DNA from: a virus
Lineage: Duplodnaviria; Caudoviricetes
Virus record (IMG/VR): IMGVR_UViG_3300001686_000006
Span: 1 to 55,655 of that record
Strand: one strand, 5' to 3'
DNA length: 55,655 nucleotides
In this document: piece after piece, positions 1 through 55,655 of the stretch
Position numbering within the stretch: position 1 is the stretch's first letter
How the letters are laid out: each line of letters opens with the position of its first letter
Position numbers and translations under genes: made by a program
Notes under the pieces: model-generated
Database searches by the model: none
Seen by the model: only the letters and a program-made list of their open reading frames with translations
What the model was told of the DNA's origin: nothing

Positions 1-981
1 GGTGCTGGTGCTGCCCAAGCCATGCCCGGTAACCGCACGCTGGATGCCATCACCGCACCGGCGGCGGCGGTCAATCTCAACTCCAAGGCGATCACCAGTC
101 TGCTTGATCCGTCTGCGGCCCAGGACGCAGCGACCAAGAATTACGTCGACAACGCCATTCAGGGTCTTGATGTCAAGGGTTCGGTCAAGGCGGCAACCAC
201 GGCGAACGTCACGCTGGCCGGTGGCGCACCGAATACGCTTGACGGTATCGCCCTGGCCGCCAATGATCGTGTGCTGGTCAAGAATCAGACCACCACCAAT
301 CAAAATGGGATCTATGTGGTCACCACTTTGGGTACGGGTGCCAACGGTACCTGGACCCGAGCGACGGACATGGACGCTTGGGGCGAAGTTCCGGCATCGT
401 ATGTGTGGGTCGAGCAAGGCTCGGCTACGCAGGGCGATACCGGTTGGGTGTGCACGGCAGATCAGGGCGGCACGCTGGGTACGACGGCCATCACGTGGGT
501 GCAGTTCTCCGGCGCGGGTTCGATCACCGATGGCGCAGGTCTGCTCAAGACTGGTAATACCCTCGATGTCCAGGTCGACAACGCTTCGCTGGAAATCATC
601 ACCGACGCGCTGCGAGTCAAGGCGCTGGGTATCACCAATGCGATGCTTGCGGGCAGCATCGACGCTACGACAAAGTTGGCTGGTGCGGTTCCGGTGGCCA
701 ACGGTGGCACCGGTCAGACCGCACAGAAGGCAGCGCGGGAAACCGGCATGGCCGCTGCGGGTTACTATACCTCGGCCACCCATGGCGCCGGAGCGACAAT
801 CGCTGTCACCCAGGCTACGCATCTGCTGCGAGCCAGCCGTGGTCTGATCGTGCAAGTTCAGGATGAGGCAACCGGCAGTGTTGAGCTACCGGATGTGTCG
901 GTGGCGGCCAATGGCGATGTGACCGTGACTTACGGCGCTTCGGTTTCGGCCAACTCCAAGCGAGTTACGGTTATCGGCTGA
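1..981 (+). CDS. Tail/head fibre-like structural protein, 5' truncated by window edge
   Basis: Frame is open from base 1 (GAGAAQAMPGN...). Gly/Thr/Ala-rich, with QDAATKNYVD and DRVLVKNQT..QNGIY motifs typical of phage fibre proteins. Confidence 0.65.
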   Translation, partial: GAGAAQAMPGNRTLDAITAPAAAVNLNSKAITSLLDPSAAQDAATKNYVDNAIQGLDVKGSVKAATTANVTLAGGAPNTLDGIALAANDRVLVKNQTTTNQNGIYVVTTLGTGANGTWTRATDMDAWGEVPASYVWVEQGSATQGDTGWVCTADQGGTLGTTAITWVQFSGAGSITDGAGLLKTGNTLDVQVDNASLEIITDALRVKALGITNAMLAGSIDATTKLAGAVPVANGGTGQTAQKAARETGMAAAGYYTSATHGAGATIAVTQATHLLRASRGLIVQVQDEATGSVELPDVSVAANGDVTVTYGASVSANSKRVTVIG

Positions 982-1460
982 TGCCTGAAATTCTAGGTCG
1001 GCTACGGACTCCACGTCTGGCGGCAGCGCCTTCTGCACCCACCGTGGGTGAGGTGTACTATGACACAGCTGCCAATAAACTGTACTGGTGGAATGGCACC
1101 GCTTGGATCGATGCCACCGGTGGCGCAGCTGCCAAGACGTTTCGTACAGGTCATACTTGGATGGTGGCTGGAGCTGTTTCTGCTGCCACATTGCCTCCTA
1201 TTTTTGTCCCGGAAGGCAGTGGTCAGGCAGCAACGCTAATCGCGGTACGCGCGCAAATTCTTTCGGGTACTAATGTTACCGTGCAAATGCAGTACAATGG
1301 TTCGAATTTAGGGTCTGCGATTATTGTCACGACCACGGCAGGAAGTACTGCGTTTTCTCAAGCGGTTACCGATCTCGACCGGTTGGGTCTTGTGCTGAGT
1401 ATACCGGTGGGATCACCTGCTGATCTGTCGGTCACGGCTATTGTGGAGCATGTGGTATAA
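981..1460 (+). CDS. Minor structural / fibre adaptor protein
   Basis: TGATG-coupled to the previous gene. N-terminal GEVYYDT..NKLYWWNGTAW fibre motif; C-terminal domain paralogous to that of 9174..9842. Confidence 0.6.
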   Translation: MPEILGRLRTPRLAAAPSAPTVGEVYYDTAANKLYWWNGTAWIDATGGAAAKTFRTGHTWMVAGAVSAATLPPIFVPEGSGQAATLIAVRAQILSGTNVTVQMQYNGSNLGSAIIVTTTAGSTAFSQAVTDLDRLGLVLSIPVGSPADLSVTAIVEHVV

Positions 1461-2678
1461 GTGACAATCACTACTCTAGGTCTGACCGGCTTCGAGCATG
1501 GTTTCATTGGTGCCGGAGCTCAGGCTGGCGGTGGGTTATTCGATGCCGCTCCCGGTTCAGGCTGGTCAGCTAGTACATCTAATCCGCGTAATGGTAATTA
1601 CTGCGCGCGTCTCGTAGCCCCAGCGAACATCGTGACGCAGCTTTTAAACAATATTTCCGGTAATCCGACGAAGATCATTTTGCGGCTTGGTATCAAGTTT
1701 GTATCAGCGGTCCCGGGTCTGGGAACAAACCAGACGCTTCTCACGCTGAACAACAGTACTCCAGTTGTCGTCTTTCAGGTACAGCGTGTATCTACCGGGC
1801 TTATTCAATTGACATATGGAGGTAGCGCATCCTCTAGCAAAGTTAGCGTACCGGACACTAATTGGCATTTGTTTGAGTTTCAACTGGACGCCATTGCCAA
1901 GACGGTGGACTGGAAACTCGATGGTGTTTCTCAAAATCAAATAGTTGCTTCTGGCACCGTAACTAACTTCGCTGCGCTGTTCTTAGGCACTAACGCTACC
2001 AACCAGCCGACGTTCACCGCTGACTACGACGACGCGATCATTGGCACCTGGACCAACGCCGTGACCGATTGGTACGGCGATGGCAAGGTGCTTGCGCAGC
2101 TACCGGGATCGGTACCTTTTGTCAATACGGTGGCCAACTTCTCGCCTGGTGATGCTGGGGCAGCTTACAATTCCACTACGGGCCTCGACGCCTGGCAAAT
2201 GGTCGATGACCCTCCCGGCACGGGTGGATGGACAGCGACACGAAGCACTACTGACAACATCGCAGGTCGGATCGCCACAATAACGACGGCTCAGATACAG
2301 ATGAGGCCTGTGCCAACAGCCGAAATAGGCAACGCCAACGCGGTAAAGGCGATCTTGTCCTACTCTTCCCCGGCTACGCAGGCCAATCTTTGGGCTTGTG
2401 AAGTGCAAAATTTAGCTGGTGCGAGAGCAGAGCTATGGGGTCTCGTAAGCGAGGTGGGTAAGGCGTACAACGTCACCGCCAACAATTTCAAAAGCGTGAT
2501 TGTGCCTATGCCTGTAGCTGGATGGACGCCCGGTCAGGTAAACGCGGCTAGCTGGACCTTCGGTTGCTGTGTCTCAGCGGACATCAGCCCGGTCCCGACT
2601 GTTCAGGCGTTAATGTTCGAAGTTGATTGGATTATCGCCGCGGCCGTCACTAGTAACAAACTCGTATCGGTCGCCTAA
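1461..2678 (+). CDS. Putative receptor/carbohydrate-binding virion protein (LamG/ConA-like beta-sandwich)
   Basis: 405 aa, beta-rich; WHLFEFQ..VDWKLDGV..YDDAIIG pattern; resembles the N-terminal half of 9842..11164. Confidence 0.5.
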   Translation: MTITTLGLTGFEHGFIGAGAQAGGGLFDAAPGSGWSASTSNPRNGNYCARLVAPANIVTQLLNNISGNPTKIILRLGIKFVSAVPGLGTNQTLLTLNNSTPVVVFQVQRVSTGLIQLTYGGSASSSKVSVPDTNWHLFEFQLDAIAKTVDWKLDGVSQNQIVASGTVTNFAALFLGTNATNQPTFTADYDDAIIGTWTNAVTDWYGDGKVLAQLPGSVPFVNTVANFSPGDAGAAYNSTTGLDAWQMVDDPPGTGGWTATRSTTDNIAGRIATITTAQIQMRPVPTAEIGNANAVKAILSYSSPATQANLWACEVQNLAGARAELWGLVSEVGKAYNVTANNFKSVIVPMPVAGWTPGQVNAASWTFGCCVSADISPVPTVQALMFEVDWIIAAAVTSNKLVSVA

Positions 2679-2708
2679 CTTACTCTAGAAAGGAGGTGAA
2701 TCTTCAAA

Positions 2709-4838
2709 ATGAGTAGTAATTTGGTCATTGTGGCCATTCCTGATGAGAACGATCCTGTGTGGGAAGTTTCCAGTGAGAAGATTCCACACATGACATTGCT
2801 GTTTCTCGGCGATGCAGAGAAAGTTTCTCGGGTCGATCAGATCGTGCTCTTCGTGGAGCATGCGGCAAACACATCGTTGAAGCGATTCTACCTTCCGGTG
2901 GATCATCGTGGTGAATTGGGCGCTGATCAGGCCGACGTGCTGTTCTTTAAGAAGAGTCGCTATGATTTCAAGGCGGTTCATGATTTTCGCAGCTTGCTGC
3001 TAAGAGATCCAAACATCAAGACGGCTTACGATTCGTCTACCCAGTTCGAGGCACCAGATGCAGTGGGACTTCCAGGCCAGCCCTGGATTCCCCATCTGAC
3101 TTTGGGTTATCCGACGGCTCCGGCCAAGCCTATCCCAACCGACCACATTTCTAAGTTCTACGACGTGAACTTTAACAAGATCGCAGTGTGGATGGGCGAC
3201 TTCGAAGGTCCCGAATTTCTGCTTAAGGACTATTGGGAAGATTTCGACGAGATGACGTTTCCCACGGACGTCGCCATGAGTGATCTCGAGCATTTCGGAG
3301 TCAAGGGCATGCATTGGGGCCAGCGTAAGGATACCACCGTTACTGTCAATGGCCAAACCAAGCAAGTGTCAGCCAAGAAGGCCGACAAGCTAGACAAAGA
3401 GTGGAACAAGAATGCCGCGTCTGCCGAGACGTGGGTCAAGATCCACAACGCTTCGGCCGATCATTTCAATGCTCACATCGAGTCACTTAATGCCAAGCAC
3501 AGTCACGATATGTCCAAGGAGGATTGGGACAAACCCGATAGCTGGTCACCGGAGACCAAGAAGTACATGACCGAAGTTCACAATCTGTCCAAGGAGGGCT
3601 TGGATAAAGCAGTGAACCAACTGGCGCCAAGTCCTACGGGTAAGCACAAAATCGGGATCGTGCACGGTTCGCAGTATGGCGAGTGGGGTCTCGTACTCGA
3701 CGAAGTCAAGCATGCTACCAATAACGAGGTTACCTGGGTCAAGCCAAAGCGCAATGAACGAGGTCAAATTGTGAGCGCTGAGTTCAAAATGAATCCCATG
3801 GTTCACACCGAAGACCTAGGCGCCGAATTCATCGAGCATTTCGGAGTCAAGGGCATGCGTTGGGGCGTGCGCAAGGCTGCCGCCGGGGCCAAGGCCACCA
3901 GTACGTTCGTCAAGGACGTAAATTTCGAGGCTCGCACGGCTCGAGGCCCGGAAGGCCAGTCCAGTAAGGCCACGCGTATGGTGGTCAGTGCGGCACACAA
4001 GCCATTCAAGAATGAGGACTTGCCCGCGGTCAAGACGCGTCATGGCGATTACGCTAAGCTGATCAATCGTGCTAAGAAGCCATTGTCCAAGGAAGCCAAG
4101 GCCTATCGTAAGGACGCTCGAGAGACTTACATCAAGCGGTTGGAGACCACTGCCAACTCGATGAAGAATGCTTCCGGGACTCGGCAGTATACGATTCGAG
4201 AGCGTGGGGTCGATCTACCTGCTGAGGGTGGCGCACTGCCTAAGTCGAAGTATTTCTGGGAAGTCAGCGCACGTGATGTCAAGCACGCAGCCGGTAACGT
4301 CGATGTTCGGCTTGAGCTCATTATGGCCGACGGTTACATCACTGATCTCAAACCGGTCGAGCTCGAGACTCCCATGATTCACGGTGTCGATCTGGGCGAG
4401 GAGTTCGTCCTCGAGCATTTCGGCATCAAGGGTATGCGCTGGGGTGTGCGCAAAGAACGCGCAGTCACCGCCGAAACGCATGTCGATACCGGCGTATTCA
4501 AGCGACAGACCAAGATTCGTACCACCGGCGGCGAAGCCCATCCGGCCCATGTCGATGCGGTTCGGGCCGCTGTGCAAAAGCAGAAGCTCAAGAAGAGCGG
4601 CACTGATGCTCTGTCCACCCAGGAACTTCGAGACCTGGCCAATCGGCTACAGGTGGAGAATCAGGTGCAGATGCTTACCTCGTCCAAGGGCAAGCGATTC
4701 GTCAACAAGCAGCTCGAGGAAGAGACCAAGAACCAGATCAGTCGAGGAACCAAGAAGGGCATCAAGAAGGCCGCTCCGCATGTGATCAAGAAGGCGAGTA
4801 AGGCGGCAGCCACCGGAGCGGTGGTAGTCGCCCTATAA
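2709..4838 (+). CDS. Multidomain protein: N-terminal 2H phosphoesterase plus three HFG(V/I)KGMxWG-tagged modules
   Basis: AAGGAGG SD. HxT motifs at H27 (IPHMTL) and H129 (IPHLTL). HFGxKGMxWG at H195, H377 and H570. Confidence 0.8.
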   Translation: MSSNLVIVAIPDENDPVWEVSSEKIPHMTLLFLGDAEKVSRVDQIVLFVEHAANTSLKRFYLPVDHRGELGADQADVLFFKKSRYDFKAVHDFRSLLLRDPNIKTAYDSSTQFEAPDAVGLPGQPWIPHLTLGYPTAPAKPIPTDHISKFYDVNFNKIAVWMGDFEGPEFLLKDYWEDFDEMTFPTDVAMSDLEHFGVKGMHWGQRKDTTVTVNGQTKQVSAKKADKLDKEWNKNAASAETWVKIHNASADHFNAHIESLNAKHSHDMSKEDWDKPDSWSPETKKYMTEVHNLSKEGLDKAVNQLAPSPTGKHKIGIVHGSQYGEWGLVLDEVKHATNNEVTWVKPKRNERGQIVSAEFKMNPMVHTEDLGAEFIEHFGVKGMRWGVRKAAAGAKATSTFVKDVNFEARTARGPEGQSSKATRMVVSAAHKPFKNEDLPAVKTRHGDYAKLINRAKKPLSKEAKAYRKDARETYIKRLETTANSMKNASGTRQYTIRERGVDLPAEGGALPKSKYFWEVSARDVKHAAGNVDVRLELIMADGYITDLKPVELETPMIHGVDLGEEFVLEHFGIKGMRWGVRKERAVTAETHVDTGVFKRQTKIRTTGGEAHPAHVDAVRAAVQKQKLKKSGTDALSTQELRDLANRLQVENQVQMLTSSKGKRFVNKQLEEETKNQISRGTKKGIKKAAPHVIKKASKAAATGAVVVAL

Positions 4839-4878
4839 TCCACAACCGAATACGAAAGGGTAGTAAGAGGATGATCGC

Positions 4879-5115
4879 ATGCCGCGAACTACCGTCGAAC
4901 AACAGAAGCAAAGCCAACCGGTAAGATGGTTTCTCCTTATCGAAGAGGTTGATTCGTTTAATACCCGAACCGGTCTCAGACTCAGTAATGTCTGGGGTCA
5001 TATTCATCGGGAAGAGTTCGAGGCTGCGCAGATCGAATTCCAAGGAGTAACGAAAAGATACGAAGAGTGGACCACTTTGGCTACAGATGACCGCCGTTTA
5101 GAGGAAAGGAGGTGA
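4879..5115 (+). CDS. Hypothetical protein
   Basis: 78-aa ORF with GAGG SD, fills the gap between flanking genes. Confidence 0.55.
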   Translation: MPRTTVEQQKQSQPVRWFLLIEEVDSFNTRTGLRLSNVWGHIHREEFEAAQIEFQGVTKRYEEWTTLATDDRRLEERR

Positions 5116-5119
5116 TCGC

Positions 5120-5281
5120 TTGGGTCTGGCATTAGTGCTGATCGGGATTATTCTGTGGGTAGCCTTAGGCTGGGTGCTCATTGGCCTGATCTGTATCGTC
5201 GTCGGCATCATTTTGCTATTCGTGCCAGGAGTTCCTTACGGCTATTCCAGTTGGCATGGCCGACGGGGACCTCCGCCGTAG
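5120..5281 (+). CDS. Small two-helix membrane protein (not in the ORF track)
   Basis: AAGGAGG SD then TTG start; MGLALVLIGIILWVALGWVLIGLICIVVGIILLFVPGVPYGYSSWHGRRGPPP (53 aa). Confidence 0.7.
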   Translation: MGLALVLIGIILWVALGWVLIGLICIVVGIILLFVPGVPYGYSSWHGRRGPPP

Positions 5282-5296
5282 ATGAAAGGAGGGTAA

Positions 5297-7042
5297 GTGG
5301 CACTGTCCAATACGGCAGTCCCGGTGTATTACGGGCAGTTTCGCCACGCGGTGGTGCGGGGAGAGATTCCGGTTAACCGAGAGATCTCTTTGGAGATGAA
5401 TCGGATCGACTCGCTCATCAAGAATCCCAACATCTACTATGACGATCAGGCGGTGGAGGGTTTTCTCCGCTTCTGTGAGGGCGAAATGACCCTGACTGAA
5501 GGCAGTGACCTCCACCTCCTGTTCACCTTTAAACTGTGGGCTGAGCAGATCTTTGGCTGGTATTACTTCATGGATCGCTCGATCTACGTTCCTTCGGTGG
5601 GCGATCACGGCGGACATTACGAGACCCGAACGATCAAGATTCGTCTGGTCAAGAAATTCTATCTTATCGTGGCTCGAGGCGCGGCCAAGTCGATGTTCGC
5701 TGCTTTGGTTCAAGCCTACTTCATGACGGTGGATACATCCACCACTCATCAGATCACCACGGCTCCGACCATGAAGCAGGCCGAAGAAGTACTGTCACCG
5801 TTTCGCACGGCGATTACTCGAGCTCGGGGACCACTATTTCAATTTCTTACCGAGGGCTCGCTGCAGAACACCACGGGCAATCGCATGATGCGGCAAAAGT
5901 TGGCCACCACCAAGAAGGGAATCGAGAACTTTCTCACCGGGTCTCTGTTGGAGATTCGACCCATGGCCATTGTCAAACTCCAGGGTTTGCGGACCAAGAT
6001 TGCCACTATCGATGAATGGTTGTCCGGTGATCTCCGAGAGGATGTCATCGGCGCAGTGGAGCAGGGTGCGTCCAAGTTGGACGATTACCTGATCATCGCC
6101 ATCTCATCAGAAGGTACGGTGCGTGCCGGTTCTGGTGATACCATCAAAATGGAGCTGTCTGACATCCTTAAGGGTGAGTACTCGGCTCCGCATGTGGCTA
6201 TCTGGCACTACAAGTTGGATGAATTAGAAGAAGTGGGCGATCCAGCCATGTGGCTGAAAGCCCAACCCAATCTGGGACAGACGGTGACCTATGAAACGTA
6301 TCAGCTTGACGTGGAACGGGCCGAAAAGGCTCCAGCGGCTCGAAATGACATTCTCGCCAAGCGATTTGGCATTCCAATGGAAGGCTACACGTACTTCTTT
6401 ACGTACGAGGAAACCTTACCACATCGTGTTCGTGAATTTTGGCAGCTCCCTTGCGCACTGGGCATGGATGCGTCGCAGGGAGACGACTTCTGGGCATTTA
6501 CTTTTCTCTTCCCGCTGGGTGGAGATCGCTACGGAGTCAAGACCCGTAGCTATATCACTGAGCGGACGCTGATGCTGTTGCAGGCGGCCATGCGCCAGAA
6601 GTACGAGGAGTTCATCCAAGAAGGCAGTCTTCACGTGATGAACGGCACGGTGTTAAACTGGGAAGAGATCTATGAAGATCTCGATACGTTCGTCATCACC
6701 TCAGAGTATGACGTACGGTGTTTTGGTTACGATCCGTACAATGCCAAAGAGTTTGTCAAACGCTGGGAGGCTGAGAACGGTCCATTCGGAATTGAAAAGG
6801 TGATCCAGGGGGCCAAGACCGAGTCTGTGCCCCTGGGTGAGCTGAAGAAGCTGTCCGAGGATCGGCATCTCATATTCGATCAGGTCTTGATGTCATTTGC
6901 CATGGGCAATGCCATTACCATGGAAGATACCAACGGTAATCGTAAGCTGTTGAAGAAGCGCCAAGAAGAGAAGATCGATAACGTAGCCGCGATGATGGAC
7001 GCCTACATCGCGTTCAAAGCTCACCAGGAGGCATTCGAATAA
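5297..7042 (+). CDS. terL: Terminase large subunit
   Basis: Walker A VARGAAKS, Walker B ATIDEW, nuclease-domain GMDASQGDD, YDPYN and KIDNVAAMMDA; 581 aa upstream of the portal. Confidence 0.93.
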   Translation: MALSNTAVPVYYGQFRHAVVRGEIPVNREISLEMNRIDSLIKNPNIYYDDQAVEGFLRFCEGEMTLTEGSDLHLLFTFKLWAEQIFGWYYFMDRSIYVPSVGDHGGHYETRTIKIRLVKKFYLIVARGAAKSMFAALVQAYFMTVDTSTTHQITTAPTMKQAEEVLSPFRTAITRARGPLFQFLTEGSLQNTTGNRMMRQKLATTKKGIENFLTGSLLEIRPMAIVKLQGLRTKIATIDEWLSGDLREDVIGAVEQGASKLDDYLIIAISSEGTVRAGSGDTIKMELSDILKGEYSAPHVAIWHYKLDELEEVGDPAMWLKAQPNLGQTVTYETYQLDVERAEKAPAARNDILAKRFGIPMEGYTYFFTYEETLPHRVREFWQLPCALGMDASQGDDFWAFTFLFPLGGDRYGVKTRSYITERTLMLLQAAMRQKYEEFIQEGSLHVMNGTVLNWEEIYEDLDTFVITSEYDVRCFGYDPYNAKEFVKRWEAENGPFGIEKVIQGAKTESVPLGELKKLSEDRHLIFDQVLMSFAMGNAITMEDTNGNRKLLKKRQEEKIDNVAAMMDAYIAFKAHQEAFE

Positions 7043-7662
7043 TGGGTAATCTGCTAAAGGCGCATATCTTCAAACAACGTATTGTGGGTATGCGAGAAGA
7101 GGTCAAGCTTAAGCTGTTTCATCCAGACGATACGCCTTTCGATGTTGATGCGGGCGCGTCATTCGATGCTGCTAGCGCTCGTTTCAGTGCGATGGATAAT
7201 TCGGCTGATGCGAACCATGAATTCAGGATGGGACTGCGTACGTCCGATGATGAGGCGTTCTCCATCTATTCGGGCACATGGGCACGAGTTCCTGAATCCG
7301 CAGCCGAAGCTGAAAGCGATTACTATGTGGGCTCTCTCCGTCTTCCGGGTCCCGGTCTATATCTGGTGGCTGGGCGTGTCCAGTTCTTTACCAACTCGTT
7401 GGAAGACACTGCCGTATCGGTGGAGATTCACTTCGAAGGAGGTTCTGACTACAGAATCGTAACCTGTCACAATACCGGACCGATCTCATTTGGCGGCGTT
7501 CCATCTGCCTTTCCCGAGGTTCCGTTCTCTCAGCTGGTTGATATTACGCCCGAATGCTTTCAATATATGTATGCGCAGGTCGACATCGAGGATAACAAGT
7601 CGTTCGAAGGACGCATCGTTCCTCGCGTACTGGTTAACATCGTTCGTCTAATGCCGATCTAG
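7042..7662 (+). CDS. Putative head decoration/fibre protein (C1q/TNF-like C-terminus)
   Basis: N-terminal LKLFHPDDTP resembles [10 protein letters not shown] of 9174..9842; LPGPGLYLVAGRVQF strand pattern. Confidence 0.4.
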   Translation: MGNLLKAHIFKQRIVGMREEVKLKLFHPDDTPFDVDAGASFDAASARFSAMDNSADANHEFRMGLRTSDDEAFSIYSGTWARVPESAAEAESDYYVGSLRLPGPGLYLVAGRVQFFTNSLEDTAVSVEIHFEGGSDYRIVTCHNTGPISFGGVPSAFPEVPFSQLVDITPECFQYMYAQVDIEDNKSFEGRIVPRVLVNIVRLMPI

Positions 7663-7673
7663 AAAGCATTCGA

Positions 7674-8876
7674 ATGATATTGAGCGAAGCCCAGCCATTT
7701 GCCTCCCCGAGCGAAGCATTAAAACATCACGGCGTAAAGGGTATGCGCTGGGGCGTAGTGAACGAAGACAAACCGATTGGACGCGACTTTAGTGGACGAT
7801 CCCCTGTAGCTCCAAAATCTTCGATACGTAAGGCGTTGGATGATAGAAAACAGCGTCGCGTAGACAAGTTCATAAAACGCGCTGATATTGCGAATACTAA
7901 GATCTCAGAGATAAAGCTCAGAAATGAGGAACTCGAAGGAACCAAAAATTTGGCTAAACGTTACGAAAAGTACATCAACAAACAGAACATAAAGGAGATT
8001 GACAAGGCGCAACAACGAGCATTACGAGATGCCGAAGCTGTCCAAAAGGGCAAGCTGACGTCTACGCAAAAAAAGATTATTATCGGCGGCGTGGCGGTAA
8101 CGGCGGTTATTGCTGCTGGAGCCATATATCGAGGGCAACAATCCGGTGCGTTGAATTCCTTTGTGCTTCGCGGTTCAGCCCAACTTCGTGGACAAAAGGT
8201 TCCGTTCGATATGAAACCGGAGCTTCGGGCTAAGATGACCGCGGAAGAACTGCTGAATAAGGTGGCGAAACCGGTAAATCCGAATTACTCAAAGATGGGC
8301 GGCAAGATGAATTGTCGTCGTTCTACTTATGCCTACGAACTTCGTCGTCGAGGTTTCGATGTACACGCGACTACCGCGACTGCCGGTTGGGGGCAGAGTG
8401 AATCGGGCGTGATTAATGCGCTAACTCCGGGAAGTAAGAACTTTTATCGACAGATGTCTATGTCTCAGGCGATAGTGAATACCGGAAGAAGTAGCAAGGC
8501 TCCTGGGGACAAGAGATTTATTCCCGGAGCGAAGATTCTTCTGGATAATCTCGATGCGTCTAAGCCGCTGGGCCAGTATACTGGGTATATCTCTAATTCC
8601 AAGAGAGTTCTCGAAGAACTTGCCAAGCAGCCAAGTGGTTCACGTGGTGAAGTAGTGTTCAAATTCCCTAAATTTGGACATAGTATGGCTTACGAAATTG
8701 TGAATGGTGTGCCACATATTTTTGATAGCCAGAAGGGTACGTTATACAATGCCACGCATATGGTTGAGACGAAGTGGGATGGTTTCACTGCTGCCGAAAT
8801 CAGGCGTTTGGACAACGTAGATTTGGACATCGGCTTCCTTACGCGCTGGGCGACTAATGTGGGAGCTCCATCATGA
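7674..8876 (+). CDS. HHGVKGMRWG-tagged protein with a TM helix and a C-terminal papain-fold (Tox-PL-like) toxin domain
   Basis: LKHHGVKGMRWG at aa 16-27; hydrophobic IIIGGVAVTAVIAAGAIY; putative triad C214 (MNCRRS), H336 (GHSMAY), D351 (IFDSQ). Confidence 0.75.
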   Translation: MILSEAQPFASPSEALKHHGVKGMRWGVVNEDKPIGRDFSGRSPVAPKSSIRKALDDRKQRRVDKFIKRADIANTKISEIKLRNEELEGTKNLAKRYEKYINKQNIKEIDKAQQRALRDAEAVQKGKLTSTQKKIIIGGVAVTAVIAAGAIYRGQQSGALNSFVLRGSAQLRGQKVPFDMKPELRAKMTAEELLNKVAKPVNPNYSKMGGKMNCRRSTYAYELRRRGFDVHATTATAGWGQSESGVINALTPGSKNFYRQMSMSQAIVNTGRSSKAPGDKRFIPGAKILLDNLDASKPLGQYTGYISNSKRVLEELAKQPSGSRGEVVFKFPKFGHSMAYEIVNGVPHIFDSQKGTLYNATHMVETKWDGFTAAEIRRLDNVDLDIGFLTRWATNVGAPS

Positions 8877-9097
8877 ATGAATCCGAAGCCCTAAAGATCG
8901 CCATGAAGTACATGGCGCCCGGAAGCAAGTTCATCAAGTCGGCCACTCACGGTAATCTCTTTATATTTCACATCAATGGCCCCGATCCACTTGAGGGAGA
9001 TCTAGATCCGTTCTTCTCGGTGGATAAGACAACAGGCAAGTTCAGTGATTTTTCTATCGCTGAAGGTGGGCCTGAACTACTCAGACAATTTATCTAG
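8873..9097 (+). CDS. Putative immunity protein (PepSY/YrhB-Imm35-like)
   Basis: 74 aa, ATGA-overlapped with the toxin stop; N-terminal SEALKIA helix and FSVDKTTG motif. Confidence 0.55.
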   Translation: MNESEALKIAMKYMAPGSKFIKSATHGNLFIFHINGPDPLEGDLDPFFSVDKTTGKFSDFSIAEGGPELLRQFI

Positions 9098-9173
9098 CTT
9101 TACGGGCTCAATACTTCGCTATCGAGTACTCGTATAGGAGGTATATCCTAATACATACAGAGGAGACGTGTGA

Positions 9174-18481: not shown

Positions 18482-21400
18482 TGCCGAGTATTGACGAACG
18501 CGTCGTGTCTATGGCCTTCGAGAACAGTGTGTTCGAATCTCGAGTGTCTACCACGATTAACACGCTGTCCAAGCTGGATACGGCAATCAAGAATATTGGT
18601 TCGTCTAACGGACTGCAAAATATCGAAGCGGCAGCGAACAAGGTCACGCTTCAACAGCCTATGTCGGCGTTGGACAAGCTTAAGGCCAAGCTTAGTGGCG
18701 CCGGAACTGGAGCGGCGCAGGGCTTTGGCGATATTGACCGAGCGAGTAACAAGGTCACGCTGGAAGGGCCATCTCGAGCTGTTGACAAGCTCCAAGGTAA
18801 GATGGGGCAGCTCAGTGCGGGTACTACATTTACAGATATTGAGAAGGCTTCCAGCAGAGTCTCGTTGGAGGGGTTGACTCGCTCACTGGATAACGTCACC
18901 CAGAAATTCAGTGTATTGCAAGGTGCAGCTTCAGTGGCATTGGGCGGAATTGCCTCACAAGCGGCACTGAAGGGCGCAGCGTTTGCCAAATCGTTTGCCT
19001 TCGGACCAATTCAGCAAGGGCTCGGAGAATATCAGACCAATCTGAATTCTATCCAGACGATCCTGGCCAACACTCAGGGTCAGCAGGTGTCGGGGCTCGG
19101 CGAGGTCAACAAGCACCTCAACGAACTGAACACCTATTCGGATAAGACGATCTATAACTTCTCCCAGATGGCCCAGAATATCGGTACCTTCACGGCTGCC
19201 GGTGTGGGTCTGGACGAGTCGACCAAGTCGATCAAGGGCATCGCCAACTTGGCAGCTCTATCGGGCTCGAACTCACAGCAGGCCTCCACAGCGATGTATC
19301 AGCTGTCGCAGGCCATTGCCGCTGGTCGAGTGGGGCTGCAGGATTGGAACTCGGTGGTTAACGCCGGTATGGGTGGCGCCGTTTTCCAGAAGGCGTTGAT
19401 GCGGACCGCCGAGAATATGGGTTCGGTCGAGAAGGGCGCGGTCAAGGTCGATAAGGCTACAGGTAAGGCGACCATCAACGGGCAATCATTCCGTGAATCA
19501 ATCATGGCCAAGCCGGGCGAACAGTCCTGGTTGACCTCAGATGTGCTGACCAAGACCTTAGGTCAATTCACGGGCGACATGACCGATGCTCAATTGGCTG
19601 CACAAGGCTTCAGTGCCGAACAGATCAAAGCCATCCAGACTACGGCTAAGAGTGCTCAAGCCGCGGCTACACAGGTCAAGACCCTTCCGCAAGTGTTCGA
19701 TGTGGCCCGAGAGACCATTGGCTCGGGCTGGGCAAAGACCTTCCAAGCCATATTTGGCGATTTCGGCGAATCGAAGAAGACGTTCACCGAGCTGTCGAAT
19801 ACCATCAATGGCTTTATCAATACCAATGCCAACGCCCGTAACAAAGTGTTGGCTGATTGGAAGGCGCTGGGCGGGCGGACAGTATTGATTGGCGGCATCA
19901 AGTCTGCGTTTACCGATCTGATGGCCATCCTCAAGCCAGTCAAGGACGCTTTCCGTGAGATTTTCCCAGCTCAGACGGGTAAGAGCCTGTTTGAACTGAC
20001 CCGTAATTTCAAAAATTTGATGGACACGCTCAAGCCGAGTCCAGAAACTGTGGACAAGCTGCAGCGGATATTTGCCGGATTGTTCGCCGTGGTGCACATC
20101 GGTTGGACCGTGATCAAGGAATTCGTTGGAGTTATCCTTGATCTGCTTGGAGTGATTGGAAAAGGCTCCGGAGGCTTCCTGGGCTTTGTCGCGGCTATTG
20201 GGGATTTCCTGGTCAAAGCGGACAAGGCGCTGACCAAGGGCGGACTACTTAAGGAAATATTTAAGGGTATCGGTTCAGTTCTGGCCGTCCCCTTGCGCTT
20301 GATCAAGGCATTGGCCGGAGCACTGGTCGGCCTATTCGGGGGCGGTGAATCGGGCAAGGCCAAGGGATTCGAGGATTCACTTCAGGGAGTCAACGACAAG
20401 CTGGGATCGTTGAAGGGGGTCATTGACACTGTCGTCGGAGCCTGGAAGAAGCTGGTCGATATTCTTGGCACAGTGAAACAGGCTCTCGACCCGTGGTTCT
20501 CAGATCTGGCTACCAAGCTCAGCAGTGTGGGCGATATTCTCGCTGATGCGTTCAAGGGTCTGAATTTCGAGAAGATCATGCAAGGGTTGCAGGTCGGCTT
20601 CACCGGCGGTATATTCTTGACTTTGAAGAAGGCGCTCGGTGGTGGTGGGGGTCTCACCAGTGTTCTCAGCCCGCTCAAAGATACTCTGGGTAACGTCAAT
20701 GGTCTGTTGAAGGGCTTTACCGGGCAGATGGAAGCCATGCAGAGCAAGCTTCATGCCGAAGCGCTGTTGGCCATTGCTGCTGCCGTCGTGGTTCTGGCAG
20801 CCGGTATCTATATTCTCTCAACGATTAATGGCGACGATCTGTCCAGGGCCATGACAGCAGTCGCTGTGGGTCTGGGCGAACTCATGGGTGCCATGAAGTT
20901 GATGACTACCGGTCTGGGCAAGACCGCCATGTTGCAGCTTCCGATTCTTGCTGCCGGTATGATTGGTCTAGCTCTAGCCACGGTGATCTTGGCCGGAGCG
21001 ATGAAGATATTTGCCACCATGAAATGGGAAGACATCGCCAAGGGCTTGGCTGGAGTCGCCGGATCTATTGCTGGTGTTGCATTGGCGATGAAGCTGATTC
21101 CTGGTGGCGGCGCTGGATTGGTGATTCAGGCGGCAGGTCTTATTCTCCTCGGAGCGGCACTTAATCTCATTGCGGCATCGATGAAGATATTTGCCAGTAT
21201 GAAATGGGAAGAGATTGCCAAGGGACTAGCTGGTGTGGTGGGTTCTATCGCAGGCATTGGCGCTGCGGTGATGCTTATTCCTCCGACCTTGCCCTTGACT
21301 GCAGCTGGTCTGTTGATTCTTGGCGTGGCCCTAAATGCGTTGGGTTTGGCCGTTGGTGTATTTGGCAGTATGAATCTGACCACGCTGGCCAAGGGCCTCG

Positions 21401-24312
21401 TAGGCATGTTTGTGGCTATCTCGGGTATCGGCCTGGCCATATCTCTGATACCGCCAACCATTGGTCTTTCGGCGATTGGACTGTTGCTGGTCGGACAGGC
21501 CATGGTGGTCACTGCTGGAGCCATCGCGTTGTTGGGTAATTTGAGTATTGGTACGTTGGTCAAGGGTATTACCGCATTGGCCGCCACATTGGTGGTCTTG
21601 GCTGCTGGTTTAACGTTGATGATTGTCAGCATACCGGGAGCAGCGGCATTGATGGTGGCTGCAGCGGCTTTGGCCGTGCTGGTTCCGGTGCTAGGCATTC
21701 TTGGTACCATGAAATGGTCCACTATATTCAAGGGCCTGGCCGCTATAGCGGCGGTCATGGTGACTATCGGCATAGCCGGTGTGTTGGCGGCTCCGGGATT
21801 GATCCTTCTAGGTGCGGCTCTACTTCCCTTGGGTTTGGGCCTGCTACTGGTGGCTACCGCGGCGAAGGTGTTTGCCAATGCCGTGTCAGTCATGAGCGAT
21901 AAGGGCCAGCAGGGCTTTGCCGTTCTGCTTACGGCGATAACTGCGTTTATTGCCCTATTGCCAGGACTAGTGATCAGTTTCGTCAAGGGACTTATCAGTA
22001 TTGTGGATCAGGTAGTGGTACTGACTCCCAAGATCATCACGGCATTGGACAAGATTCTCACTACGGTGATTGCGTTTATCATTGCCGAAGCGCCGAAATT
22101 GGCCGTGGCCATCGGTACACTGATCAGTGCCATACTTAAGGTGATTGTCGAAAACGCACCAAAGATTCAAGCCGCAGGATTCAAGCTTCTCCAGGGCCTG
22201 CTCTCTGGGCTATCGCAAAATATCGGATCGATCGTCAGCAAGGCATCGGAAGTCATCGTCAAGTTCCTTGGTGCTCTGTCGGCCAAGGCACCGGCATTAG
22301 TAGCCGCAGGAGCCAAGACGCTGGTCGCCTTTATCAAGGGCATTACCAGCAAGATTGGCGAAGTTGTGGCCACGGTGGCCGGTATGGTGACGAAGTTCAT
22401 CGGTGCCTTGAGCCGGAATATTCCCAAGATCATCGTAGCCGGTCAGAAACTGATCCTTTCGCTGATCGGGGCCATTGCCGGATTTGCGCCACGGATGCTC
22501 AAGAAGGGGGTGGATATCATCATATCCTTCCTCAACGGCATTCAGCAAGCTATTCCGCGACTTAAGAATAAGGCGGTTTCGGTAGCAAGAACCTTTGTTA
22601 ACAATTTGGCCGATGGTCTGGTGAAGTTGGTTAACGTGGGATTCAACGCAATTGTCGATTTCCTCAATGGGCTGGCTCGAGCCATCCGTAAGAACAACAA
22701 GCGATTGGTTGACGCAGGCGCCAACGTGGCCGATGCCATTAGAGATGGCCTGGTCATGGGTTTGCATCGAGCCGTTCCGGCGATTATCCAAGCAGCCAAG
22801 GATCTTGCCCTGGCCATTCCTAATAAGTTCTTGAAAGTCCTGGGCATTGCATCGCCCTCAAAGGTGATGCGATCGATTGGTGAGTTTACCATATTGGGGT
22901 TCGTCAAGGGTATCGACACTACCAAAGATATGCCTGCTCAAGCCGTGGGCAAGATCGTGACGGGAATGATCAGTCAGCTGAGTAAGATTGGTGGAGGTGT
23001 TGCTCCGTCGGCGCTCACGCGAAAGATCGGCAAGGAAATTGCTGGGGGATTCGCTCAAGGGCTCACTGGTTCGGCTTCCGATATTCGTGGCGCGTTCAGT
23101 ACTCTGCGCGGATCACTGACCGAGGAAATCAAGACTACCACTAATAATATCAAAACGGCCAAGGATAAACTGACAACGGAACTGGGCAAGTCGCAGGCTA
23201 ATCAGGATCCAAAGGTGATTGCTGACCTGTCGGCCACGATTAACCAGGGTACTGCCGATATTGCCAAGATGACCGCGGCTCGACGGTTCCTCAACGTGGG
23301 TCTCCGTGATGAGAAGGCACAGCTGGTCGGTCTGTCCAAATCCTATGAGAAGATCTCGACCGATTTGGACCATGCTCAGCAAATCCTTAAGGATCTCGTC
23401 AAACAACGCGATGATGCGGCTAAGGGATTTACCGATAAATTCTCAGCGTTGCCCAGCATTGACGATGGGATGACCGCGGAGCAATTCAAGCAAAAGCTCA
23501 TCGATCGAATCAACGCGGTTAAAAAGTATCATGCCACACTGCAAGCCTTGCGTGGGGCTGGACTGGACGATACGACCTATCAGATGCTGCTTGACCAAGG
23601 TACCGCCGGTCAACAGTTTGCTGAGCAGTTGCTGGCCGGAGGTAAGCCTGCAATTGCCGAGATCAATACTCTGGATTCGAATCTGCAAACCGCAGCTCAG
23701 ACTCTGGGGAATGCCGCAGCGCATAATCTCTATGACGCTGGAGTAAAGGCGGCACAGGGTCTGGTAAGTGGTCTGAAGTCGCAGAAGGCCGCGGTCAGAA
23801 AGATGATGGAAGACCTGGCCGACGCCATGATCAAGGCGATCAAACGGAAGCTGAAGATCCGGTCGCCCTCGGAGATATTTACCGAGGTCGGTCAATTTGT
23901 GACTCAGGGTCTGATTCGAGGTCTCGAAGATTCCTCAGCGGCCAAGACCGCAGCCACGAAGCTCGGCGAGGATGTATTGTCGGCCATGTCTGGAGCAATT
24001 ACCGACAATCTTAACATCGATCCGGTCATCGCTCCGATCTTGGATCTCTCCCAAGTGAAGAGCGAAGCGGGAAAGCTGAGCGGCCTATTGCCAACGCCGA
24101 CCATTGCTGCGGCAACATCGTTCGATCAAGCGGCTCGGATATCCGATCAGAAGTCGACATTGGATGCCGTTGCTGCAGATCAAGTGGTTCCCGGTACAAC
24201 GGTGACTTTGAATCAGAACAACTATTCACCCGATCCGTTGTCTAATATCGAGCTCTATCGACAGACGAACAATCAGCTCACCCGACTCAAGAGTCTGGTT
24301 GGCGTCAAGTAA
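18481..24312 (+). CDS. Tape measure protein
   Basis: About 1940 aa, Ala/Gly/Leu-rich with periodic amphipathic repeats and two I(A/R)SPS motifs; start MPSIDERVV after AAGGAGG, TAATG overlap. Confidence 0.93.
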   Translation: MPSIDERVVSMAFENSVFESRVSTTINTLSKLDTAIKNIGSSNGLQNIEAAANKVTLQQPMSALDKLKAKLSGAGTGAAQGFGDIDRASNKVTLEGPSRAVDKLQGKMGQLSAGTTFTDIEKASSRVSLEGLTRSLDNVTQKFSVLQGAASVALGGIASQAALKGAAFAKSFAFGPIQQGLGEYQTNLNSIQTILANTQGQQVSGLGEVNKHLNELNTYSDKTIYNFSQMAQNIGTFTAAGVGLDESTKSIKGIANLAALSGSNSQQASTAMYQLSQAIAAGRVGLQDWNSVVNAGMGGAVFQKALMRTAENMGSVEKGAVKVDKATGKATINGQSFRESIMAKPGEQSWLTSDVLTKTLGQFTGDMTDAQLAAQGFSAEQIKAIQTTAKSAQAAATQVKTLPQVFDVARETIGSGWAKTFQAIFGDFGESKKTFTELSNTINGFINTNANARNKVLADWKALGGRTVLIGGIKSAFTDLMAILKPVKDAFREIFPAQTGKSLFELTRNFKNLMDTLKPSPETVDKLQRIFAGLFAVVHIGWTVIKEFVGVILDLLGVIGKGSGGFLGFVAAIGDFLVKADKALTKGGLLKEIFKGIGSVLAVPLRLIKALAGALVGLFGGGESGKAKGFEDSLQGVNDKLGSLKGVIDTVVGAWKKLVDILGTVKQALDPWFSDLATKLSSVGDILADAFKGLNFEKIMQGLQVGFTGGIFLTLKKALGGGGGLTSVLSPLKDTLGNVNGLLKGFTGQMEAMQSKLHAEALLAIAAAVVVLAAGIYILSTINGDDLSRAMTAVAVGLGELMGAMKLMTTGLGKTAMLQLPILAAGMIGLALATVILAGAMKIFATMKWEDIAKGLAGVAGSIAGVALAMKLIPGGGAGLVIQAAGLILLGAALNLIAASMKIFASMKWEEIAKGLAGVVGSIAGIGAAVMLIPPTLPLTAAGLLILGVALNALGLAVGVFGSMNLTTLAKGLVGMFVAISGIGLAISLIPPTIGLSAIGLLLVGQAMVVTAGAIALLGNLSIGTLVKGITALAATLVVLAAGLTLMIVSIPGAAALMVAAAALAVLVPVLGILGTMKWSTIFKGLAAIAAVMVTIGIAGVLAAPGLILLGAALLPLGLGLLLVATAAKVFANAVSVMSDKGQQGFAVLLTAITAFIALLPGLVISFVKGLISIVDQVVVLTPKIITALDKILTTVIAFIIAEAPKLAVAIGTLISAILKVIVENAPKIQAAGFKLLQGLLSGLSQNIGSIVSKASEVIVKFLGALSAKAPALVAAGAKTLVAFIKGITSKIGEVVATVAGMVTKFIGALSRNIPKIIVAGQKLILSLIGAIAGFAPRMLKKGVDIIISFLNGIQQAIPRLKNKAVSVARTFVNNLADGLVKLVNVGFNAIVDFLNGLARAIRKNNKRLVDAGANVADAIRDGLVMGLHRAVPAIIQAAKDLALAIPNKFLKVLGIASPSKVMRSIGEFTILGFVKGIDTTKDMPAQAVGKIVTGMISQLSKIGGGVAPSALTRKIGKEIAGGFAQGLTGSASDIRGAFSTLRGSLTEEIKTTTNNIKTAKDKLTTELGKSQANQDPKVIADLSATINQGTADIAKMTAARRFLNVGLRDEKAQLVGLSKSYEKISTDLDHAQQILKDLVKQRDDAAKGFTDKFSALPSIDDGMTAEQFKQKLIDRINAVKKYHATLQALRGAGLDDTTYQMLLDQGTAGQQFAEQLLAGGKPAIAEINTLDSNLQTAAQTLGNAAAHNLYDAGVKAAQGLVSGLKSQKAAVRKMMEDLADAMIKAIKRKLKIRSPSEIFTEVGQFVTQGLIRGLEDSSAAKTAATKLGEDVLSAMSGAITDNLNIDPVIAPILDLSQVKSEAGKLSGLLPTPTIAAATSFDQAARISDQKSTLDAVAADQVVPGTTVTLNQNNYSPDPLSNIELYRQTNNQLTRLKSLVGVK

Positions 24313-24316
24313 ACTT

Positions 24317-24376
24317 GGCCGGGTCCTGTAAGAGGGGGTGTTCTCGCTCCCCCCTGACATCCCGCAGGACCCGGCT
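24317..24376 (+). other. Long GC-rich hairpin after the tape measure gene
   Basis: GCCGGGTCCTG (24318-28) pairs with CAGGACCCGGC (24365-75); inner AGGGGG/CCCCCT; no U-tract. Confidence 0.6.
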
Positions 24377-24409
24377 GAGAAACTGCTTATACGAAAGGAG
24401 GCATGAAGC

Positions 24410-25255
24410 GTGATCCAACGGATTGAAATCGTCAGTTCATATTCTAATACTCCGGATCTGCCACTGACCAGCGGCTTCATGCCCAACAACGATCCGGTGC
24501 AAATCCGCAGTATTGACGGGTTAGGGCCGGTCAAGGCGGATATTTCATCCACTCCGTTTGCCACCGGTCGAGGAGAATTGTATCAGGGGGCCAGTACCGG
24601 AAAACGCAATATTATTCTTACTCTGGGTTTGAATCCGGACTGGGTAGATCATACGATGTCATCTTTGCGCCAGCTCTTGTACCGATATTTCATGGTGGAG
24701 AGTTGGGTAACGATGCGTTTCTTCACCGATGATCATCCTCTGGTAACCATTACTGGAAATGTTGAGTCATTCGAGCCCAACATATTCGCTCAAGATCCAG
24801 AGATTCAAATCTCGATTCTCTGTCCCAAGCCTGATTTCGTTGAGGTGGACACCACCTTGATCAAAGGGATAGTGGATAAGGGAGAAAGTGTCACGGTTAT
24901 CGATTACGAGGGAACAGTACCTACAGGATTTGAACTTCGAGTTATGTCTACGCCTGATCTGGACTCATATTTCGGAGTTATCGTCGTAGAGAACCAGATT
25001 TCAGATGAGGAATTTCGGATCAATGCGGTAACCGTAGATACTTCGCAATATTTGCGACTGAATACAGTGAAGACCACAAGATTCGTGCATACTGTGGTTA
25101 TCGCCGATGGCTCTGAGGTCAATATTCTGGCGAGAATGGAAAAGGTGTCCGATTGGCCTGCACTACTGCCGGGAAAGAACGAGCTTTCCGTAAGAGCAAT
25201 TTCGCCAGGACAGAAGTGGACTATGGGATATTTCAACCGGTTCGGAGGGCTATAG
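24410..25255 (+). CDS. Distal tail (Dit-like) minor tail protein
   Basis: Follows the tape measure; IDGLGP, RNIILTL, ISILCPKPDF and LLPGKNEL motifs. Confidence 0.75.
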   Translation: MIQRIEIVSSYSNTPDLPLTSGFMPNNDPVQIRSIDGLGPVKADISSTPFATGRGELYQGASTGKRNIILTLGLNPDWVDHTMSSLRQLLYRYFMVESWVTMRFFTDDHPLVTITGNVESFEPNIFAQDPEIQISILCPKPDFVEVDTTLIKGIVDKGESVTVIDYEGTVPTGFELRVMSTPDLDSYFGVIVVENQISDEEFRINAVTVDTSQYLRLNTVKTTRFVHTVVIADGSEVNILARMEKVSDWPALLPGKNELSVRAISPGQKWTMGYFNRFGGL

Positions 25256-25256
25256 C

Positions 25257-27350
25257 ATGGAGCTGTATACCCTGTCCAATCGGTTTCTGCCAAAGTACAG
25301 CATAACTCAGTTCACTTCGGCCATCTGGACGGAGCGATATGCCTCCGCCGGAGATTTTGAACTCGTGGTGCAACCCAATCCGTCCATGATTGATAGATTG
25401 GCCAAAGGCACGTTTCTGGGCTTGCGGGGCACCAAGGAAATTATGCAGGTCGAGACTCAGTCATTGGAAAACGGATTGCTGACCGTCAAAGGCGCGTCTC
25501 TGCCCAACTTCCTCAATGAACGGGCAGCTTGGTTTGCCAATCCAGAATACGATGGTACTGATACCACGGCTAAACTATCGGCCGAGTATACTGAGGAGCT
25601 TACTACCGCGGGACAGATTATTTCCACTGCGGTGAGCAATCTAGTTATTCATCCTACACCGTTTGGATCCTATTGGGCCCCAATTAATCTGGATTGGGCA
25701 CGTGACCAGATTCCCGGTCTATATTTAGGCAGAGTAGATCATAACGGAGCCGCCAAACGACTGACGATTAGTCTTGGCCAGCTCTATGACAGTATTTCAT
25801 CACTGGCCCAAGAAGAAGGTCTGGGGTTCAAGCTATATCTGGAATCGGCGAGTTACACTGGAAGTTACGTTCTGAAATTCGCCACCTATCGGGGCAAGGA
25901 TCGAACTAGCGATCAAAATTCTAATCTGCTGATTCGACTATCACCCAAGCTGGATTCGCTGACTGATGTGAAGGAGATCAACTCGATCTCGCAATACAAG
26001 AACGTGTTCTATGTGGTGTACAAGAACGAAATTTCCACCCATTATATTCCAGGCTTGCCCATTCCTACCGGGTTCGATCGTCGCGTGATCGTGGTCGAGG
26101 CACCTGATCTGTACTTTAATCCCGCCTTACCGGATTATGCGGCTAAAGTCGCAGCTTTCCGCGAACAAGTGGCACGTAACGCAATTGCCAATCACGTTTA
26201 TATCCAAGCTGTAGATGGTCGGATCTCGCAACAGATCGGCTATAAATTCGGCGACGATTACTATTTGGGTGATGTTATCGAGCTGGAAGGCTTCACCGGG
26301 CTGCTGTCCAAGGCGCGGGTAACTGAGTATATTCGCTCGCAAGATCAATTCGGTGAGCAGGAGTATCCCACCTTAGCCGTGTTGGACCCACTATTTACGG
26401 GGTATATGCCGGATCTGGAACCGGATTCAGATTTCAATCCGGACTGGGCCGAAGATCCTGATTATGATTTCGATTACGAAGATGATCCGGATTGGGCCAC
26501 CGATCCCGATATTACGACACCATCGGATAGCGATTTGCTCGATCCGCGTGATCCACCGGATTACAATCCTGATATGGTTCCGGTGTTTGATGATACTCCG
26601 ACAGTTGGCGACGGTAATGGTGACGGGGGTGGCGGGGGTGGCGGACCGCATGAGGGTGACTTTGAGTTTCTCGACTTGACGTATCGTAGTCTATACCCGA
26701 ATTTGGGGTATTTTATTCCTCCAGATCCTGCACCGTTTTACGAAAGCACCAGCGCAGGTACATACACTTGTGATCCCTCGCCATTGGCTCCGCCAGGCTC
26801 GCAACCTGTAACCTGTTTGAAACCGTGGCCTACCAATACCTATAACTTCGTAAATTGGACTCTTGCCGATTTCTTGTTTCAATCAGGCGGAACTTCGCTT
26901 GAGGGACCGGACGTTACTTTCGGTAATCCACCGCCAGGATATCCGCATATCGATTTCATTACCATCGAAGCTAGACTCGAATGGTCGGTGTTTGGCTCAG
27001 CTGGGGCAACAAGCGGATGTTACGTCGATCCGCCGGGATGGCCAGGATATGGCCAAGCCCATTGCGGCGATCCAGTTCATCTCTCGGAACTCCGTTTCTT
27101 TGTCGAAATCGGCGTTCAGCTCATACCTTTCGGTGATGGAGAATACCAGGGATTGCTTTCGTTTTCCAGTGAAGATCCGGCCGATTGGCACTACCAAGAT
27201 GAACCAGATAATCCTCATAGTGCTTCACTATTTGATCCTAACCTCGTCACGACGGCAAATATAAATGCCGTATTCAGTGGATGGAACAAGATAGGAATTC
27301 TAGCAAGACTTACGTTAACACCGTGGTCATATTATGAGGCAAGGAGGTGA
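25257..27350 (+). CDS. Tail tip/hub minor tail protein with Asp/Pro-rich linker and C-terminal extension
   Basis: SAIWTERY..AGDFEL and YKFGDDYYLGDVI motifs of siphovirus Gp37-like proteins. Confidence 0.75.
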   Translation: MELYTLSNRFLPKYSITQFTSAIWTERYASAGDFELVVQPNPSMIDRLAKGTFLGLRGTKEIMQVETQSLENGLLTVKGASLPNFLNERAAWFANPEYDGTDTTAKLSAEYTEELTTAGQIISTAVSNLVIHPTPFGSYWAPINLDWARDQIPGLYLGRVDHNGAAKRLTISLGQLYDSISSLAQEEGLGFKLYLESASYTGSYVLKFATYRGKDRTSDQNSNLLIRLSPKLDSLTDVKEINSISQYKNVFYVVYKNEISTHYIPGLPIPTGFDRRVIVVEAPDLYFNPALPDYAAKVAAFREQVARNAIANHVYIQAVDGRISQQIGYKFGDDYYLGDVIELEGFTGLLSKARVTEYIRSQDQFGEQEYPTLAVLDPLFTGYMPDLEPDSDFNPDWAEDPDYDFDYEDDPDWATDPDITTPSDSDLLDPRDPPDYNPDMVPVFDDTPTVGDGNGDGGGGGGGPHEGDFEFLDLTYRSLYPNLGYFIPPDPAPFYESTSAGTYTCDPSPLAPPGSQPVTCLKPWPTNTYNFVNWTLADFLFQSGGTSLEGPDVTFGNPPPGYPHIDFITIEARLEWSVFGSAGATSGCYVDPPGWPGYGQAHCGDPVHLSELRFFVEIGVQLIPFGDGEYQGLLSFSSEDPADWHYQDEPDNPHSASLFDPNLVTTANINAVFSGWNKIGILARLTLTPWSYYEARR

Positions 27351-27353
27351 AAC

Positions 27354-27674
27354 ATGCAAAGTCACCAAACTGCTCTGTGGGCGGCGGTATCGGCGTTTTT
27401 CGGTAGTTTGTTGACCATTGGGGCAATAAATCTCCTGAATCCTGAGGATTTTATTCGGTTTGCTGGGGCGATTGTCGTTGCGGTCATCACAGGCGGAGCG
27501 GTCTATGCCAAACAGCGCCTCGATGAGGCCAAGAAGACCGAATACGATGGCAAGATGGTAGTGGCAGTAGAGGGTGACAAAAAAGTCTTTAGTCTCGAAC
27601 TTGATAGCGACCCTAATAATCTCGATCAGAAAGATAAAGTTGTTTTCAAGGTGGTTAAAGCTCCTAGTGGGTAA
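27354..27674 (+). CDS. Two-TM membrane protein (holin candidate)
   Basis: AAGGAGG SD; two hydrophobic helices, charged C-terminus, end of the structural block. Confidence 0.5.
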   Translation: MQSHQTALWAAVSAFFGSLLTIGAINLLNPEDFIRFAGAIVVAVITGGAVYAKQRLDEAKKTEYDGKMVVAVEGDKKVFSLELDSDPNNLDQKDKVVFKVVKAPSG

Positions 27675-27808
27675 ACTAGGAATCTTATTTGTCTGTTTTC
27701 TCGGGTTATTTGCAATCATGGTAATCTTTTTCATAGTTTCTGCACCAGGATTGTAAGGGTTTCGCGGCCAAAACACGGCCTATAATGAAACCCTATCAAA
27801 GGAGAGTA

Positions 27809-28147
27809 ATGTTTACCCAAACCGAAACCGAAACCAAGCTCGAAGCTGAGATACATTCTCTGCTCGCCAAGCTGAAGGAGACCACCAAGGATACCGAAGA
27901 ATACGGCATCCTCGTCGACCGCATGTCCAAGCTGCACAAGCTGAAGACCGATGAACAGACGCAGACGCAAAACGCAGAAGAACTTCTGCACAAGCTGAAG
28001 CCTGAAGAACGGTTCAAGCAGATCAGTCCGGACACCGTGCTCGTCGTTGTCGCCAATATATTTGGCATCCTGTGGCTCACTCGCTACGAGCGCGAACGCG
28101 TTATCAACAGCAAAGCGCTTGGCTTCGTGATGAGGCCCAACCGGTAA
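27809..28147 (+). CDS. Membrane-anchored phage protein
   Basis: AAGGAG SD; coiled coil then SPDTVLVVVANIFGILWL hydrophobic segment. Confidence 0.75.
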   Translation: MFTQTETETKLEAEIHSLLAKLKETTKDTEEYGILVDRMSKLHKLKTDEQTQTQNAEELLHKLKPEERFKQISPDTVLVVVANIFGILWLTRYERERVINSKALGFVMRPNR

Positions 28148-28344
28148 GCACTAGTCCTAAACGGGCTATCAAAGGGAGGGGCTCGTGTGAAATACACGGC
28201 CTCTCTTTTTTCAAAATTCAAAAAAATCCCGGGGGGAGATTTTCGTACAACGTTCAGATATTGACTCGTCTTTGTCATAGATACTGATTCGTGCTCGCGT
28301 ATATTTCCGGGCGTATAGTGATACCCACTACCCAAGGAGTTGTC

Positions 28345-28560
28345 ATGCCCAAGAAGTATGCCATTCGTATTACCGAGAACACCCTCGACCTCGTCACCGT
28401 TCTGAATTCGGGTGTGCGACCGCGGCGGGGAGAGGGGAATAACACCTATTTCCTCTTCGCCGTCGATTCGCCAAACACGACCACGGACCATGACGTCGTC
28501 CACATGGATGACCTCGCGATCTACGACGGCAACGATCCGGACCCCCGCATCATCCTTTAG
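28345..28560 (+). CDS. Cassette protein, AxxLTxEN family (divergent)
   Basis: Motif + AAGGAG SD + terminator; MPKKYAIRITENTLDLV. Confidence 0.75.
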   Translation: MPKKYAIRITENTLDLVTVLNSGVRPRRGEGNNTYFLFAVDSPNTTTDHDVVHMDDLAIYDGNDPDPRIIL

Positions 28561-28659
28561 TAGTATTCAAGACTGTAGAGCCCTGTAACACGGGCTCTCA
28601 GTTTTTCGCGTATATTTCAGGGCATGTAATAGATAACCCCACTAACCAAAGGAATTCAA

Positions 28660-28944
28660 ATGCCCTCATTTGATGTCTACGCAATCAAGCTCACGAACGA
28701 GAACATCCCCGCCATCGTCGCAGCCGCGCAGCCTCTCGGTTGGAACCTGGACCACCTTCAGGATAGCATGAGTGCCAATTTCGATGTTCTCTACTTTGAC
28801 ACCATGCTGTACATGAAGCTGTGGCACGGAACCATCGAGATCGCTACGTTCTCCGACGAGGCGCTGGATCCTAACTTCGAGCCCCGATTGACTAGCACCA
28901 TCGATCCGCTATTTGGACTTCTCTACAAGCTAGAGACCATCTAA
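28660..28944 (+). CDS. Cassette protein, AxxLTxEN family
   Basis: Motif + SD + terminator; YAIKLTNENIPAIV. Confidence 0.8.
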   Translation: MPSFDVYAIKLTNENIPAIVAAAQPLGWNLDHLQDSMSANFDVLYFDTMLYMKLWHGTIEIATFSDEALDPNFEPRLTSTIDPLFGLLYKLETI

Positions 28945-29035
28945 AGAGCGAGCCCCTAACACGGGCTTTCTCTTTTTCGCGTATATTTCAGGGCGTATAA
29001 TGAGATCCTAAACAACCTTACAAGGAGAACCAATT

Positions 29036-29329
29036 ATGCCCGAACCCATCCCTGGGAGCGTCATGCTCACGGACGATAACGTCGAACGCATTATTGAAGT
29101 TGCCGCTAAGCGCGGCTTCACGATTGGCCGCCTTCGCGACAGTATCAAATATCACGCCCGTCACGGCGATGAGACGATTCTGTTCACGTCGGTCTACCCG
29201 TGGAGCCAGCAGATCAGCAATTTCAACGATGTGCCGTTCGACTCGTCGATCCATCCCGCATCTGGCGTTCCTCTGATGACTACCGAGGAATTTCTGGCCC
29301 TGCTCGAAAGCACGCCCGAGATCTCATAA
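29036..29329 (+). CDS. Cassette protein, AxxLTxEN family
   Basis: Motif + SD + terminator; SVMLTDDNVERII. Confidence 0.8.
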   Translation: MPEPIPGSVMLTDDNVERIIEVAAKRGFTIGRLRDSIKYHARHGDETILFTSVYPWSQQISNFNDVPFDSSIHPASGVPLMTTEEFLALLESTPEIS

Positions 29330-29424
29330 AGGCAGGCCCGCAAACGCGGGCTTTCCTTTTTTGCACTATAGTCGCGGGAATTTCATGGAGTATAATAGAT
29401 AATCCCTAACAAAAGGAAAACACA

Positions 29425-29697
29425 ATGACCACTCATATTTTCGCTACCCAGCTTACTGAAGAAAACATGGACGCTATTGTCGCCTATGGCGCCGAGCATC
29501 ATCTGAACATTGAACATTTTCGCAATGAAATCGAGTTTTACGCCGAAGACGGCTTGAAACCCTATGTCATCGCGTCGATCGACATGGACACGGAGGAGCT
29601 TGTGCACATTACGACAAAAGACGATTTTACATTCTTCCTCAGCTGGAAGTTCATTGACGAGAAGTACAAGATGTTCACTCGCGTTACTGAAATCTAA
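29425..29697 (+). CDS. Cassette protein, AxxLTxEN family
   Basis: Motif + SD + terminator; FATQLTEENMDAIV. Confidence 0.8.
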   Translation: MTTHIFATQLTEENMDAIVAYGAEHHLNIEHFRNEIEFYAEDGLKPYVIASIDMDTEELVHITTKDDFTFFLSWKFIDEKYKMFTRVTEI

Positions 29698-29777
29698 AGC
29701 CAAGAGTCCCTAACACGGGCTCTAGCTTTTCGCGCATATTTCAGGGCATGTAATGACAACTAGCAAAGGAGAGACCT

Positions 29778-29891
29778 ATGCTCACGACAAAGCAGAAGCT
29801 TGCCGTCGCGCTTGTTCTGCGCATGCATAAGCTTGCAGGACATATTCTCGATGCCGCAGACGCTCTCGAGAGCCGAATCAATCCGCAGTAG
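29778..29891 (+). CDS. 37-aa cassette peptide (not in the ORF track)
   Basis: AAGGAG SD; MLTTKQKLAVALVLRMHKLAGHILDAADALESRINPQ; own motif and terminator. Confidence 0.75.
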   Translation: MLTTKQKLAVALVLRMHKLAGHILDAADALESRINPQ

Positions 29892-29998
29892 CTGTTTAAG
29901 ACTGCAGAGCCCTATTACAGGGGCTCTCAGTTTTTCTCAGGGGGTCTTCGCGTATATTTCAGGGCATATAATAGAAACTACTATCAAGGAGAATTGAA

Positions 29999-30202
29999 AT
30001 GTTTTTCAAGAAGCGCCAGCCCACTGAGATCGAGACCACCAAGATCATTCTGAACTACCTGAATGAGGAATTGCGAGCCTTGTGCCAGAACACCGACCCC
30101 GCTGTTCAGGACACGGTCAGCATCCGCCTCACCCAAGTTCAGAACATGATCTCCGGCCAGACTCAGAAGCTACAGCAACTTTATTGGCCATCACCATCCT
30201 AA
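29999..30202 (+). CDS. Cassette protein, helical hairpin
   Basis: Motif, AAGGAG SD, terminator. Confidence 0.75.
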   Translation: MFFKKRQPTEIETTKIILNYLNEELRALCQNTDPAVQDTVSIRLTQVQNMISGQTQKLQQLYWPSPS

Positions 30203-30295
30203 TAGAAATCTAAAGAGCGAGCCCCACACGGGCTTTCTCTTTTCGTTCGCGGGAATTTCATGGATTGTAATGAACCCCTACCAGAAAGAAACACC

Positions 30296-30379
30296 ATGAC
30301 CGACCTGCCGAAGACCGCCGTGATCACCATCAAGATCATCAACTTCATCGACTCGAAGTTCGACCGTTTCCGCAAGTAG
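30296..30379 (+). CDS. 27-aa cassette peptide (not in the ORF track)
   Basis: MTDLPKTAVITIKIINFIDSKFDRFRK; GC3-biased codons; between motif 30247 and terminator 30388. Confidence 0.65.
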   Translation: MTDLPKTAVITIKIINFIDSKFDRFRK

Positions 30380-30444
30380 TTTAATCGGAGAGTCCACACG
30401 GACTTTCTTTTTTTTTATTCGCGTATTTTTCACGTCCTATAATA

Positions 30445-30575
30445 GAAAGGAGATCGGACTAAACCCCGATTCCGAGATACGCATGTGCGGGAGAAACCCC
30501 CGCCCGGAGTGCAACCACAAGACAGGTTGCTAAAGATAGTTTGCCTTAGGCTATCGCCTCCTTTCCCTTTTTTTT
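30445..30575 (+). ncRNA. Multi-arm small RNA cassette 1
   Basis: Closing stem GAAAGGAG/CTCCTTTC with four internal hairpins and a U-tract; no SD-led ORF. Confidence 0.7.
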
Positions 30576-30630
30576 CGCGGATATTTCCGGGCCTATAATG
30601 AGAACAAAATCAAATTTTAGGAGACACTAA

Positions 30631-30789
30631 ATGGACCGTGAGCGAATCAAGCTCGAAGTTTATGTGGACCTCGACCCGGTTCCCGGTACCTTCCATTCCA
30701 AGGAAAGCGCCCAGAACGTGGTGAGGAATATACTGAACGGAGCTATTCCGCATTACAACCCAACTGTAAGTATCGCCCAAGACAAATAG
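30631..30789 (+). CDS. 52-aa cassette protein (not in the ORF track)
   Basis: AGGAG SD; MDRERIKLEVYVDLDPVPGTFHSKESAQ... Confidence 0.75.
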   Translation: MDRERIKLEVYVDLDPVPGTFHSKESAQNVVRNILNGAIPHYNPTVSIAQDK

Positions 30790-30885
30790 CTCTCAAGAGA
30801 GAAGCCCTAACCGGTTTCTCTTTTTTTTGTCTTCGCGGATTTTTCAGGGCATATAATGACAACCAAACCTATCCAGGAGAATCCC

Positions 30886-31047
30886 ATGACCAATCCCGCC
30901 GATGAAGCTATCTGCATGTTGATCGAAGATCTGACCCGTCGCGCCACTCGTCTCACCACGAATGCCGAAGAGCGTCAGAACTACATCAATCAGATCGCTC
31001 AGCTCCGTGCGTCGATGAATCCCCAGATCATCCAGCAGGTCCGGTAA
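30886..31047 (+). CDS. Cassette protein
   Basis: AGGAG SD; MTNPADEAICMLIEDL... Confidence 0.75.
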   Translation: MTNPADEAICMLIEDLTRRATRLTTNAEERQNYINQIAQLRASMNPQIIQQVR

Positions 31048-31138
31048 CAAAACGCGAGCCCTTCACGGGCTTTCGTTTTTTCACTATAGTCGCGGGAATT
31101 TCATGGTATGTAATGAACCCCTAACAAAGGAATCCAAC

Positions 31139-31297
31139 ATGACTTTCAAGCATGCTGCCAAGACCACCGCCTACGCCATCGGCATGTTCGTCTTCCCCGT
31201 CAAACCCAAGACGACGGAGAAACCGTTCGATATTGATGCGCATGCCGCGGCCGTTCAAGCCAGCTGGCACGAAGCCACCAAGGACTTTACCAAGTAG
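31139..31297 (+). CDS. Cassette protein
   Basis: AAGGA SD; MTFKHAAKTTAY... Confidence 0.7.
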   Translation: MTFKHAAKTTAYAIGMFVFPVKPKTTEKPFDIDAHAAAVQASWHEATKDFTK

Positions 31298-31403
31298 TTC
31301 AAAAGCCCAGAACCCCTAACACGGGTTCTAGCTTTTTTCCTGCAATTCGCGGGAATTTCATGGCCTGTAATAGAAGAAGATCACATCTATACAGGAGAAT
31401 CAC

Positions 31404-31598
31404 ATGACCATCCAGATCACCATCCCGAACCCGAAGACCGCCTACAACTACGCCAAGTATTTTCACCAGCTGAATCGCGAGAACAAGAAGTTCCGCAATC
31501 AGCTCCGTGAGGAGAAGCGCTACGAGAAGCGCATTCGTAAGTCCCAGGAGAAGATCGGTACCTACGTGCCCCCCACCTGCAAGACCATCTACGCCTAA
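31404..31598 (+). CDS. Basic cassette protein
   Basis: AGGAG SD, motif and terminator. Confidence 0.75.
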   Translation: MTIQITIPNPKTAYNYAKYFHQLNRENKKFRNQLREEKRYEKRIRKSQEKIGTYVPPTCKTIYA

Positions 31599-31686
31599 AG
31601 GCGAGCCCCCTAATACGGGGCTTTCCTTTTTTTCGCGGATATTTCATGGCCTGTAATGAGACCAAATCTATCCGGAAGGATTCATC

Positions 31687-31893
31687 ATGAAGGACGCCAT
31701 CAACGAGAAGGCCGTCTCCGTCAAGAACCATATCATTCACCACCGCGCCAAGTACGCTTCCGCAGCCACCCTCGTGGTCTGCTATAAGCTGCACCGAGTC
31801 TCGGTGAAGCAGTGGTATGCGTTCCTGGAGGAGAAGGGCATCGACCCGACGGAGTTCCTCCTGCCCGAACATTTCGCAGAGATGCACTCATAA
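31687..31893 (+). CDS. Cassette protein
   Basis: AAGGA SD, motif and terminator. Confidence 0.75.
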   Translation: MKDAINEKAVSVKNHIIHHRAKYASAATLVVCYKLHRVSVKQWYAFLEEKGIDPTEFLLPEHFAEMHS

Positions 31894-31953
31894 AGCTATG
31901 AGCCCTTAATTGGGCTCTAGTTTTTTTTTCAATACACAAGGAGCAGAATTAAA

Positions 31954-32397
31954 ATGAGACTTCTGGTTTCAGATCGAACGTCCCATCCTCGTCGTTGGCA
32001 TGTAAAGAAGCCGATGTCGAAAAAGACAGTGTGCGATCTACCTATGCTGGGTATGCGGGATCGAAAGCATGCTGATACGCCCATCCCGTGTGTCGAATGT
32101 TTCGCGTATATTTCACCCACTATAATGACACAACACTACCAAAGGAGTACCATGTCCACCGAGTCCTCCGAGCCCAAGCTCGAAAGCGCCCCGGAGCCCG
32201 AGACCGTCAAGCCGTCCAAGCTGAAGCGCATCAAGTCCGCCGCCACTGTTGCCGGAATCTACGCGATTCCCGTCACCATGGTGGGTGGTCTGATGCTGTT
32301 CAGCTACAAGACGAGCCAGATGGACCTCGAGGCTGCCAGGCTCAACTTCGAAGCCGCCAAACTCACCCGCCTCGCCGACGCTGCTACCCAGCAGTAG
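31954..32397 (+). CDS. Membrane protein (main start 32152) with an in-frame upstream His/Cys-rich extension from 31954
   Basis: AAGGAG SDs before both ATGs; motif copy 32102 lies inside the extension. Confidence 0.65.
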   Translation: MRLLVSDRTSHPRRWHVKKPMSKKTVCDLPMLGMRDRKHADTPIPCVECFAYISPTIMTQHYQRSTMSTESSEPKLESAPEPETVKPSKLKRIKSAATVAGIYAIPVTMVGGLMLFSYKTSQMDLEAARLNFEAAKLTRLADAATQQ

Positions 32398-32464
32398 TAG
32401 TCCAATGAGAATCCGTAACCCACGGGTTCTCATTTTTTCTGAGACCTTAAACAAGGAAAAAACT

Positions 32465-32707
32465 ATGGCTATGCCTAGAGGTTTGCGCCCTAACTCGAGG
32501 GCACGAGCCATCTATGAGTACATCAAGGCGAATCCGGGGTGTGCTCGTAAGGATATTTTGACTGTTCTTCCTTCGGATGTTGATCCAAACGTAGTCAGCA
32601 TTACTATCAATCGTCTTCGCTGTAATAATTTGATTGTCAAATCCGGCGGATACAAAGACGCTACTTGGCACATAGTCGAGACGTCATCGCAATCTGAGAC
32701 CCCCTGA
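32465..32707 (+). CDS. Winged-helix DNA-binding protein
   Basis: AIYEYIKANPGCARKDIL..VSITINRL..NLI..W pattern. Confidence 0.7.
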   Translation: MAMPRGLRPNSRARAIYEYIKANPGCARKDILTVLPSDVDPNVVSITINRLRCNNLIVKSGGYKDATWHIVETSSQSETP

Positions 32708-32721
32708 GCTAGGAGAGTAAC

Positions 32722-32934
32722 ATGGAAGATAGATATTTCATCGCCATCAAGGCACACAAGAATGTGATGCCGACGCACGACGAAGTTCTCGACGCCGTTC
32801 GCAATACGCTTGCTGAATTGGTGCGCAAGAACATTGAGCCCGTGGAGGCCCTGGCCAAGTCCCAGACCATGCGCGAAGCCGTTTCGACCTTCACGGTCGA
32901 GGTCGAGACTGATCTCTATTCTTCGAAGAAGTAA
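32722..32934 (+). CDS. Hypothetical protein
   Basis: TAGGAG SD. Confidence 0.7.
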   Translation: MEDRYFIAIKAHKNVMPTHDEVLDAVRNTLAELVRKNIEPVEALAKSQTMREAVSTFTVEVETDLYSSKK

Positions 32935-32959
32935 CCTGAGACCCCAAACTAGGAGAATC

Positions 32960-33172
32960 ATGAACCGCATCAAGTCAGTGATTTTTCAGGACTCCCGTCA
33001 CCGTTATGGCGACAAGGAGGCCATCGCCACCATGGACGACGGCTCCACGGAGCTGGTATTCCACTGGTTCAGCGACGAGCTGAGCTTCCGCGAGGAGGAG
33101 CTCATCGCCATGACCATCGAGCAGGCCCGCGACCTCAAGGAGGAACGCGACATCGCATATTTGCAGTCATGA
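32960..33172 (+). CDS. Hypothetical phage protein
   Basis: TAGGAG SD; FHWFSDELSF.EEELI.MT.EQA..LK..RDIAYLQS. Confidence 0.7.
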   Translation: MNRIKSVIFQDSRHRYGDKEAIATMDDGSTELVFHWFSDELSFREEELIAMTIEQARDLKEERDIAYLQS

Positions 33173-33672
33173 TCGACGGTCAACCGGCAGGAGTTACTAT
33201 GATCGCTTCCCGCTGTGCTCCCTTCGTGTTGCATGAATCCCACACGCTGAATGTCCTGCAAAGCCGACTACACGGGCTTGATCATTGGTTCCGGGTGTGG
33301 CAGAACGCTCAGTTGTTGAGCGGAAAGGGGACCAACGCCGATCTGGAAGTCGTGGGTCTGTATGCCTTGTTTCACGATTCCATGCGAGTGAACGATGGCC
33401 TGGATTCAGGCCATGGGCTCCGTGGATACAACTTGTGGGAGCGTATCAACCAACGGCTGGATCTGGGACGGTTTCTTTCCCAGCGACAGAACGAGCAGCT
33501 ATTCGAGGCTTGTGCCGAGCATAGCAATGGTCTTCGAAGTATGGATCCCACCATTGCCGTATGCTGGGATGCTGATCGATTGGATCTGCATCGTAAAGGG
33601 GTCTGGCCGGATGCTCGATTTATGAGCACGCAAGACAGCATTGATTTGACCATGAATCGGCTTCGGCCGTAA
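33169..33672 (+). CDS. HD-domain phosphohydrolase
   Basis: HGLDHWFRV, LFHDSMR, HG, EH and CWDADRLDL: full HD metal-ligand set. Confidence 0.85.
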   Translation: MIDGQPAGVTMIASRCAPFVLHESHTLNVLQSRLHGLDHWFRVWQNAQLLSGKGTNADLEVVGLYALFHDSMRVNDGLDSGHGLRGYNLWERINQRLDLGRFLSQRQNEQLFEACAEHSNGLRSMDPTIAVCWDADRLDLHRKGVWPDARFMSTQDSIDLTMNRLRP

Positions 33673-33698
33673 ACCCTATATTTGCAGGAGAAAAACTC

Positions 33699-33947
33699 AT
33701 GAAGAGAATCTTACTGAGTCTTACCGTGGGAATCATATCAACGTCAATTGCCTGGATCTATATCCTTCGGCATGCAATCGTGGACGGTCTCATCGAAAAG
33801 CTCGACACCATTGCTGCACGATTGTCCGAGCGTCGACGGAACCGACAGAACCTGGGGAACCTGGGATATTCTGGACAAGTCAGGTATCACAGCATGACTG
33901 CCATCCGCGAGCGACGTAGACAGGATAGTCACACGTCGAAGCGCTAA
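33699..33947 (+). CDS. Small membrane protein
   Basis: AGGAG SD; N-terminal hydrophobic helix. Confidence 0.65.
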   Translation: MKRILLSLTVGIISTSIAWIYILRHAIVDGLIEKLDTIAARLSERRRNRQNLGNLGYSGQVRYHSMTAIRERRRQDSHTSKR

Positions 33948-33965
33948 GCCAAACTAAGGAGAGTT

Positions 33966-34853
33966 ATGTCCAGCAGTGAGGAACGAGGCCGCGTGGCGAA
34001 GGATCGTACGCTGTCTCGCGAAAAGCAGATCGAGATGGCGAAGGCTCTGAAGGACAAAGGTCAGTCGAACGCGAGTATCGCCCACATCATGCAGCTCAAC
34101 GAAAGCAGTGTACGCGAGCTGCTCAAGCCGAAAGGCACCCAAGCTAAGGAGAGTAACGTGCAAATTGAAGGTCCCTATTCCATGAAGTCCGTGGACGGGC
34201 TGAAGACCCCCGTCTATATTTTTCTGCCCGGAGGAGAGGGCCAGCGTAAGCACATCGGCGAGGCCACGGTCAGCTCGGGTGAACCCGGCATGACCTTCGC
34301 CGTCGAATTGAACGAGCCGTACAAGGATATCGAGACGGCACATTTCGATGTTCCGATGCGGTATGTCTATTTGAACCGTCCCGATAAGCCCAGGATCAAC
34401 TGGCGCCACAACTGTCTCACCCCGGATATTCACGATGGCCGTCCGGGAGCGATTTGGAACATTCCGCTGGGATATGCGGTGTCGATTTTCTCGAAGGAGA
34501 GCCTGCAGGAGCTCGTTATCGAGCGCATCTATTCCGATGCCATGCAGTTCGTGGAGGCCTCCCCGTTTGTTCAGCGGGGCACCGACGTCTCCACGGAATA
34601 CACTCAGGAATGGGCCGAGCAGGTCAAGTACGAGGCCGAGAGGCGCTATCCGACTATCCTCCAGCACAAGGTCGGAGAGCTTTCCCGATATTACAAGACG
34701 CCAAGCTGGGAGCTCGAGCAGCAGGAGGCAATTAGCCGACTTAAGGAGAACAAACTCAACCCGTACTACGAGCCGCTGCACTCTCACGACACGATCAATC
34801 TGCTCTGCCGCATTCTCGGCGTCAGTGCTGAGATGAGCGTGGGGGGACAATAG
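33966..34853 (+). CDS. HTH-containing protein with probable internal start at GTG 34158
   Basis: AKALKDKGQSNASIAHIMQLNESSVRELLK HTH; second AAGGAGAG SD in frame. Confidence 0.65.
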   Translation: MSSSEERGRVAKDRTLSREKQIEMAKALKDKGQSNASIAHIMQLNESSVRELLKPKGTQAKESNVQIEGPYSMKSVDGLKTPVYIFLPGGEGQRKHIGEATVSSGEPGMTFAVELNEPYKDIETAHFDVPMRYVYLNRPDKPRINWRHNCLTPDIHDGRPGAIWNIPLGYAVSIFSKESLQELVIERIYSDAMQFVEASPFVQRGTDVSTEYTQEWAEQVKYEAERRYPTILQHKVGELSRYYKTPSWELEQQEAISRLKENKLNPYYEPLHSHDTINLLCRILGVSAEMSVGGQ

Positions 34854-35201
34854 ATGGATCAGGATAAACGAGCACTATTTATTCTGGCCACCCACACGCT
34901 CCGGTTCGCCACGGAGCATCCTTATGCCGCCACAGGGATATTTGGGGCAGCAGTGGGCTCCGCAGTCACCTACCGGGTGATGAAGTACGAAATGGTAAAC
35001 GAAGCGGCGACCAAGGTGTTCACCCCCAAAGTCTACAAGCTGGCGCTTTCCACAGAAGATCTGCATCGACTGTTGGCTGATCCGGCCTACGAGATGTGTT
35101 GGGACACACCAGATGCTTCGCTGATCATCACCTCAGAGAAAAAGGTGCCGCCGAAGGAATTGCCGATCATCCAAGTGATGGACAACGAACCCGAGGAGTG
35201 A
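34854..35201 (+). CDS. Hypothetical protein with hydrophobic segment
   Basis: Abuts both neighbours; GIFGAAVGSAVTY. Confidence 0.65.
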   Translation: MDQDKRALFILATHTLRFATEHPYAATGIFGAAVGSAVTYRVMKYEMVNEAATKVFTPKVYKLALSTEDLHRLLADPAYEMCWDTPDASLIITSEKKVPPKELPIIQVMDNEPEE

Positions 35202-35536
35202 TGAACAAAAAACAGCAAATTGTCGATCTGGTCAGAGCGCAACCGGGGATTTCCAGTCAAGATATTTCTAAAACGCTGGGAATTACTCGAGTTGAACTCA
35301 GCGCGCATACGTCTTATCTGCGCGATGTCAAAAACCAGATATACAACCAAGGTAAAAATGGTCGCTCGTTTCTGTGGTATCCGGTTACCGCAGAAACCGA
35401 AGATCAGATTCCGTTTATCCACGAAGCTCGAGCCATACTCAAAGATCTGCAACAAACGCCTGTAGCCCATCGAGAACGGCGTTTGGCTAAGCTGTTAAGC
35501 GAGCGAGAAGCTTCGCGGGAAAAACACATCCTATAA
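35201..35536 (+). CDS. Winged-helix DNA-binding protein
   Basis: GAGGAG SD; QIVDLVRAQPGISSQDISKTLGITRVELSAHTSYL. Confidence 0.75.
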   Translation: MNKKQQIVDLVRAQPGISSQDISKTLGITRVELSAHTSYLRDVKNQIYNQGKNGRSFLWYPVTAETEDQIPFIHEARAILKDLQQTPVAHRERRLAKLLSEREASREKHIL

Positions 35537-35614
35537 TAGAAGAGAACGGACTTGACGTCCAGATTCATACCACCGATCCCCGGTAGCAATGAATCTTCTC
35601 TTCTATATTTTTTT
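35536..35614 (+). ncRNA. Small RNA cassette 2 (three-way junction)
   Basis: ATAGAAGAGA/TCTCTTCTAT closing stem, GGAC/GTCC and AGATTCAT/ATGAATCT arms, U-tract. Confidence 0.65.
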
Positions 35615-35648
35615 GAGGAGACCTCAACCCAAACTATAAGGACCCATC

Positions 35649-35861
35649 ATGCTTACGACAACCAAGGAAGGCAACTCGAAACGAGTTCTCGAGATCGTCC
35701 TGGACGATCCGGGGGTTTCCGTCGATCATATTTACGATCGGCTGAACGGCGAAGTCACCCGGAAGCAGATCAGCAACTCTCTGCATTTTCTGCGTCGTAC
35801 CAACCAGATCGAGAACTTGGGCAGGCATGCCAAGGGTGCCAGCTGGTATCCCAAGCAGTAG
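35649..35861 (+). CDS. Winged-helix DNA-binding protein
   Basis: RVLEIVLDDPGVSVDHIYDRL..KQISNSLHFL..W. Confidence 0.7.
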   Translation: MLTTTKEGNSKRVLEIVLDDPGVSVDHIYDRLNGEVTRKQISNSLHFLRRTNQIENLGRHAKGASWYPKQ

Positions 35862-35894
35862 TAACGAGACCTCAACCCCAAACTAGGAGCAAGG

Positions 35895-36359
35895 ATGTTC
35901 GATAAGTTCAAAGCACGAATCGCCAAGTTGGAGGAGGACCACGACAACTTGCGTAAGCTCCATCAGCACGTGGATAGCAACAAGATCGCCTATGCCGCTG
36001 GTGCGAGTGGTCTAGGGTGTCTTATTCTTGGCGGAATGGCCGGATTGGCCTTGGGTCACGAAGTGGCAGTATCGCCAACGGCCAAGAATATGATGCTTCT
36101 TGGCTACAAGTCACCTCAGAGCATCATCCAGGAAACGGTTGTCAATGTGGCTGCCAAAGGATCTCGAGGGCACATCATCGTCGACGGGGCAGGAAATGTT
36201 GTAGGTCGAAGCCTTAGAGAAGCCGCGGCCAACGAGCACGTTCCTTACACCACAATGCGAAACGTGTGCAAGGGACTTCGCGCAACAGCAGGAAACGGTA
36301 AGACGTATACCGATCTCGGTGAGAATCTTAGCGAGCAGATCAAAGTCGGCCTCGCGTAG
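35895..36359 (+). CDS. Membrane protein with C-terminal NUMOD1-like HTH
   Basis: TM segment then RSLREAA....YTTMRNVCKG.....GKTY. Confidence 0.55.
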   Translation: MFDKFKARIAKLEEDHDNLRKLHQHVDSNKIAYAAGASGLGCLILGGMAGLALGHEVAVSPTAKNMMLLGYKSPQSIIQETVVNVAAKGSRGHIIVDGAGNVVGRSLREAAANEHVPYTTMRNVCKGLRATAGNGKTYTDLGENLSEQIKVGLA

Positions 36360-36376
36360 AAATCCCACCGTATAAT

Positions 36377-36484
36377 GAGACCCATCAGGCCGCGCCTAGC
36401 GCGCCGCCAACCGTTCTTGCGTCTAGCACGTATCCGGTTCTCCCGCGTTTCCGCACGTCGGAGTTGATGGGTCTCTTATTTTTT
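36377..36484 (+). ncRNA. Small RNA cassette 3
   Basis: GAGACCCATCA/TGATGGGTCTC 11-bp closing stem, internal hairpins, U-tract, no ORF. Confidence 0.7.
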
Positions 36485-36507
36485 CGCGGGAAAAACCCGC
36501 CGTATAA

Positions 36508-36581
36508 TGAGACCCATTTGAGCGCGGCTTTGCCGTACTCCTCGCTAGCGCGGCTTTGCCGTACTGGCGAGATGGGTCTCA
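36508..36581 (+). ncRNA. Small RNA cassette 4 with two identical hairpins
   Basis: TGAGACCCAT/ATGGGTCTCA stem enclosing the 19-nt direct repeat AGCGCGGCTTTGCCGTACT twice. Confidence 0.7.
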
Positions 36582-36666
36582 CTAAGAGAGCCTCCTATTA
36601 GTGCCTAACAGCCTAAGAGTTGAGGGTTCTCTCTTTTTTTCTCACCCCCAAACGCAAGGATGCACA

Positions 36667-37050
36667 ATGTTCAAGAACCTCATCGAGTATCGAGAGATGC
36701 AGCAACTGCGCAAGGATCATCTCAACCAGCAGAAGCGTCGTCAGGCTATCGTTTTGTTCGGCGCCCTGATGGGACTGCTGCTGGTCATGGCCGCCATCGA
36801 GGCAGTTACGGCCAAGGAGCCGGTCAAGCCCGCTACGGTGGCGGCACATGTCACAACGACCAAGCCTCAGCCCACCGACGACACCTCGACGTCGACGAGC
36901 ATTCAGCATGACCAAGAATGGTCGAGCAAGCAGGCGAAGTATTGCCTGAATGTGGGCCAGCAGGCGGGGCTCAAGGAGCCGGAGCTGACCAAGCAGTACG
37001 ACCGCTGTGTCGACCATACGGCCAACTGGCCGATGGAGAAGTTCGAGTAA
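36667..37050 (+). CDS. Single-pass membrane protein with extracellular Cys pair
   Basis: AAGGA SD; TM helix, Thr/Pro linker, YC...RC. Confidence 0.7.
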   Translation: MFKNLIEYREMQQLRKDHLNQQKRRQAIVLFGALMGLLLVMAAIEAVTAKEPVKPATVAAHVTTTKPQPTDDTSTSTSIQHDQEWSSKQAKYCLNVGQQAGLKEPELTKQYDRCVDHTANWPMEKFE

Positions 37051-37060
37051 GGAGCATAAC

Positions 37061-37246
37061 ATGCACGAGAAGATCGAAAAGCTCAAGCCCATCGCCGGAT
37101 ACGTTCATAGACGCCGTGGTCGTTTCTCGGCGTTCGGTACATTTGTTGTGTTATATCCGTGGCTGAGACGCCCTCGACATGATTGGACAGAGTTCGAGAA
37201 GGACTTCCGCATGTACGACAGGATCCATGCCAAAACCCAAACGTAG
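37061..37246 (+). CDS. Hypothetical protein
   Basis: AAGGAG SD; MHEKIEKLK... Confidence 0.65.
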   Translation: MHEKIEKLKPIAGYVHRRRGRFSAFGTFVVLYPWLRRPRHDWTEFEKDFRMYDRIHAKTQT

Positions 37247-37282
37247 TACCTGTAAACCTATACCCAACAGAAAGGATCCGCC

Positions 37283-37441
37283 ATGCGGACCAAGAAGTCG
37301 AAGCGCCTCTATACCGTCGTGTTGGAGTACGCGAACGGTGTGACCCGAACTGTCACGGTCCGGGCGGTCACTCGGGATATCGCCGAACGGCGGGCTCTCA
37401 AATTCAATCGAGGGGCCAAGCGGGTGAGGCATGATGTCTAG
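37283..37441 (+). CDS. 52-aa basic protein (not in the ORF track)
   Basis: AAGGA SD; MRTKKSKRLYTVVLEYANGVTRTVTVRAVTRDIAERRALK... Confidence 0.65.
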   Translation: MRTKKSKRLYTVVLEYANGVTRTVTVRAVTRDIAERRALKFNRGAKRVRHDV

Positions 37442-37622
37442 TAAGCCTAATAAGGTGCTCGAGCATGAGATCAGCCAGGATGAGGCTTACCAGAGGAGTG
37501 GACATCCCATTATTCTTCCGATGAATTCGGTAGTTCGAGGGCTGATGCCTGGATATTACGAACTTCAGCTCCGTGAGAAGAAGCCAAGAATCACCTCCAA
37601 GGAAGTGAAGCGCGATGCGTGA
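37434..37622 (+). CDS. Hypothetical protein
   Basis: Overlap-coupled ORF with GAGG SD. Confidence 0.55.
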   Translation: MSSKPNKVLEHEISQDEAYQRSGHPIILPMNSVVRGLMPGYYELQLREKKPRITSKEVKRDA

Positions 37623-37785
37623 AATCTTCCGTGACAATCAGGCATATTCTCGCAGTCTGTACATCGGTGGCCCGCCGCAGAAGCGCTACGGCTTCTTTTC
37701 GTTCATGTTCGACATCGTGATGACGTTTGTCACCGGGGGCTTCTGGCTGATCTGGATATTTGCCCGGGAGATGCGTCGGCGATGA
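37615..37785 (+). CDS. 56-aa membrane protein (not in the ORF track)
   Basis: ...YGFFSFMFDIVMTFVTGGFWLIWIFAREMRRR. Confidence 0.7.
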   Translation: MREIFRDNQAYSRSLYIGGPPQKRYGFFSFMFDIVMTFVTGGFWLIWIFAREMRRR

Positions 37786-37877
37786 GAGTGCTACTGATCA
37801 AGTCAGCCTACTGGGCCGGGTTCTGGATGTCATATTTCCAGACCCGGCGCCGTCTCCGTGAGCCGAGATATTACTGA
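37782..37877 (+). CDS. 31-aa peptide (not in the ORF track)
   Basis: ATGA and TGATG overlaps on both sides; MRVLLIKSAYWAGFWMSYFQTRRRLREPRYY. Confidence 0.55.
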   Translation: MRVLLIKSAYWAGFWMSYFQTRRRLREPRYY

Positions 37878-38152
37878 TGACCAAAGACTGGCAGTTTATC
37901 CTTCTCTACGGCGTAATCATTCTACCCCTCTGGCGTTGGTTTTCTATCTGGGATTACAAACGCATGCTCAAACGTCGGGAAACCAAGTTCCTCAAGATGG
38001 TCAAGGTGCAATTTCCTGATGCTTCTTATGTGACGTTCACGGCGATCGAGACCAGTGACAAACAGGCCATGACTAATCTGGTTCAGCAACTAGGAGCATA
38101 TGAATCAGAGCGAGCACAATTAGACGATTGGCCATGGCCTCGAGTGGATTGA
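37877..38152 (+). CDS. Membrane protein
   Basis: N-terminal TM helix. Confidence 0.65.
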   Translation: MTKDWQFILLYGVIILPLWRWFSIWDYKRMLKRRETKFLKMVKVQFPDASYVTFTAIETSDKQAMTNLVQQLGAYESERAQLDDWPWPRVD

Positions 38153-38187
38153 GCGGAAAAATTCGCGGGAAAAACACGTTATATAAT

Positions 38188-38244
38188 AGAAGGGAGGAAC
38201 ATAGCCAACTAACCTAGCAAGTTAGCTTGGCTCTCTCTTTTTTT
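38188..38244 (+). ncRNA. Small RNA cassette 5 (bulged hairpin)
   Basis: AAGGGAG/CTCTCTT, AGCCAA/TTGGCT, CTAAC/GTTAG, U-tract, directly after motif 38163. Confidence 0.55.
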
Positions 38245-38275
38245 CCGCCCACCAAGTTCGAGAAAGGCCAGGAGA

Positions 38276-39076
38276 GTGCAGTTTCTCAACGATGTAAAGC
38301 AGAAGGCCACGGTGTTCGCAGAAGCGAACGCGGCTGCTCTGCTCACCGCGGGAGGTGTTGTCGGCACAGTCGCCACCGCAATCCTCACCGGACGCGCCGG
38401 ATTCAAGGCGCACGAAATCCTTCAGACTCTGGAGATGGAAGCAAAGCTCAAGGCGAATAGCTTCGAAAACGACGGCGGAACCGAAGTGGTTTCGCCGACC
38501 ACGTTCGAGAAGTTCGTCGCTGTCGGACCGCAGTTCATTCCGCCGGTCATCGTCGGCGGAGCCACGATCGCCAGTATCGTCATGGCCAATCGAGTGTCGG
38601 CTCAGAAGGCTGCCGCTTTGGCTGCGGCTTACGGGCTGGCCGAGCGCAATCTCTCCGAGTACAAGGAGAAGATCAGCGAGAAGCTCACCGGTCCGAAGAA
38701 GCAGCAACTCGAGGAAGAGCTCTCACAGGATCGAGTCAACCGGACCGACGGTTACCAGAACATCGTCATCGTGGAAGGCGAAGTTCTGTGTTTCGACGAG
38801 CCCACGGGTCGATATTTCCGCAGCACGATGGAGAAGATTCGTAAGGCGGTGAACACCACCAACGCGGAGATCCTCCACTCCGGCTGGGCCAATGCGACCT
38901 TCTTCTACCATGAGCTCGGGCTTACCGCCACGTCATGGACTGACGACATGGGCTGGAACACCGATCAGCTCTTGGATTTGAAGTACGATACGGTCAGATC
39001 GCCGGATGATCGGCCGTGCCTGTCCATCGACTTCACCGTCCTGCCGAAGCCGGATTACGTCCCAAAGCACTTTTAG
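38276..39076 (+). CDS. Conserved phage protein (DUF6353-like), paralogue of 43939..44886
   Basis: N-terminal hydrophobic helices, AALAAAY...Y.EK, GRYF and MGW motifs. Confidence 0.7.
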   Translation: MQFLNDVKQKATVFAEANAAALLTAGGVVGTVATAILTGRAGFKAHEILQTLEMEAKLKANSFENDGGTEVVSPTTFEKFVAVGPQFIPPVIVGGATIASIVMANRVSAQKAAALAAAYGLAERNLSEYKEKISEKLTGPKKQQLEEELSQDRVNRTDGYQNIVIVEGEVLCFDEPTGRYFRSTMEKIRKAVNTTNAEILHSGWANATFFYHELGLTATSWTDDMGWNTDQLLDLKYDTVRSPDDRPCLSIDFTVLPKPDYVPKHF

Positions 39077-39381
39077 ACCGACTCGAAGCACCCGAGCTCC
39101 GGTTGATGCCCTGGTATATTCAGCAGCACCGCCAGTGGCATCACCGGGGGAGTCGGTCTGATGGTCCTCGGACCAAACCACCGATAGCGAGCAGCATGGA
39201 AGTGGCGCAAGGGTATCCAACTAACAGAAACCCACGTCGGTGGTTGAACAAGTTAAAGTCAGAGAAGAAGATAAAGTCGAAGCAGTATATACTCAACGAT
39301 CAATGGGGCGATCCGTCCTTGATTCTTGATCGGTCTTTCTTTCTCGACGAATGAACAGCAATCAAATTAGGAGAGTCCAAA

Positions 39382-39477
39382 ATGAAGATGCCCTTTCGCC
39401 GTCGTAAGCAGACCCGGAAGCAGCGTCTGGCCGAAGCTTTCGTCCGGATGATGGAGAACTGGTCGAAGCAGCGGTAA
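39382..39477 (+). CDS. 31-aa basic peptide (not in the ORF track)
   Basis: TAGGAGAG SD; MKMPFRRRKQTRKQRLAEAFVRMMENWSKQR. Confidence 0.6.
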   Translation: MKMPFRRRKQTRKQRLAEAFVRMMENWSKQR

Positions 39478-39520
39478 GCCTAAATTTCGCACTATCCCCA
39501 AACAAGGAGAGTAACCCAAG

Positions 39521-39772
39521 ATGCTGGGTTTTACCAGCCTGAATCCTGCAGACGGATTCACCACGCCGCTCGGTGAACGAGAGGCTGTGCGTATCATCAT
39601 CACCGAACACGGACGGAGGGTGTTCAAGCAGAGCCTGCTTGGCAGTGCGGTGTTCGGCGTGGGACTCATGTTCACCCTCAACCGCTTCGGCAGCACGAAG
39701 TTGCGCAGCGAGGCGGCAGAAACCGTGGCCAAGGTGGCCGAGGCCGTGGAGCCCAGCGGAGTGACACGATGA
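39521..39772 (+). CDS. Membrane protein
   Basis: AAGGAG SD; central hydrophobic helix. Confidence 0.65.
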   Translation: MLGFTSLNPADGFTTPLGEREAVRIIITEHGRRVFKQSLLGSAVFGVGLMFTLNRFGSTKLRSEAAETVAKVAEAVEPSGVTR

Positions 39773-39933
39773 CCAAGTTCCTGCTTGGCGTCGCCGTGGG
39801 CTATGTGTTCAGCGACATGATCGATGAGCTCATCACTCGGATTCCCGACACCATGAAGGATTCCGAGCCAACCACACCGTCGCCGATGCCTCCGCCGACA
39901 TCAACCACGACCGCCAGTGAGGAGACTCTGTAA
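39769..39933 (+). CDS. 54-aa protein (not in the ORF track)
   Basis: ATGA overlap; MTKFLLGVAVGYVFSDMIDE..., Pro/Thr tail. Confidence 0.6.
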   Translation: MTKFLLGVAVGYVFSDMIDELITRIPDTMKDSEPTTPSPMPPPTSTTTASEETL

Positions 39934-40019
39934 TGAAGTTCATGCTCATTCTCCTTACTGCGTTTCTCGGTGTCGCCGCAGCTGCTTGGGCGATCGAGAA
40001 AGCGTTCATCAAGTCGTAA
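39933..40019 (+). CDS. 28-aa membrane peptide (not in the ORF track)
   Basis: GAGGAG SD, TAATG overlap; MKFMLILLTAFLGVAAAAWAIEKAFIKS. Confidence 0.6.
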   Translation: MKFMLILLTAFLGVAAAAWAIEKAFIKS

Positions 40020-40143
40020 ATAGGCGTTAAAGGACTCCCCAGGGATCGTATGTCCTGGGGCTAGGGTGGGGGTAGCTTCCTACAATTTGGAACGCGCCCC
40101 CACCCGCCGGTCTTTCCATTTCACAACCAGGAGAACTTCAGCC

Positions 40144-40725
40144 TTGCTGAAAAAGACGATTGTCTACGAGAACCCATTCACCCAGCAAATGGTGAGTGAG
40201 GAACATTACTTTCATATCTCCAAGGCTGATCTCATCGAGATGCAGATGGAGAATCTGAATGAGCCCGAGGTAATCAACCCGCAGACCGGGGCCAAGCTCG
40301 AGGGCTACCCGGCCATGCTGCAACGCATCGTCAACGACAAGGACGGCAAGGAGATCCTGGTCGTCGTCAAGGACATGGTGCGCCGAGCCTACGGCAAGAA
40401 ATCTGGAGACCGGTTTCTCCGCAGCCCAGAAATCTGGGAGGAGTTCATCTCCAGCGAAGCCTGGTCTCAGCTATATTTCGAATTATGCACCGACGCCGGT
40501 GCCCAAGCCGATTTCATGAACGGCATATTCCCCAGAGACATGCTGGAAGAAGCTAACAAACTTGCCGCCGCACAGGCGCAAACAAACGGAGACGTGTCTA
40601 CGCCCGAACAGGATGTTCCGGCTGACGTTTCCACACCCAGAGTCCTCACTAATCAAGAAGTGGCTGAGATGGACTCTGATGAACTTAAGTCCGGGCTGGC
40701 CACCGGGCGCTACAAGCTTTCGTAG
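40144..40725 (+). CDS. Conserved phage protein (possibly chaperone-like)
   Basis: AGGAG SD then TTG; LKKTIVY..EEHYFHISKADLIEM..AYGKKS..F..S. Confidence 0.65.
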   Translation: MLKKTIVYENPFTQQMVSEEHYFHISKADLIEMQMENLNEPEVINPQTGAKLEGYPAMLQRIVNDKDGKEILVVVKDMVRRAYGKKSGDRFLRSPEIWEEFISSEAWSQLYFELCTDAGAQADFMNGIFPRDMLEEANKLAAAQAQTNGDVSTPEQDVPADVSTPRVLTNQEVAEMDSDELKSGLATGRYKLS

Positions 40726-40908
40726 GACTGATTTTAGATCGCGCGAAGTAAATATCGGATACTAAAGAAGCAAAAAAAGCCGCGTCCATAGTAAGTGAAT
40801 CATGGAGTAGGCGAGATTCACCTTTGACTACCGGAGAGACAACCGGGAAAGAAGAACTCCACCGACGCGATCACATAATATTATAGCAAACCCAAGCTAG
40901 GAGAGTAT

Positions 40909-41160
40909 ATGCCAGACGAAGTTTCTACCACCACCACCGAAGCTGTCAAGAAGATGAGCGACGGGACCGTGAAGATCTCGGTCGAGAAATACAACGAGTT
41001 GCTCGAGAAGGCGGCCATCAAGCCTCCGGTGATCAACCGCACCATCGTCCACAAGACAGCCGAAATGCTCACTCAAGAGCATCAGGCGTGGGGAGCCACC
41101 TTCATGGGGGCGGGTGTGGCGCTCTTCGTCATCGGAGCATTCCGCTACAAATTCGCCTAG
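40909..41160 (+). CDS. C-terminally anchored membrane protein
   Basis: TAGGAG SD; C-terminal TM helix. Confidence 0.7.
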   Translation: MPDEVSTTTTEAVKKMSDGTVKISVEKYNELLEKAAIKPPVINRTIVHKTAEMLTQEHQAWGATFMGAGVALFVIGAFRYKFA

Positions 41161-41164
41161 ATCT

Positions 41165-41836
41165 TCTAGAGAGATGAGATTGCAGCAGTGTGGATCCTGG
41201 ACTTTATAACGCCAGCTTTGGGGTTATAAAGGGGTGGGAGCGGTCTAATAAACCGCCGCGACCAGATTGACCCCGCGCACTGCTCTCATATTCTCGAGAG
41301 GGATCAACGCTGTCTACTGGTGAAAAGCAGCATTAAGTTGGCTACAACATCCACTCCGGACGGCCGGTACACGGGTGAGATAGCCAGTAGACAGCACGAT
41401 CCGAATCAAATGCGAGCTCTCTTAGAGCTTATATTAGGAGGCCTATCTGGATCCGCAGTACGTGACCGTCTAACGACAGGCCAGTCGATCCGGAGATGGA
41501 GAAGTCTGATTACGGGGTAGGTCCGCATAGGACTAGAAGTTGGAAGGGGTAGATCAGACATATTAGTACAAGCGTCCTAGCGGACGGGTGAGGTCTCAAC
41601 ACTGGGGGTACTGCGGTGGCGCATACCTTAAACGATCACCTAAGCATACAAGATCTGGAGTATGCTGAAATGGCGCCCAGTGCTCGCTATCGCTAGCACT
41701 CATTTCTCCTAAAGGGTGTGATTTTAACTCAGGGGTACCAGCGGCTAATGCGCTCTGGTATTAAACGACAGCAAATGGCACGGTTTGGCAAGTTTTCTTG
41801 CCGAAATGCCCCACCGTCCGTACGCGCCCCTGACTT
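41165..41836 (+). ncRNA. Large structured non-coding region, about 670 nt (strand assumed)
   Basis: No SD-led ORF; more than ten stems including GCTGTCTACTGG/CCAGTAGACAGC and CCGCAGTAC/GTACTGCGG. Confidence 0.6.
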
Positions 41837-41899
41837 AATTTCGCGGGAATTTCATTGCCTATAATGAGAAGAAACCATATCCCTTTAAGGAGTATTTCA

Positions 41900-42181
41900 A
41901 TGACCACACCCGAGTTTACCGCTCGCAACGTCGCGAAATTCCTCGCGAAGGCAGTCGTCGCCACCAAGACGGCTCGTCTGACCGCCGATGTCGTGGCTGA
42001 CCACACCAACTACGAGAAGGACGACACCGTCGTCGATCTCGGTAGCCAGGTGGTCGGCTGGTACATCAGCGCGAAGCTCGAGCCCGTCACGGACAAGATC
42101 GTCGACACCACCGCAGACTTCGTCACCGAGCAGCGCAACAAGCGCCAGGCCAGGAGAGACGCCAAGAAGAAGGACCAGTAA
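41900..42181 (+). CDS. Cassette protein
   Basis: Motif 41841, AAGGAG SD, terminator 42189. Confidence 0.75.
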   Translation: MTTPEFTARNVAKFLAKAVVATKTARLTADVVADHTNYEKDDTVVDLGSQVVGWYISAKLEPVTDKIVDTTADFVTEQRNKRQARRDAKKKDQ

Positions 42182-42244
42182 ATCTCAGAAAGAGGATCCC
42201 TAACCCGGATTCTCTTTTTTTCTTAATTAGCGAAAGGATTCGCA

Positions 42245-42655
42245 ATGTCAGATCTGACCCAGCTTGTTGTCGGTCCGGGCGAGCCGGATAACGCTGAGCT
42301 CGGAGAGATTCTCGAACGATATCGAATAAATGCCGAGCTGTCACGCCGTGCCGCCGCAGCTCAGCTTGAGCTAAGTTCTGAGTACGTTCGTTTGGTCGAA
42401 CGAGGAAAGCGCACATTTACTCTCGGAATGATGCCGAAGGTACTGAGCATCTATGACATAACTTACGAACTTGAACTCGATCGAATTGTATTTGATCGTT
42501 ACTCCGTTCAATTCTCGAGTCGCATCCGAGAAGCTCGATACAAGGATATCGAACGTCCTAATCGAGACGAACGTCTTGGCCAAATAGTACGACTCTTGGC
42601 TATCACAGATGAGGAAACTCTGGACCAAATTTACCGAAGATTACTTCGCGGCTAA
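42245..42655 (+). CDS. XRE-family HTH regulator
   Basis: LGEILERYRINAELSRRAAAAQLELSSEYVRLVERGKR. Confidence 0.85.
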   Translation: MSDLTQLVVGPGEPDNAELGEILERYRINAELSRRAAAAQLELSSEYVRLVERGKRTFTLGMMPKVLSIYDITYELELDRIVFDRYSVQFSSRIREARYKDIERPNRDERLGQIVRLLAITDEETLDQIYRRLLRG

Positions 42656-42697
42656 AACACGTCGTGTAATGATACCCAACCTACCGAAGGAGTATTC

Positions 42698-42853
42698 ATG
42701 AACGAGTTCGTGGAAAACCTCAAGCATCAAGCCGAAGAGAACCCACTTGTGGCTCTCGGTATTGCAGCTGCGCTGCTTACCGCGACAAGCAAGCTGGTCA
42801 ACTCGATGGCCTGGAAGCAGGAGGTTGCCCGACGTACCAGGAAGACCCCCTAG
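42698..42853 (+). CDS. 51-aa cassette protein (not in the ORF track)
   Basis: Motif 42646, AAGGAG SD, terminator; MNEFVENLKHQAEENPLVALGIAAALL... Confidence 0.75.
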   Translation: MNEFVENLKHQAEENPLVALGIAAALLTATSKLVNSMAWKQEVARRTRKTP

Positions 42854-42921
42854 TAGTACCTATCAGAAAGAGAAGCCCTAACACGGTTTCTCTTTTTTGC
42901 CAATCGGATTCGAGGAGTTAG

Positions 42922-43563
42922 ATGCAAGATTTTCCGCCCAATAGTGCCAAGGCGAGAGAACGATCTCAAGGACCGCCGTCAGATGAGCGCCGGACCAAGA
43001 TCGAGCAGGTCACTTCCGCCACGGCTGAACAGCGGAAGAAAGGATTGGGAGGTCGGTTCAAGGAGACTTTCATCGGTGGTAGTGCGCGCGATGCCGGAGA
43101 ATATATGATGATGGAAGTCATCATCCCGTCGGTCAGAGATTTAATGGCTGAAGCCGTCCACTCGCTCACCGATCGGATGATCTATGGCAATCAGCGTCCC
43201 CGGCGAGGTACGACCACATCTTCATATTCTGGTCTGGGACATGTCGACTATCAGGGAATGAGTCGTTCGAATCGGCCGCCTACTACTCGCACCTTGTCTC
43301 AGACCTCGAGAGCCCGTCACGACTTCGGGGAGATTGTCATCCCCAACCGCCAGGAAGCCGAAGAAGTGCTCGATCGGCTGTACGACGTGCTGTCTCAGTA
43401 CGGTTCGGTGCCAGTGGCCAATCTCTACGCGCTTACCGGAATCCAAAGCAGTCATGCAGATCACAAATGGGGATGGACTTCGCTGCGAGGAGCCAAGGTA
43501 GCTCGTCTCCGAAATGGCGGATATTTACTGGACCTACCCAACCCAGAGCCATTGGATAGATGA
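42922..43563 (+). CDS. Conserved phage protein
   Basis: GAGGAG SD; EAEEVLD....YGSV.VA.LY...KWGW..L motif. Confidence 0.75.
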   Translation: MQDFPPNSAKARERSQGPPSDERRTKIEQVTSATAEQRKKGLGGRFKETFIGGSARDAGEYMMMEVIIPSVRDLMAEAVHSLTDRMIYGNQRPRRGTTTSSYSGLGHVDYQGMSRSNRPPTTRTLSQTSRARHDFGEIVIPNRQEAEEVLDRLYDVLSQYGSVPVANLYALTGIQSSHADHKWGWTSLRGAKVARLRNGGYLLDLPNPEPLDR

Positions 43564-43823
43564 GTAAGAAGAAAAAAGAGTATCGGCCGAAACGAGCCGA
43601 CCGATCCTACGGATCCGACAGACCCAAAAGAGTGAACAAATCGGAGGAATTCCGGGTCTGCGATAAGCCAGGTTGTGCCAACGTTGTTTCAGTCGCCGAT
43701 AAGCCACGATATGCCGGACCGATCTATTGCGTATTACATCGAGAAAGTGAATCACATGGACGATTCTCCGAAAACGGAAACGGAACGTATAGCTCGTCCG
43801 CTTCCCTGCCCCGAGTGCAATAG
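43560..43823 (+). CDS. Hypothetical Cys/His-containing protein
   Basis: ATGA overlap; CDKPGC...YCVLH. Confidence 0.5.
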   Translation: MSKKKKEYRPKRADRSYGSDRPKRVNKSEEFRVCDKPGCANVVSVADKPRYAGPIYCVLHRESESHGRFSENGNGTYSSSASLPRVQ

Positions 43824-43929
43824 CACTAGAGGATATTCTCGAGTGGGTAAATTTCGCTCACAGTGTCTGAACTGTAATTCTCTGCTCAAGAACGCAGAGG
43901 TCAACCAAGAAGATCTAGATCCTCAATAA
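43756..43929 (+). CDS. Zinc-ribbon protein
   Basis: CPEC...CLNC. Confidence 0.6.
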   Translation: MDDSPKTETERIARPLPCPECNSTRGYSRVGKFRSQCLNCNSLLKNAEVNQEDLDPQ

Positions 43930-43938
43930 GGAGTCTTA

Positions 43939-44886
43939 ATGAAATTCATTCCACCCGCGATCAGTCGAAAGGTCGCTGAGCAAGGTCTACTTGCTCGCAA
44001 GAACTCGCCGACAATCCTGCTGGGAGTTGGCGTGGCCAGCATGGTGGGTTCCACGGTTTTGGCCTGCCGGGCAACCCTCAAACTTGACGACGTGCTGTCT
44101 GAGATCAACGCCGACAAGCAGAAGGCTGTTATGGCCAAGGAGAAGGTCGCCGCGGGTGAGGTTCCGGCCGGGACCACATATTCCGATCAGGAGTTCAAGC
44201 GCGACAATACGATCATCCTCACTCGTGGAGCGATCAGCATTGTCAAGCTGTATGCACCTTCGGTTATTCTCGGTGGCGTGGGCATTGTCTGCCTGACCAA
44301 GTCGCACCGGATTTTGCAGAATCGCAATTCGGCCTTGACTGCCGCCTATATCGCCGTGGATACGGCGTTCAAGAAGTATCGCGAACGAGTCGTCGATCGC
44401 TACGGCGAAGAGATCGACCGCGAACTCCGATATCCATCGGAGGAAGTCACGATCATCGACGAAGAAACCGGTAAGGCCTTCGATACGGTGCATGCGGCTC
44501 CGGGTGAGCCCTCAGGCTACGCGCGGTGGTTCGACGAGACGAACAGCAACTGGACTGCGGCACCGTTTGACAACAATAATTGGGTCTTTCTGCGTATGCA
44601 GCAGAATTGGGCCAATGATCAGCTTCACGCTCGGGGCCATCTGTTTCTCAACGAGGTCTATGCGATCTGTGGTCTACCCCATACTTCGGCCGGATCGGTA
44701 GTGGGCTGGCTGTACAAGCGCGACAACATCGCAGGCGACAACTGGGTCGACTTTGGCTGCTTCGATAAGCAGAATGGGCAACCGATCGAGTTCTTCAATG
44801 GTCGTGAAGGGGCGATTCTCCTCGATTTCAATGTCGACGGGTTGATCTGGGACAAGATCGACCAGAGCGTTGAGAACAGCTCATGA
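43939..44886 (+). CDS. Conserved phage protein (DUF6353-like)
   Basis: KNSPTILL, ALTAAY..F..YRERV, GHLFLNEVY, VGW, LLDFNVDG. Confidence 0.75.
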   Translation: MKFIPPAISRKVAEQGLLARKNSPTILLGVGVASMVGSTVLACRATLKLDDVLSEINADKQKAVMAKEKVAAGEVPAGTTYSDQEFKRDNTIILTRGAISIVKLYAPSVILGGVGIVCLTKSHRILQNRNSALTAAYIAVDTAFKKYRERVVDRYGEEIDRELRYPSEEVTIIDEETGKAFDTVHAAPGEPSGYARWFDETNSNWTAAPFDNNNWVFLRMQQNWANDQLHARGHLFLNEVYAICGLPHTSAGSVVGWLYKRDNIAGDNWVDFGCFDKQNGQPIEFFNGREGAILLDFNVDGLIWDKIDQSVENSS

Positions 44887-45746
44887 GTGCTGCCGAAAAG
44901 GCGGTTGACACCGCGAAGGAAGTTGTGGCCGAGGCGGCTGACGAGGTCTCAGAGAAGGCTGAGCAGTTCGCCGAATACGCTCGCCGGTTGAATCGAGCCA
45001 AGGCTCAGTTCTATCTGCTCGGCATGGCTGTGGGTGGGCTTACCGGGGCCGTGGTGACCTATAAGCTCGTTTATGCGAAGGCCGAGACCAAGTATTCCAA
45101 GATCGCCGATGACGAGATCGCGGAAATGGGCGAGCACTACCGAGCCAAGAGCCGAGCGCTCGACGCCGAGGCGGCCAAGCGTCCGGTGGAGGAGATCGTC
45201 AGAGATCGCGGCTATGCCTCGCCGGAGCCACCGCAGGGGGACAAGCCGCCGATGGCGGTTCCGCCGCCTCGGGGGGTGACCGAGAACGAATCCGCTTCGC
45301 CCGAGAAACCCGAAGTACGTAACATATTCACAGAGCAGGAAACTCAGGCCATTCCGGAATGGGATTGGCACACTGAGAAAAAGCGGCGATCGCCGGATAT
45401 CCCGTACGTCATCCACTACGACGAGCGTTTCGATACCGAAGGCTATGCCGACGTCACCCTGACGTATTACGACGGCGATGATGTTCTGTGCAATGAACGG
45501 GACGAAATCATCGACCCGGAGAGACGTACGGAATTGTTGGGCGAAGGCTATTTGGATCGGTTTGGTCACGGTTCCAATGATCCGTCCATCGTCTATATTC
45601 GCAACGATACGCTGGAGATCATTTACGAGGTGGTGAAATCACCACACTACTACGCAGAGGAGGTACACGGGTTTAAGCACGAAGACCTCTACCGTGGCAA
45701 CCTCGAACGCATGCGGGCGAGGGAACGGGATGACAACGAAGACTAG
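44883..45746 (+). CDS. Conserved membrane-anchored acidic phage protein
   Basis: TM helix near the N-terminus; TLTYY..D.VL and VYIRN motifs. Confidence 0.7.
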   Translation: MSAAEKAVDTAKEVVAEAADEVSEKAEQFAEYARRLNRAKAQFYLLGMAVGGLTGAVVTYKLVYAKAETKYSKIADDEIAEMGEHYRAKSRALDAEAAKRPVEEIVRDRGYASPEPPQGDKPPMAVPPPRGVTENESASPEKPEVRNIFTEQETQAIPEWDWHTEKKRRSPDIPYVIHYDERFDTEGYADVTLTYYDGDDVLCNERDEIIDPERRTELLGEGYLDRFGHGSNDPSIVYIRNDTLEIIYEVVKSPHYYAEEVHGFKHEDLYRGNLERMRARERDDNED

Positions 45747-46275
45747 CCAGAATCTGACCCAGGATTACCTTAATTGGTTAGGCTCTCAGATCCAAAACGA
45801 GCACAGTAATCCGGACAAGACCTATCAAGGCTTGCTCTTCACTATGTTCGAGAAGAACTTCGAGTTCAGTATGCCCATGGACGAGAATCGCATGGTCGAT
45901 GGGCTAGATCTACGGGTGGAGTTCGCCCGCGAGAATCGTCTACGCCCCACTGCCTTGCGTAATCTGGGTCCGTGTTCGTTTCTCGAAGTGGTGATCGGAC
46001 TGTCTCGTCGATTGGCATTTATCGCCGGAGGCGATGCTTCGATATGGGCCTGGACCCTCTTGAGCAATCTCGAGTTGCACAGGCTGTCTGATCCGTTCAC
46101 GCCAGCCAAGCAGCGTAAAGCGTTGACGATCATGGACACGGTGATCAACAGATCATATTCACCCGACGGAACTGGTGGCTTCTTTCCGTTGGCGTGGCCC
46201 GATGAGGATCAGACCGGAGTAGAGCTCTGGTATCAGATGAACGCCTATGCCACGGAAATCCATCCGGAGCATTAA
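45730..46275 (+). CDS. Conserved phage protein
   Basis: DENR..DGLDLR, CSFLEV, G.GGFFP, ELWYQMNAY. Confidence 0.7.
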   Translation: MTTKTSQNLTQDYLNWLGSQIQNEHSNPDKTYQGLLFTMFEKNFEFSMPMDENRMVDGLDLRVEFARENRLRPTALRNLGPCSFLEVVIGLSRRLAFIAGGDASIWAWTLLSNLELHRLSDPFTPAKQRKALTIMDTVINRSYSPDGTGGFFPLAWPDEDQTGVELWYQMNAYATEIHPEH

Positions 46276-46281
46276 AGAAAA

Positions 46282-46470
46282 ATGACTGTTATGCCCAGAC
46301 CAAAGGAAGTTCTACACGACGAAACCCCATCGATCGTCAAGGACCATAAATTCGAGCCGAGAGGAGAATGGTGGACGTTGTGTAAGCACTGTCATCTTGC
46401 TGAAAGTGCCCACGCGGAAACGACCCGGCGGTTTCAGTACTACAGCGATGATCTAACTGAAGACATCTGA
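46282..46470 (+). CDS. Small Cys/His protein
   Basis: H...CKHC....H pattern. Confidence 0.55.
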   Translation: MTVMPRPKEVLHDETPSIVKDHKFEPRGEWWTLCKHCHLAESAHAETTRRFQYYSDDLTEDI

Positions 46471-46481
46471 TAAGGAGGATA

Positions 46482-49400
46482 ATGGATTTCTATCAGATCC
46501 GGGTACGAGAAACGAAGGACAAGCTCTTAGAGCTATATCCAGACTTCGTCATCGGCCGTTCTGAGGATCTGATGGTCCAGGGTGGAAAGTTCTATGCCAT
46601 CTGGGATCCCGAGAAGGAACTATGGTCTAGAGATGAGTACGATGTGCAACGACTCGTCGATGAGGATTTGCTCCAGGAGAAGGAGAGACTGCAACGGGAA
46701 ACCGGGCAGACGTACACCGTAAAGTTCATGCGGTCGTTTCACTCCAACTCCTGGGCGCATTTCCGGAAATTCATGTCGAATATTTCCGACAACAGCCATC
46801 CGCTGGATAACAAGCTGGTGTTCGCCAATACCGAGGTGAAGAAGACCGATTACGCTAGCCGCAAACTCCCATACGCTATCGGAGAAGGGGATATCTCCGC
46901 ATGGGATGAGCTGATGTCTACACTATATTCACCTGATGAGCGGGATAAGGTGGAATGGGCGATTGGCTCTATCATTGCTGGCGATTCAAAGAAGATCCAG
47001 AAGTTCTTGGTCTTCTACGGACCACCGGGTACCGGGAAATCAACGGTTCTGAACATTATTCAAAAGCTATTCGAAGGCTACACAACCTCCTTCGATGGCA
47101 AAGCCCTAGGGTCATCCAACTCGCAATTTGCCACTGAGGCATTCAGGTATAATCCGCTGGTAGCAATTCAACACGACGGAAACCTGAGTCGCATCGAGGA
47201 CAATGCGCGGCTGAACTCGATCGTCGCTCATGAACAGATGACGATGAACGAAAAGTATAAGGCGTCATATTCTTCGCGAATTGATGCCATGCTGTTCCTG
47301 GGATCTAATCAACCGGTAAAGATCTCTGACGCCAAGTCAGGCATCATTCGTCGGTTGATCGATATTCATCCTACAGGAATCAAGTTCGGGTCCAAGCATT
47401 ATCAGGCGCTCCTGACTCAGATTGACTTTGAACTTGGTGCCATAGCGCACCATTGCCTCACTGTTTATTTGAGTATGGGCAAAAATTTCTACAATGCTTA
47501 TCGCCCGTTGGAGATGATGCTGCAAACCGACATCTTCTTCAACTTTATCGAAGCCCACTTCGACGTGTTCAAAGGCCAGGATTACACCACGTTGAAGCAG
47601 GCATATTTGCTCTACAAGGAATACTGCTCGGAAAGTGGGATCGAACGGCCTTTGCCCCAATACAAGATGCGCGAAGAACTGCGCAACTACTTCGATGAGT
47701 TCAAGGATCGAGCCGAGATCGACGGCGAAACTGTTCGTAGCGTGTATCGAGGGTTCACGGCAGAGAAGTTCAAGGCGCCCAAAGATGACAAGACCGCATT
47801 CTCATTGGTCTTGGAAGAGACGATATCTCTCCTGGATGAGGATCTAGCGTCGTGTCCGGCTCAGCTCGCGAATGCCAACGGAATGCCTTCCAAGCGATGG
47901 TCAAATGTACAGACCACCCTGACAGATATTGATTCGCGAGAAACTCATTACGTAAAAGTTCCAGAAAATCACGTGGTGATCGATTTCGATCTCAAGGATC
48001 AGAATGGCGATAAGGGTTTGGAACGAAATCTGGATGCGGCTTCGCATTGGCCTGCGACGTATGCAGAAATCAGCCGTTCTGGTTCGGGGATTCATCTGCA
48101 CTATATTTACGAGGGAAATCCCGCTGAGCTCGCTCCCATGTTCGCCGAGGGAATCGAGATCAAGGTCTATTCTGGTGATGCTGCGCTACGAAGGAAACTG
48201 TCGCTCTGCAACGCAGTGCCCGTGGCAAAGATCAGCTCGGGGTTGCCGCTCCGAGAGAGAAAGGATAAGATGCTTAAGGACAAGACGATTCAGAGCGAAC
48301 AAGGATTGCGGGCACTGATCCTACGGAATCTGCGCAAAGAGATCCATCCGGGAACCAAACCCTCGATCGATTTCATCAAGAAGATTCTCGACGACGCTTA
48401 TGAATCGGGCATGAAGTACGACGTAACTGATCTGCGTAGCCGAATCGTAGCCTTTGCCAACAACTCGTCCAATCAGGCCTCGGCGGCTCTGAAGGTGGTC
48501 ACCGAGATAAAATGGGCCTCGGCTGACGCTGGAGAGACCAAGGAAGAGGCATTCACGGCCGAGCATAAGGTAGAGGTATCCGACGATCGACTGGTGTTCT
48601 TCGACGTCGAGGTATATCCCAATCTGTTTGTGATCGCCTGGAAGTTCCAAGGGTCATCCGAAGTGGTGCGAATGATCAACCCCAAGCCGCACGAAGTGGC
48701 TGAGTTGTTCAAGTTGAAGCTGGTGGGCTTCTACAATCGTCGTTACGACAACCATATTATCTATGCCGCGGCCATGGGCGCCAGCACAGAGGAACTGTTC
48801 CGCTTGAGCACCAAGCTCATCGAGGGAAACCGCTCGGCTACCTTTGCCCAGGCCTACAATCTGTCCTACGCCGATATTTGGGACTTCTCGGTAGAGAAGA
48901 TGAGCCTGAAGAAATTCGAGATCAAACTCGGAATTCTGCACATGGAGTTGGATCTGCCCTGGGATCAACCGGTGGATAAGAAACACTGGTCTCGTGTGGT
49001 GGAATATTGTGTCAACGATGTAATCGCTACTGAAGTCGTGTTCGAGGATCGTAAAGCTGATTTCGTGGCTCGGCAAATTCTGGCTGAGCTATCTGGGCTC
49101 ACAGTCAATGACACCACGCAAACTCATACGGCCAAGATCATATTCGGCGATGACGTCAAGACGGCAAACAAGCAGTTCGTCTACACCGATCTCTCAAAGG
49201 ATTTCCCGGGGTACAAGTTCGAGCTGGGTAAGAGCTATTACAAGGGCGAAGAGCCAGGAGAGGGTGGCTATGTCTACGCTGAACCGGGAATGTATGAGAA
49301 CGTAGCGGTATTGGACGTTGTGAGCATGCATCCCAAGAGCATTGACCTACTTAATCTTTTCGGCCCGTATACGAAAAATTACGCTGCGCTTACAGAGGCT

Positions 49401-50309
49401 CGAATAGCGATCAAGCACCAAGACTATGACAAGGCGCGTTCGTTGCTCAATGGTCGGCTAGCCCCGTTTCTAGAGGGAGCTGAGAACGACCGAGCAGATC
49501 GTCATGGTACTGAGTTAGCTTTCGCTCTACGCATTGCCCTCAATATCGTCTACGGCCTTACTTCCGCCAAATTTGATAACCCCTTCCGGGATATTCGTAA
49601 CGTCGACAATATTGTCGCCAAGCGCGGCGCATTATTTATGATCGACCTGAAACAGGCTCTGCAGGAACAAGGCTTTCAGGTGATCCATATCAAGACGGAT
49701 TCCGTGAAAATCCCTAATGCTACTCCCGAAGCCATCGCTGCGGTGAAGACGTTGGGCTCGTTCTATGGGTATGAGTTCGATCACGAAGAAACCTACGACA
49801 GGTTCTGCCTGGTCAACGATGCGGTCTACGTGGGCGGAATCCTCACTGTTCCTTGGGAAGAGGGTCATCCGAAATACCACTGGACCGCAGTAGGGGCCCA
49901 ATTCCAACACCCCTATGTGTTCAAGACGCTGTTCTCAAATGAGCCGCGCACGTTTTACGACTATTGTGAAGCTCGAAGCGTGTTGAAGGGCACGATGTAT
50001 ATCTATACAGGCTCTGAGAAGCCCGTTAACGGTGTTCTCAGCGCCACCCCTAAGCAATTACGACATGTGGGTAGGACCGGCCTGTTTGTGCCTGTAGAGA
50101 GCGGTGGCGGTGCCTTGTACCGAGTCTATGAAGATAAGTATTACGCCGTGAGCGGCACCAAGGGTCATTTGTGGATGGAAGCGGATCTGGCGATTGAAGC
50201 TGGAGAGAAGGATGACCTGAAGATCGACATGACATATTTCGATAAGCTGAAGAACGACGCGGTCAAGGCGATCGACCAATTCGGGCCGTTCGAGGCATTT
50301 GTAAGCTAG
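46482..50309 (+). CDS. Helicase (SF3/D5-like) - primase (AEP-like) - 3'-5' exonuclease - family B-like DNA polymerase fusion
   Basis: Walker A GPPGTGKST; VIDFD and SRSGSGIHLHY; FFDVEVY, NRRYD, YCVNDV; LDVVSMHP, RIALNIVYG, HIKTDS. Confidence 0.88.
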   Translation: MDFYQIRVRETKDKLLELYPDFVIGRSEDLMVQGGKFYAIWDPEKELWSRDEYDVQRLVDEDLLQEKERLQRETGQTYTVKFMRSFHSNSWAHFRKFMSNISDNSHPLDNKLVFANTEVKKTDYASRKLPYAIGEGDISAWDELMSTLYSPDERDKVEWAIGSIIAGDSKKIQKFLVFYGPPGTGKSTVLNIIQKLFEGYTTSFDGKALGSSNSQFATEAFRYNPLVAIQHDGNLSRIEDNARLNSIVAHEQMTMNEKYKASYSSRIDAMLFLGSNQPVKISDAKSGIIRRLIDIHPTGIKFGSKHYQALLTQIDFELGAIAHHCLTVYLSMGKNFYNAYRPLEMMLQTDIFFNFIEAHFDVFKGQDYTTLKQAYLLYKEYCSESGIERPLPQYKMREELRNYFDEFKDRAEIDGETVRSVYRGFTAEKFKAPKDDKTAFSLVLEETISLLDEDLASCPAQLANANGMPSKRWSNVQTTLTDIDSRETHYVKVPENHVVIDFDLKDQNGDKGLERNLDAASHWPATYAEISRSGSGIHLHYIYEGNPAELAPMFAEGIEIKVYSGDAALRRKLSLCNAVPVAKISSGLPLRERKDKMLKDKTIQSEQGLRALILRNLRKEIHPGTKPSIDFIKKILDDAYESGMKYDVTDLRSRIVAFANNSSNQASAALKVVTEIKWASADAGETKEEAFTAEHKVEVSDDRLVFFDVEVYPNLFVIAWKFQGSSEVVRMINPKPHEVAELFKLKLVGFYNRRYDNHIIYAAAMGASTEELFRLSTKLIEGNRSATFAQAYNLSYADIWDFSVEKMSLKKFEIKLGILHMELDLPWDQPVDKKHWSRVVEYCVNDVIATEVVFEDRKADFVARQILAELSGLTVNDTTQTHTAKIIFGDDVKTANKQFVYTDLSKDFPGYKFELGKSYYKGEEPGEGGYVYAEPGMYENVAVLDVVSMHPKSIDLLNLFGPYTKNYAALTEARIAIKHQDYDKARSLLNGRLAPFLEGAENDRADRHGTELAFALRIALNIVYGLTSAKFDNPFRDIRNVDNIVAKRGALFMIDLKQALQEQGFQVIHIKTDSVKIPNATPEAIAAVKTLGSFYGYEFDHEETYDRFCLVNDAVYVGGILTVPWEEGHPKYHWTAVGAQFQHPYVFKTLFSNEPRTFYDYCEARSVLKGTMYIYTGSEKPVNGVLSATPKQLRHVGRTGLFVPVESGGGALYRVYEDKYYAVSGTKGHLWMEADLAIEAGEKDDLKIDMTYFDKLKNDAVKAIDQFGPFEAFVS

Positions 50310-50321
50310 TCAGGAGAGTTC

Positions 50322-50510
50322 ATGCCGGAGATTCGCTATTACACGGTGACTCAGGAACGCGAAGTCAAAGTTTCGGCCAATAGTCCAGTAGAGGCGGCTC
50401 AGATCGCCGACGCAGCGTTCAAGGGCGAGATTCAACCCGATGATCTTGTAGTTCAGTATATCACCCGGCCGGTTCGGGACCGGGATCTCGTAGTTCGTGA
50501 AGATTACTAA
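50322..50510 (+). CDS. Small protein, VxAxxxxEA family
   Basis: AGGAG SD; REVKVSANSPVEAAQIA. Confidence 0.7.
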   Translation: MPEIRYYTVTQEREVKVSANSPVEAAQIADAAFKGEIQPDDLVVQYITRPVRDRDLVVREDY

Positions 50511-50529
50511 CCTAATTTGAAAGGTCGTA

Positions 50530-50787
50530 GTGTCAAAGCACGTTATTGCGAACGGTAAGACCAAGTTCGTATTTGGATGGGATCAACCGCTACAGACATT
50601 CTTCTTCCAGGTCCACGATCTCCAGATTGCTGATGCTGATAGTAATCCCGTGATCTGGATGGGGGCAACGCCGGATACTGAGATCTATGACATTCCGGAG
50701 CTGCTCAGCATCGCCGAACAACACGATTGCGTGATCCCATACAAAACCCAAATTTACCTCTTCATCGAGAAAGATAATGGTATCTGA
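50530..50787 (+). CDS. Hypothetical phage protein
   Basis: GWDQPLQTFFFQV motif. Confidence 0.65.
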   Translation: MSKHVIANGKTKFVFGWDQPLQTFFFQVHDLQIADADSNPVIWMGATPDTEIYDIPELLSIAEQHDCVIPYKTQIYLFIEKDNGI

Positions 50788-50948
50788 TGGCCGATGTTTA
50801 TCGATATCGGGTGAGTGAAACTCGAGAAGTAGAGGTCACCGCCGAAGACGTCCTCGAAGCTGCCGGGAAGGCCAAGGAAGAGTTCGACGCCTCTCCCACC
50901 AATTACAAAGTTACGGTAACGTCGTTCATCGTAGAAAAGAGCAGCTAA
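50787..50948 (+). CDS. 53-aa paralogue of 50322..50510 (not in the ORF track)
   Basis: TGATG and TAATG overlaps; YRVSETREVEVTAEDVLEAAGKA. Confidence 0.7.
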   Translation: MADVYRYRVSETREVEVTAEDVLEAAGKAKEEFDASPTNYKVTVTSFIVEKSS

Positions 50949-51256
50949 TGGCTGGAAGCTATAATCATATTGTCACGGATGACGGAAACCTCGGTTCCAA
51001 CGAACACGTTGTCAGCATGCTGGAGAATGGTGGCGACGTGTTCGAAGCGGTCGAGGAGCTGTACGGCATGATCTGGTATTTGGCCGCGGGCCATGTGGAA
51101 TCCATCGAAAATCGTTTTCCCTATGACGCACCTAGGGCAAAGCAAGCGGCCACCAAGCTCTTGGTCGAAGTCGCTCACAAAAACTACAAACTCGGACTTG
51201 AGGTGGCTAAGGAGGTCCATGCCCAATACCCCGACAATGGACGAGGAGACGAATGA
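50948..51256 (+). CDS. Hypothetical protein
   Basis: Coupled on both sides. Confidence 0.65.
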   Translation: MAGSYNHIVTDDGNLGSNEHVVSMLENGGDVFEAVEELYGMIWYLAAGHVESIENRFPYDAPRAKQAATKLLVEVAHKNYKLGLEVAKEVHAQYPDNGRGDE

Positions 51257-51618
51257 AGTATAGACCAAAGGTGGTGTTGACCGAAGCTACGCAATGGCTC
51301 AAGCTTGGCGATCATCCTCAGGTAAAAGAACTCCCGGTTTCAGACCCGTTTCCAAATCGGCCGCCGGAAAATCCATACTGCTCGATCTGTGGCAATCTTA
51401 CAGAACGACATGGAGTTCTGGATAGTGGGGACGGGGAAGAACTGGTGTGCCCCAGTGACTATATTGTCACTGATCGACGGGGGGTAGCATACCGTTTTAG
51501 CCGGGGCGAATTCGAATCGCAATACGAACCCTACGTGCGCCCGCCTAATCATCCGCCCGTCCCCATTTCCGATGTCGAAGCGCGCCAGCAACGTACTAGA
51601 CGACATGAAGTATCGTAA
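51253..51618 (+). CDS. Phage protein with zinc-finger insert, tandem paralogue A
   Basis: MKYRPKVVLTEATQW..CSICG..H..VCPSDYIVTDR.G..EFESQYEPY. Confidence 0.7.
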   Translation: MKYRPKVVLTEATQWLKLGDHPQVKELPVSDPFPNRPPENPYCSICGNLTERHGVLDSGDGEELVCPSDYIVTDRRGVAYRFSRGEFESQYEPYVRPPNHPPVPISDVEARQQRTRRHEVS

Positions 51619-51982
51619 AAAGCCCGTTCTCACCGAAGCTACGCAGTGGTTTAGCAATGGTGATCATCCCCACGATGAGACGACCATTATCGAGACTCCA
51701 GATGGTGCCCTGCGGTCCAGCGAAGGCAAAGTGGTCAAGTATTTTCGTTCGCTGAAAATTCCCGGGGGGAGATTCTGCCCGGTATGTGGCAATGTCATGC
51801 AAGATCATGGTATGTTGGATGGGCCAAACGGCGAAGAGACGGTGTGTCCTGGTGACTATATTGTCACCGATCGTAAAGGCAATTACTACGTGGTCAAAGC
51901 CAGTGAATTTGAGGCACAGTATGAGCCCTATGAACTTATTGCTCATCTGCCCGAAATTATTGCTCATCCGCCCAAAGGTTAA
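51605..51982 (+). CDS. Phage protein with zinc-finger insert, tandem paralogue B
   Basis: MKYRKKPVLTEATQW..CPVCG..H..VCPGDYIVTDR.G..EFEAQYEPY. Confidence 0.7.
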   Translation: MKYRKKPVLTEATQWFSNGDHPHDETTIIETPDGALRSSEGKVVKYFRSLKIPGGRFCPVCGNVMQDHGMLDGPNGEETVCPGDYIVTDRKGNYYVVKASEFEAQYEPYELIAHLPEIIAHPPKG

Positions 51983-51985
51983 TAC

Positions 51986-52204
51986 ATGACGCTGACCATC
52001 AGTACGGATATTCTGCGACGGGATACGATTCACCTATTACGCCAGATCGATGCGCAAATCGACGTAATAAAAAAGGAAGCGCATCGGCTAGGAGTAGCGG
52101 TTGAACAAATGCGTGACAATAACGGCGCTTGGGTGATGAGTCCGTTGTTACTGGCCAAGACTCAGGCTTATTCGACTTTGGTACAGCTGCAAGACTATAG
52201 ATAG
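51986..52204 (+). CDS. Hypothetical protein
   Basis: ORF in operon context. Confidence 0.6.
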   Translation: MTLTISTDILRRDTIHLLRQIDAQIDVIKKEAHRLGVAVEQMRDNNGAWVMSPLLLAKTQAYSTLVQLQDYR

Positions 52205-52258
52205 TTCAGCCACCGAGAATGCCCATACACTTAACTGGAAAGGGACAATTTCCAACTC

Positions 52259-52525
52259 ATGTATAATGTGGCCATTCTCAAAGCGGTGAAGATTCCTACT
52301 CACCCAATGTGGGATGGCGACCAATGTTGGTTTCGCGCTGTCACGGATGTCCGCACTTCGGAGAAAATCTATCTGTTGCCTGAGCATAGAGTGATCCTAG
52401 TGGAAAAGCTCATTGCGATTTCCGATGCCGAAACATCTGTGGATCTGGAAGTGGAAGTAGTTGATTGGACGCTTGGTGCCCGCAGCGGAAGCAAGATGTA
52501 TCTCAAAGAGATCAAGGAGAGTTAA
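52259..52525 (+). CDS. Hypothetical protein
   Basis: ORF coupled by TAATG to the SSB gene. Confidence 0.5.
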   Translation: MYNVAILKAVKIPTHPMWDGDQCWFRAVTDVRTSEKIYLLPEHRVILVEKLIAISDAETSVDLEVEVVDWTLGARSGSKMYLKEIKES

Positions 52526-52992
52526 TGCCTGCTGAGAATACTGTCTTGATGGAGGGGGTGCGGATCATCTTCCGCAACTTCTCGGGCAAAGAAGGACAAT
52601 ACAACCGCGAAGGTGACCGCAACTTCGGGGTCATCCTACCACCCGATGTGGCTGAGCAAATGGCGGCTGACGGCTGGAACGTCAAATGGCTAAAGCCTCG
52701 CGAAGACGACGAGGAGGAAGCCGAGACCCCGTGGCTCGCTGTGTCGGTAAACTTCGACAAGGGCAAACCCCCGAAGATCATGCTGGTTACTGAGCGAGGA
52801 CGTACCGCGCTCAACGAAAATACCGTAGACACGCTCGATTGGGCTGACATCACCAATGTGGACTTGATTGTTCGGCCATATTCCTGGGAAGTCTCAGGAC
52901 GCACCGGCATCAAAGCATATCTCCAGTCCATGTATGTGACCATCGAGGAGGATGCCCTCGAGCGTAAATACGCCGAGATGGACGCCCAGTAG
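52525..52992 (+). CDS. Single-stranded DNA-binding protein (phage OB-fold type)
   Basis: RIIFRNFSG..YN..G.RNF, GWNVK, GIKAYLQSMYVTIEED; acidic tail. Confidence 0.7.
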   Translation: MPAENTVLMEGVRIIFRNFSGKEGQYNREGDRNFGVILPPDVAEQMAADGWNVKWLKPREDDEEEAETPWLAVSVNFDKGKPPKIMLVTERGRTALNENTVDTLDWADITNVDLIVRPYSWEVSGRTGIKAYLQSMYVTIEEDALERKYAEMDAQ

Positions 52993-53207
52993 TCACTGGG
53001 ACAAGGTTTGCTCATCGGAATACTAATGGGGTATATTCTTACCGCCACAGTAAGTCTGAAGGAGTAAAATGCGTCAAGACGTGTAAAGGTTGTATCGGCA
53101 AGCACTGCGCGCTGTGGTGTTGGCGATTAATTACGGCACGTTTCCCTAATCGCAGGCCATTCGAAGCTGGATAAAGTTACTACATGGGAAAGGTTTTTGT
53201 AAACCCC

Positions 53208-53744
53208 ATGAGCATTTCCACAGCGCAGTACATCAGAAAGCCTCTCTATGTGGCTGCCGTGCGTGTCACGAATGGCAACTTCGAAGAGATCGCCGACTGG
53301 TGCCAAGGGGAGATCCGACTTGACGATTCGGAATCGCTCCTCAACAACCCACGAAAGTATGTCGAAGTTCGGGTCCACAACCCGAAGAACGCCCGCCAGA
53401 CCAAAGCGTACGTCGGCGACTGGCTGCTATACACCGAGAAGGGCTACAAGGTTTACACGAACAAGGCCTTCCATGCCTCGTTCGACGAAGTGACTGAGCT
53501 GGACGAAAGCGATCTGGCAGGCGATGCCGAAACGGTGGTGCTCGGGCCGGAGTGCTTTGCCAAGATGAACGGCGAAGTGCTCTCGTGGAAGGGAGTCAAC
53601 TACGTGCGACAGACCACGCGCGAAGACCTCTACGTGGGCCACGAGGAGATCATGCCGGGAGTCACCGTCAACCAGGCGGTCGCCTTCGCCCGGTCCAACG
53701 AAGCCGTGGACATTCACTCTAACGGGGCTGATCAAGCCGCGTAG
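53208..53744 (+). CDS. Phage protein related to the 51253/51605 family
   Basis: YIRKPLYVAAVRVTNGNFEEIADWC..AYVGDWLL..GYKVY...F...F. Confidence 0.65.
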   Translation: MSISTAQYIRKPLYVAAVRVTNGNFEEIADWCQGEIRLDDSESLLNNPRKYVEVRVHNPKNARQTKAYVGDWLLYTEKGYKVYTNKAFHASFDEVTELDESDLAGDAETVVLGPECFAKMNGEVLSWKGVNYVRQTTREDLYVGHEEIMPGVTVNQAVAFARSNEAVDIHSNGADQAA

Positions 53745-53746
53745 TC

Positions 53747-54028
53747 AAGTTAGGTAGGGAAACCTAAACTTTATGAAATGAGAGGCCATTGCGCCTTCTT
53801 CGCTTCTTAGGCTCTCCGTAACCACTCGGAGGCCAAATCATAACGAGACGGGACACGCCCGTCGCCGTAAGTCCCGCAGTATGCGTGGAGGCTGCCAACC
53901 ACAGTCGGAGAAGCCATGCGTAAGTCGGGTAAATCGGCAAACCTTCTGAGTTAGCCGCAGAAGGGATTCAAACCCCGGGTAGTGTCCGGGTACCAGCGGG
54001 GTCGGCTCTCGCTGGTTATTGTTTTTTA
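53747..54028 (+). ncRNA. Structured non-coding region ending in a terminator
   Basis: Seven or more hairpins; final ACCAGCGGGG/CTCTCGCTGGT followed by a T-rich tract. Confidence 0.5.
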
Positions 54029-54052
54029 TCACCTAAGCTAAGAGGAGTACAG

Positions 54053-54274
54053 ATGGATCCAATCGTATGGGCTGTGAGACGACGAGGCCCCGATGTAAAA
54101 GGTGTGGTTATCTGTCGGGCCCGAGACCGAGAAGAAGCCAAGCAGATAGCTCGTCAATGTCTGCTTGGTAATCCCGATCTCTTCGTCGTCGAGCCTCTCT
54201 CTCATGCAGGAGAAGCCGTTGTATTCCATCTTAATACCGAGGGTGAAGCAGATGCAATACGCCGTGTCGCATAA
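54053..54274 (+). CDS. Small protein
   Basis: GAGGAG SD; VICRARDREEAKQIA. Confidence 0.7.
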   Translation: MDPIVWAVRRRGPDVKGVVICRARDREEAKQIARQCLLGNPDLFVVEPLSHAGEAVVFHLNTEGEADAIRRVA

Positions 54275-54385
54275 CCTCGAAAGGAAAATCATGCTCCAGT
54301 CCAGACTCCTCTGTGTTGCTCCCGATCACGGGTCGCAACTAGAGCTTACTGAGACGCAGTAAGCCACAACCCAAGGAGGTCCCTC

Positions 54386-54526
54386 TTGCCCAACAGCATC
54401 GCCGATCTGAAGAAGTTCTTCACGCCGGAGGGCGGAAGGCTGTCGATCGCCGAGTTCAAGGCCGAGTGGGATCAGCTCTCCGACGAGGAGAAGGACTGGT
54501 TCAAGTCGCAGCCCCTCGACGACTAG
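54386..54526 (+). CDS. 46-aa protein (not in the ORF track)
   Basis: AAGGAGG SD, TTG; MPNSIADLKKFFTPEGGRLSIAEFKAEWDQLSDEEKDWFKSQPLDD. Confidence 0.75.
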   Translation: MPNSIADLKKFFTPEGGRLSIAEFKAEWDQLSDEEKDWFKSQPLDD

Positions 54527-54529
54527 TCT

Positions 54530-55135
54530 CGTCGTGGGTAGGGAGTCCTAGGTAACCGAATTCTTTCCTGTTCGCGTTCGGATATCGTAAGAGGACGAAG
54601 CTGGATTGGGGTGAGCCGGAGAGTGTCGCTCGAGGCACAGAAGGTCGGGAGACTCCAGCATAATTTCACCATATTCGCCACCGCATAGGCCCCTCCTAGC
54701 GTGTGGTGAATCGTAAGCCTGCTCTACGAATTCAGGAAGTCCGAATCCGACGATGCCTCCTCGATGACCATCGTTGGATAGGCGCTGCGTGGAAGGCCCC
54801 ACGTAGAGAAGATGGAGAGAATCAGAACTCTTGAACGATGACGAGAAACGCTGGAACCCGGGGTGAGCCGGTTCCAAGCGCGAACTCGTTGGTTACGACC
54901 ATGGTCGTAGGGTCATATCGAACAAGAGCCCTCACTGCAAAGTCGATTCTTTCGCGATCTTCAAATCTTTCATATTTGCTTTAACCTCTGATAGGAAAGG
55001 AGGAACCATGGGTCGAACCCGATAAAGGGCCTACGTTCTCATTCTTTCGTCAATTTATTAGCCCACAAGACGCTCATAGTCTAAATAGGAGGATCGGGAG
55101 CAGCTTGGCCATGGTTTGAGTTGCTCCCCCTCCCC
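54530..55135 (+). ncRNA. Large structured non-coding region, about 600 nt, upstream of the Rpf-like gene (strand assumed)
   Basis: Long-range CTTTCCTGT/ATAGGAAAG and GTGGG/CCCAC pairings, many hairpins, GGGGTGAGCCGG twice. Confidence 0.55.
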
Positions 55136-55229
55136 CATATTCCACCATCCAAAGGAGGTTGTCTACCGGTCATGGCCGATGCGCCGAGGACGCAATAATG
55201 CATCGGAGAGATGATCGAGGACAAAAGTT

Positions 55230-55655
55230 ATGCGTACCATCAGCAAAACCATCGCTGCCATTGTCTCTATGGCCGCAATGATGATGGTCCTCCCGGCATT
55301 TGCCGCGGCGGACACCCCAATTTGCCACAACGGAATCCTCAGCGACGACGCGGGACAAGGTTGCGCAGACGGTCTCTACGCTCAGGTTTACGGATCCGGA
55401 GGCGGATCCAACGACGGAGCGATTTGCCATGACGGGATTCTGTCCAACGACGTCGGCCAGGGCTGCTCTGACAGTTTCAGAAGTACGAATCAGTCATCGT
55501 CAGCTAGCTCATCATCCTATAACGGTGGGAGCAGCAACTCGATGGTCAACCCCAACTGCGAAAGCGGGGGGAACTCTCAGATCGTCTCGGCCAACGGCCT
55601 ATACTGGGGTAAGTATCAATTCGATCGCGCTACCTGGATAGCCAATGGCGGCTCG
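55230..55655 (+). CDS. Secreted resuscitation-promoting-factor (Rpf)/transglycosylase-like protein, 3' truncated (not in the ORF track)
   Basis: Signal peptide MRTISKTIAAIVSMAAMMMVLPAFAAA; catalytic-region CESGGN..NGLYWGKYQFDRATWIANGG. Confidence 0.85.
   Translation, partial: MRTISKTIAAIVSMAAMMMVLPAFAAADTPICHNGILSDDAGQGCADGLYAQVYGSGGGSNDGAICHDGILSNDVGQGCSDSFRSTNQSSSASSSSYNGGSSNSMVNPNCESGGNSQIVSANGLYWGKYQFDRATWIANGGS

What the first reader, a model, noticed from the sequence alone, without database searches (positions are those of the whole stretch)
2709..9097. Candidate virion-cargo effector system: H(F/H)GxKGMxWG-tagged proteins in the head module
Seen: the same short tag occurs four times around terL, three times in 2709..4838 (His codons at 3291, 3837, 4416) and once at the N-terminus of 7674..8876 (7725). 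Each copy precedes a different, mostly basic domain, and the tagged proteins carry a 2H phosphoesterase and a papain-fold toxin. Established: MuF proteins in phage head operons carry polymorphic toxin domains with downstream immunity genes. Inference: the tag is a MuF-independent packaging or delivery signal that loads interchangeable effectors into the capsid for injection.
Basis: partly seen in the sequence, partly recalled or inferred. Interest (0 to 1): 0.9.

Follow-up and report, generated by a model that had tools for sequence, protein, structure and literature searches.

The report
Shared tag on phage head-module proteins
A short conserved peptide (Pfam DUF7211, function unknown) marks two proteins beside the terminase gene of this phage, one carrying a 2H phosphoesterase and one a papain-like toxin with an immunity-like partner, and it probably acts as a signal that loads such proteins into the phage head, which has not been shown.

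Summary
The motif H[FH]G[VI]KGMxWG occurs exactly four times in six frames, at the stated codons. All four copies score above the cut-off of Pfam DUF7211, a family of unknown function.

The tag is a disordered linear motif: AlphaFold pLDDT is below 50 at all four copies. It lies at N-termini or between folded modules. The 2H phosphoesterase and papain-fold domains are confirmed by fold and by catalytic residues.

The family is large: 49,604 representative proteins. In 33 of 33 sampled virus records it sits with one head module: a ~585-aa TerL, a portal and a protease-capsid protein. 84 of 99 tags lie just upstream of terL or between terL and portal. MuF is absent. Homologous 2H and papain-fold domains ride on MuF or protease head proteins in other phages.

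This supports a MuF-independent head-loading tag. However, most tagged proteins are small, basic and without enzyme domains. A tagged gene usually sits where the small terminase gene would be. I saw no virion data beyond record annotations. Verdict: partly supported; a new variant of a known kind.

The parts
2709..4838 (+). p1, 709 aa: 2H phosphoesterase, then two (tag + alpha/beta module) units, then (tag + conserved helical core module)
   Evidence: ORF list; Pfam DUF7211 with 3 stretches, E 1.9e-31; phrog_24711 E 4.8e-70; AlphaFold model, mean pLDDT 75.5
2709..3257 (+). 2H phosphoesterase domain (p1 residues 1-183; HxT motifs at H27 and H129)
   Evidence: Foldseek against PDB: 1jh6 E 2.3e-5, LigT 5ldm E 6e-5; motifs; Pfam LigT_PEase and 2_5_RNA_ligase2 below cut-off
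3282..3332 (+). tag copy 1 (His codon 3291)
   Evidence: PF23847 40.2 bits; regex; pLDDT <50 over residues 184-207
3330..3794 (+). module 1 (p1 residues 208-362): three helices plus four strands, no known family
   Evidence: AlphaFold secondary structure; pI 7.3
3825..3881 (+). tag copy 2 (His codon 3837)
   Evidence: PF23847 44.7 bits; pLDDT <50 over residues 363-393
3888..4364 (+). module 2 (p1 residues 394-552): same predicted architecture as module 1
   Evidence: weak sequence match to module 1 (E 0.08); pI 9.9
4407..4460 (+). tag copy 3 (His codon 4416)
   Evidence: PF23847 41.2 bits; pLDDT <50 over residues 553-601
4512..4835 (+). core module (p1 residues 602-709): four helices carrying the widespread motif ...KKSG..ALS..EL..L..RL.LE..
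   Evidence: motif in 47 of 167 tagged proteins; 51 shorter homologues, either tag+core or 2H+tag+core; phrog_11022
4879..5281 (+). two small ORFs (78 aa, and 53 aa with a hydrophobic stretch) between p1 and terL; function unknown
   Evidence: ORF list; no Pfam or PHROG match
5297..7042 (+). large terminase subunit
   Evidence: Pfam TerL_nuclease E 2.3e-35; phrog_9 E 7.6e-110
7674..8876 (+). p2, 400 aa: N-terminal tag, helical hairpin, hydrophobic helix, papain-fold domain
   Evidence: AlphaFold model, mean pLDDT 83.8
7710..7760 (+). tag copy 4 (His codon 7725)
   Evidence: PF23847 35.8 bits; pLDDT <50 over residues 18-26
8076..8129 (+). hydrophobic, transmembrane-like helix (p2 residues 135-152)
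   Evidence: sequence; helices 130-137 and 146-157
8226..8873 (+). papain-fold cysteine hydrolase domain (p2 residues 185-400; Cys214, His336, Asp351)
   Evidence: invariant in 69 sequences; SpvD Z 12.3, OspI Z 9.6; Foldseek top hits SpvD, OspI, AvrPphB; 193 homologues, and 112 of the 120 listed carry PF23847
8873..9097 (+). immunity-like small acidic ORF (74 aa, pI 5.1); its start overlaps the p2 stop (ATGA)
   Evidence: homologous ORFs directly downstream of the papain genes in L060, L017, Lewando gp11 (E 7e-17) and Secretariat gp16 (E 3e-8); overlap
11177..12505 (+). portal protein (context)
   Evidence: phrog_12 E 2.3e-34; Pfam Phage_portal E 6.8e-9, below cut-off
13103..15202 (+). prohead protease - major capsid protein fusion (context)
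   Evidence: phrog_3270 E 8e-233 over residues 27-650; homologue in 33 of 33 tag-bearing records

Best explanation
What the tag is. It is a short linear docking motif, roughly [DE][DE]x-L-x-H-[YFH]-G-[VI]-K-G-M-[KR]-W-G-[VI]-R-[KR], equal to Pfam DUF7211. It lies in flexible segments at N-termini or between folded modules. It defines a very large family of proteins encoded in the packaging and head module of one lineage of siphophages. That lineage includes Lactococcus phage 1706, Rhodococcus ReqiPepy6, and clusters of Arthrobacter, Gordonia, Microbacterium and Streptomyces phages. These phages share a ~585-aa TerL, a PF04860 portal and a protease-capsid protein, and they have no MuF.

Proposed mechanism. 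The tag binds a conserved site inside the assembling procapsid: the portal, the protease or scaffold part, or the capsid protein. Which one is unknown. Tagged proteins are thereby enclosed. Being basic, they lie with the DNA and leave the head with it at infection.

The two proteins in this window.
- p1 is the lineage's conserved tag+core protein, enlarged by an N-terminal 2H phosphoesterase and two extra tag+module units.
- p2 is tag + coiled coil + hydrophobic helix + papain-fold Cys-His-Asp hydrolase. It is kept harmless in the producing cell by the 74-aa product of the overlapping downstream gene.

Shown and inferred. Shown: the motif, its disorder, the folds, the gene context, the absence of MuF, and homologous domains on MuF or protease proteins elsewhere. 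Inferred: binding, encapsidation, possible cleavage at the tags, ejection, and what the enzymes do. Plausible roles are counter-defence or RNA repair for the 2H domain and host modification for the papain domain.
For: 1. Four copies are above the DUF7211 cut-off, and there are none elsewhere in the window.

2. All four lie in stretches with pLDDT <50, between or before well-modelled domains.

In 168 complete tagged frames the first tag is within 45 aa of the start in 141, with a median of 14 aa. The part after the tag has pI >9 in 163.

4. I searched 33 records whole. These were the contigs of at least 30 kb among the 80 loci whose contig length was shown. All 33 have the same TerL type, a portal and the protease-capsid homologue. 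99 of 99 tags are on the terL strand. 44 lie within 4 kb upstream of terL and 40 between terL and portal.

5. In ReqiPepy6 all seven genes between TerL and portal (gp015-gp021) begin with the tag. In Lewando four of five do.

6. MuF PF04233 is found in 0 of 34 records, and PF06152 over cut-off in 0 of 34.

7. Homologous cargo rides on other carriers. A 2H domain 29-34% identical to that of p1 lies in proteins annotated as capsid maturation protease, MuF-like fusion, capsid morphogenesis or virion structural protein in 25 of the 60 rows listed, out of 125 records. I checked two by Pfam: Beagle gp25 has Phage_Mu_F at E 1.4e-7 and AluminumJesus gp21 has MuF plus 2H. Neither has DUF7211. Vibaki gp6, the head protein encoded after the portal, carries Gln_amidase at E 7e-11 without a tag.

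8. Secretariat gp15 is tag-GNAT-tag-papain, followed by a small ORF.

9. A toxin-immunity-like pairing is conserved in five of five loci examined.

10. Record annotations call 1706 orf7 (two tags) and ReqiPepy6 gp019 (N-terminal tag) 'structural protein'. phrog_35934, which matches the tag region, is labelled 'virion structural protein'.
Against: - I saw no experimental virion data. The 'structural protein' labels come from database records. The papers behind them (Garneau 2008, Summer 2011) are not held.
- Enzyme cargo is rare. Of 150 tagged proteins, 2H matched 4, Gln_amidase 3, GNAT 2, and ART, M90 and DUF6883 one each. Of 60 multi-tag proteins, 2H matched 6, GNAT 4-5 and Gln_amidase 2.
- A tagged ORF ends within 700 nt upstream of terL in 70 of 80 loci, mostly within 30 nt. 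This is the classic place of the small terminase gene. No small terminase was identified in the window (one family tested).
- 10 of 99 tags lie more than 10 kb from terL.
- 30 of 168 tagged proteins have a transmembrane-like stretch.
- The sample was collected through the tag. I did not test whether phages with other head modules carry it, or whether all phages with this head module do.
- Invariance of H, G, G, M, W and G in my alignments is partly forced by the search pattern.
- No binding partner is known.
Confidence: 0.5

Rival explanations
1. The conserved tag+core protein is the missing small terminase or another packaging accessory. On this reading the tag is a TerL-binding or DNA-binding motif, and the other tagged proteins are paralogues that reuse it.
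For: A tagged ORF ends within 700 nt upstream of terL in 70 of 80 loci, and 39 of these carry the core motif by a strict regex. The proteins are small and basic. No P27-type small terminase was found in the window. Relatives are annotated 'terminase' with no small subunit named.
Against: Records hold up to 9 tags each, and ReqiPepy6 has 8. Tagged proteins are fused to 2H, GNAT, ART and papain-toxin domains, the last with an immunity-like gene. Some have hydrophobic helices. 1706 orf7 is annotated as structural. Foldseek found no small-terminase fold for the core, which is weak evidence for a small helical domain. In this window two small ORFs separate p1 from terL.
Confidence: 0.15
2. The tag is chiefly the recognition or cleavage site of the prohead protease. 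It would cut polyproteins such as p1 into separate modules, as happens at the T4 targeting sequence, and would not itself be the loading signal.
For: Tags sit in disordered linkers exactly at module borders. In the 150 best-scoring family members the tags recur at a median spacing of 205 aa. Acidic residues precede the tag. Every sampled record has the protease-capsid homologue.
Against: Most tags are within about 14 aa of the N-terminus of single-module proteins. Cleavage there would remove only a short peptide. No cleavage data exist. This reading still places the proteins inside the procapsid, so it overlaps the best explanation.
Confidence: 0.1
3. The tagged proteins act at the cell membrane or envelope of the producing cell, in lysis timing, superinfection exclusion or secretion of toxins. 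On this reading the tag is a membrane-targeting or export motif.
For: 30 of 168 proteins have a transmembrane-like stretch. p2 has one. In ReqiPepy6, Secretariat and Lewando the first tagged gene follows the lysis genes.
Against: 138 of 168 proteins have no such stretch. The tag is hydrophilic and basic and is not a signal peptide. The genes lie on the terL strand inside the packaging module. Homologous enzyme domains ride on head proteins elsewhere.
Confidence: 0.07
4. The repeat is a DNA-level junction that promotes recombination and module shuffling between genes. The peptide itself would have no role.
For: The tag marks gene starts and module borders. Fused and split forms of the same modules occur.
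Against: Copies in the window differ at synonymous sites, 3-4 of 10 codons in four of six pairs. The same peptide is kept in phages of very different base composition and in both host phyla. The protein profile finds 49,604 members.
Confidence: 0.03

Closest known systems
MuF polymorphic toxins of temperate phages (Jamet et al. 2017, PMC5576092; I saw the search listing and passages)
   Same: Genes lie in the packaging module next to terminase and portal. A conserved carrier part is joined to variable enzyme or toxin domains, including ADP-ribosyltransferases. A small downstream ORF is taken as immunity. The proposed route is head loading followed by delivery with the DNA. 2H and papain-fold domains homologous to those here occur on MuF or protease head proteins of other actinophages.
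   Different: There is no MuF domain in the window or in the 33 related records. The carrier is a ~20-residue disordered motif, not a folded domain. The genes lie upstream of the portal, not directly after it. There are several to nine copies per genome. The tag can be repeated inside one protein and can lie after the enzyme domain, as with 2H. Most members carry no recognisable toxin. I did not see the paper's supplementary domain tables.
T4 capsid targeting sequence and internal proteins (reviews PMC3012670 and PMC7697877, search listing and abstracts only; details recalled)
   Same: A short peptide, mostly N-terminal, shared by several small basic proteins and by enzymes that end up inside the head and are ejected. 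Possible removal by the prohead protease.
   Different: The sequences are unrelated and the phage lineage is different (siphophages of Gram-positive hosts). Here the motif also occurs internally and in tandem units. Targeting and cleavage are not shown.
SPP1 gp7 (MuF family), the portal-bound minor head protein (as described in PMC5576092)
   Same: A minor head protein of a Gram-positive siphophage that is carried in the capsid. It gives a possible model for docking of the tag to the portal.
   Different: gp7 is a folded MuF protein present in 1-2 copies. There is no sequence or domain relation. Portal binding of the tag was not tested.
Pfam PF23847 (DUF7211)
   Same: All four copies are members, above cut-off.
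   Different: The entry gives no function. No paper in the library holds 'DUF7211', and no relevant paper holds the motif strings.
Encapsulin cargo-loading peptides (recalled, not checked here)
   Same: A short disordered peptide directs varied enzymes into an HK97-fold shell.
   Different: Those peptides are usually C-terminal and have other sequences. Encapsulins hold no DNA and have no portal. This is an analogy only.

Membership tests
Pfam DUF7211 (PF23847) | match to the family HMM above the 27-bit gathering score | tested here: met
   four matches of 35.8-44.7 bits; whole-protein scores 107.5 bits (p1) and 31.9 bits (p2)
MuF polymorphic toxins | N-terminal MuF domain (PF04233 or PF06152) | tested here: not met
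   PF04233: no match in the window at E<=0.01. PF06152: only two 12-bit sub-threshold matches elsewhere in the window. The MuF3 and MuF4 profiles of Jamet et al. were not available.
MuF polymorphic toxins | gene immediately downstream of the portal gene | tested here: not met
   p1 and p2 lie upstream of the portal at 11177-12505
MuF polymorphic toxins | variable C-terminal toxin domain followed by a small immunity ORF | tested here: met
   This holds for p2 only. It has a papain-fold domain and a conserved overlapping 74-aa ORF.
2H phosphoesterase superfamily | two H-x-T/S motifs | tested here: met
   H27-M-T29 and H129-L-T131
2H phosphoesterase superfamily | 2H fold | tested here: met
   Foldseek: 1jh6 E 2.3e-5, LigT 5ldm E 6e-5, 19 matches at E<=1e-3
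2H phosphoesterase superfamily | Pfam LigT_PEase or 2_5_RNA_ligase2 above the gathering score | tested here: not met
   17.8 against 23.3 bits and 16.7 against 27 bits. Homologues reach E 1.8e-7.
Papain fold toxin 1 / glutamine deamidase (PF15644) | Pfam match above the gathering score | tested here: not met
   p2 scores 19.5 against 24.1 bits. Its homologue Lewando gp10 scores 26.3 bits and Vibaki gp6 43.6 bits.
Papain fold toxin 1 / glutamine deamidase (PF15644) | catalytic Cys and His (plus Asp) conserved | tested here: met
   C214, H336 and D351 are invariant in 69 sequences
Papain fold toxin 1 / glutamine deamidase (PF15644) | papain-like fold | tested here: met
   SpvD 5lq7 Z 12.3 (rmsd 4.4, 172 aligned) and OspI 3w30 Z 9.6; Foldseek top hits SpvD and OspI at E about 1e-2
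Papain fold toxin 1 / glutamine deamidase (PF15644) | deamidase or protease activity and toxicity | not testable with these tools
   needs expression and an assay
Capsid targeting sequence (T4 type) | the peptide is necessary and sufficient for encapsidation and is removed by the prohead protease | not testable with these tools
   Only position (N-terminal in 141 of 168) and disorder could be looked at.
Small terminase subunit | match to a known small-terminase family | tested here: inconclusive
   Only PF05119 was searched in the whole window, with no match. Pfam and PHROG scans of p1 name no terminase family.
Small terminase subunit | gene directly upstream of terL | tested here: inconclusive
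   In the window p1 ends 458 nt before terL with two small ORFs between. In relatives a tagged ORF ends within 700 nt upstream in 70 of 80 loci.

The most novel reading that the evidence does not exclude
DUF7211 is a portable, MuF-independent capsid-loading tag used by a very large lineage of phages of Actinobacteria and Firmicutes. It would let them pack up to about nine different proteins per virion. These would include ready-made counter-defence or takeover enzymes (2H phosphoesterase, GNAT, ADP-ribosyltransferase, papain-fold deamidase) that act in the next host before any phage gene is expressed. The tag alone would suffice to load a foreign protein.
Probability: 0.35. Interest if true: 0.85.

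Novelty: new variant of a known kind. Interest (0 to 1): 0.7.

Why it matters
Proteins injected with phage DNA decide the first minutes of infection, and few loading signals are known. A ~20-residue signal shared by about 50,000 protein clusters would do three things. It would give a function to a large domain of unknown function. It would mark a whole class of candidate injected effectors and counter-defence enzymes in phages of soil and gut Gram-positive bacteria. It would also offer a simple handle for packing chosen proteins into phage particles. If the tag instead belongs to the packaging machinery, it would identify the missing small terminase of this lineage.

Tried and rejected
- Complex prediction: the tag alignment (A2, 35 aa) against the protease-capsid fusion (A7, 699 aa) gave 'no answer', score 0.00 in two runs, and the controls were not folded. 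This is no evidence either way. Portal, TerL and tag-tag pairing could not be tried because the cap is one job.
- The search for homologous proteins with p2 residues 1-45 found no candidate sharing three words.
- PDB sequence searches with p1, p2 and the tag profile found nothing meaningful.
- ESM Atlas for the core module returned only unnamed viral clusters, scores 0.81-0.83, plus weak DUF6576 look-alikes.
- Foldseek with p1 gave only 2H matches, so modules 1 and 2 and the core remain without a known fold.
- Literature: 'DUF7211' gave 0 papers. The motif strings GMKWG, GMRWG and KGMKW gave 4 unrelated papers. 'phage 1706' with 'mass spectrometry' gave one review that says nothing about orf7. 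The Rhodococcus phage paper PMC13313380 has nothing on the tag. Garneau 2008 and Summer 2011 are not held.
- Homologues of the 1706 orf4 and orf6, Lewando gp1, gp2, gp3 and gp6, Secretariat gp7 and gp11, and ReqiPepy6 gp012 genes were not found in the window.
- The idea that the tag is only a DNA recombination junction was rejected on synonymous differences.

Full report
**The observation.** The window is a 55,655-base IMG/VR virus record estimated 94% complete. ORF 2709-4838 (p1, 709 aa) and ORF 7674-8876 (p2, 400 aa) flank the large terminase gene at 5297-7042. The portal is at 11177-12505, and a protease-capsid fusion is at 13103-15202.

A six-frame scan finds G.KGM.WG four times and nowhere else. 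The His codons are at 3291, 3837, 4416 and 7725, exactly as reported. All four copies are members of Pfam PF23847 (DUF7211), a 25-position family of unknown function, at 35.8-44.7 bits against a cut-off of 27. The copies differ by synonymous codons, so the peptide is what is conserved.

**Anatomy of p1.** I built an AlphaFold model on 57 sequences (pLDDT 75.5). It gives the following parts.
- A confident N-terminal domain, residues 1-181.
- Two modules, 209-360 and 394-550, each with three helices followed by four strands.
- A four-helix C-terminal module, 615-708.
- The three stretches with pLDDT below 50 (184-207, 363-393, 553-601) are the three tags.

The N-terminal domain is a 2H phosphoesterase. 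It has two HxT motifs. Foldseek matches it to plant CPDase (E 2.3e-5), E. coli LigT and viral 2',5'-phosphodiesterases. Pfam alone is below cut-off.

The C-terminal module carries a second widespread motif (..KKSG..ALS..EL..L..RL.LE..). A strict regex finds this motif in 47 of 167 tagged proteins. The module has 51 shorter homologues. They are either tag+core (about 131-186 aa) or 2H+tag+core (about 300-340 aa). So p1 is this conserved protein enlarged by two extra tag+module units.

**Anatomy of p2.** I built a model on 69 sequences (pLDDT 83.8). It shows the following, in order.
- A disordered tag, residues 18-26.
- A helical hairpin, 57-124.
- A hydrophobic helix, 135-152.
- A well-modelled C-terminal domain.

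Cys214, His336 and Asp351 are invariant in the C-terminal domain. It matches the papain-like effectors SpvD (Z 12.3, rmsd 4.4, 172 aligned) and the glutamine deamidase OspI (Z 9.6) (Foldseek agrees, but only at E about 1e-2). Of the 120 listed homologues of this domain, 112 carry PF23847.

The next gene, 8873-9097, overlaps the p2 stop codon and encodes a 74-aa acidic protein. Homologous ORFs follow the papain genes in L060, L017, Lewando and Secretariat. This is the usual layout of a toxin and its immunity protein.

**The tag elsewhere: collection and shape.** I scanned IMG/VR with a degenerate DNA pattern for the tag, without regard to context. The 168 complete tagged frames have these properties.
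- The first tag lies within 45 aa of the longest start in 141, with a median of 14 aa.
- It is internal only in 27.
- 16 have more than one tag.
- Median length is 188 aa.
- The part after the tag has pI above 9 in 163.
- 30 have a transmembrane-like stretch.

A profile of 130 tags finds 49,604 representative proteins at E<=1e-3 in 1.84 billion. 3,889 are at E<=1e-10, and the best 150 have two to five tags. By regex, the tags in those proteins sit at a median spacing of 205 aa.

**The tag elsewhere: attached domains.** Recognisable domains are few. In 150 tagged proteins, 2H matched 4, Gln_amidase 3, GNAT 2, and ADP-ribosyltransferase, M90 peptidase and DUF6883 one each. These 150 were the 148 longest of the 167 unique proteins plus p1 and p2. 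In the first 60 of the best 150 multi-tag proteins, 2H matched 6, GNAT 4-5, Gln_amidase 2 and CW_7 one.

**Genomic context.** I searched 33 records whole. They were the contigs of at least 30 kb among the 80 loci whose contig length was shown; L087-L106 were not considered. The results were as follows.
- All 33 have the tag above cut-off.
- All 33 have a TerL with PF20441 in an open frame of 579-625 aa.
- All 33 have a portal, 32 above cut-off.
- All 33 have a homologue of the window's protease-capsid protein at 41-59% identity.

99 tags are above cut-off, and all 99 lie on the terL strand. Their positions are these.
- 44 are within 4 kb upstream of terL.
- 40 are between terL and portal.
- 2 are 4-10 kb upstream of terL.
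- 3 are within 10 kb downstream of the portal.
- 10 are more than 10 kb away.

In named phages the pattern is striking.
- In ReqiPepy6 the tag occurs inside gp013, the p1 homologue, and at the N-terminus of all seven genes between TerL and portal.
- Lewando has five tagged genes around terL.
- Secretariat gp15 is tag-GNAT-tag-papain.
- Lactococcus phage 1706 orf7, directly upstream of terL, has two tags.

These phages belong to the Actinobacteria-Firmicutes supercluster described by Koert et al. (bioRxiv 10.1101/842583, passages). Fusion of capsid and protease was noted for Arthrobacter clusters AM and AU (PMC5513430, passages).

**Relation to MuF.** MuF is absent. PF04233 is found in 0 of 34 records and PF06152 over cut-off in 0 of 34. 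Homologous enzyme domains appear on head proteins of other actinophages. tblastn with the 2H domain of p1 hits 125 phage records. Of the 60 rows listed, 25 are genes annotated capsid maturation protease, MuF-like fusion, capsid morphogenesis or virion structural protein, at 29-34% identity.

I checked two of these by Pfam. Beagle gp25 is encoded after the portal with one small ORF between, and has Phage_Mu_F at E 1.4e-7, with the 2H-like part behind it. AluminumJesus gp21 is encoded directly after the portal, and has MuF at E 5.9e-5 and 2H at E 1.8e-4. Neither has DUF7211. Vibaki gp6, after the portal, carries Gln_amidase at E 7e-11 without a tag.

Jamet et al. (PMC5576092, passages) describe MuF proteins with variable toxin domains. 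[quoted passage not shown] The authors propose loading into the head and delivery with the DNA. SPP1 gp7 is present at 1-2 copies per capsid, bound to the portal. The parallel with the tagged proteins is close, but the carrier is different.

**Most likely mechanism.** I read the tag as a docking peptide. It would recruit proteins into the procapsid of this lineage, so that they become internal proteins that lie with the DNA and are ejected. A minority would be enzymes that act early in the next cell.

The position, the strand, the disorder, the basic character, the absence of MuF, the shared cargo and the toxin-immunity layout are shown. Binding, encapsidation, any cleavage at the tags, ejection and the enzymes' targets are inferred.

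The only evidence for virions is the wording of records: 1706 orf7 and ReqiPepy6 gp019 are 'structural protein', and phrog_35934 is 'virion structural protein'. From memory, these labels rest on mass spectrometry in Garneau 2008 and Summer 2011. I could not read either paper.

**Rivals.** The strongest rival is that the tag+core protein is the unidentified small terminase. A tagged ORF ends within 700 nt upstream of terL in 70 of 80 loci, mostly within 30 nt. No small terminase was found in the window, though I tested only one family. Against it stand the many paralogues, the enzyme and toxin fusions, the hydrophobic helices and the structural annotation.

A protease-site reading overlaps the main one. 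A membrane or lysis role fits only the 30 of 168 proteins with hydrophobic stretches. A purely DNA-level junction is contradicted by the synonymous differences.

**Limits.**
- The sample was gathered through the tag. The link to one head module is therefore shown in one direction only.
- Invariance of the core residues is partly forced by the search pattern.
- Most Pfam hits in the window itself are below cut-off and rest on fold and motif evidence.
- Modules 1 and 2 and the core have no known fold in my searches, but they were not folded alone.
- The single complex job gave no answer.
- Supplementary tables of the cited papers were not seen.

**Verdict.** The motif is already catalogued as a domain of unknown function. 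No paper that I could search gives it a role. I file it as a new variant of a known kind: head-loaded phage proteins and phage-borne polymorphic effectors. Interest is 0.7 and confidence in the loading-tag mechanism is 0.5.

Noticed in passing
window 981-1460 and 9174-9842 (also 22-981, 1461-2678, 9842-11164): There are two sets of fibre-like genes, one upstream of p1 and one between p2 and the portal. The C-terminal 115 aa of ORFs 981-1460 and 9174-9842 are 40% identical (E 9e-25). ORF 9174-9842 has collagen repeats. ORF 22-981 matches PHROGs labelled both 'head decoration' and 'tail fiber'. Fibre genes inside the terL-portal interval are unusual.
   Followed up: partly
window 55230-55655 (runs off the end): This open-ended ORF has a signal-peptide-like N-terminus, two Cys-containing repeats and a C-terminal stretch that I recall as typical of transglycosylase-like lysins. 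It has no PHROG match. It may be the lysis gene, cut by the end of the record.
   Followed up: no
whole window: No HNH endonuclease (PF01844) was found. There are also no homologues of the small conserved genes that precede the tagged gene in 1706, Lewando, Secretariat and ReqiPepy6. They may lie in the roughly 6% of the genome that is missing, or this phage may lack them.
   Followed up: partly
related records G026, G027, G008, G018, G023, G031, G015: In several relatives the match to the protease-capsid protein contains in-frame stop codons. In G026 and G027 one TAA separates the protease part from the capsid part in the same frame. This could mean separate genes, read-through or another way of making the fusion.
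   Followed up: no
window 4879-5115 and 5120-5281: Two small ORFs (78 aa, and 53 aa with a hydrophobic stretch) sit between p1 and terL, where most relatives have no gap. Neither has a family match. L060 has a similar gap of 448 nt.
   Followed up: no
window 13229-15487, minus strand: A 752-aa open frame lies antisense to the protease-capsid gene. It is most likely a by-product of base composition. The same kind of antisense frame misled my ORF picking in three related loci.
   Followed up: partly
window 46482-50309: A 1275-aa protein matches phrog_4210 'DNA polymerase' end to end and also matches primase families over residues about 120-430. It is a primase-polymerase fusion typical of this phage group.
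   Followed up: no
window 7042-7662: A 206-aa ORF starts at the terL stop codon and has no tag and no Pfam or PHROG match. In relatives this place is taken by tagged genes.
   Followed up: no

Follow-up and report, generated by a model that had tools for sequence, protein, structure and literature searches.

Clamped, promoter-driven hairpin cassettes in a soil actinophage and related phages: candidate genes for stable small RNAs

What do two adjacent promoter-to-terminator units produce when they lie between the genes for two small membrane proteins of a phage? The units occupy positions 36352-36640 on the + strand of the window, which is the whole 55,655-nt stretch of DNA analysed here (Caudoviricetes; IMG/VR record IMGVR_UViG_3300001686_000006); we describe the phage as a soil actinophage. 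Both units most likely make short, tightly folded non-coding RNAs, as judged from their sequences and predicted folds.

Architecture of the two tandem units

The locus comprises the following features.

35895..36359, + strand: upstream gene, 154 aa, with an N-terminal coil, one membrane helix and a C-terminal NUMOD-like helix-turn-helix
36352..36376, + strand: promoter motif of unit 1, TCGCG-N14-TATAAT; repeat family D1; PWM 30.3 bits; regex match
36377..36484, + strand: predicted RNA of unit 1, an 11-bp clamp around three hairpins; inverted repeat I6
36484..36508, + strand: promoter motif of unit 2, TCGCGG-N13-TATAAT; PWM 44.4 bits, the top score of the window; regex match
36509..36580, + strand: clamped body of unit 2, a 9-bp clamp and two hairpins; inverted repeat I4, direct repeat D3
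36584..36640, + strand: separate terminator-like hairpin and T7, 3' of the unit 2 body, from the fold; direct repeat D2
36667..37050, + strand: downstream gene, 127 aa, with one membrane helix; preceded by a ribosome-binding site

The elements are tightly packed. The stop codon of the upstream gene overlaps the unit 1 promoter, and the first T of the unit 2 promoter motif is the final T of the unit 1 tail. The 18-mer CCGTATAATGAGACCCAT is identical at 36368-36385 and 36500-36517; with up to three mismatches it has two matches in the window against 0.05 expected by chance, and none of 100 shuffles reaches two. In unit 1, GAGACCCATCA (36377-36387) is complementary at 11/11 positions to TGATGGGTCTC (36465-36475), which is followed by TTATTTTTT, and the T-rich tail runs from 36476 to 36484. 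The enclosed region carries the 9-nt repeat GCGCCTAGC/GCGTCTAGC, and CUAG occurs in two of its three hairpin loops. In unit 2, GAGACCCAT (36509-36517) forms 9/9 pairs with ATGGGTCTC (36572-36580) around hairpin 1 (36520-36540) and hairpin 2 (core 36546-36566, outer stem 36541-36571). An automatic detector of clamp and T tail found unit 1 and did not count unit 2, in which T7 comes after the separate hairpin 3' of the clamped body. The terminator hairpin resembles the end of unit 1: its 3' half (36617-36641) and the unit 1 sequence made up of 3' arm and tail (36461-36485) share 84% identity. The preliminary description of two motif-driven neighbours with the same closing stem is thus borne out by the identical 18-mer, by the ATGGGTCTC complement and by clamps of 11 and 9 pairs.

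Folded from the G after TATAAT, unit 1 reaches -48.4 kcal/mol (z -6.16), which none of 200 shuffles equals. The clamped body of unit 2 reaches -44.8 kcal/mol (z -6.84), and unit 2 including the terminator hairpin and T7, folded from the G after TATAAT, -63.3 kcal/mol (z -6.83). The only ORFs within 36352-36640 have 30 and 45 codons, both without a ribosome-binding site, and one begins within TATAAT; neither unit has a ribosome-binding site with an ORF of at least 30 codons within 60 nt of its promoter. A 30-codon ORF as the product of unit 1, with its ATG overlapping TATAAT, was rejected: it lacks a ribosome-binding site, it is not conserved, and the ATG is present in every promoter copy. A simple promoter/terminator scan listed neither unit because they have no -35 match and have large loops. 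GenBank phage DNA gave no match to the locus (401 nt, distant mode) or to 15 kb (near mode).

The repeated hairpin of unit 2 is the 19-mer AGCGCGGCTTTGCCGTACT, present exactly at 36521 and 36547 (26-nt period) as had been described, with one more site in the window at 21908 (three mismatches; chance expectation 0.01). In each copy, a UUU loop is closed by five base pairs, GCGGC/GCCGU, and the fold also includes a C.A mismatch and, further out, 3 to 8 more pairs; an earlier rendering as GCGGC-TTT-GCCGT had captured the stem and loop and omitted the mismatch and the outer pairs. Across the window, the viral contigs and the species genomes searched, the 19-mer hairpin is unique to this phage. An 18-mer of it has two matches in viral contigs, both in unrelated sequence and with no promoter motif. 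Its 17-mer core, sought exactly in 185,579 species genomes, occurs at at least 120 loci in many phyla with one match each; among the matches listed no locus has two copies, so none lies in an array. These scattered matches are read as chance, given their distribution. Among the exact matches listed, none to the hairpin was CRISPR-array-like or taxon-restricted.

Promoter motif and family of clamped cassettes

The promoters of both units belong to a motif of the phage itself. The consensus TCGCR-N13-TATAAT-GAGAcCC occurs at 21 sites on the + strand of the window, between 27.7 and 42.7 kb, and 16 of these have a start codon within 22-36 nt (one belonging to a 27-codon ORF). The motif is also present in Gordonia DJ, Rhodococcus CC and Arthrobacter AM/AU/AW phages, with eight sites in Gordonia phage Kerry, and in ReqiPoco6, Heisenberger, Teacup and Linda. 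The 15-mer TATAATGAGACCCAT was found at 69 loci in related viral contigs, where 34 distinct 45-nt sites carry the upstream block; at many related sites the two stand 5' of a ribosome-binding site and ATG. On this pattern of conservation, the promoter is judged to be real, common to the phage group and mostly a driver of protein genes.

For Vardy and Conley, Gordonia phages of cluster DJ, an intergenic 43-50-bp TATAAT motif has been reported in five copies in the central small-gene region and interpreted as a sigma-70 -10 box (PMC9671010, PMC10868162). The published motif is very likely the promoter motif studied here, because Kerry, of the same cluster, carries the latter. In the available text of those two reports the motif is described only 5' of genes, with no mention of non-coding, clamped and terminated units or of a complement to the post-TATAAT bases. 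A report on a Streptomyces phage promoter (PMC13722658), as far as its available text goes, concerns another phage and another motif.

Cassettes were defined by TCGCR-N12-15-TATAAT followed by RRRA, by pairing of at least the first nine post-TATAAT bases with the last bases before a T-tract, and by the absence of a nearby coding sequence (CDS). Units 1 and 2 have the promoter, the clamp and no CDS. The window holds five cassettes, and others occur in many related phages. The three sister cassettes of the window are listed here.

35513..35613, + strand: cassette C, with promoter, clamp AGAAGAGAA/TTCTCTTCT, two hairpins and ATATTTTTTT; z -5.22
30419..30574, + strand: cassette D, with promoter, clamp GAAAGGAG/CTCCTTTC, four hairpins and a T8 tail; z -4.21
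38163..38246, + strand: cassette E, with promoter, short clamp AGAAGGGAG/CTCTCTTTT (two G.U pairs), one hairpin and a T-tract

Cassette E is the weakest of the five (fold z -2.70, equalled by 2 of 200 shuffles). Cassette C resembles, by eye, positions 2407-2470 of the related locus L199 (loci in related contigs carry L numbers) in its start sequence, its first hairpin and its position 5' of the same gene family. Cassette D has a terminator immediately 5' and the next promoter immediately 3'; as a separate observation, its 3' arm has a 10-nt antisense match to several ribosome-binding sites.

Of the 40 promoter sites that no CDS follows, 26 show an end-to-end clamp with a T tail, compared with 2 of the 136 that drive a CDS. 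The arm sequences vary (GAGACCCAT, GAGAGAGAA, GAGAAGACA, GAGAACCAC, AGAAGAGAA), and each 3' arm follows its 5' arm. Because the arms differ and covary between cassettes, the clamp is an architecture and not a fixed scaffold sequence, and the GAGACCCAT of the units is the consensus start region of the phage promoter and therefore not a special RNA scaffold. The idea of a constant scaffold with a variable payload consequently survives as a constant architecture with variable payloads in related phages, while the scaffold sequence itself turns out to be promoter start region; likewise, a search of those phages for the scaffold with other payloads recovers clamped cassettes whose clamp sequences differ and covary. 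A MITE-like element with terminal inverted repeats was ruled out, because the arms vary among cassettes and always begin at the promoter.

Direct repeats of at least 14 nt occur in 11 of 27 cassettes, compared with 0 of 540 shuffles and 0 of 136 CDS pieces, and Pherobrine provides an additional case of a tandem direct repeat: behind its gene 57 stand two cassettes, of which the second holds a 21-nt module twice. Tandem duplicated hairpins are a recurrent trait of the family; where hairpins repeat, the module measures 17-32 nt and is present in 2-3 copies. Payloads diverge quickly between phages. T-arm-like hairpins are found in cassettes of Kerry, L042 and Teacup, with none in units 1 and 2, and in ReqiPoco6 the same promoter and clamp drive an annotated 'tRNA-OTHER'. 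These tRNA-like payloads in other cassettes therefore mark the cassette as a general expression unit for stable RNAs. ARAGORN reported no tRNA or tmRNA in the window and only one ordinary tRNA-Lys, in L041, among eight loci (L042, L074 Kerry, L009, L048, L057, L047, L013, L041), a scan that left out Teacup, Linda and ReqiPoco6.

The upstream gene belongs to a family that adjoins cassettes in the window, L199, L042, L057, L048, L009, L013, Kerry, Pherobrine, Odesza, ReqiPepy6 (L201) and L203. The window protein itself has no Pfam or PHROG match; its relatives give sub-threshold Pfam I-HmuI_NUMOD-like matches (E 3.4e-4 and 0.024), and the family HMM also matches HNH/homing endonucleases weakly. 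Viral contigs that are syntenic by this flanking protein comprise one relative (L199), and the L057 protein alone as bait yields four loci. The downstream protein has no Pfam or PHROG match and no syntenic relative among the viral contigs.

L199 carries the promoter behind its homologue of the upstream gene, and then the clamp GAGACCCATG, a hairpin present twice and T7. The window and L199 hairpins, four in all, align without gaps: 31 of 32 cells are paired, both partners have changed in 4 of 8 pairs, and the A on the 3' side of the mismatch is invariant; these unit 2 pair counts are drawn from two phages, the window and L199. By this alignment, the L199 locus is a positional orthologue that keeps the clamp and two-hairpin architecture through compensatory changes. 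The cassette shared by Kerry, Pherobrine, Odesza and ReqiPepy6 shows compensatory changes at 13 of 32 pairs, 8 of them among the 12 clamp pairs. The comparison demonstrates the architecture, its recurrence and the covariation of clamp and hairpins.

Product of the units and competing explanations

The reading that we prefer, held tentatively and at slightly less than an even chance, is that the units are stable, end-clamped small RNAs that would present repeated protein-binding hairpins, with at least five such genes in the phage and a lineage-wide family beyond it. A copy of TCGCR-N13-TATAAT, the conserved promoter of the phage itself, stands at the start of each unit, and we infer discrete RNAs whose 5' end would lie at, or beside, the purine after TATAAT. 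The first 9-15 bases of the RNA would pair with its last bases; this end-to-end clamp and its U-tract would double as the terminator, for which unit 2 would use its extra terminator hairpin instead. The product would be compact and about 70-130 nt long, its two ends protected and its clamp enclosing a payload that evolves fast. Unit 2 and about 40% of the family have as their payload 2-3 tandem copies of one small hairpin, predicted as a short loop on a stem in which one base is mismatched. Such hairpins may be ligands of a host or phage RNA-binding protein. As the preliminary description did, we infer a decoy or sponge function: the RNAs might act as abundant multivalent binders early in infection.

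The position of the RNA start matters here. On a sigma-70-type reading of the -10 box, transcription would start about 7-8 nt downstream of TATAAT, so that most of the 5' arm would be absent from the RNA. Most gene-driving copies have a pyrimidine-to-A step 7-8 nt downstream of TATAAT. Folded from 36384, unit 1 has a z of -1.53 and its advantage over shuffles is lost. Clamps that begin at the first base after TATAAT are found immediately behind another terminator in cassette D, in unit 2 and in L009, L048, L057 and Pherobrine; this placement means that upstream read-through cannot explain the clamps of those cassettes. Five soil metatranscriptomes contain 5-10% of the sampled words of this phage. 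Over 27000-43000, four soil metatranscriptomes provide low-depth contig pieces of coding parts only, the deepest of which start at 41876 and 41883, 10 and 17 nt past the G after TATAAT of the promoter at 41841. None of the contigs of these four covers 36352-36640, contigs being unable to reveal small RNAs, ends or strand.

A bolder proposal, which we regard as rather unlikely, is that a YonO-like single-subunit RNA polymerase reads the promoter and starts at the purine after TATAAT, so that the clamp cassettes would launch anti-host stable RNAs. The host sigma factor would not be used, and the phage supercluster would have an early small-RNA programme of its own. A changing set of RNAs, including tandem hairpin arrays and tRNA-like modules, would disarm RNA-binding defence or housekeeping proteins of the host. 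Units 1 and 2 would then be two anti-host RNAs of a family unannotated in hundreds of sequenced actinophages. The supercluster's YonO-like protein is about 900 aa long (gp92 in Kerry), and the ReqiPoco6 record notes its similarity to a Lactococcus phage 1706 protein with a structural annotation.

The units might instead be cis-acting leaders or attenuators, in which a structured leader and terminator between a strong promoter and a gene turn that gene down or make it conditional; we consider this unlikely. Unit 2 and its terminator hairpin would control 36667-37050, with read-through set at the hairpin pair by a factor or an alternative fold. The gene at 36667 has a ribosome-binding site, lies 27 nt past the T7 tract and has no promoter motif of its own, with no promoter site between 36509 and 36667, so that transcription must pass the terminators of both units to reach it. 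Genes without their own promoter follow three of the five window cassettes, unit 2 included, which suits a cis-regulatory leader too: the arrangement recurs 3' of cassettes C and E, where the next starts are at 35650 and 38276, respectively, 3' of Kerry cassette B, and in Teacup and Linda. The gene of the membrane-plus-NUMOD type often stands behind a cassette without its own promoter (L199, L013, L057, L042, L009), and L041 has this promoter with a GAGACCCAT/ATGTGGTCTC clamp that leads directly, without a T-tract in between, to a ribosome-binding site and ATG. However, the attenuator layout of promoter, structured leader, terminator and promoterless gene is found in unit 2 and not in unit 1. 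Unit 1, cassette D and the arrays in L009, L048, L057 and Pherobrine have another promoter directly 3' and therefore cannot be leaders. Attenuation, moreover, needs just a plain hairpin, not conserved multi-hairpin payloads or 2-3 copies of a module, and the minimum-energy and centroid folds, the folds that were inspected, show no evident antiterminator pairing or known effector-binding element.

At the level of DNA, the imperfect palindromes could bind the adjacent membrane-anchored NUMOD-like protein or a replication factor, with the promoters opening or activating the site in a manner comparable to a transcription-activated origin or a membrane-attachment site. The neighbouring gene family has a DNA-binding-type domain and adjoins cassettes in many phages, and T7 has two tandem promoters at its origin. 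The stems are nearly all Watson-Crick, with no + strand G.U excess (46 of 754 pairs on the + strand and 67 of 752 on the - strand). A strand test for selection on RNA gave no + strand signal, the reverse complement folding slightly better in 16 of 25 cassettes, and compensatory changes are equally expected of a symmetric dimer site. Yet sites bound on DNA alone have no need of the full promoter, end-to-end clamp and T-tract found in every unit. The conserved A.A or C.A stem mismatch breaks the palindrome alike in several phages; being non-palindromic, it fits RNA recognition better than a DNA palindrome, as far as the alignments indicate. In homing endonucleases, NUMOD modules act as monomers on asymmetric DNA and so would not call for hairpin-forming sites. 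The phages are related, so gene adjacency may be inherited gene order, and the tRNA-like payloads in cassettes of the same build point to RNA products. We regard the DNA-level explanation as decidedly improbable.

Base-pairing regulators or processed guides, in which the clamped transcripts or hairpins cut from them would pair with host or phage mRNAs, are very improbable. The units share the promoter-to-terminator layout of bacterial small RNAs, and their payloads diverge as fast as target-matching sequences might. Against this, the five window cassettes, compared in sense and antisense with the remainder of the window, match it no better than shuffles do, almost all payload bases are held in stems, and 2-3 copies of one hairpin are atypical of seed-pairing RNAs.

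A mimic of a known defence RNA, whether a CRISPR repeat (RNA anti-CRISPR) or a type III antitoxin repeat, is scarcely credible: the succession of promoter, tandem direct repeats and terminator is that of a type III antitoxin array, and the early region around the units holds many small genes without a known function, but the single 17-mer matches in at least 120 genomes include none in an array among those listed, both viral-contig matches lie in unrelated sequence, no toxin-like gene adjoins, and CRISPR repeats and known antitoxin repeats are longer than the 19-21-nt module with its 26-nt period.

Relation to known RNAs and significance

The preliminary description had also placed the units beside three known classes of RNA, and none of the three was supported as a specific model. 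With type III antitoxins (ToxI) the second unit shares a promoter, tandem direct repeats (here two 19-mers with a 26-nt period) and a terminator; type III antitoxin repeats are protein ligands, and phages carry copies of them as decoys (pseudo-antitoxins). In contrast, the cassettes have 2-3 copies of simple hairpins inside a 5'-3' clamp, there is no sequence similarity, and no gene for an endoribonuclease toxin adjoins or lies downstream. RNA anti-CRISPRs (Racr) are likewise small structured phage RNAs with their own promoter, for which titration of a defence protein is proposed, whereas the hairpin found here has no match to a repeat array among the matches listed and its module is shorter than CRISPR repeats. 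CsrB and RsmZ carry several copies of a hairpin ligand on one RNA, but the loops here are UUU, UAU or other sequences, with UUU in both hairpins of unit 2 and no GGA; no actinobacterial member of the CsrB/RsmZ partner protein family is known. Rfam 15 gave no match at E up to 10 in 35800-37200, and no match reached the gathering score in the window and six related loci. The put elements of HK022, which form two stem-loops right after an early promoter, offer a further likeness; they have no clamp or terminator of their own and show no sequence or Rfam similarity to the cassettes.

By its distribution in the genomes compared, the family is unannotated and spans a large group of Gordonia, Rhodococcus and Arthrobacter phages; we found no description of the cassettes in the literature, supplements aside. 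The DJ, CC and AM/AU/AW phages and their Streptomyces relatives number hundreds of sequenced, cultured phages from teaching collections, whose central regions contain, by annotation, nothing but protein genes and gaps. At least one published CDS, gp065 of ReqiPepy6, lies over a cassette. If the cassettes are real RNA genes, each genome of this phage group would hold several unannotated stable RNAs. A clamp that begins right after TATAAT bears on which polymerase reads the promoter and on where transcription starts. The repeated-hairpin payloads would offer a natural set of RNA ligands with which to fish for protein partners, possibly including actinobacterial defence proteins.

Two tandem units and the promoter that opens them

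About 300 non-coding bases separate gene 35895-36359 from gene 36667-37050 and hold two tandem promoter-to-terminator units (window 36352-36640; promoters at 36352-36376 and 36484-36508). Every element named in the preliminary description lies between these genes. The 18-mer CCGTATAATGAGACCCAT occurs twice in the window against 0.05 expected, and none of 100 shuffles contains two copies; each copy is matched downstream by a complement, perfect over 11 of 11 bases for unit 1 and over 9 of 9 for unit 2. Unit 2 also holds two exact copies of the 19-mer AGCGCGGCTTTGCCGTACT at a spacing of 26 nt. With the G directly behind TATAAT taken as the first base, unit 1 folds into an 11-bp end-to-end stem around three hairpins, and TTATTTTTT comes next (z -6.16). 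In unit 2 a 9-bp stem encloses two hairpins, and a further, separate hairpin with T7 lies behind it (z -6.83).

The 15-mer TATAATGAGACCCAT is found in 69 stretches among viral contigs and is preceded by an upstream block, TCGCR-N13, at 34 distinct sites, most of which have GAAAGGA and ATG 10-25 nt downstream. Because the block is shared and most sites lead into GAAAGGA and ATG, the motif around TATAATGAGACCCAT is, judged from its sequence context, a promoter of a phage lineage. The closing-stem arm GAGACCCAT is thus not the dedicated RNA scaffold it was previously taken for: it represents the promoter's consensus start region and stands mostly ahead of genes. Window 27756-42690 has 21 copies of TCGCR-N13-TATAAT-RAGA on the + strand, and the ten best window sites of a weight matrix are all on this strand. 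A start codon follows the promoter by 22-36 nt at 16 of the 21 sites (one opening a 27-codon ORF) and is missing at five. The gene units of this region mostly look monocistronic, the T-tract of a gene terminator merging with the TCGC block that begins the promoter behind it. The motif is present at eight sites in Gordonia phage Kerry and also in ReqiPoco6, Heisenberger, Teacup and Linda. Two genome announcements describe an intergenic 43-50-bp motif with TATAAT in DJ phages and interpret it as a sigma-70 -10 box (PMC9671010, PMC10868162); the excerpts of these papers used here make no mention of non-coding followers.

The window, an IMG/VR virus record of 55,655 bases, encodes a siphovirus-like gene set (terminase, portal, head protease and a 1950-aa tape measure), and every gene is on the + strand. 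The primase-polymerase shares 60% identity with the counterparts in cluster DJ Gordonia phages and Rhodococcus phage ReqiPoco6. Relatives place helicase, VRR-Nuc and Cas4 genes after the polymerase gene. No homologues of these three were found in the scanned right-end ORFs, and a full YonO-like polymerase gene is absent from the window; since relatives have them, the contig is probably without its right end. Window 2709-4838 encodes a 709-aa protein with DUF7211 repeats, the N-terminus of which gives weak LigT / 2'-5' RNA ligase-type phosphoesterase matches (E 0.004-0.008, below threshold).

A family of clamped cassettes

Like the two units, other promoter copies are followed by non-coding sequence with an end-to-end clamp, an arrangement we call a cassette; the hairpins enclosed by the clamp are its payload. 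Across the window and related loci we counted 176 distinct promoter-like sites, scoring a clamp where the initial post-TATAAT bases (offset 0-2) are complementary to the bases immediately ahead of a T-rich tail.

Clamp and T tail at the promoter-like sites
Sites leading into an ORF of at least 30 codons with a ribosome-binding site: 136 sites, clamp and T tail in 2
Sites without such an ORF: 40 sites, clamp and T tail in 26

Unit 2 is counted among the 14 clamp-negative non-coding sites because its T-tract comes after a second hairpin, and one of the 26 clamped sites, in L008, probably does not represent a genuine promoter. The window holds five cassettes:

30419-30574, + strand, cassette D
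35513-35613, + strand, cassette C
unit 1 (promoter 36352-36376), + strand
unit 2 (promoter 36484-36508), + strand
38163-38246, + strand, cassette E

The earlier proposal of a constant-scaffold, variable-payload family thus holds for the family and its payloads, in the window and in relatives, but not for a fixed clamp sequence. Clamp arms vary by cassette, the 3' arm tracking the 5' arm (GAGAGAGAA/TTCTCTCTC, GAGAAGACA/TGTCTTCTC, GAGAACCAC/GTGGTTCTC, AGAAGAGAA/TTCTCTTCT). One cassette is conserved across Kerry, Pherobrine, Odesza and ReqiPepy6; of its 32 predicted pairs, 13 have changed in a compensatory way, and eight of these belong to the 12 clamp pairs.

Three observations concern individual cassettes. 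The 3' arm of cassette D, GCCTCCTTTCC, has 10-nt complementarity to several phage ribosome-binding sites. In ReqiPepy6 (48430-48547) the annotated CDS gp065 overlies cassette B, which is kept in Kerry, Pherobrine and Odesza; the CDS call is probably spurious, as ReqiPoco6 has no homologue of it. The Arthrobacter AU/AW phages Teacup (locus L197, 10970-11053) and Linda (locus L198, 10476-10557) carry orthologous cassettes with conserved loops CGAATGTTG and GAAGTTCGTYGCTCCC and one compensated stem (CCTGTAG/CTACAGG vs CCTCAGG/CCTGAGG).

The 54-kb viral contig L199 has a homologue of gene 35895-36359, followed by the promoter and a cassette in which GAGACCCATG/CATGGGTCTC form the clamp, GAGCCTTTATGAGGCAC is present twice and T7 ends the unit. 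The hairpins of this cassette are built like those of unit 2: three to four pairs lie outside a one-base mismatch that has A on its 3' side, and inside it are five pairs and a U-rich loop of three bases. Aligned gap-free, the four hairpins have 31 of 32 cells paired and both-sided change in four of eight pairs, a comparison of two phages only; slid-alignment controls reach at most 53% paired. A second L199 cassette, ahead of the gene homologue, looks homologous to cassette C, with one first-hairpin pair, by eye, changed on both sides.

The product of gene 35895-36359 combines one membrane helix with a C-terminal helix-turn-helix motif of the NUMOD/homing-endonuclease DNA-binding type. The HMM of its family also gives weak HNH endonuclease matches, relatives give Pfam I-HmuI_NUMOD-like matches below threshold, and some GenBank records label the homologue 'HNH endonuclease' or 'membrane protein'; the family is without a nuclease domain. 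Homologues (among them L199 2501-2923, L057 2817-3209, Kerry gp54 and Pherobrine gp57) adjoin cassettes in every relative examined: L199, L042, L057, L048, L009 and L013, and likewise Kerry, Pherobrine, Odesza, ReqiPepy6 and L203. As these phages are related, the adjacency may be inherited gene order.

Gene 36667-37050 has no promoter motif, and the same is true of the gene behind cassette C and of the one behind cassette E; their transcription must cross cassette terminators. A leader or attenuator role for cassettes preceding promoter-less genes is one of the two main rival readings, and we regard it as unlikely. The gene directly behind cassette E (38276-39076), without its own promoter motif, forms a DUF6353 paralogue pair with 43939-44886.

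Transcription start and polymerase

If TATAAT is the -10 box of a host sigma factor, transcription would start 7-8 nt downstream, where gene-driving promoter copies have a pyrimidine run and then A. The 5' arm would then lie largely outside the RNA and unit 1 would lose its fold advantage: its fold from 36384 onward does not surpass those of shuffled sequences (z -1.53). Against such a start, the clamp covaries from the very first post-TATAAT positions (GAGA/TCTC, AGAA/TTCT, variable positions 5-9). The same covariation is seen where a cassette lies directly behind another terminator, a position that prevents upstream read-through from supplying the 5' arm.

In RNA libraries with phage pieces, no contig crosses the locus of the two units, which in contig data speaks neither for nor against its transcription. 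The only signal near a promoter, weak and indirect, comes from the deepest soil metatranscriptome contigs (window 41876-42178, depth 12 and 22), whose first bases lie 10-17 nt beyond the G next to TATAAT (promoter 41841).

The phage group's own polymerase-like protein could possibly reconcile clamp and start site. The supercluster encodes a ~900-aa protein with YonO/crAss-type polymerase motifs, as described in a preprint (10.1101/842583). Kerry gp92 matches PHROG 4291 (E = 0); the ReqiPoco6 annotation likens the protein to a structural protein of Lactococcus phage 1706. In the window, the first ~60 residues of ORF 33966-34853 (295 aa) match profile positions 53-124 of PHROG 4291, an N-terminal part of the family without the catalytic part.

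Payloads and the nature of the predicted RNAs

Payload content varies widely between cassettes, and some payloads are tRNA-like:

ReqiPoco6 (locus L195) 14588-14690, promoter and clamp around an annotated 'tRNA-OTHER'
Kerry (locus L074) 5651-5770, T-arm-like hairpin GTAGGTGAAAATCCTAC
locus L042 1261-1391, - strand, T-arm-like hairpin GTAGGTTCGAATCCTAC
Teacup (locus L197) 10876-11060, T-arm-like hairpin

The 'tRNA-OTHER' has a 6-nt anticodon loop and a leader paired with its trailer. The cassettes of L042 and Kerry are not recognised as tRNA by ARAGORN; the window contains no tRNA, Rfam gave no match, and the 38 kb of Heisenberger examined hold no cassette.

Duplicated hairpins, first seen in unit 2, are borne out as a family feature. 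Direct repeats of at least 14 nt occur in 11 of 27 cassettes (25 from the automatic clamp set; unit 2 and the cassette of L199 were added by hand), in 0 of 540 shuffles and in 0 of 136 length-matched coding pieces. Repeat cassettes hold two or three hairpin copies, and several phages (L009, L048, L057) carry two or three such cassettes in tandem; Pherobrine, with a 21-nt module twice, is an additional case. Modules of L199, L009, L042 and L057 share a GGAGNC...GNCACC stem with an A.A mismatch. Eight matches to this pattern fall within 2.5 kb of cassette sequence and 46 within 1.64 Mb of other sequence, an enrichment that is partly circular because the pattern derives from the same cassettes.

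Two specific models suggested earlier are not supported. Among the matches listed, the hairpin core occurs in species genomes singly and scattered, never in an array, which speaks against a CRISPR-repeat mimic; its two matches in viral contigs lie within unrelated sequence. A likeness to type III toxin-antitoxin systems finds no toxin-like gene beside the units. Antisense targets within the phage do not exceed shuffle level. G.U pairs show no + strand excess in cassettes, and in 16 of 25 the reverse complement has a slightly more stable fold. The other main rival reading, sites acting as DNA, for the neighbouring protein or for replication, seems improbable.

In the literature, supplements aside, the promoter motif is described, and we met no account of the cassettes. 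Small RNAs and RNA decoys of phages are familiar as kinds, while the cassette architecture, the tandem-hairpin payloads and the spread of the architecture across a large group of cultured phages appear undescribed. The combination of consensus promoter, covarying end-to-end clamp and T-tract, with payload folds conserved through compensatory changes and tRNA-like payloads in sister cassettes, is most economically described as genes for stable small RNAs, a reading drawn from comparative sequence. Each cassette would encode an RNA with its ends clamped together, the repeated mismatched hairpins would best be read as multivalent protein ligands, and the RNAs might, we tentatively suggest, act as decoys.

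Follow-up and report, generated by a model that had tools for sequence, protein, structure and literature searches.

The window analyzed here is an IMG/VR virus record of 55,655 nt with an estimated completeness of 94%. Its primase-polymerase, encoded at 46482-50309, is approximately 60% identical to the enzymes of Gordonia cluster DJ phage and of Rhodococcus phages ReqiPoco6 and ReqiPepy6. In addition, neighboring genes encoding DUF6353, PF23803 ("Phage_TAC_17"), and phrog_4079 proteins are syntenic in order with the same phages. We read the record that hosts this locus as a soil actinophage. Behind the PF23803-like gene, positions 41161-41838 are occupied by a tandem array of five separately folding modules, M1, M2, module A, M4, and M5, each of which follows a short CTAGAG-type palindrome. 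The locus is organized as follows.

40144..40725, + strand: PF23803 (Phage_TAC_17)-like gene (Pfam PF23803, E 1.4e-37; phrog_4282)
40909..41160, + strand: g83, an 83-aa ORF with a hydrophobic C-terminus, between the PF23803-like gene and the array
41161..41175, + strand: palindrome ATCTTCTAGAGAGAT, a CTAGAG-type linker, read from the sequence
41176..41288, + strand: module M1, a branched fold with closing stem AGCAGTG/CACTGCT
41301..41402, + strand: module M2, a long hairpin with a branched top, GGATC..GATCC around the 12-bp stem GCTGTCTACTGG/CCAGTAGACAGC
41414..41430, + strand: linker hairpin GAGCTCT-CTT-AGAGCTT in front of module A (the pairing is our own reading)
41437..41560, + strand: module A, a two-domain motif of ~125 nt with homologues in relatives
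41574..41585, + strand: linker hairpin GTCC-TAGC-GGAC, followed by GGGTGAGGTCTCAAC, likewise read from the sequence
41595..41691, + strand: M4, a copy of the family named famB here (model R2, 19.2 bits, E 0.0069; whole window, filters off)
41724..41842, + strand: M5, a second famB copy (model R1, 106.6 bits; R2, 101.3 bits)
41841..41866, + strand: early-type promoter TCGCG-N14-TATAAT, abutting the end of M5 and driving the next gene
41900..42181, + strand: g93, a 93-aa ORF, the gene of a promoter-gene-terminator cassette
42187..42219, + strand: canonical intrinsic terminator, a 13-bp stem and then a T run, closing the g93 cassette

The PF23803-like gene has a frame that stays open upstream to 40066; alignment with relatives (alignment A2) set its start at 40144. 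Its product is acidic by inspection, and its AF2 model has a pLDDT of 86.5. Fold comparison with the PDB gave no match (best Foldseek E value, 0.33; best VIA-align Z score, 3.7), and BFVD returned orthologues only, plus a weak similarity to a pre-tape-measure chaperone (E 0.03). These searches gave no hint of RNA binding, and gene linkage is thus all that speaks for a ribonucleoprotein reading. A frameshift or read-through signal for this gene was considered and rejected on our own reading, with no slippery heptamer before the stop, no extended frame, and a +1 ORF that ends at 40765. The g83 gene occupies the same place in the related locus L039 and lies elsewhere in L006 and L025. Relatives were collected as 29 viral loci via the polymerase and 80 metagenome loci via alignment of the PF23803-like protein; a search for related loci seeded with the phrog_4079 protein gave no relative.

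A preliminary description of this DNA had found no credible ORF here and had proposed a multi-domain structured RNA of about 670 nt. The stretch 41161-41899 is indeed non-coding, flanked by the stop of g83 (41160) and the ATG of g93 (41900). The longest ORFs within it span 66, 51, and 48 aa, and homologues of the part that the 66-aa ORF covers are offset by gaps of 14, 20, and 1 columns, so that the reading frame is not kept. All eight stem pairs listed in the description are exact reverse complements at their coordinates (41184/41278, 41202/41223, 41309/41384, 41434/41706, 41453/41608, 41643/41660, 41729/41827, and 41600/41676). When 41161-41838 was compared with 300 dinucleotide shuffles, six perfect inverted 9-mers were counted against a shuffle mean of 0.82, a seven-fold excess that 4 of the 300 shuffles reach. 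One perfect inverted 12-mer was present against none in the shuffles (0/300), and inverted 7-mers numbered 22 against a mean of 13.6 (15/300). The minimum free energy (MFE) of 41161-41900 equals -268.7 kcal/mol on the + strand (z -4.83; none of 20 shuffles as good), with a z score of -3.94 on the - strand.

The description had left the RNA without a class, and a cmscan search against Rfam likewise gave 0 matches in the window at gathering score. At E values up to 10, only CRISPR-DR13 (18.3 bits; gathering score, 37) and SAM-SAH (14.7 bits; gathering score, 40) appeared across 40900-42000. The weak SAM-SAH match falls within the coding sequence of g83. In the related loci, Rfam 15 gave 0 matches in 20 at gathering score and 0 in seven isolate loci at E values up to 1. 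Neither the window nor 38 of 39 related loci has a tRNA or tmRNA gene predicted by ARAGORN. The locus L022 has three tRNAs, located elsewhere in that locus. A blastn search of 41100-41900 against 50,697 phage records yielded no match at E 1e-5, so the family described below surfaced only through covariance models and through the version of it found in isolates.

Comparison with relatives resolves the stretch into its modules. The 739-nt gap was searched against 112 loci with blastn and nhmmer, and 13 distinct foreign contigs matched. No match runs through the entire gap; each covers one of the query segments ~250-420, ~415-500, or ~520-680. The first of these segments, module A, matches L039, L050, L042, L041, and L045; the second, M4, matches L048; and the third, M5, matches L025, L043, L046, L050, L054, L056, L058, and L059. 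The slot behind the PF23803-like gene holds a single famB copy and nothing else in L054 and L046, two copies in L025, L056, L058, and L059, three in L043, and module A together with famB in L045 and L050. Module A occurs without M1, M2, or M4 in L042 and L050. Conversely, relatives share modules that the window lacks, one common to L025:4918-4998 and L045:4884-4964 and another to L039:2896-3043 and L050:4965-5123. Array content, order, and copy number thus vary among relatives.

These comparisons bear directly on the idea that the whole 670 nt forms a single large ornate RNA with a long-range architecture, as the preliminary description proposed. The stretch as a whole does fold at a z score of -4.8, and a 9-bp pair (41453/41608) and a 7-bp pair (41434/41706) that would span it exist in the window. 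However, relatives carry the modules separately and without the long-range partners. The segment CCGCAGTAC is kept in L039 and L050, whereas GTACTGCGG is found nowhere in either locus, and in the window GTACTGCGG pairs locally, within P2 of M4. The helix TTAGGAG/CTCCTAA (41434/41706), put forward as a long-range pairing, is not conserved either, as its partner is missing in both of these relatives. In addition, every module closes on its own stem, and the models of the large phage RNAs GOLLD and ROOL give no match. Since the modules are found apart and reordered in relatives, and the long-range partners are not conserved, the array is not one large RNA; we give that proposal hardly any credence. 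What stands of it is a non-coding stretch with conserved RNA structure, and what falls is the single ~670-nt RNA of the GOLLD or ROOL type.

M4 and M5 both belong to famB, a previously undescribed family with a three-way junction. From 5' to 3', the element consists of a closing stem P1 (7-13 bp, with a G-rich 5' side), a hairpin P2 (whose outer 4-5 bp covary and are separated by a bulge from the conserved core AGCG/CGCU), an invariant 12-nt junction UUAAACGACAGC, an optional and variable P3, GCG, and the 3' strand of P1. In M4, P1 is CACTGGG/CCCAGTG, P2 is GGTACTGCG..CGCATACC, the junction is TTAAACGATCAC, and P3 is AGCATAC/GTATGCT, with GCG before the 3' strand of P1. In M5, the same parts are TCAGGGG/CCCCTGA, TACCAGCG..CGCTCTGGTA, TTAAACGACAGCAAATGG, and CACGG..CCGTC, with ACGCG before the 3' strand of P1. 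Both copies possess P1, the P2 core, the junction, and GCG, and both lie on the sense strand downstream of the PF23803-like gene. Three stems of the preliminary description thereby find their place by comparison: TCAGGGG/CCCCTGA is P1 of M5, AGCATAC/GTATGCT is P3 of M4, and CACTGGG/CCCAGTG is a true helix, P1 of M4, rather than the crossing pair that had been suspected. Folded alone, M4 has an MFE z score of -2.14, and its MFE fold is the model structure; M5 alone reaches -4.48. M4 has a partial orthologue at L048:1823-1878.

The homologue search that the description had called for returned relatives for module A, M4, and M5, and famB covaries strongly. In an alignment of nine M5-type sequences (A3), 10 of 27 pairs change on both sides. 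Model R1, followed by R2, recovered diverged tandem copies in relatives, with R2 giving 20 hits in 14 of 81 sources. For a first set of 19 distinct sequences, 92.7% of cells pair, compared to 75.4% in shuffles, and 18 of the 27 pairs change on both sides; none of 500 shuffles reaches any of the measures, and slid controls pair at 32-51%. A second set comprises 27 distinct IMG/VR sequences that were found by sequence pattern and stood outside model building. Here, 89.0% of cells pair against 72.4% in shuffles, and 19 of 27 pairs change on both sides; no shuffle in 500 reaches four of the five measures, and for the fifth, the number of two-sided changes, one shuffle does. When RNAalifold was applied to 15 isolate elements aligned with MAFFT, it gave four pairs, with P1 and P3 misaligned, and the model-guided alignment was used instead. 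The pair counts come from alignments fitted to the model, a procedure that favors pairing. Across famB, 38 G.U cells stand against 12 A.C cells, an excess that places the structure on the + strand, the sense strand. We regard famB as a genuine structured RNA with high confidence.

Module A is a second undescribed motif. Its first domain is a covarying hairpin, CTGGATC..GATCCGG, with a variable tip, and its second domain is an invariant stem, GTCTGATTAC/GTAGATCAGAC, around the covarying hairpin GGTCC/GGACT. The blocks GGAGGCC, GATGGAGAA, GGGGTAGG, and GTTGGAAGGGG are conserved and single-stranded. Homologues occur in L039 (95.6%), L050, L042/L041, and L045, and in the alignment of these five sequences (A6), 6 of 27 pairs change on both sides. 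The 17 G.U cells against no A.C cell again point to a structure on the + strand. By itself the module has an MFE z score of +1.05, which is thermodynamically ordinary, so the case for it is made by conservation.

M1 and M2 present the opposite situation, in that the evidence for their structure is thermodynamic. M1, whose hairpins are CTTTATAAC/GTTATAAAG and GCGGTC..ACCGC, folds alone at an MFE z score of -3.70, and M2 at -4.74, with 0 of 200 shuffles as good in either case. Neither module (query 1-230) has a blastn or nhmmer match in the 112 loci except in the window's own source contig, and M1 scores only 7.8 bits (E 4.8) against R2. Akin to ATCTTCTAGAGAGAT, the palindromes CTCTCCTAGAGAG and TTCTCTAGAA recur between modules in relatives, and GGGTGAGGTCTCAAC of the window is the counterpart of GGTGGGGTCTCAC in relatives.

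Beyond the window, famB accompanies the PF23803-like gene. It lies 6-20 nt past the stop codon of that gene in L025, L054, L056, and others; in the window, M4 and M5 lie 870-1117 nt past the stop, and g83, M1, M2, and module A intervene. Isolate phages carry the element in the unannotated gap after the same gene, as scored by R2 without filters: Streptomyces phages Scarif (21.8 bits) and Annihilus (20.0), Rhodococcus phage ReqiPoco6 (19.2), Gordonia phages Gravy (17.2) and OhMyWard (12.9), and Arthrobacter phage GantcherGoblin (14.1). JoyLin and NapoleonB score weakly (7.4 and 7.2 bits) yet carry the UUAAACGAC motif. An exception is the match in Ingrid (16.9 bits), which lies upstream of the PF23803-like gene. 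The isolate version has a conserved P2 extension, GCAAGGG..GUAGGGGUC..CCUA..CCGGAUGC. By blastn, the 131-nt Annihilus element matches 69 isolate records at ~75-80% identity (47 Gordonia, 18 Streptomyces, and 4 Rhodococcus), almost all without an annotated feature beneath the match. The PF23803-like protein of the window itself shares <60% identity with its counterparts in all 200 of 200 isolate records.

A sequence pattern for the isolate version found 40 stretches in IMG/VR, 29 of them confirmed by R2, and in all 29 a same-strand PF23803-like match ends 10-229 nt upstream. A strict DNA pattern for M5 found the L025 contig only in IMG/VR. In bacterial genomes, the pattern for the isolate version marked 37 stretches, within our own chance estimate of ~70; with 0 of 37 confirmed by the model, these were rejected as chance. 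The distribution of famB among relatives is patchy. Searches without filters found no copy after the PF23803-like gene in any of five intermediate relatives (L007, L008, L010, L012, and L026), nor was famB detected in Qui and DoctorPepper or in two of two oral or gut siphovirus contigs.

The transcriptional setting of the array was derived from two motif families in the phage. The promoter motif TCGCG-N14-TRTAAT is found 21 times on the + strand and twice on the - strand, and the phage also has a canonical terminator family. Neither this motif nor a canonical terminator occurs between 38188 and 41841. With no further promoter or terminator over 38163-41841, the array is the tail of a unit that includes the PF23803-like gene and g83; that is, 41161-41838 is the untranslated tail of a + strand unit starting at the promoter at 38163. 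The end of M5 (41838-41842) meets the start of the next promoter. Neither of two scans found a hairpin with a T run within 41161-41838. In several isolates, short AUAUUU tracts follow P1, and weak termination is possible there.

Parts of this region are present in RNA libraries. Six soil metatranscriptome runs contain 30-43% of the sampled words of 40900-42200. RNA contigs were compared from four of these runs, from four studies; as assembled contigs, they carry no information on strand, ends, or levels, and DNA carry-over is possible. In all four runs, parts of 41152-41591, a span that takes in M1, M2, and module A, are matched by contigs at 0-1 differences. The four runs also have contigs on 41876-42178, the g93 cassette, from past the -10 hexamer to just before the terminator (starts, 41876-41909; ends, 42103-42178). 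The bins 40211-40813, 42221-42622, and 43025-44000 are empty in all four. M4 and M5 (41592-41875) have no RNA contig in the four runs, which is evidence neither way. One RNA contig continues as in the L039-type relative, placing module A of that phage in the RNA library. Contigs from two runs end at 41590 and 41591, inside a linker.

These data also bear on the possibility that the elements act as DNA, as a replication origin, as single-strand priming signals, or as operator palindromes of the nearby HTH protein, with the pairing reflecting hairpins in single-stranded DNA. The replication genes, among them that of the primase-polymerase, do lie ~1-5 kb downstream of the array, short palindromes recur, and free energies do not separate the strands. 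On the other hand, covariation that preserves pairing is unexpected for double-stranded protein sites, and the G.U excess shows that it is the sense strand of transcription that carries the structure. Even where genomes are rearranged, the elements stay with the 3' end of a single gene, and the region is present in RNA libraries. We consider a role as DNA very improbable.

The slot after the PF23803-like gene takes several forms across the group. There is no comparable hairpin or famB in L007, L008, and L017; a plain G+C-rich hairpin, abutting or overlapping the TCGCA of the promoter, in Caterpillar, Ingrid, Qui, and L026; one famB copy in others; and an array of up to ~1.3 kb in still others. 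The element is immediately followed by a promoter in the window and in L046, L054, L058, and ReqiPoco6. This series from empty slot to hairpin to famB to array is the main reason to read the modules as elaborated operon-end elements, and we infer that famB, standing ahead of the next early promoter, acts to end or insulate the operon or to stabilize its RNA. In such a mechanism, the modules would fold while the RNA is being made and would then, where the upstream message ends, either halt RNA polymerase or hold off exonucleases. A barrier at that position would keep the next promoter insulated, and the RNA tails it leaves would be stable. A host or phage protein would probably dock on famB at its invariant junction. 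Overall, we assign a probability of roughly 0.55 to the reading of the array as RNA modules at an operon end. That the core role of famB itself is end-of-operon termination or stabilization is a more tentative proposition, held at somewhat below even odds. The invariant junction and the conservation across host genera exceed what a barrier hairpin needs, so the real role may differ; they hint at a further function, of which protein docking is an example. Although the phage uses canonical terminators elsewhere, none of the hairpin-plus-T-run type is present in the array, an observation that counts against the operon-end reading.

The same slot could also hold a cis-regulator, either a riboswitch or attenuator of the downstream gene or an RNA that modifies polymerase to pass the terminators at 42187 and 42870, in the manner of the HK022 phage put RNA, which acts on the polymerase transcribing it. 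Strong terminators stand ~25 nt ahead of both the HTH gene (42245) and the phrog_4079 gene (42922), and the promoter motif does not recur past 42646; genes behind terminators and without a promoter need read-through. Only 33-46 nt separate the end of famB from the next start codon in isolates, and the conserved junction resembles a binding pocket. However, a promoter stands between famB and the next gene in each of the five genomes named above. In the window, the promoter at 41841-41866 follows M5, so the transcript of the next gene does not contain famB, which is thus not a leader riboswitch there; in some isolates, no promoter was mapped. The gene downstream also varies (a peptidase in some phages, various hypothetical proteins in others), while the one upstream stays the same. 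Known riboswitch models give no match, and tandem multiplication would be unexpected in a ligand sensor. Taken together, these points make cis-regulation of downstream genes improbable.

A different fate for the transcript is that the modules are cut from the operon tail, or made from weak -10-like sites of their own (TATATT and TATTCT), and act in trans as small RNAs or protein decoys. The linkers would then be processing sites, and the targets could be, for example, a host nuclease, RNA polymerase, or a defense system. Several observations agree with this: linker palindromes are conserved between the modules, the invariant junction is shared by phages of different host genera, module content and copy number change rapidly, a common trait of host-interaction loci, and the RNA contigs of two runs end in a linker at 41590 and 41591. 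There is also a precedent in actinophages of clusters A and CA (D29, Kampy, and WC1), whose abundant intergenic non-coding RNAs are reported in PMC10986025 as among the most highly transcribed loci, with an unknown function. The phage genome, however, contains 3 sites complementary to the junction against 3.4 expected, one of them the motif itself, and the fold of the partner protein gave no clue. A plain hairpin or an empty slot in relatives is a better fit to a dispensable cis element. Antisense targets of the famB junction in the phage genome were sought as such, and none stood above chance. We regard trans-acting RNAs as unlikely and retain operon-end elements as the preferred reading.

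Several known systems resemble the array in part. GOLLD (RF01998) and ROOL (RF03087) are likewise phage-borne, non-coding, many-stemmed, and of unknown function. They differ in that each is one fold of 400-800 nt, while this locus consists of independent units of 85-150 nt whose domains are not inherited together in one fold, and in that their covariance models do not match here, either at gathering score or at E values up to 10. Intrinsic terminators and REP-like 3' stabilizer hairpins share with the array a position at the end of a unit, directly before the next promoter, and the plain G+C-rich hairpin that relatives carry in the slot resembles them. In contrast, famB is branched, has an invariant 12-nt junction, lacks a T run, and is conserved across host genera far beyond a usual terminator. 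The cluster A and CA actinophage RNAs belong to phage clusters unrelated to this one, and the accessible portion of PMC10986025 describes neither a structure family nor a gene link for them.

The 3' untranslated regions of flaviviruses hold tandem structured elements, exonuclease-resistant xrRNAs and dumbbells, of which the xrRNAs are defined by a ring-like pseudoknot. Like the array, they place three-way-junction modules behind a coding region, with tandem duplicates and a number and order that vary by lineage. The present modules lie in the DNA genome of a bacterial virus and have no Rfam match in the window. A decay barrier of the xrRNA type, whose hallmarks are the pseudoknot around the 5' end and the stalling of a 5'-3' exonuclease, is one conceivable role of famB. 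A bolder proposal is that famB, module A, and their companions constitute a new class of phage RNA system, an expandable and quickly evolving array of self-contained structured RNAs at the 3' end of the PF23803-like gene whose role goes beyond that of a terminator. It may be a counterpart of the decay-barrier arrays in the 3' untranslated regions of RNA viruses that would leave stable non-coding tails, or a set of protein decoys against host RNA turnover or defense. We find this proposal doubtful as a whole.

To judge from Rfam 15, which has no entry for it, and from the literature, famB is undescribed. Full-text searches on actinophage non-coding RNAs and on the 12-nt motifs found nothing on the element, and the motif words appeared only in unrelated papers. 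It nevertheless goes without annotation in the genomes of at least 69 isolate phages propagated on laboratory strains of Gordonia, Streptomyces, and Rhodococcus, and it is also found in dozens of soil viral contigs. As these include cultured phages with genetic tools, its function is directly testable. The series from an empty slot through a plain hairpin and a three-way junction to a 1.3-kb array offers a rare view of a hairpin growing into a complex RNA. To our knowledge, Hfq-type small-RNA biology is largely absent from Actinobacteria. If the modules are decay barriers or decoys, they would represent an RNA-based layer in phage gene expression or host takeover in these bacteria.

An early-type promoter motif, TCGCG-N14-TRTAAT(G/A), is sharply defined and occurs in 21 copies on the + strand of the window. 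The same motif (TCGCA/G..TATAGTGAGA) is found upstream of genes in ReqiPoco6, JoyLin, Caterpillar, Ingrid, and Qui. The copies, together with two genes located directly behind terminators, are as follows:

27762-32127, + strand: 15 copies (motif match)
35513, 36352, 36484, 38163, 41841, and 42646, + strand: single copies (motif match)
42245-42655: HTH gene, starting ~25 nt past a strong terminator (42187-42245 stretch), without its own promoter motif
42922-43563: phrog_4079 gene, starting ~25 nt past a strong terminator (42870-42922 stretch), without its own promoter motif

Between 27.7 and 32.1 kb, the 15 copies are interleaved with canonical terminators at a spacing of 170 to 750 nt. This region is a series of promoter/tiny gene/terminator mini-cassettes, with few ORFs of >80 amino acids. 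Past 42646, the motif TCGCG-N14-TRTAAT was not found up to the genome end, and the replication module therefore seems to depend for its expression on read-through of terminators or on a different type of promoter.

The PF23803-like gene (40144-40725) is set among early and replication genes, both in the window and in isolates, and is flanked by two DUF6353 paralogues (38276-39076 and 43939-44886). The family name, which denotes a tail assembly chaperone, may not fit the role of this gene, which lies distant from the tape-measure gene (18460-24312). In the structural module, a 222-amino-acid ORF (9174-9842) contains the following repeat run:

9308-9514: collagen-like Gly-X-Y triplets, encoded by 9-nt periodic repeats

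The RNA arrays that follow the PF23803-like gene in related loci share further conserved noncoding modules, with 79 to 91% identity between loci, which are missing from the window:

L025:4918-4998 and L045:4884-4964
L039:2896-3043 and L050:4965-5123
L006:5385-5461, L050:5482-5558, and L025:5146-5226

In another relative, the covariance model R1 of the three-way-junction RNA family famB gave a weak match (L022:14423-14496; 13.4 bits, E = 0.96). Its end coincides with the beginning of a tRNA-Lys gene (14493-14566) in a three-tRNA cluster, and the match may be due to chance.

A metagenome contig (L036) holds the window and is identical to it over the region studied here. It spans 76,796 nt versus 55,655 nt for the viral record, which may be a trimmed portion of a longer assembly. 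In the soil metatranscriptome run X16, an RNA-library contig (record 13) matches window positions 41401-41563, covering the two-domain RNA motif module A, and then continues as L039 does downstream of module A. This soil RNA library therefore also contains sequence from a second phage of the group.
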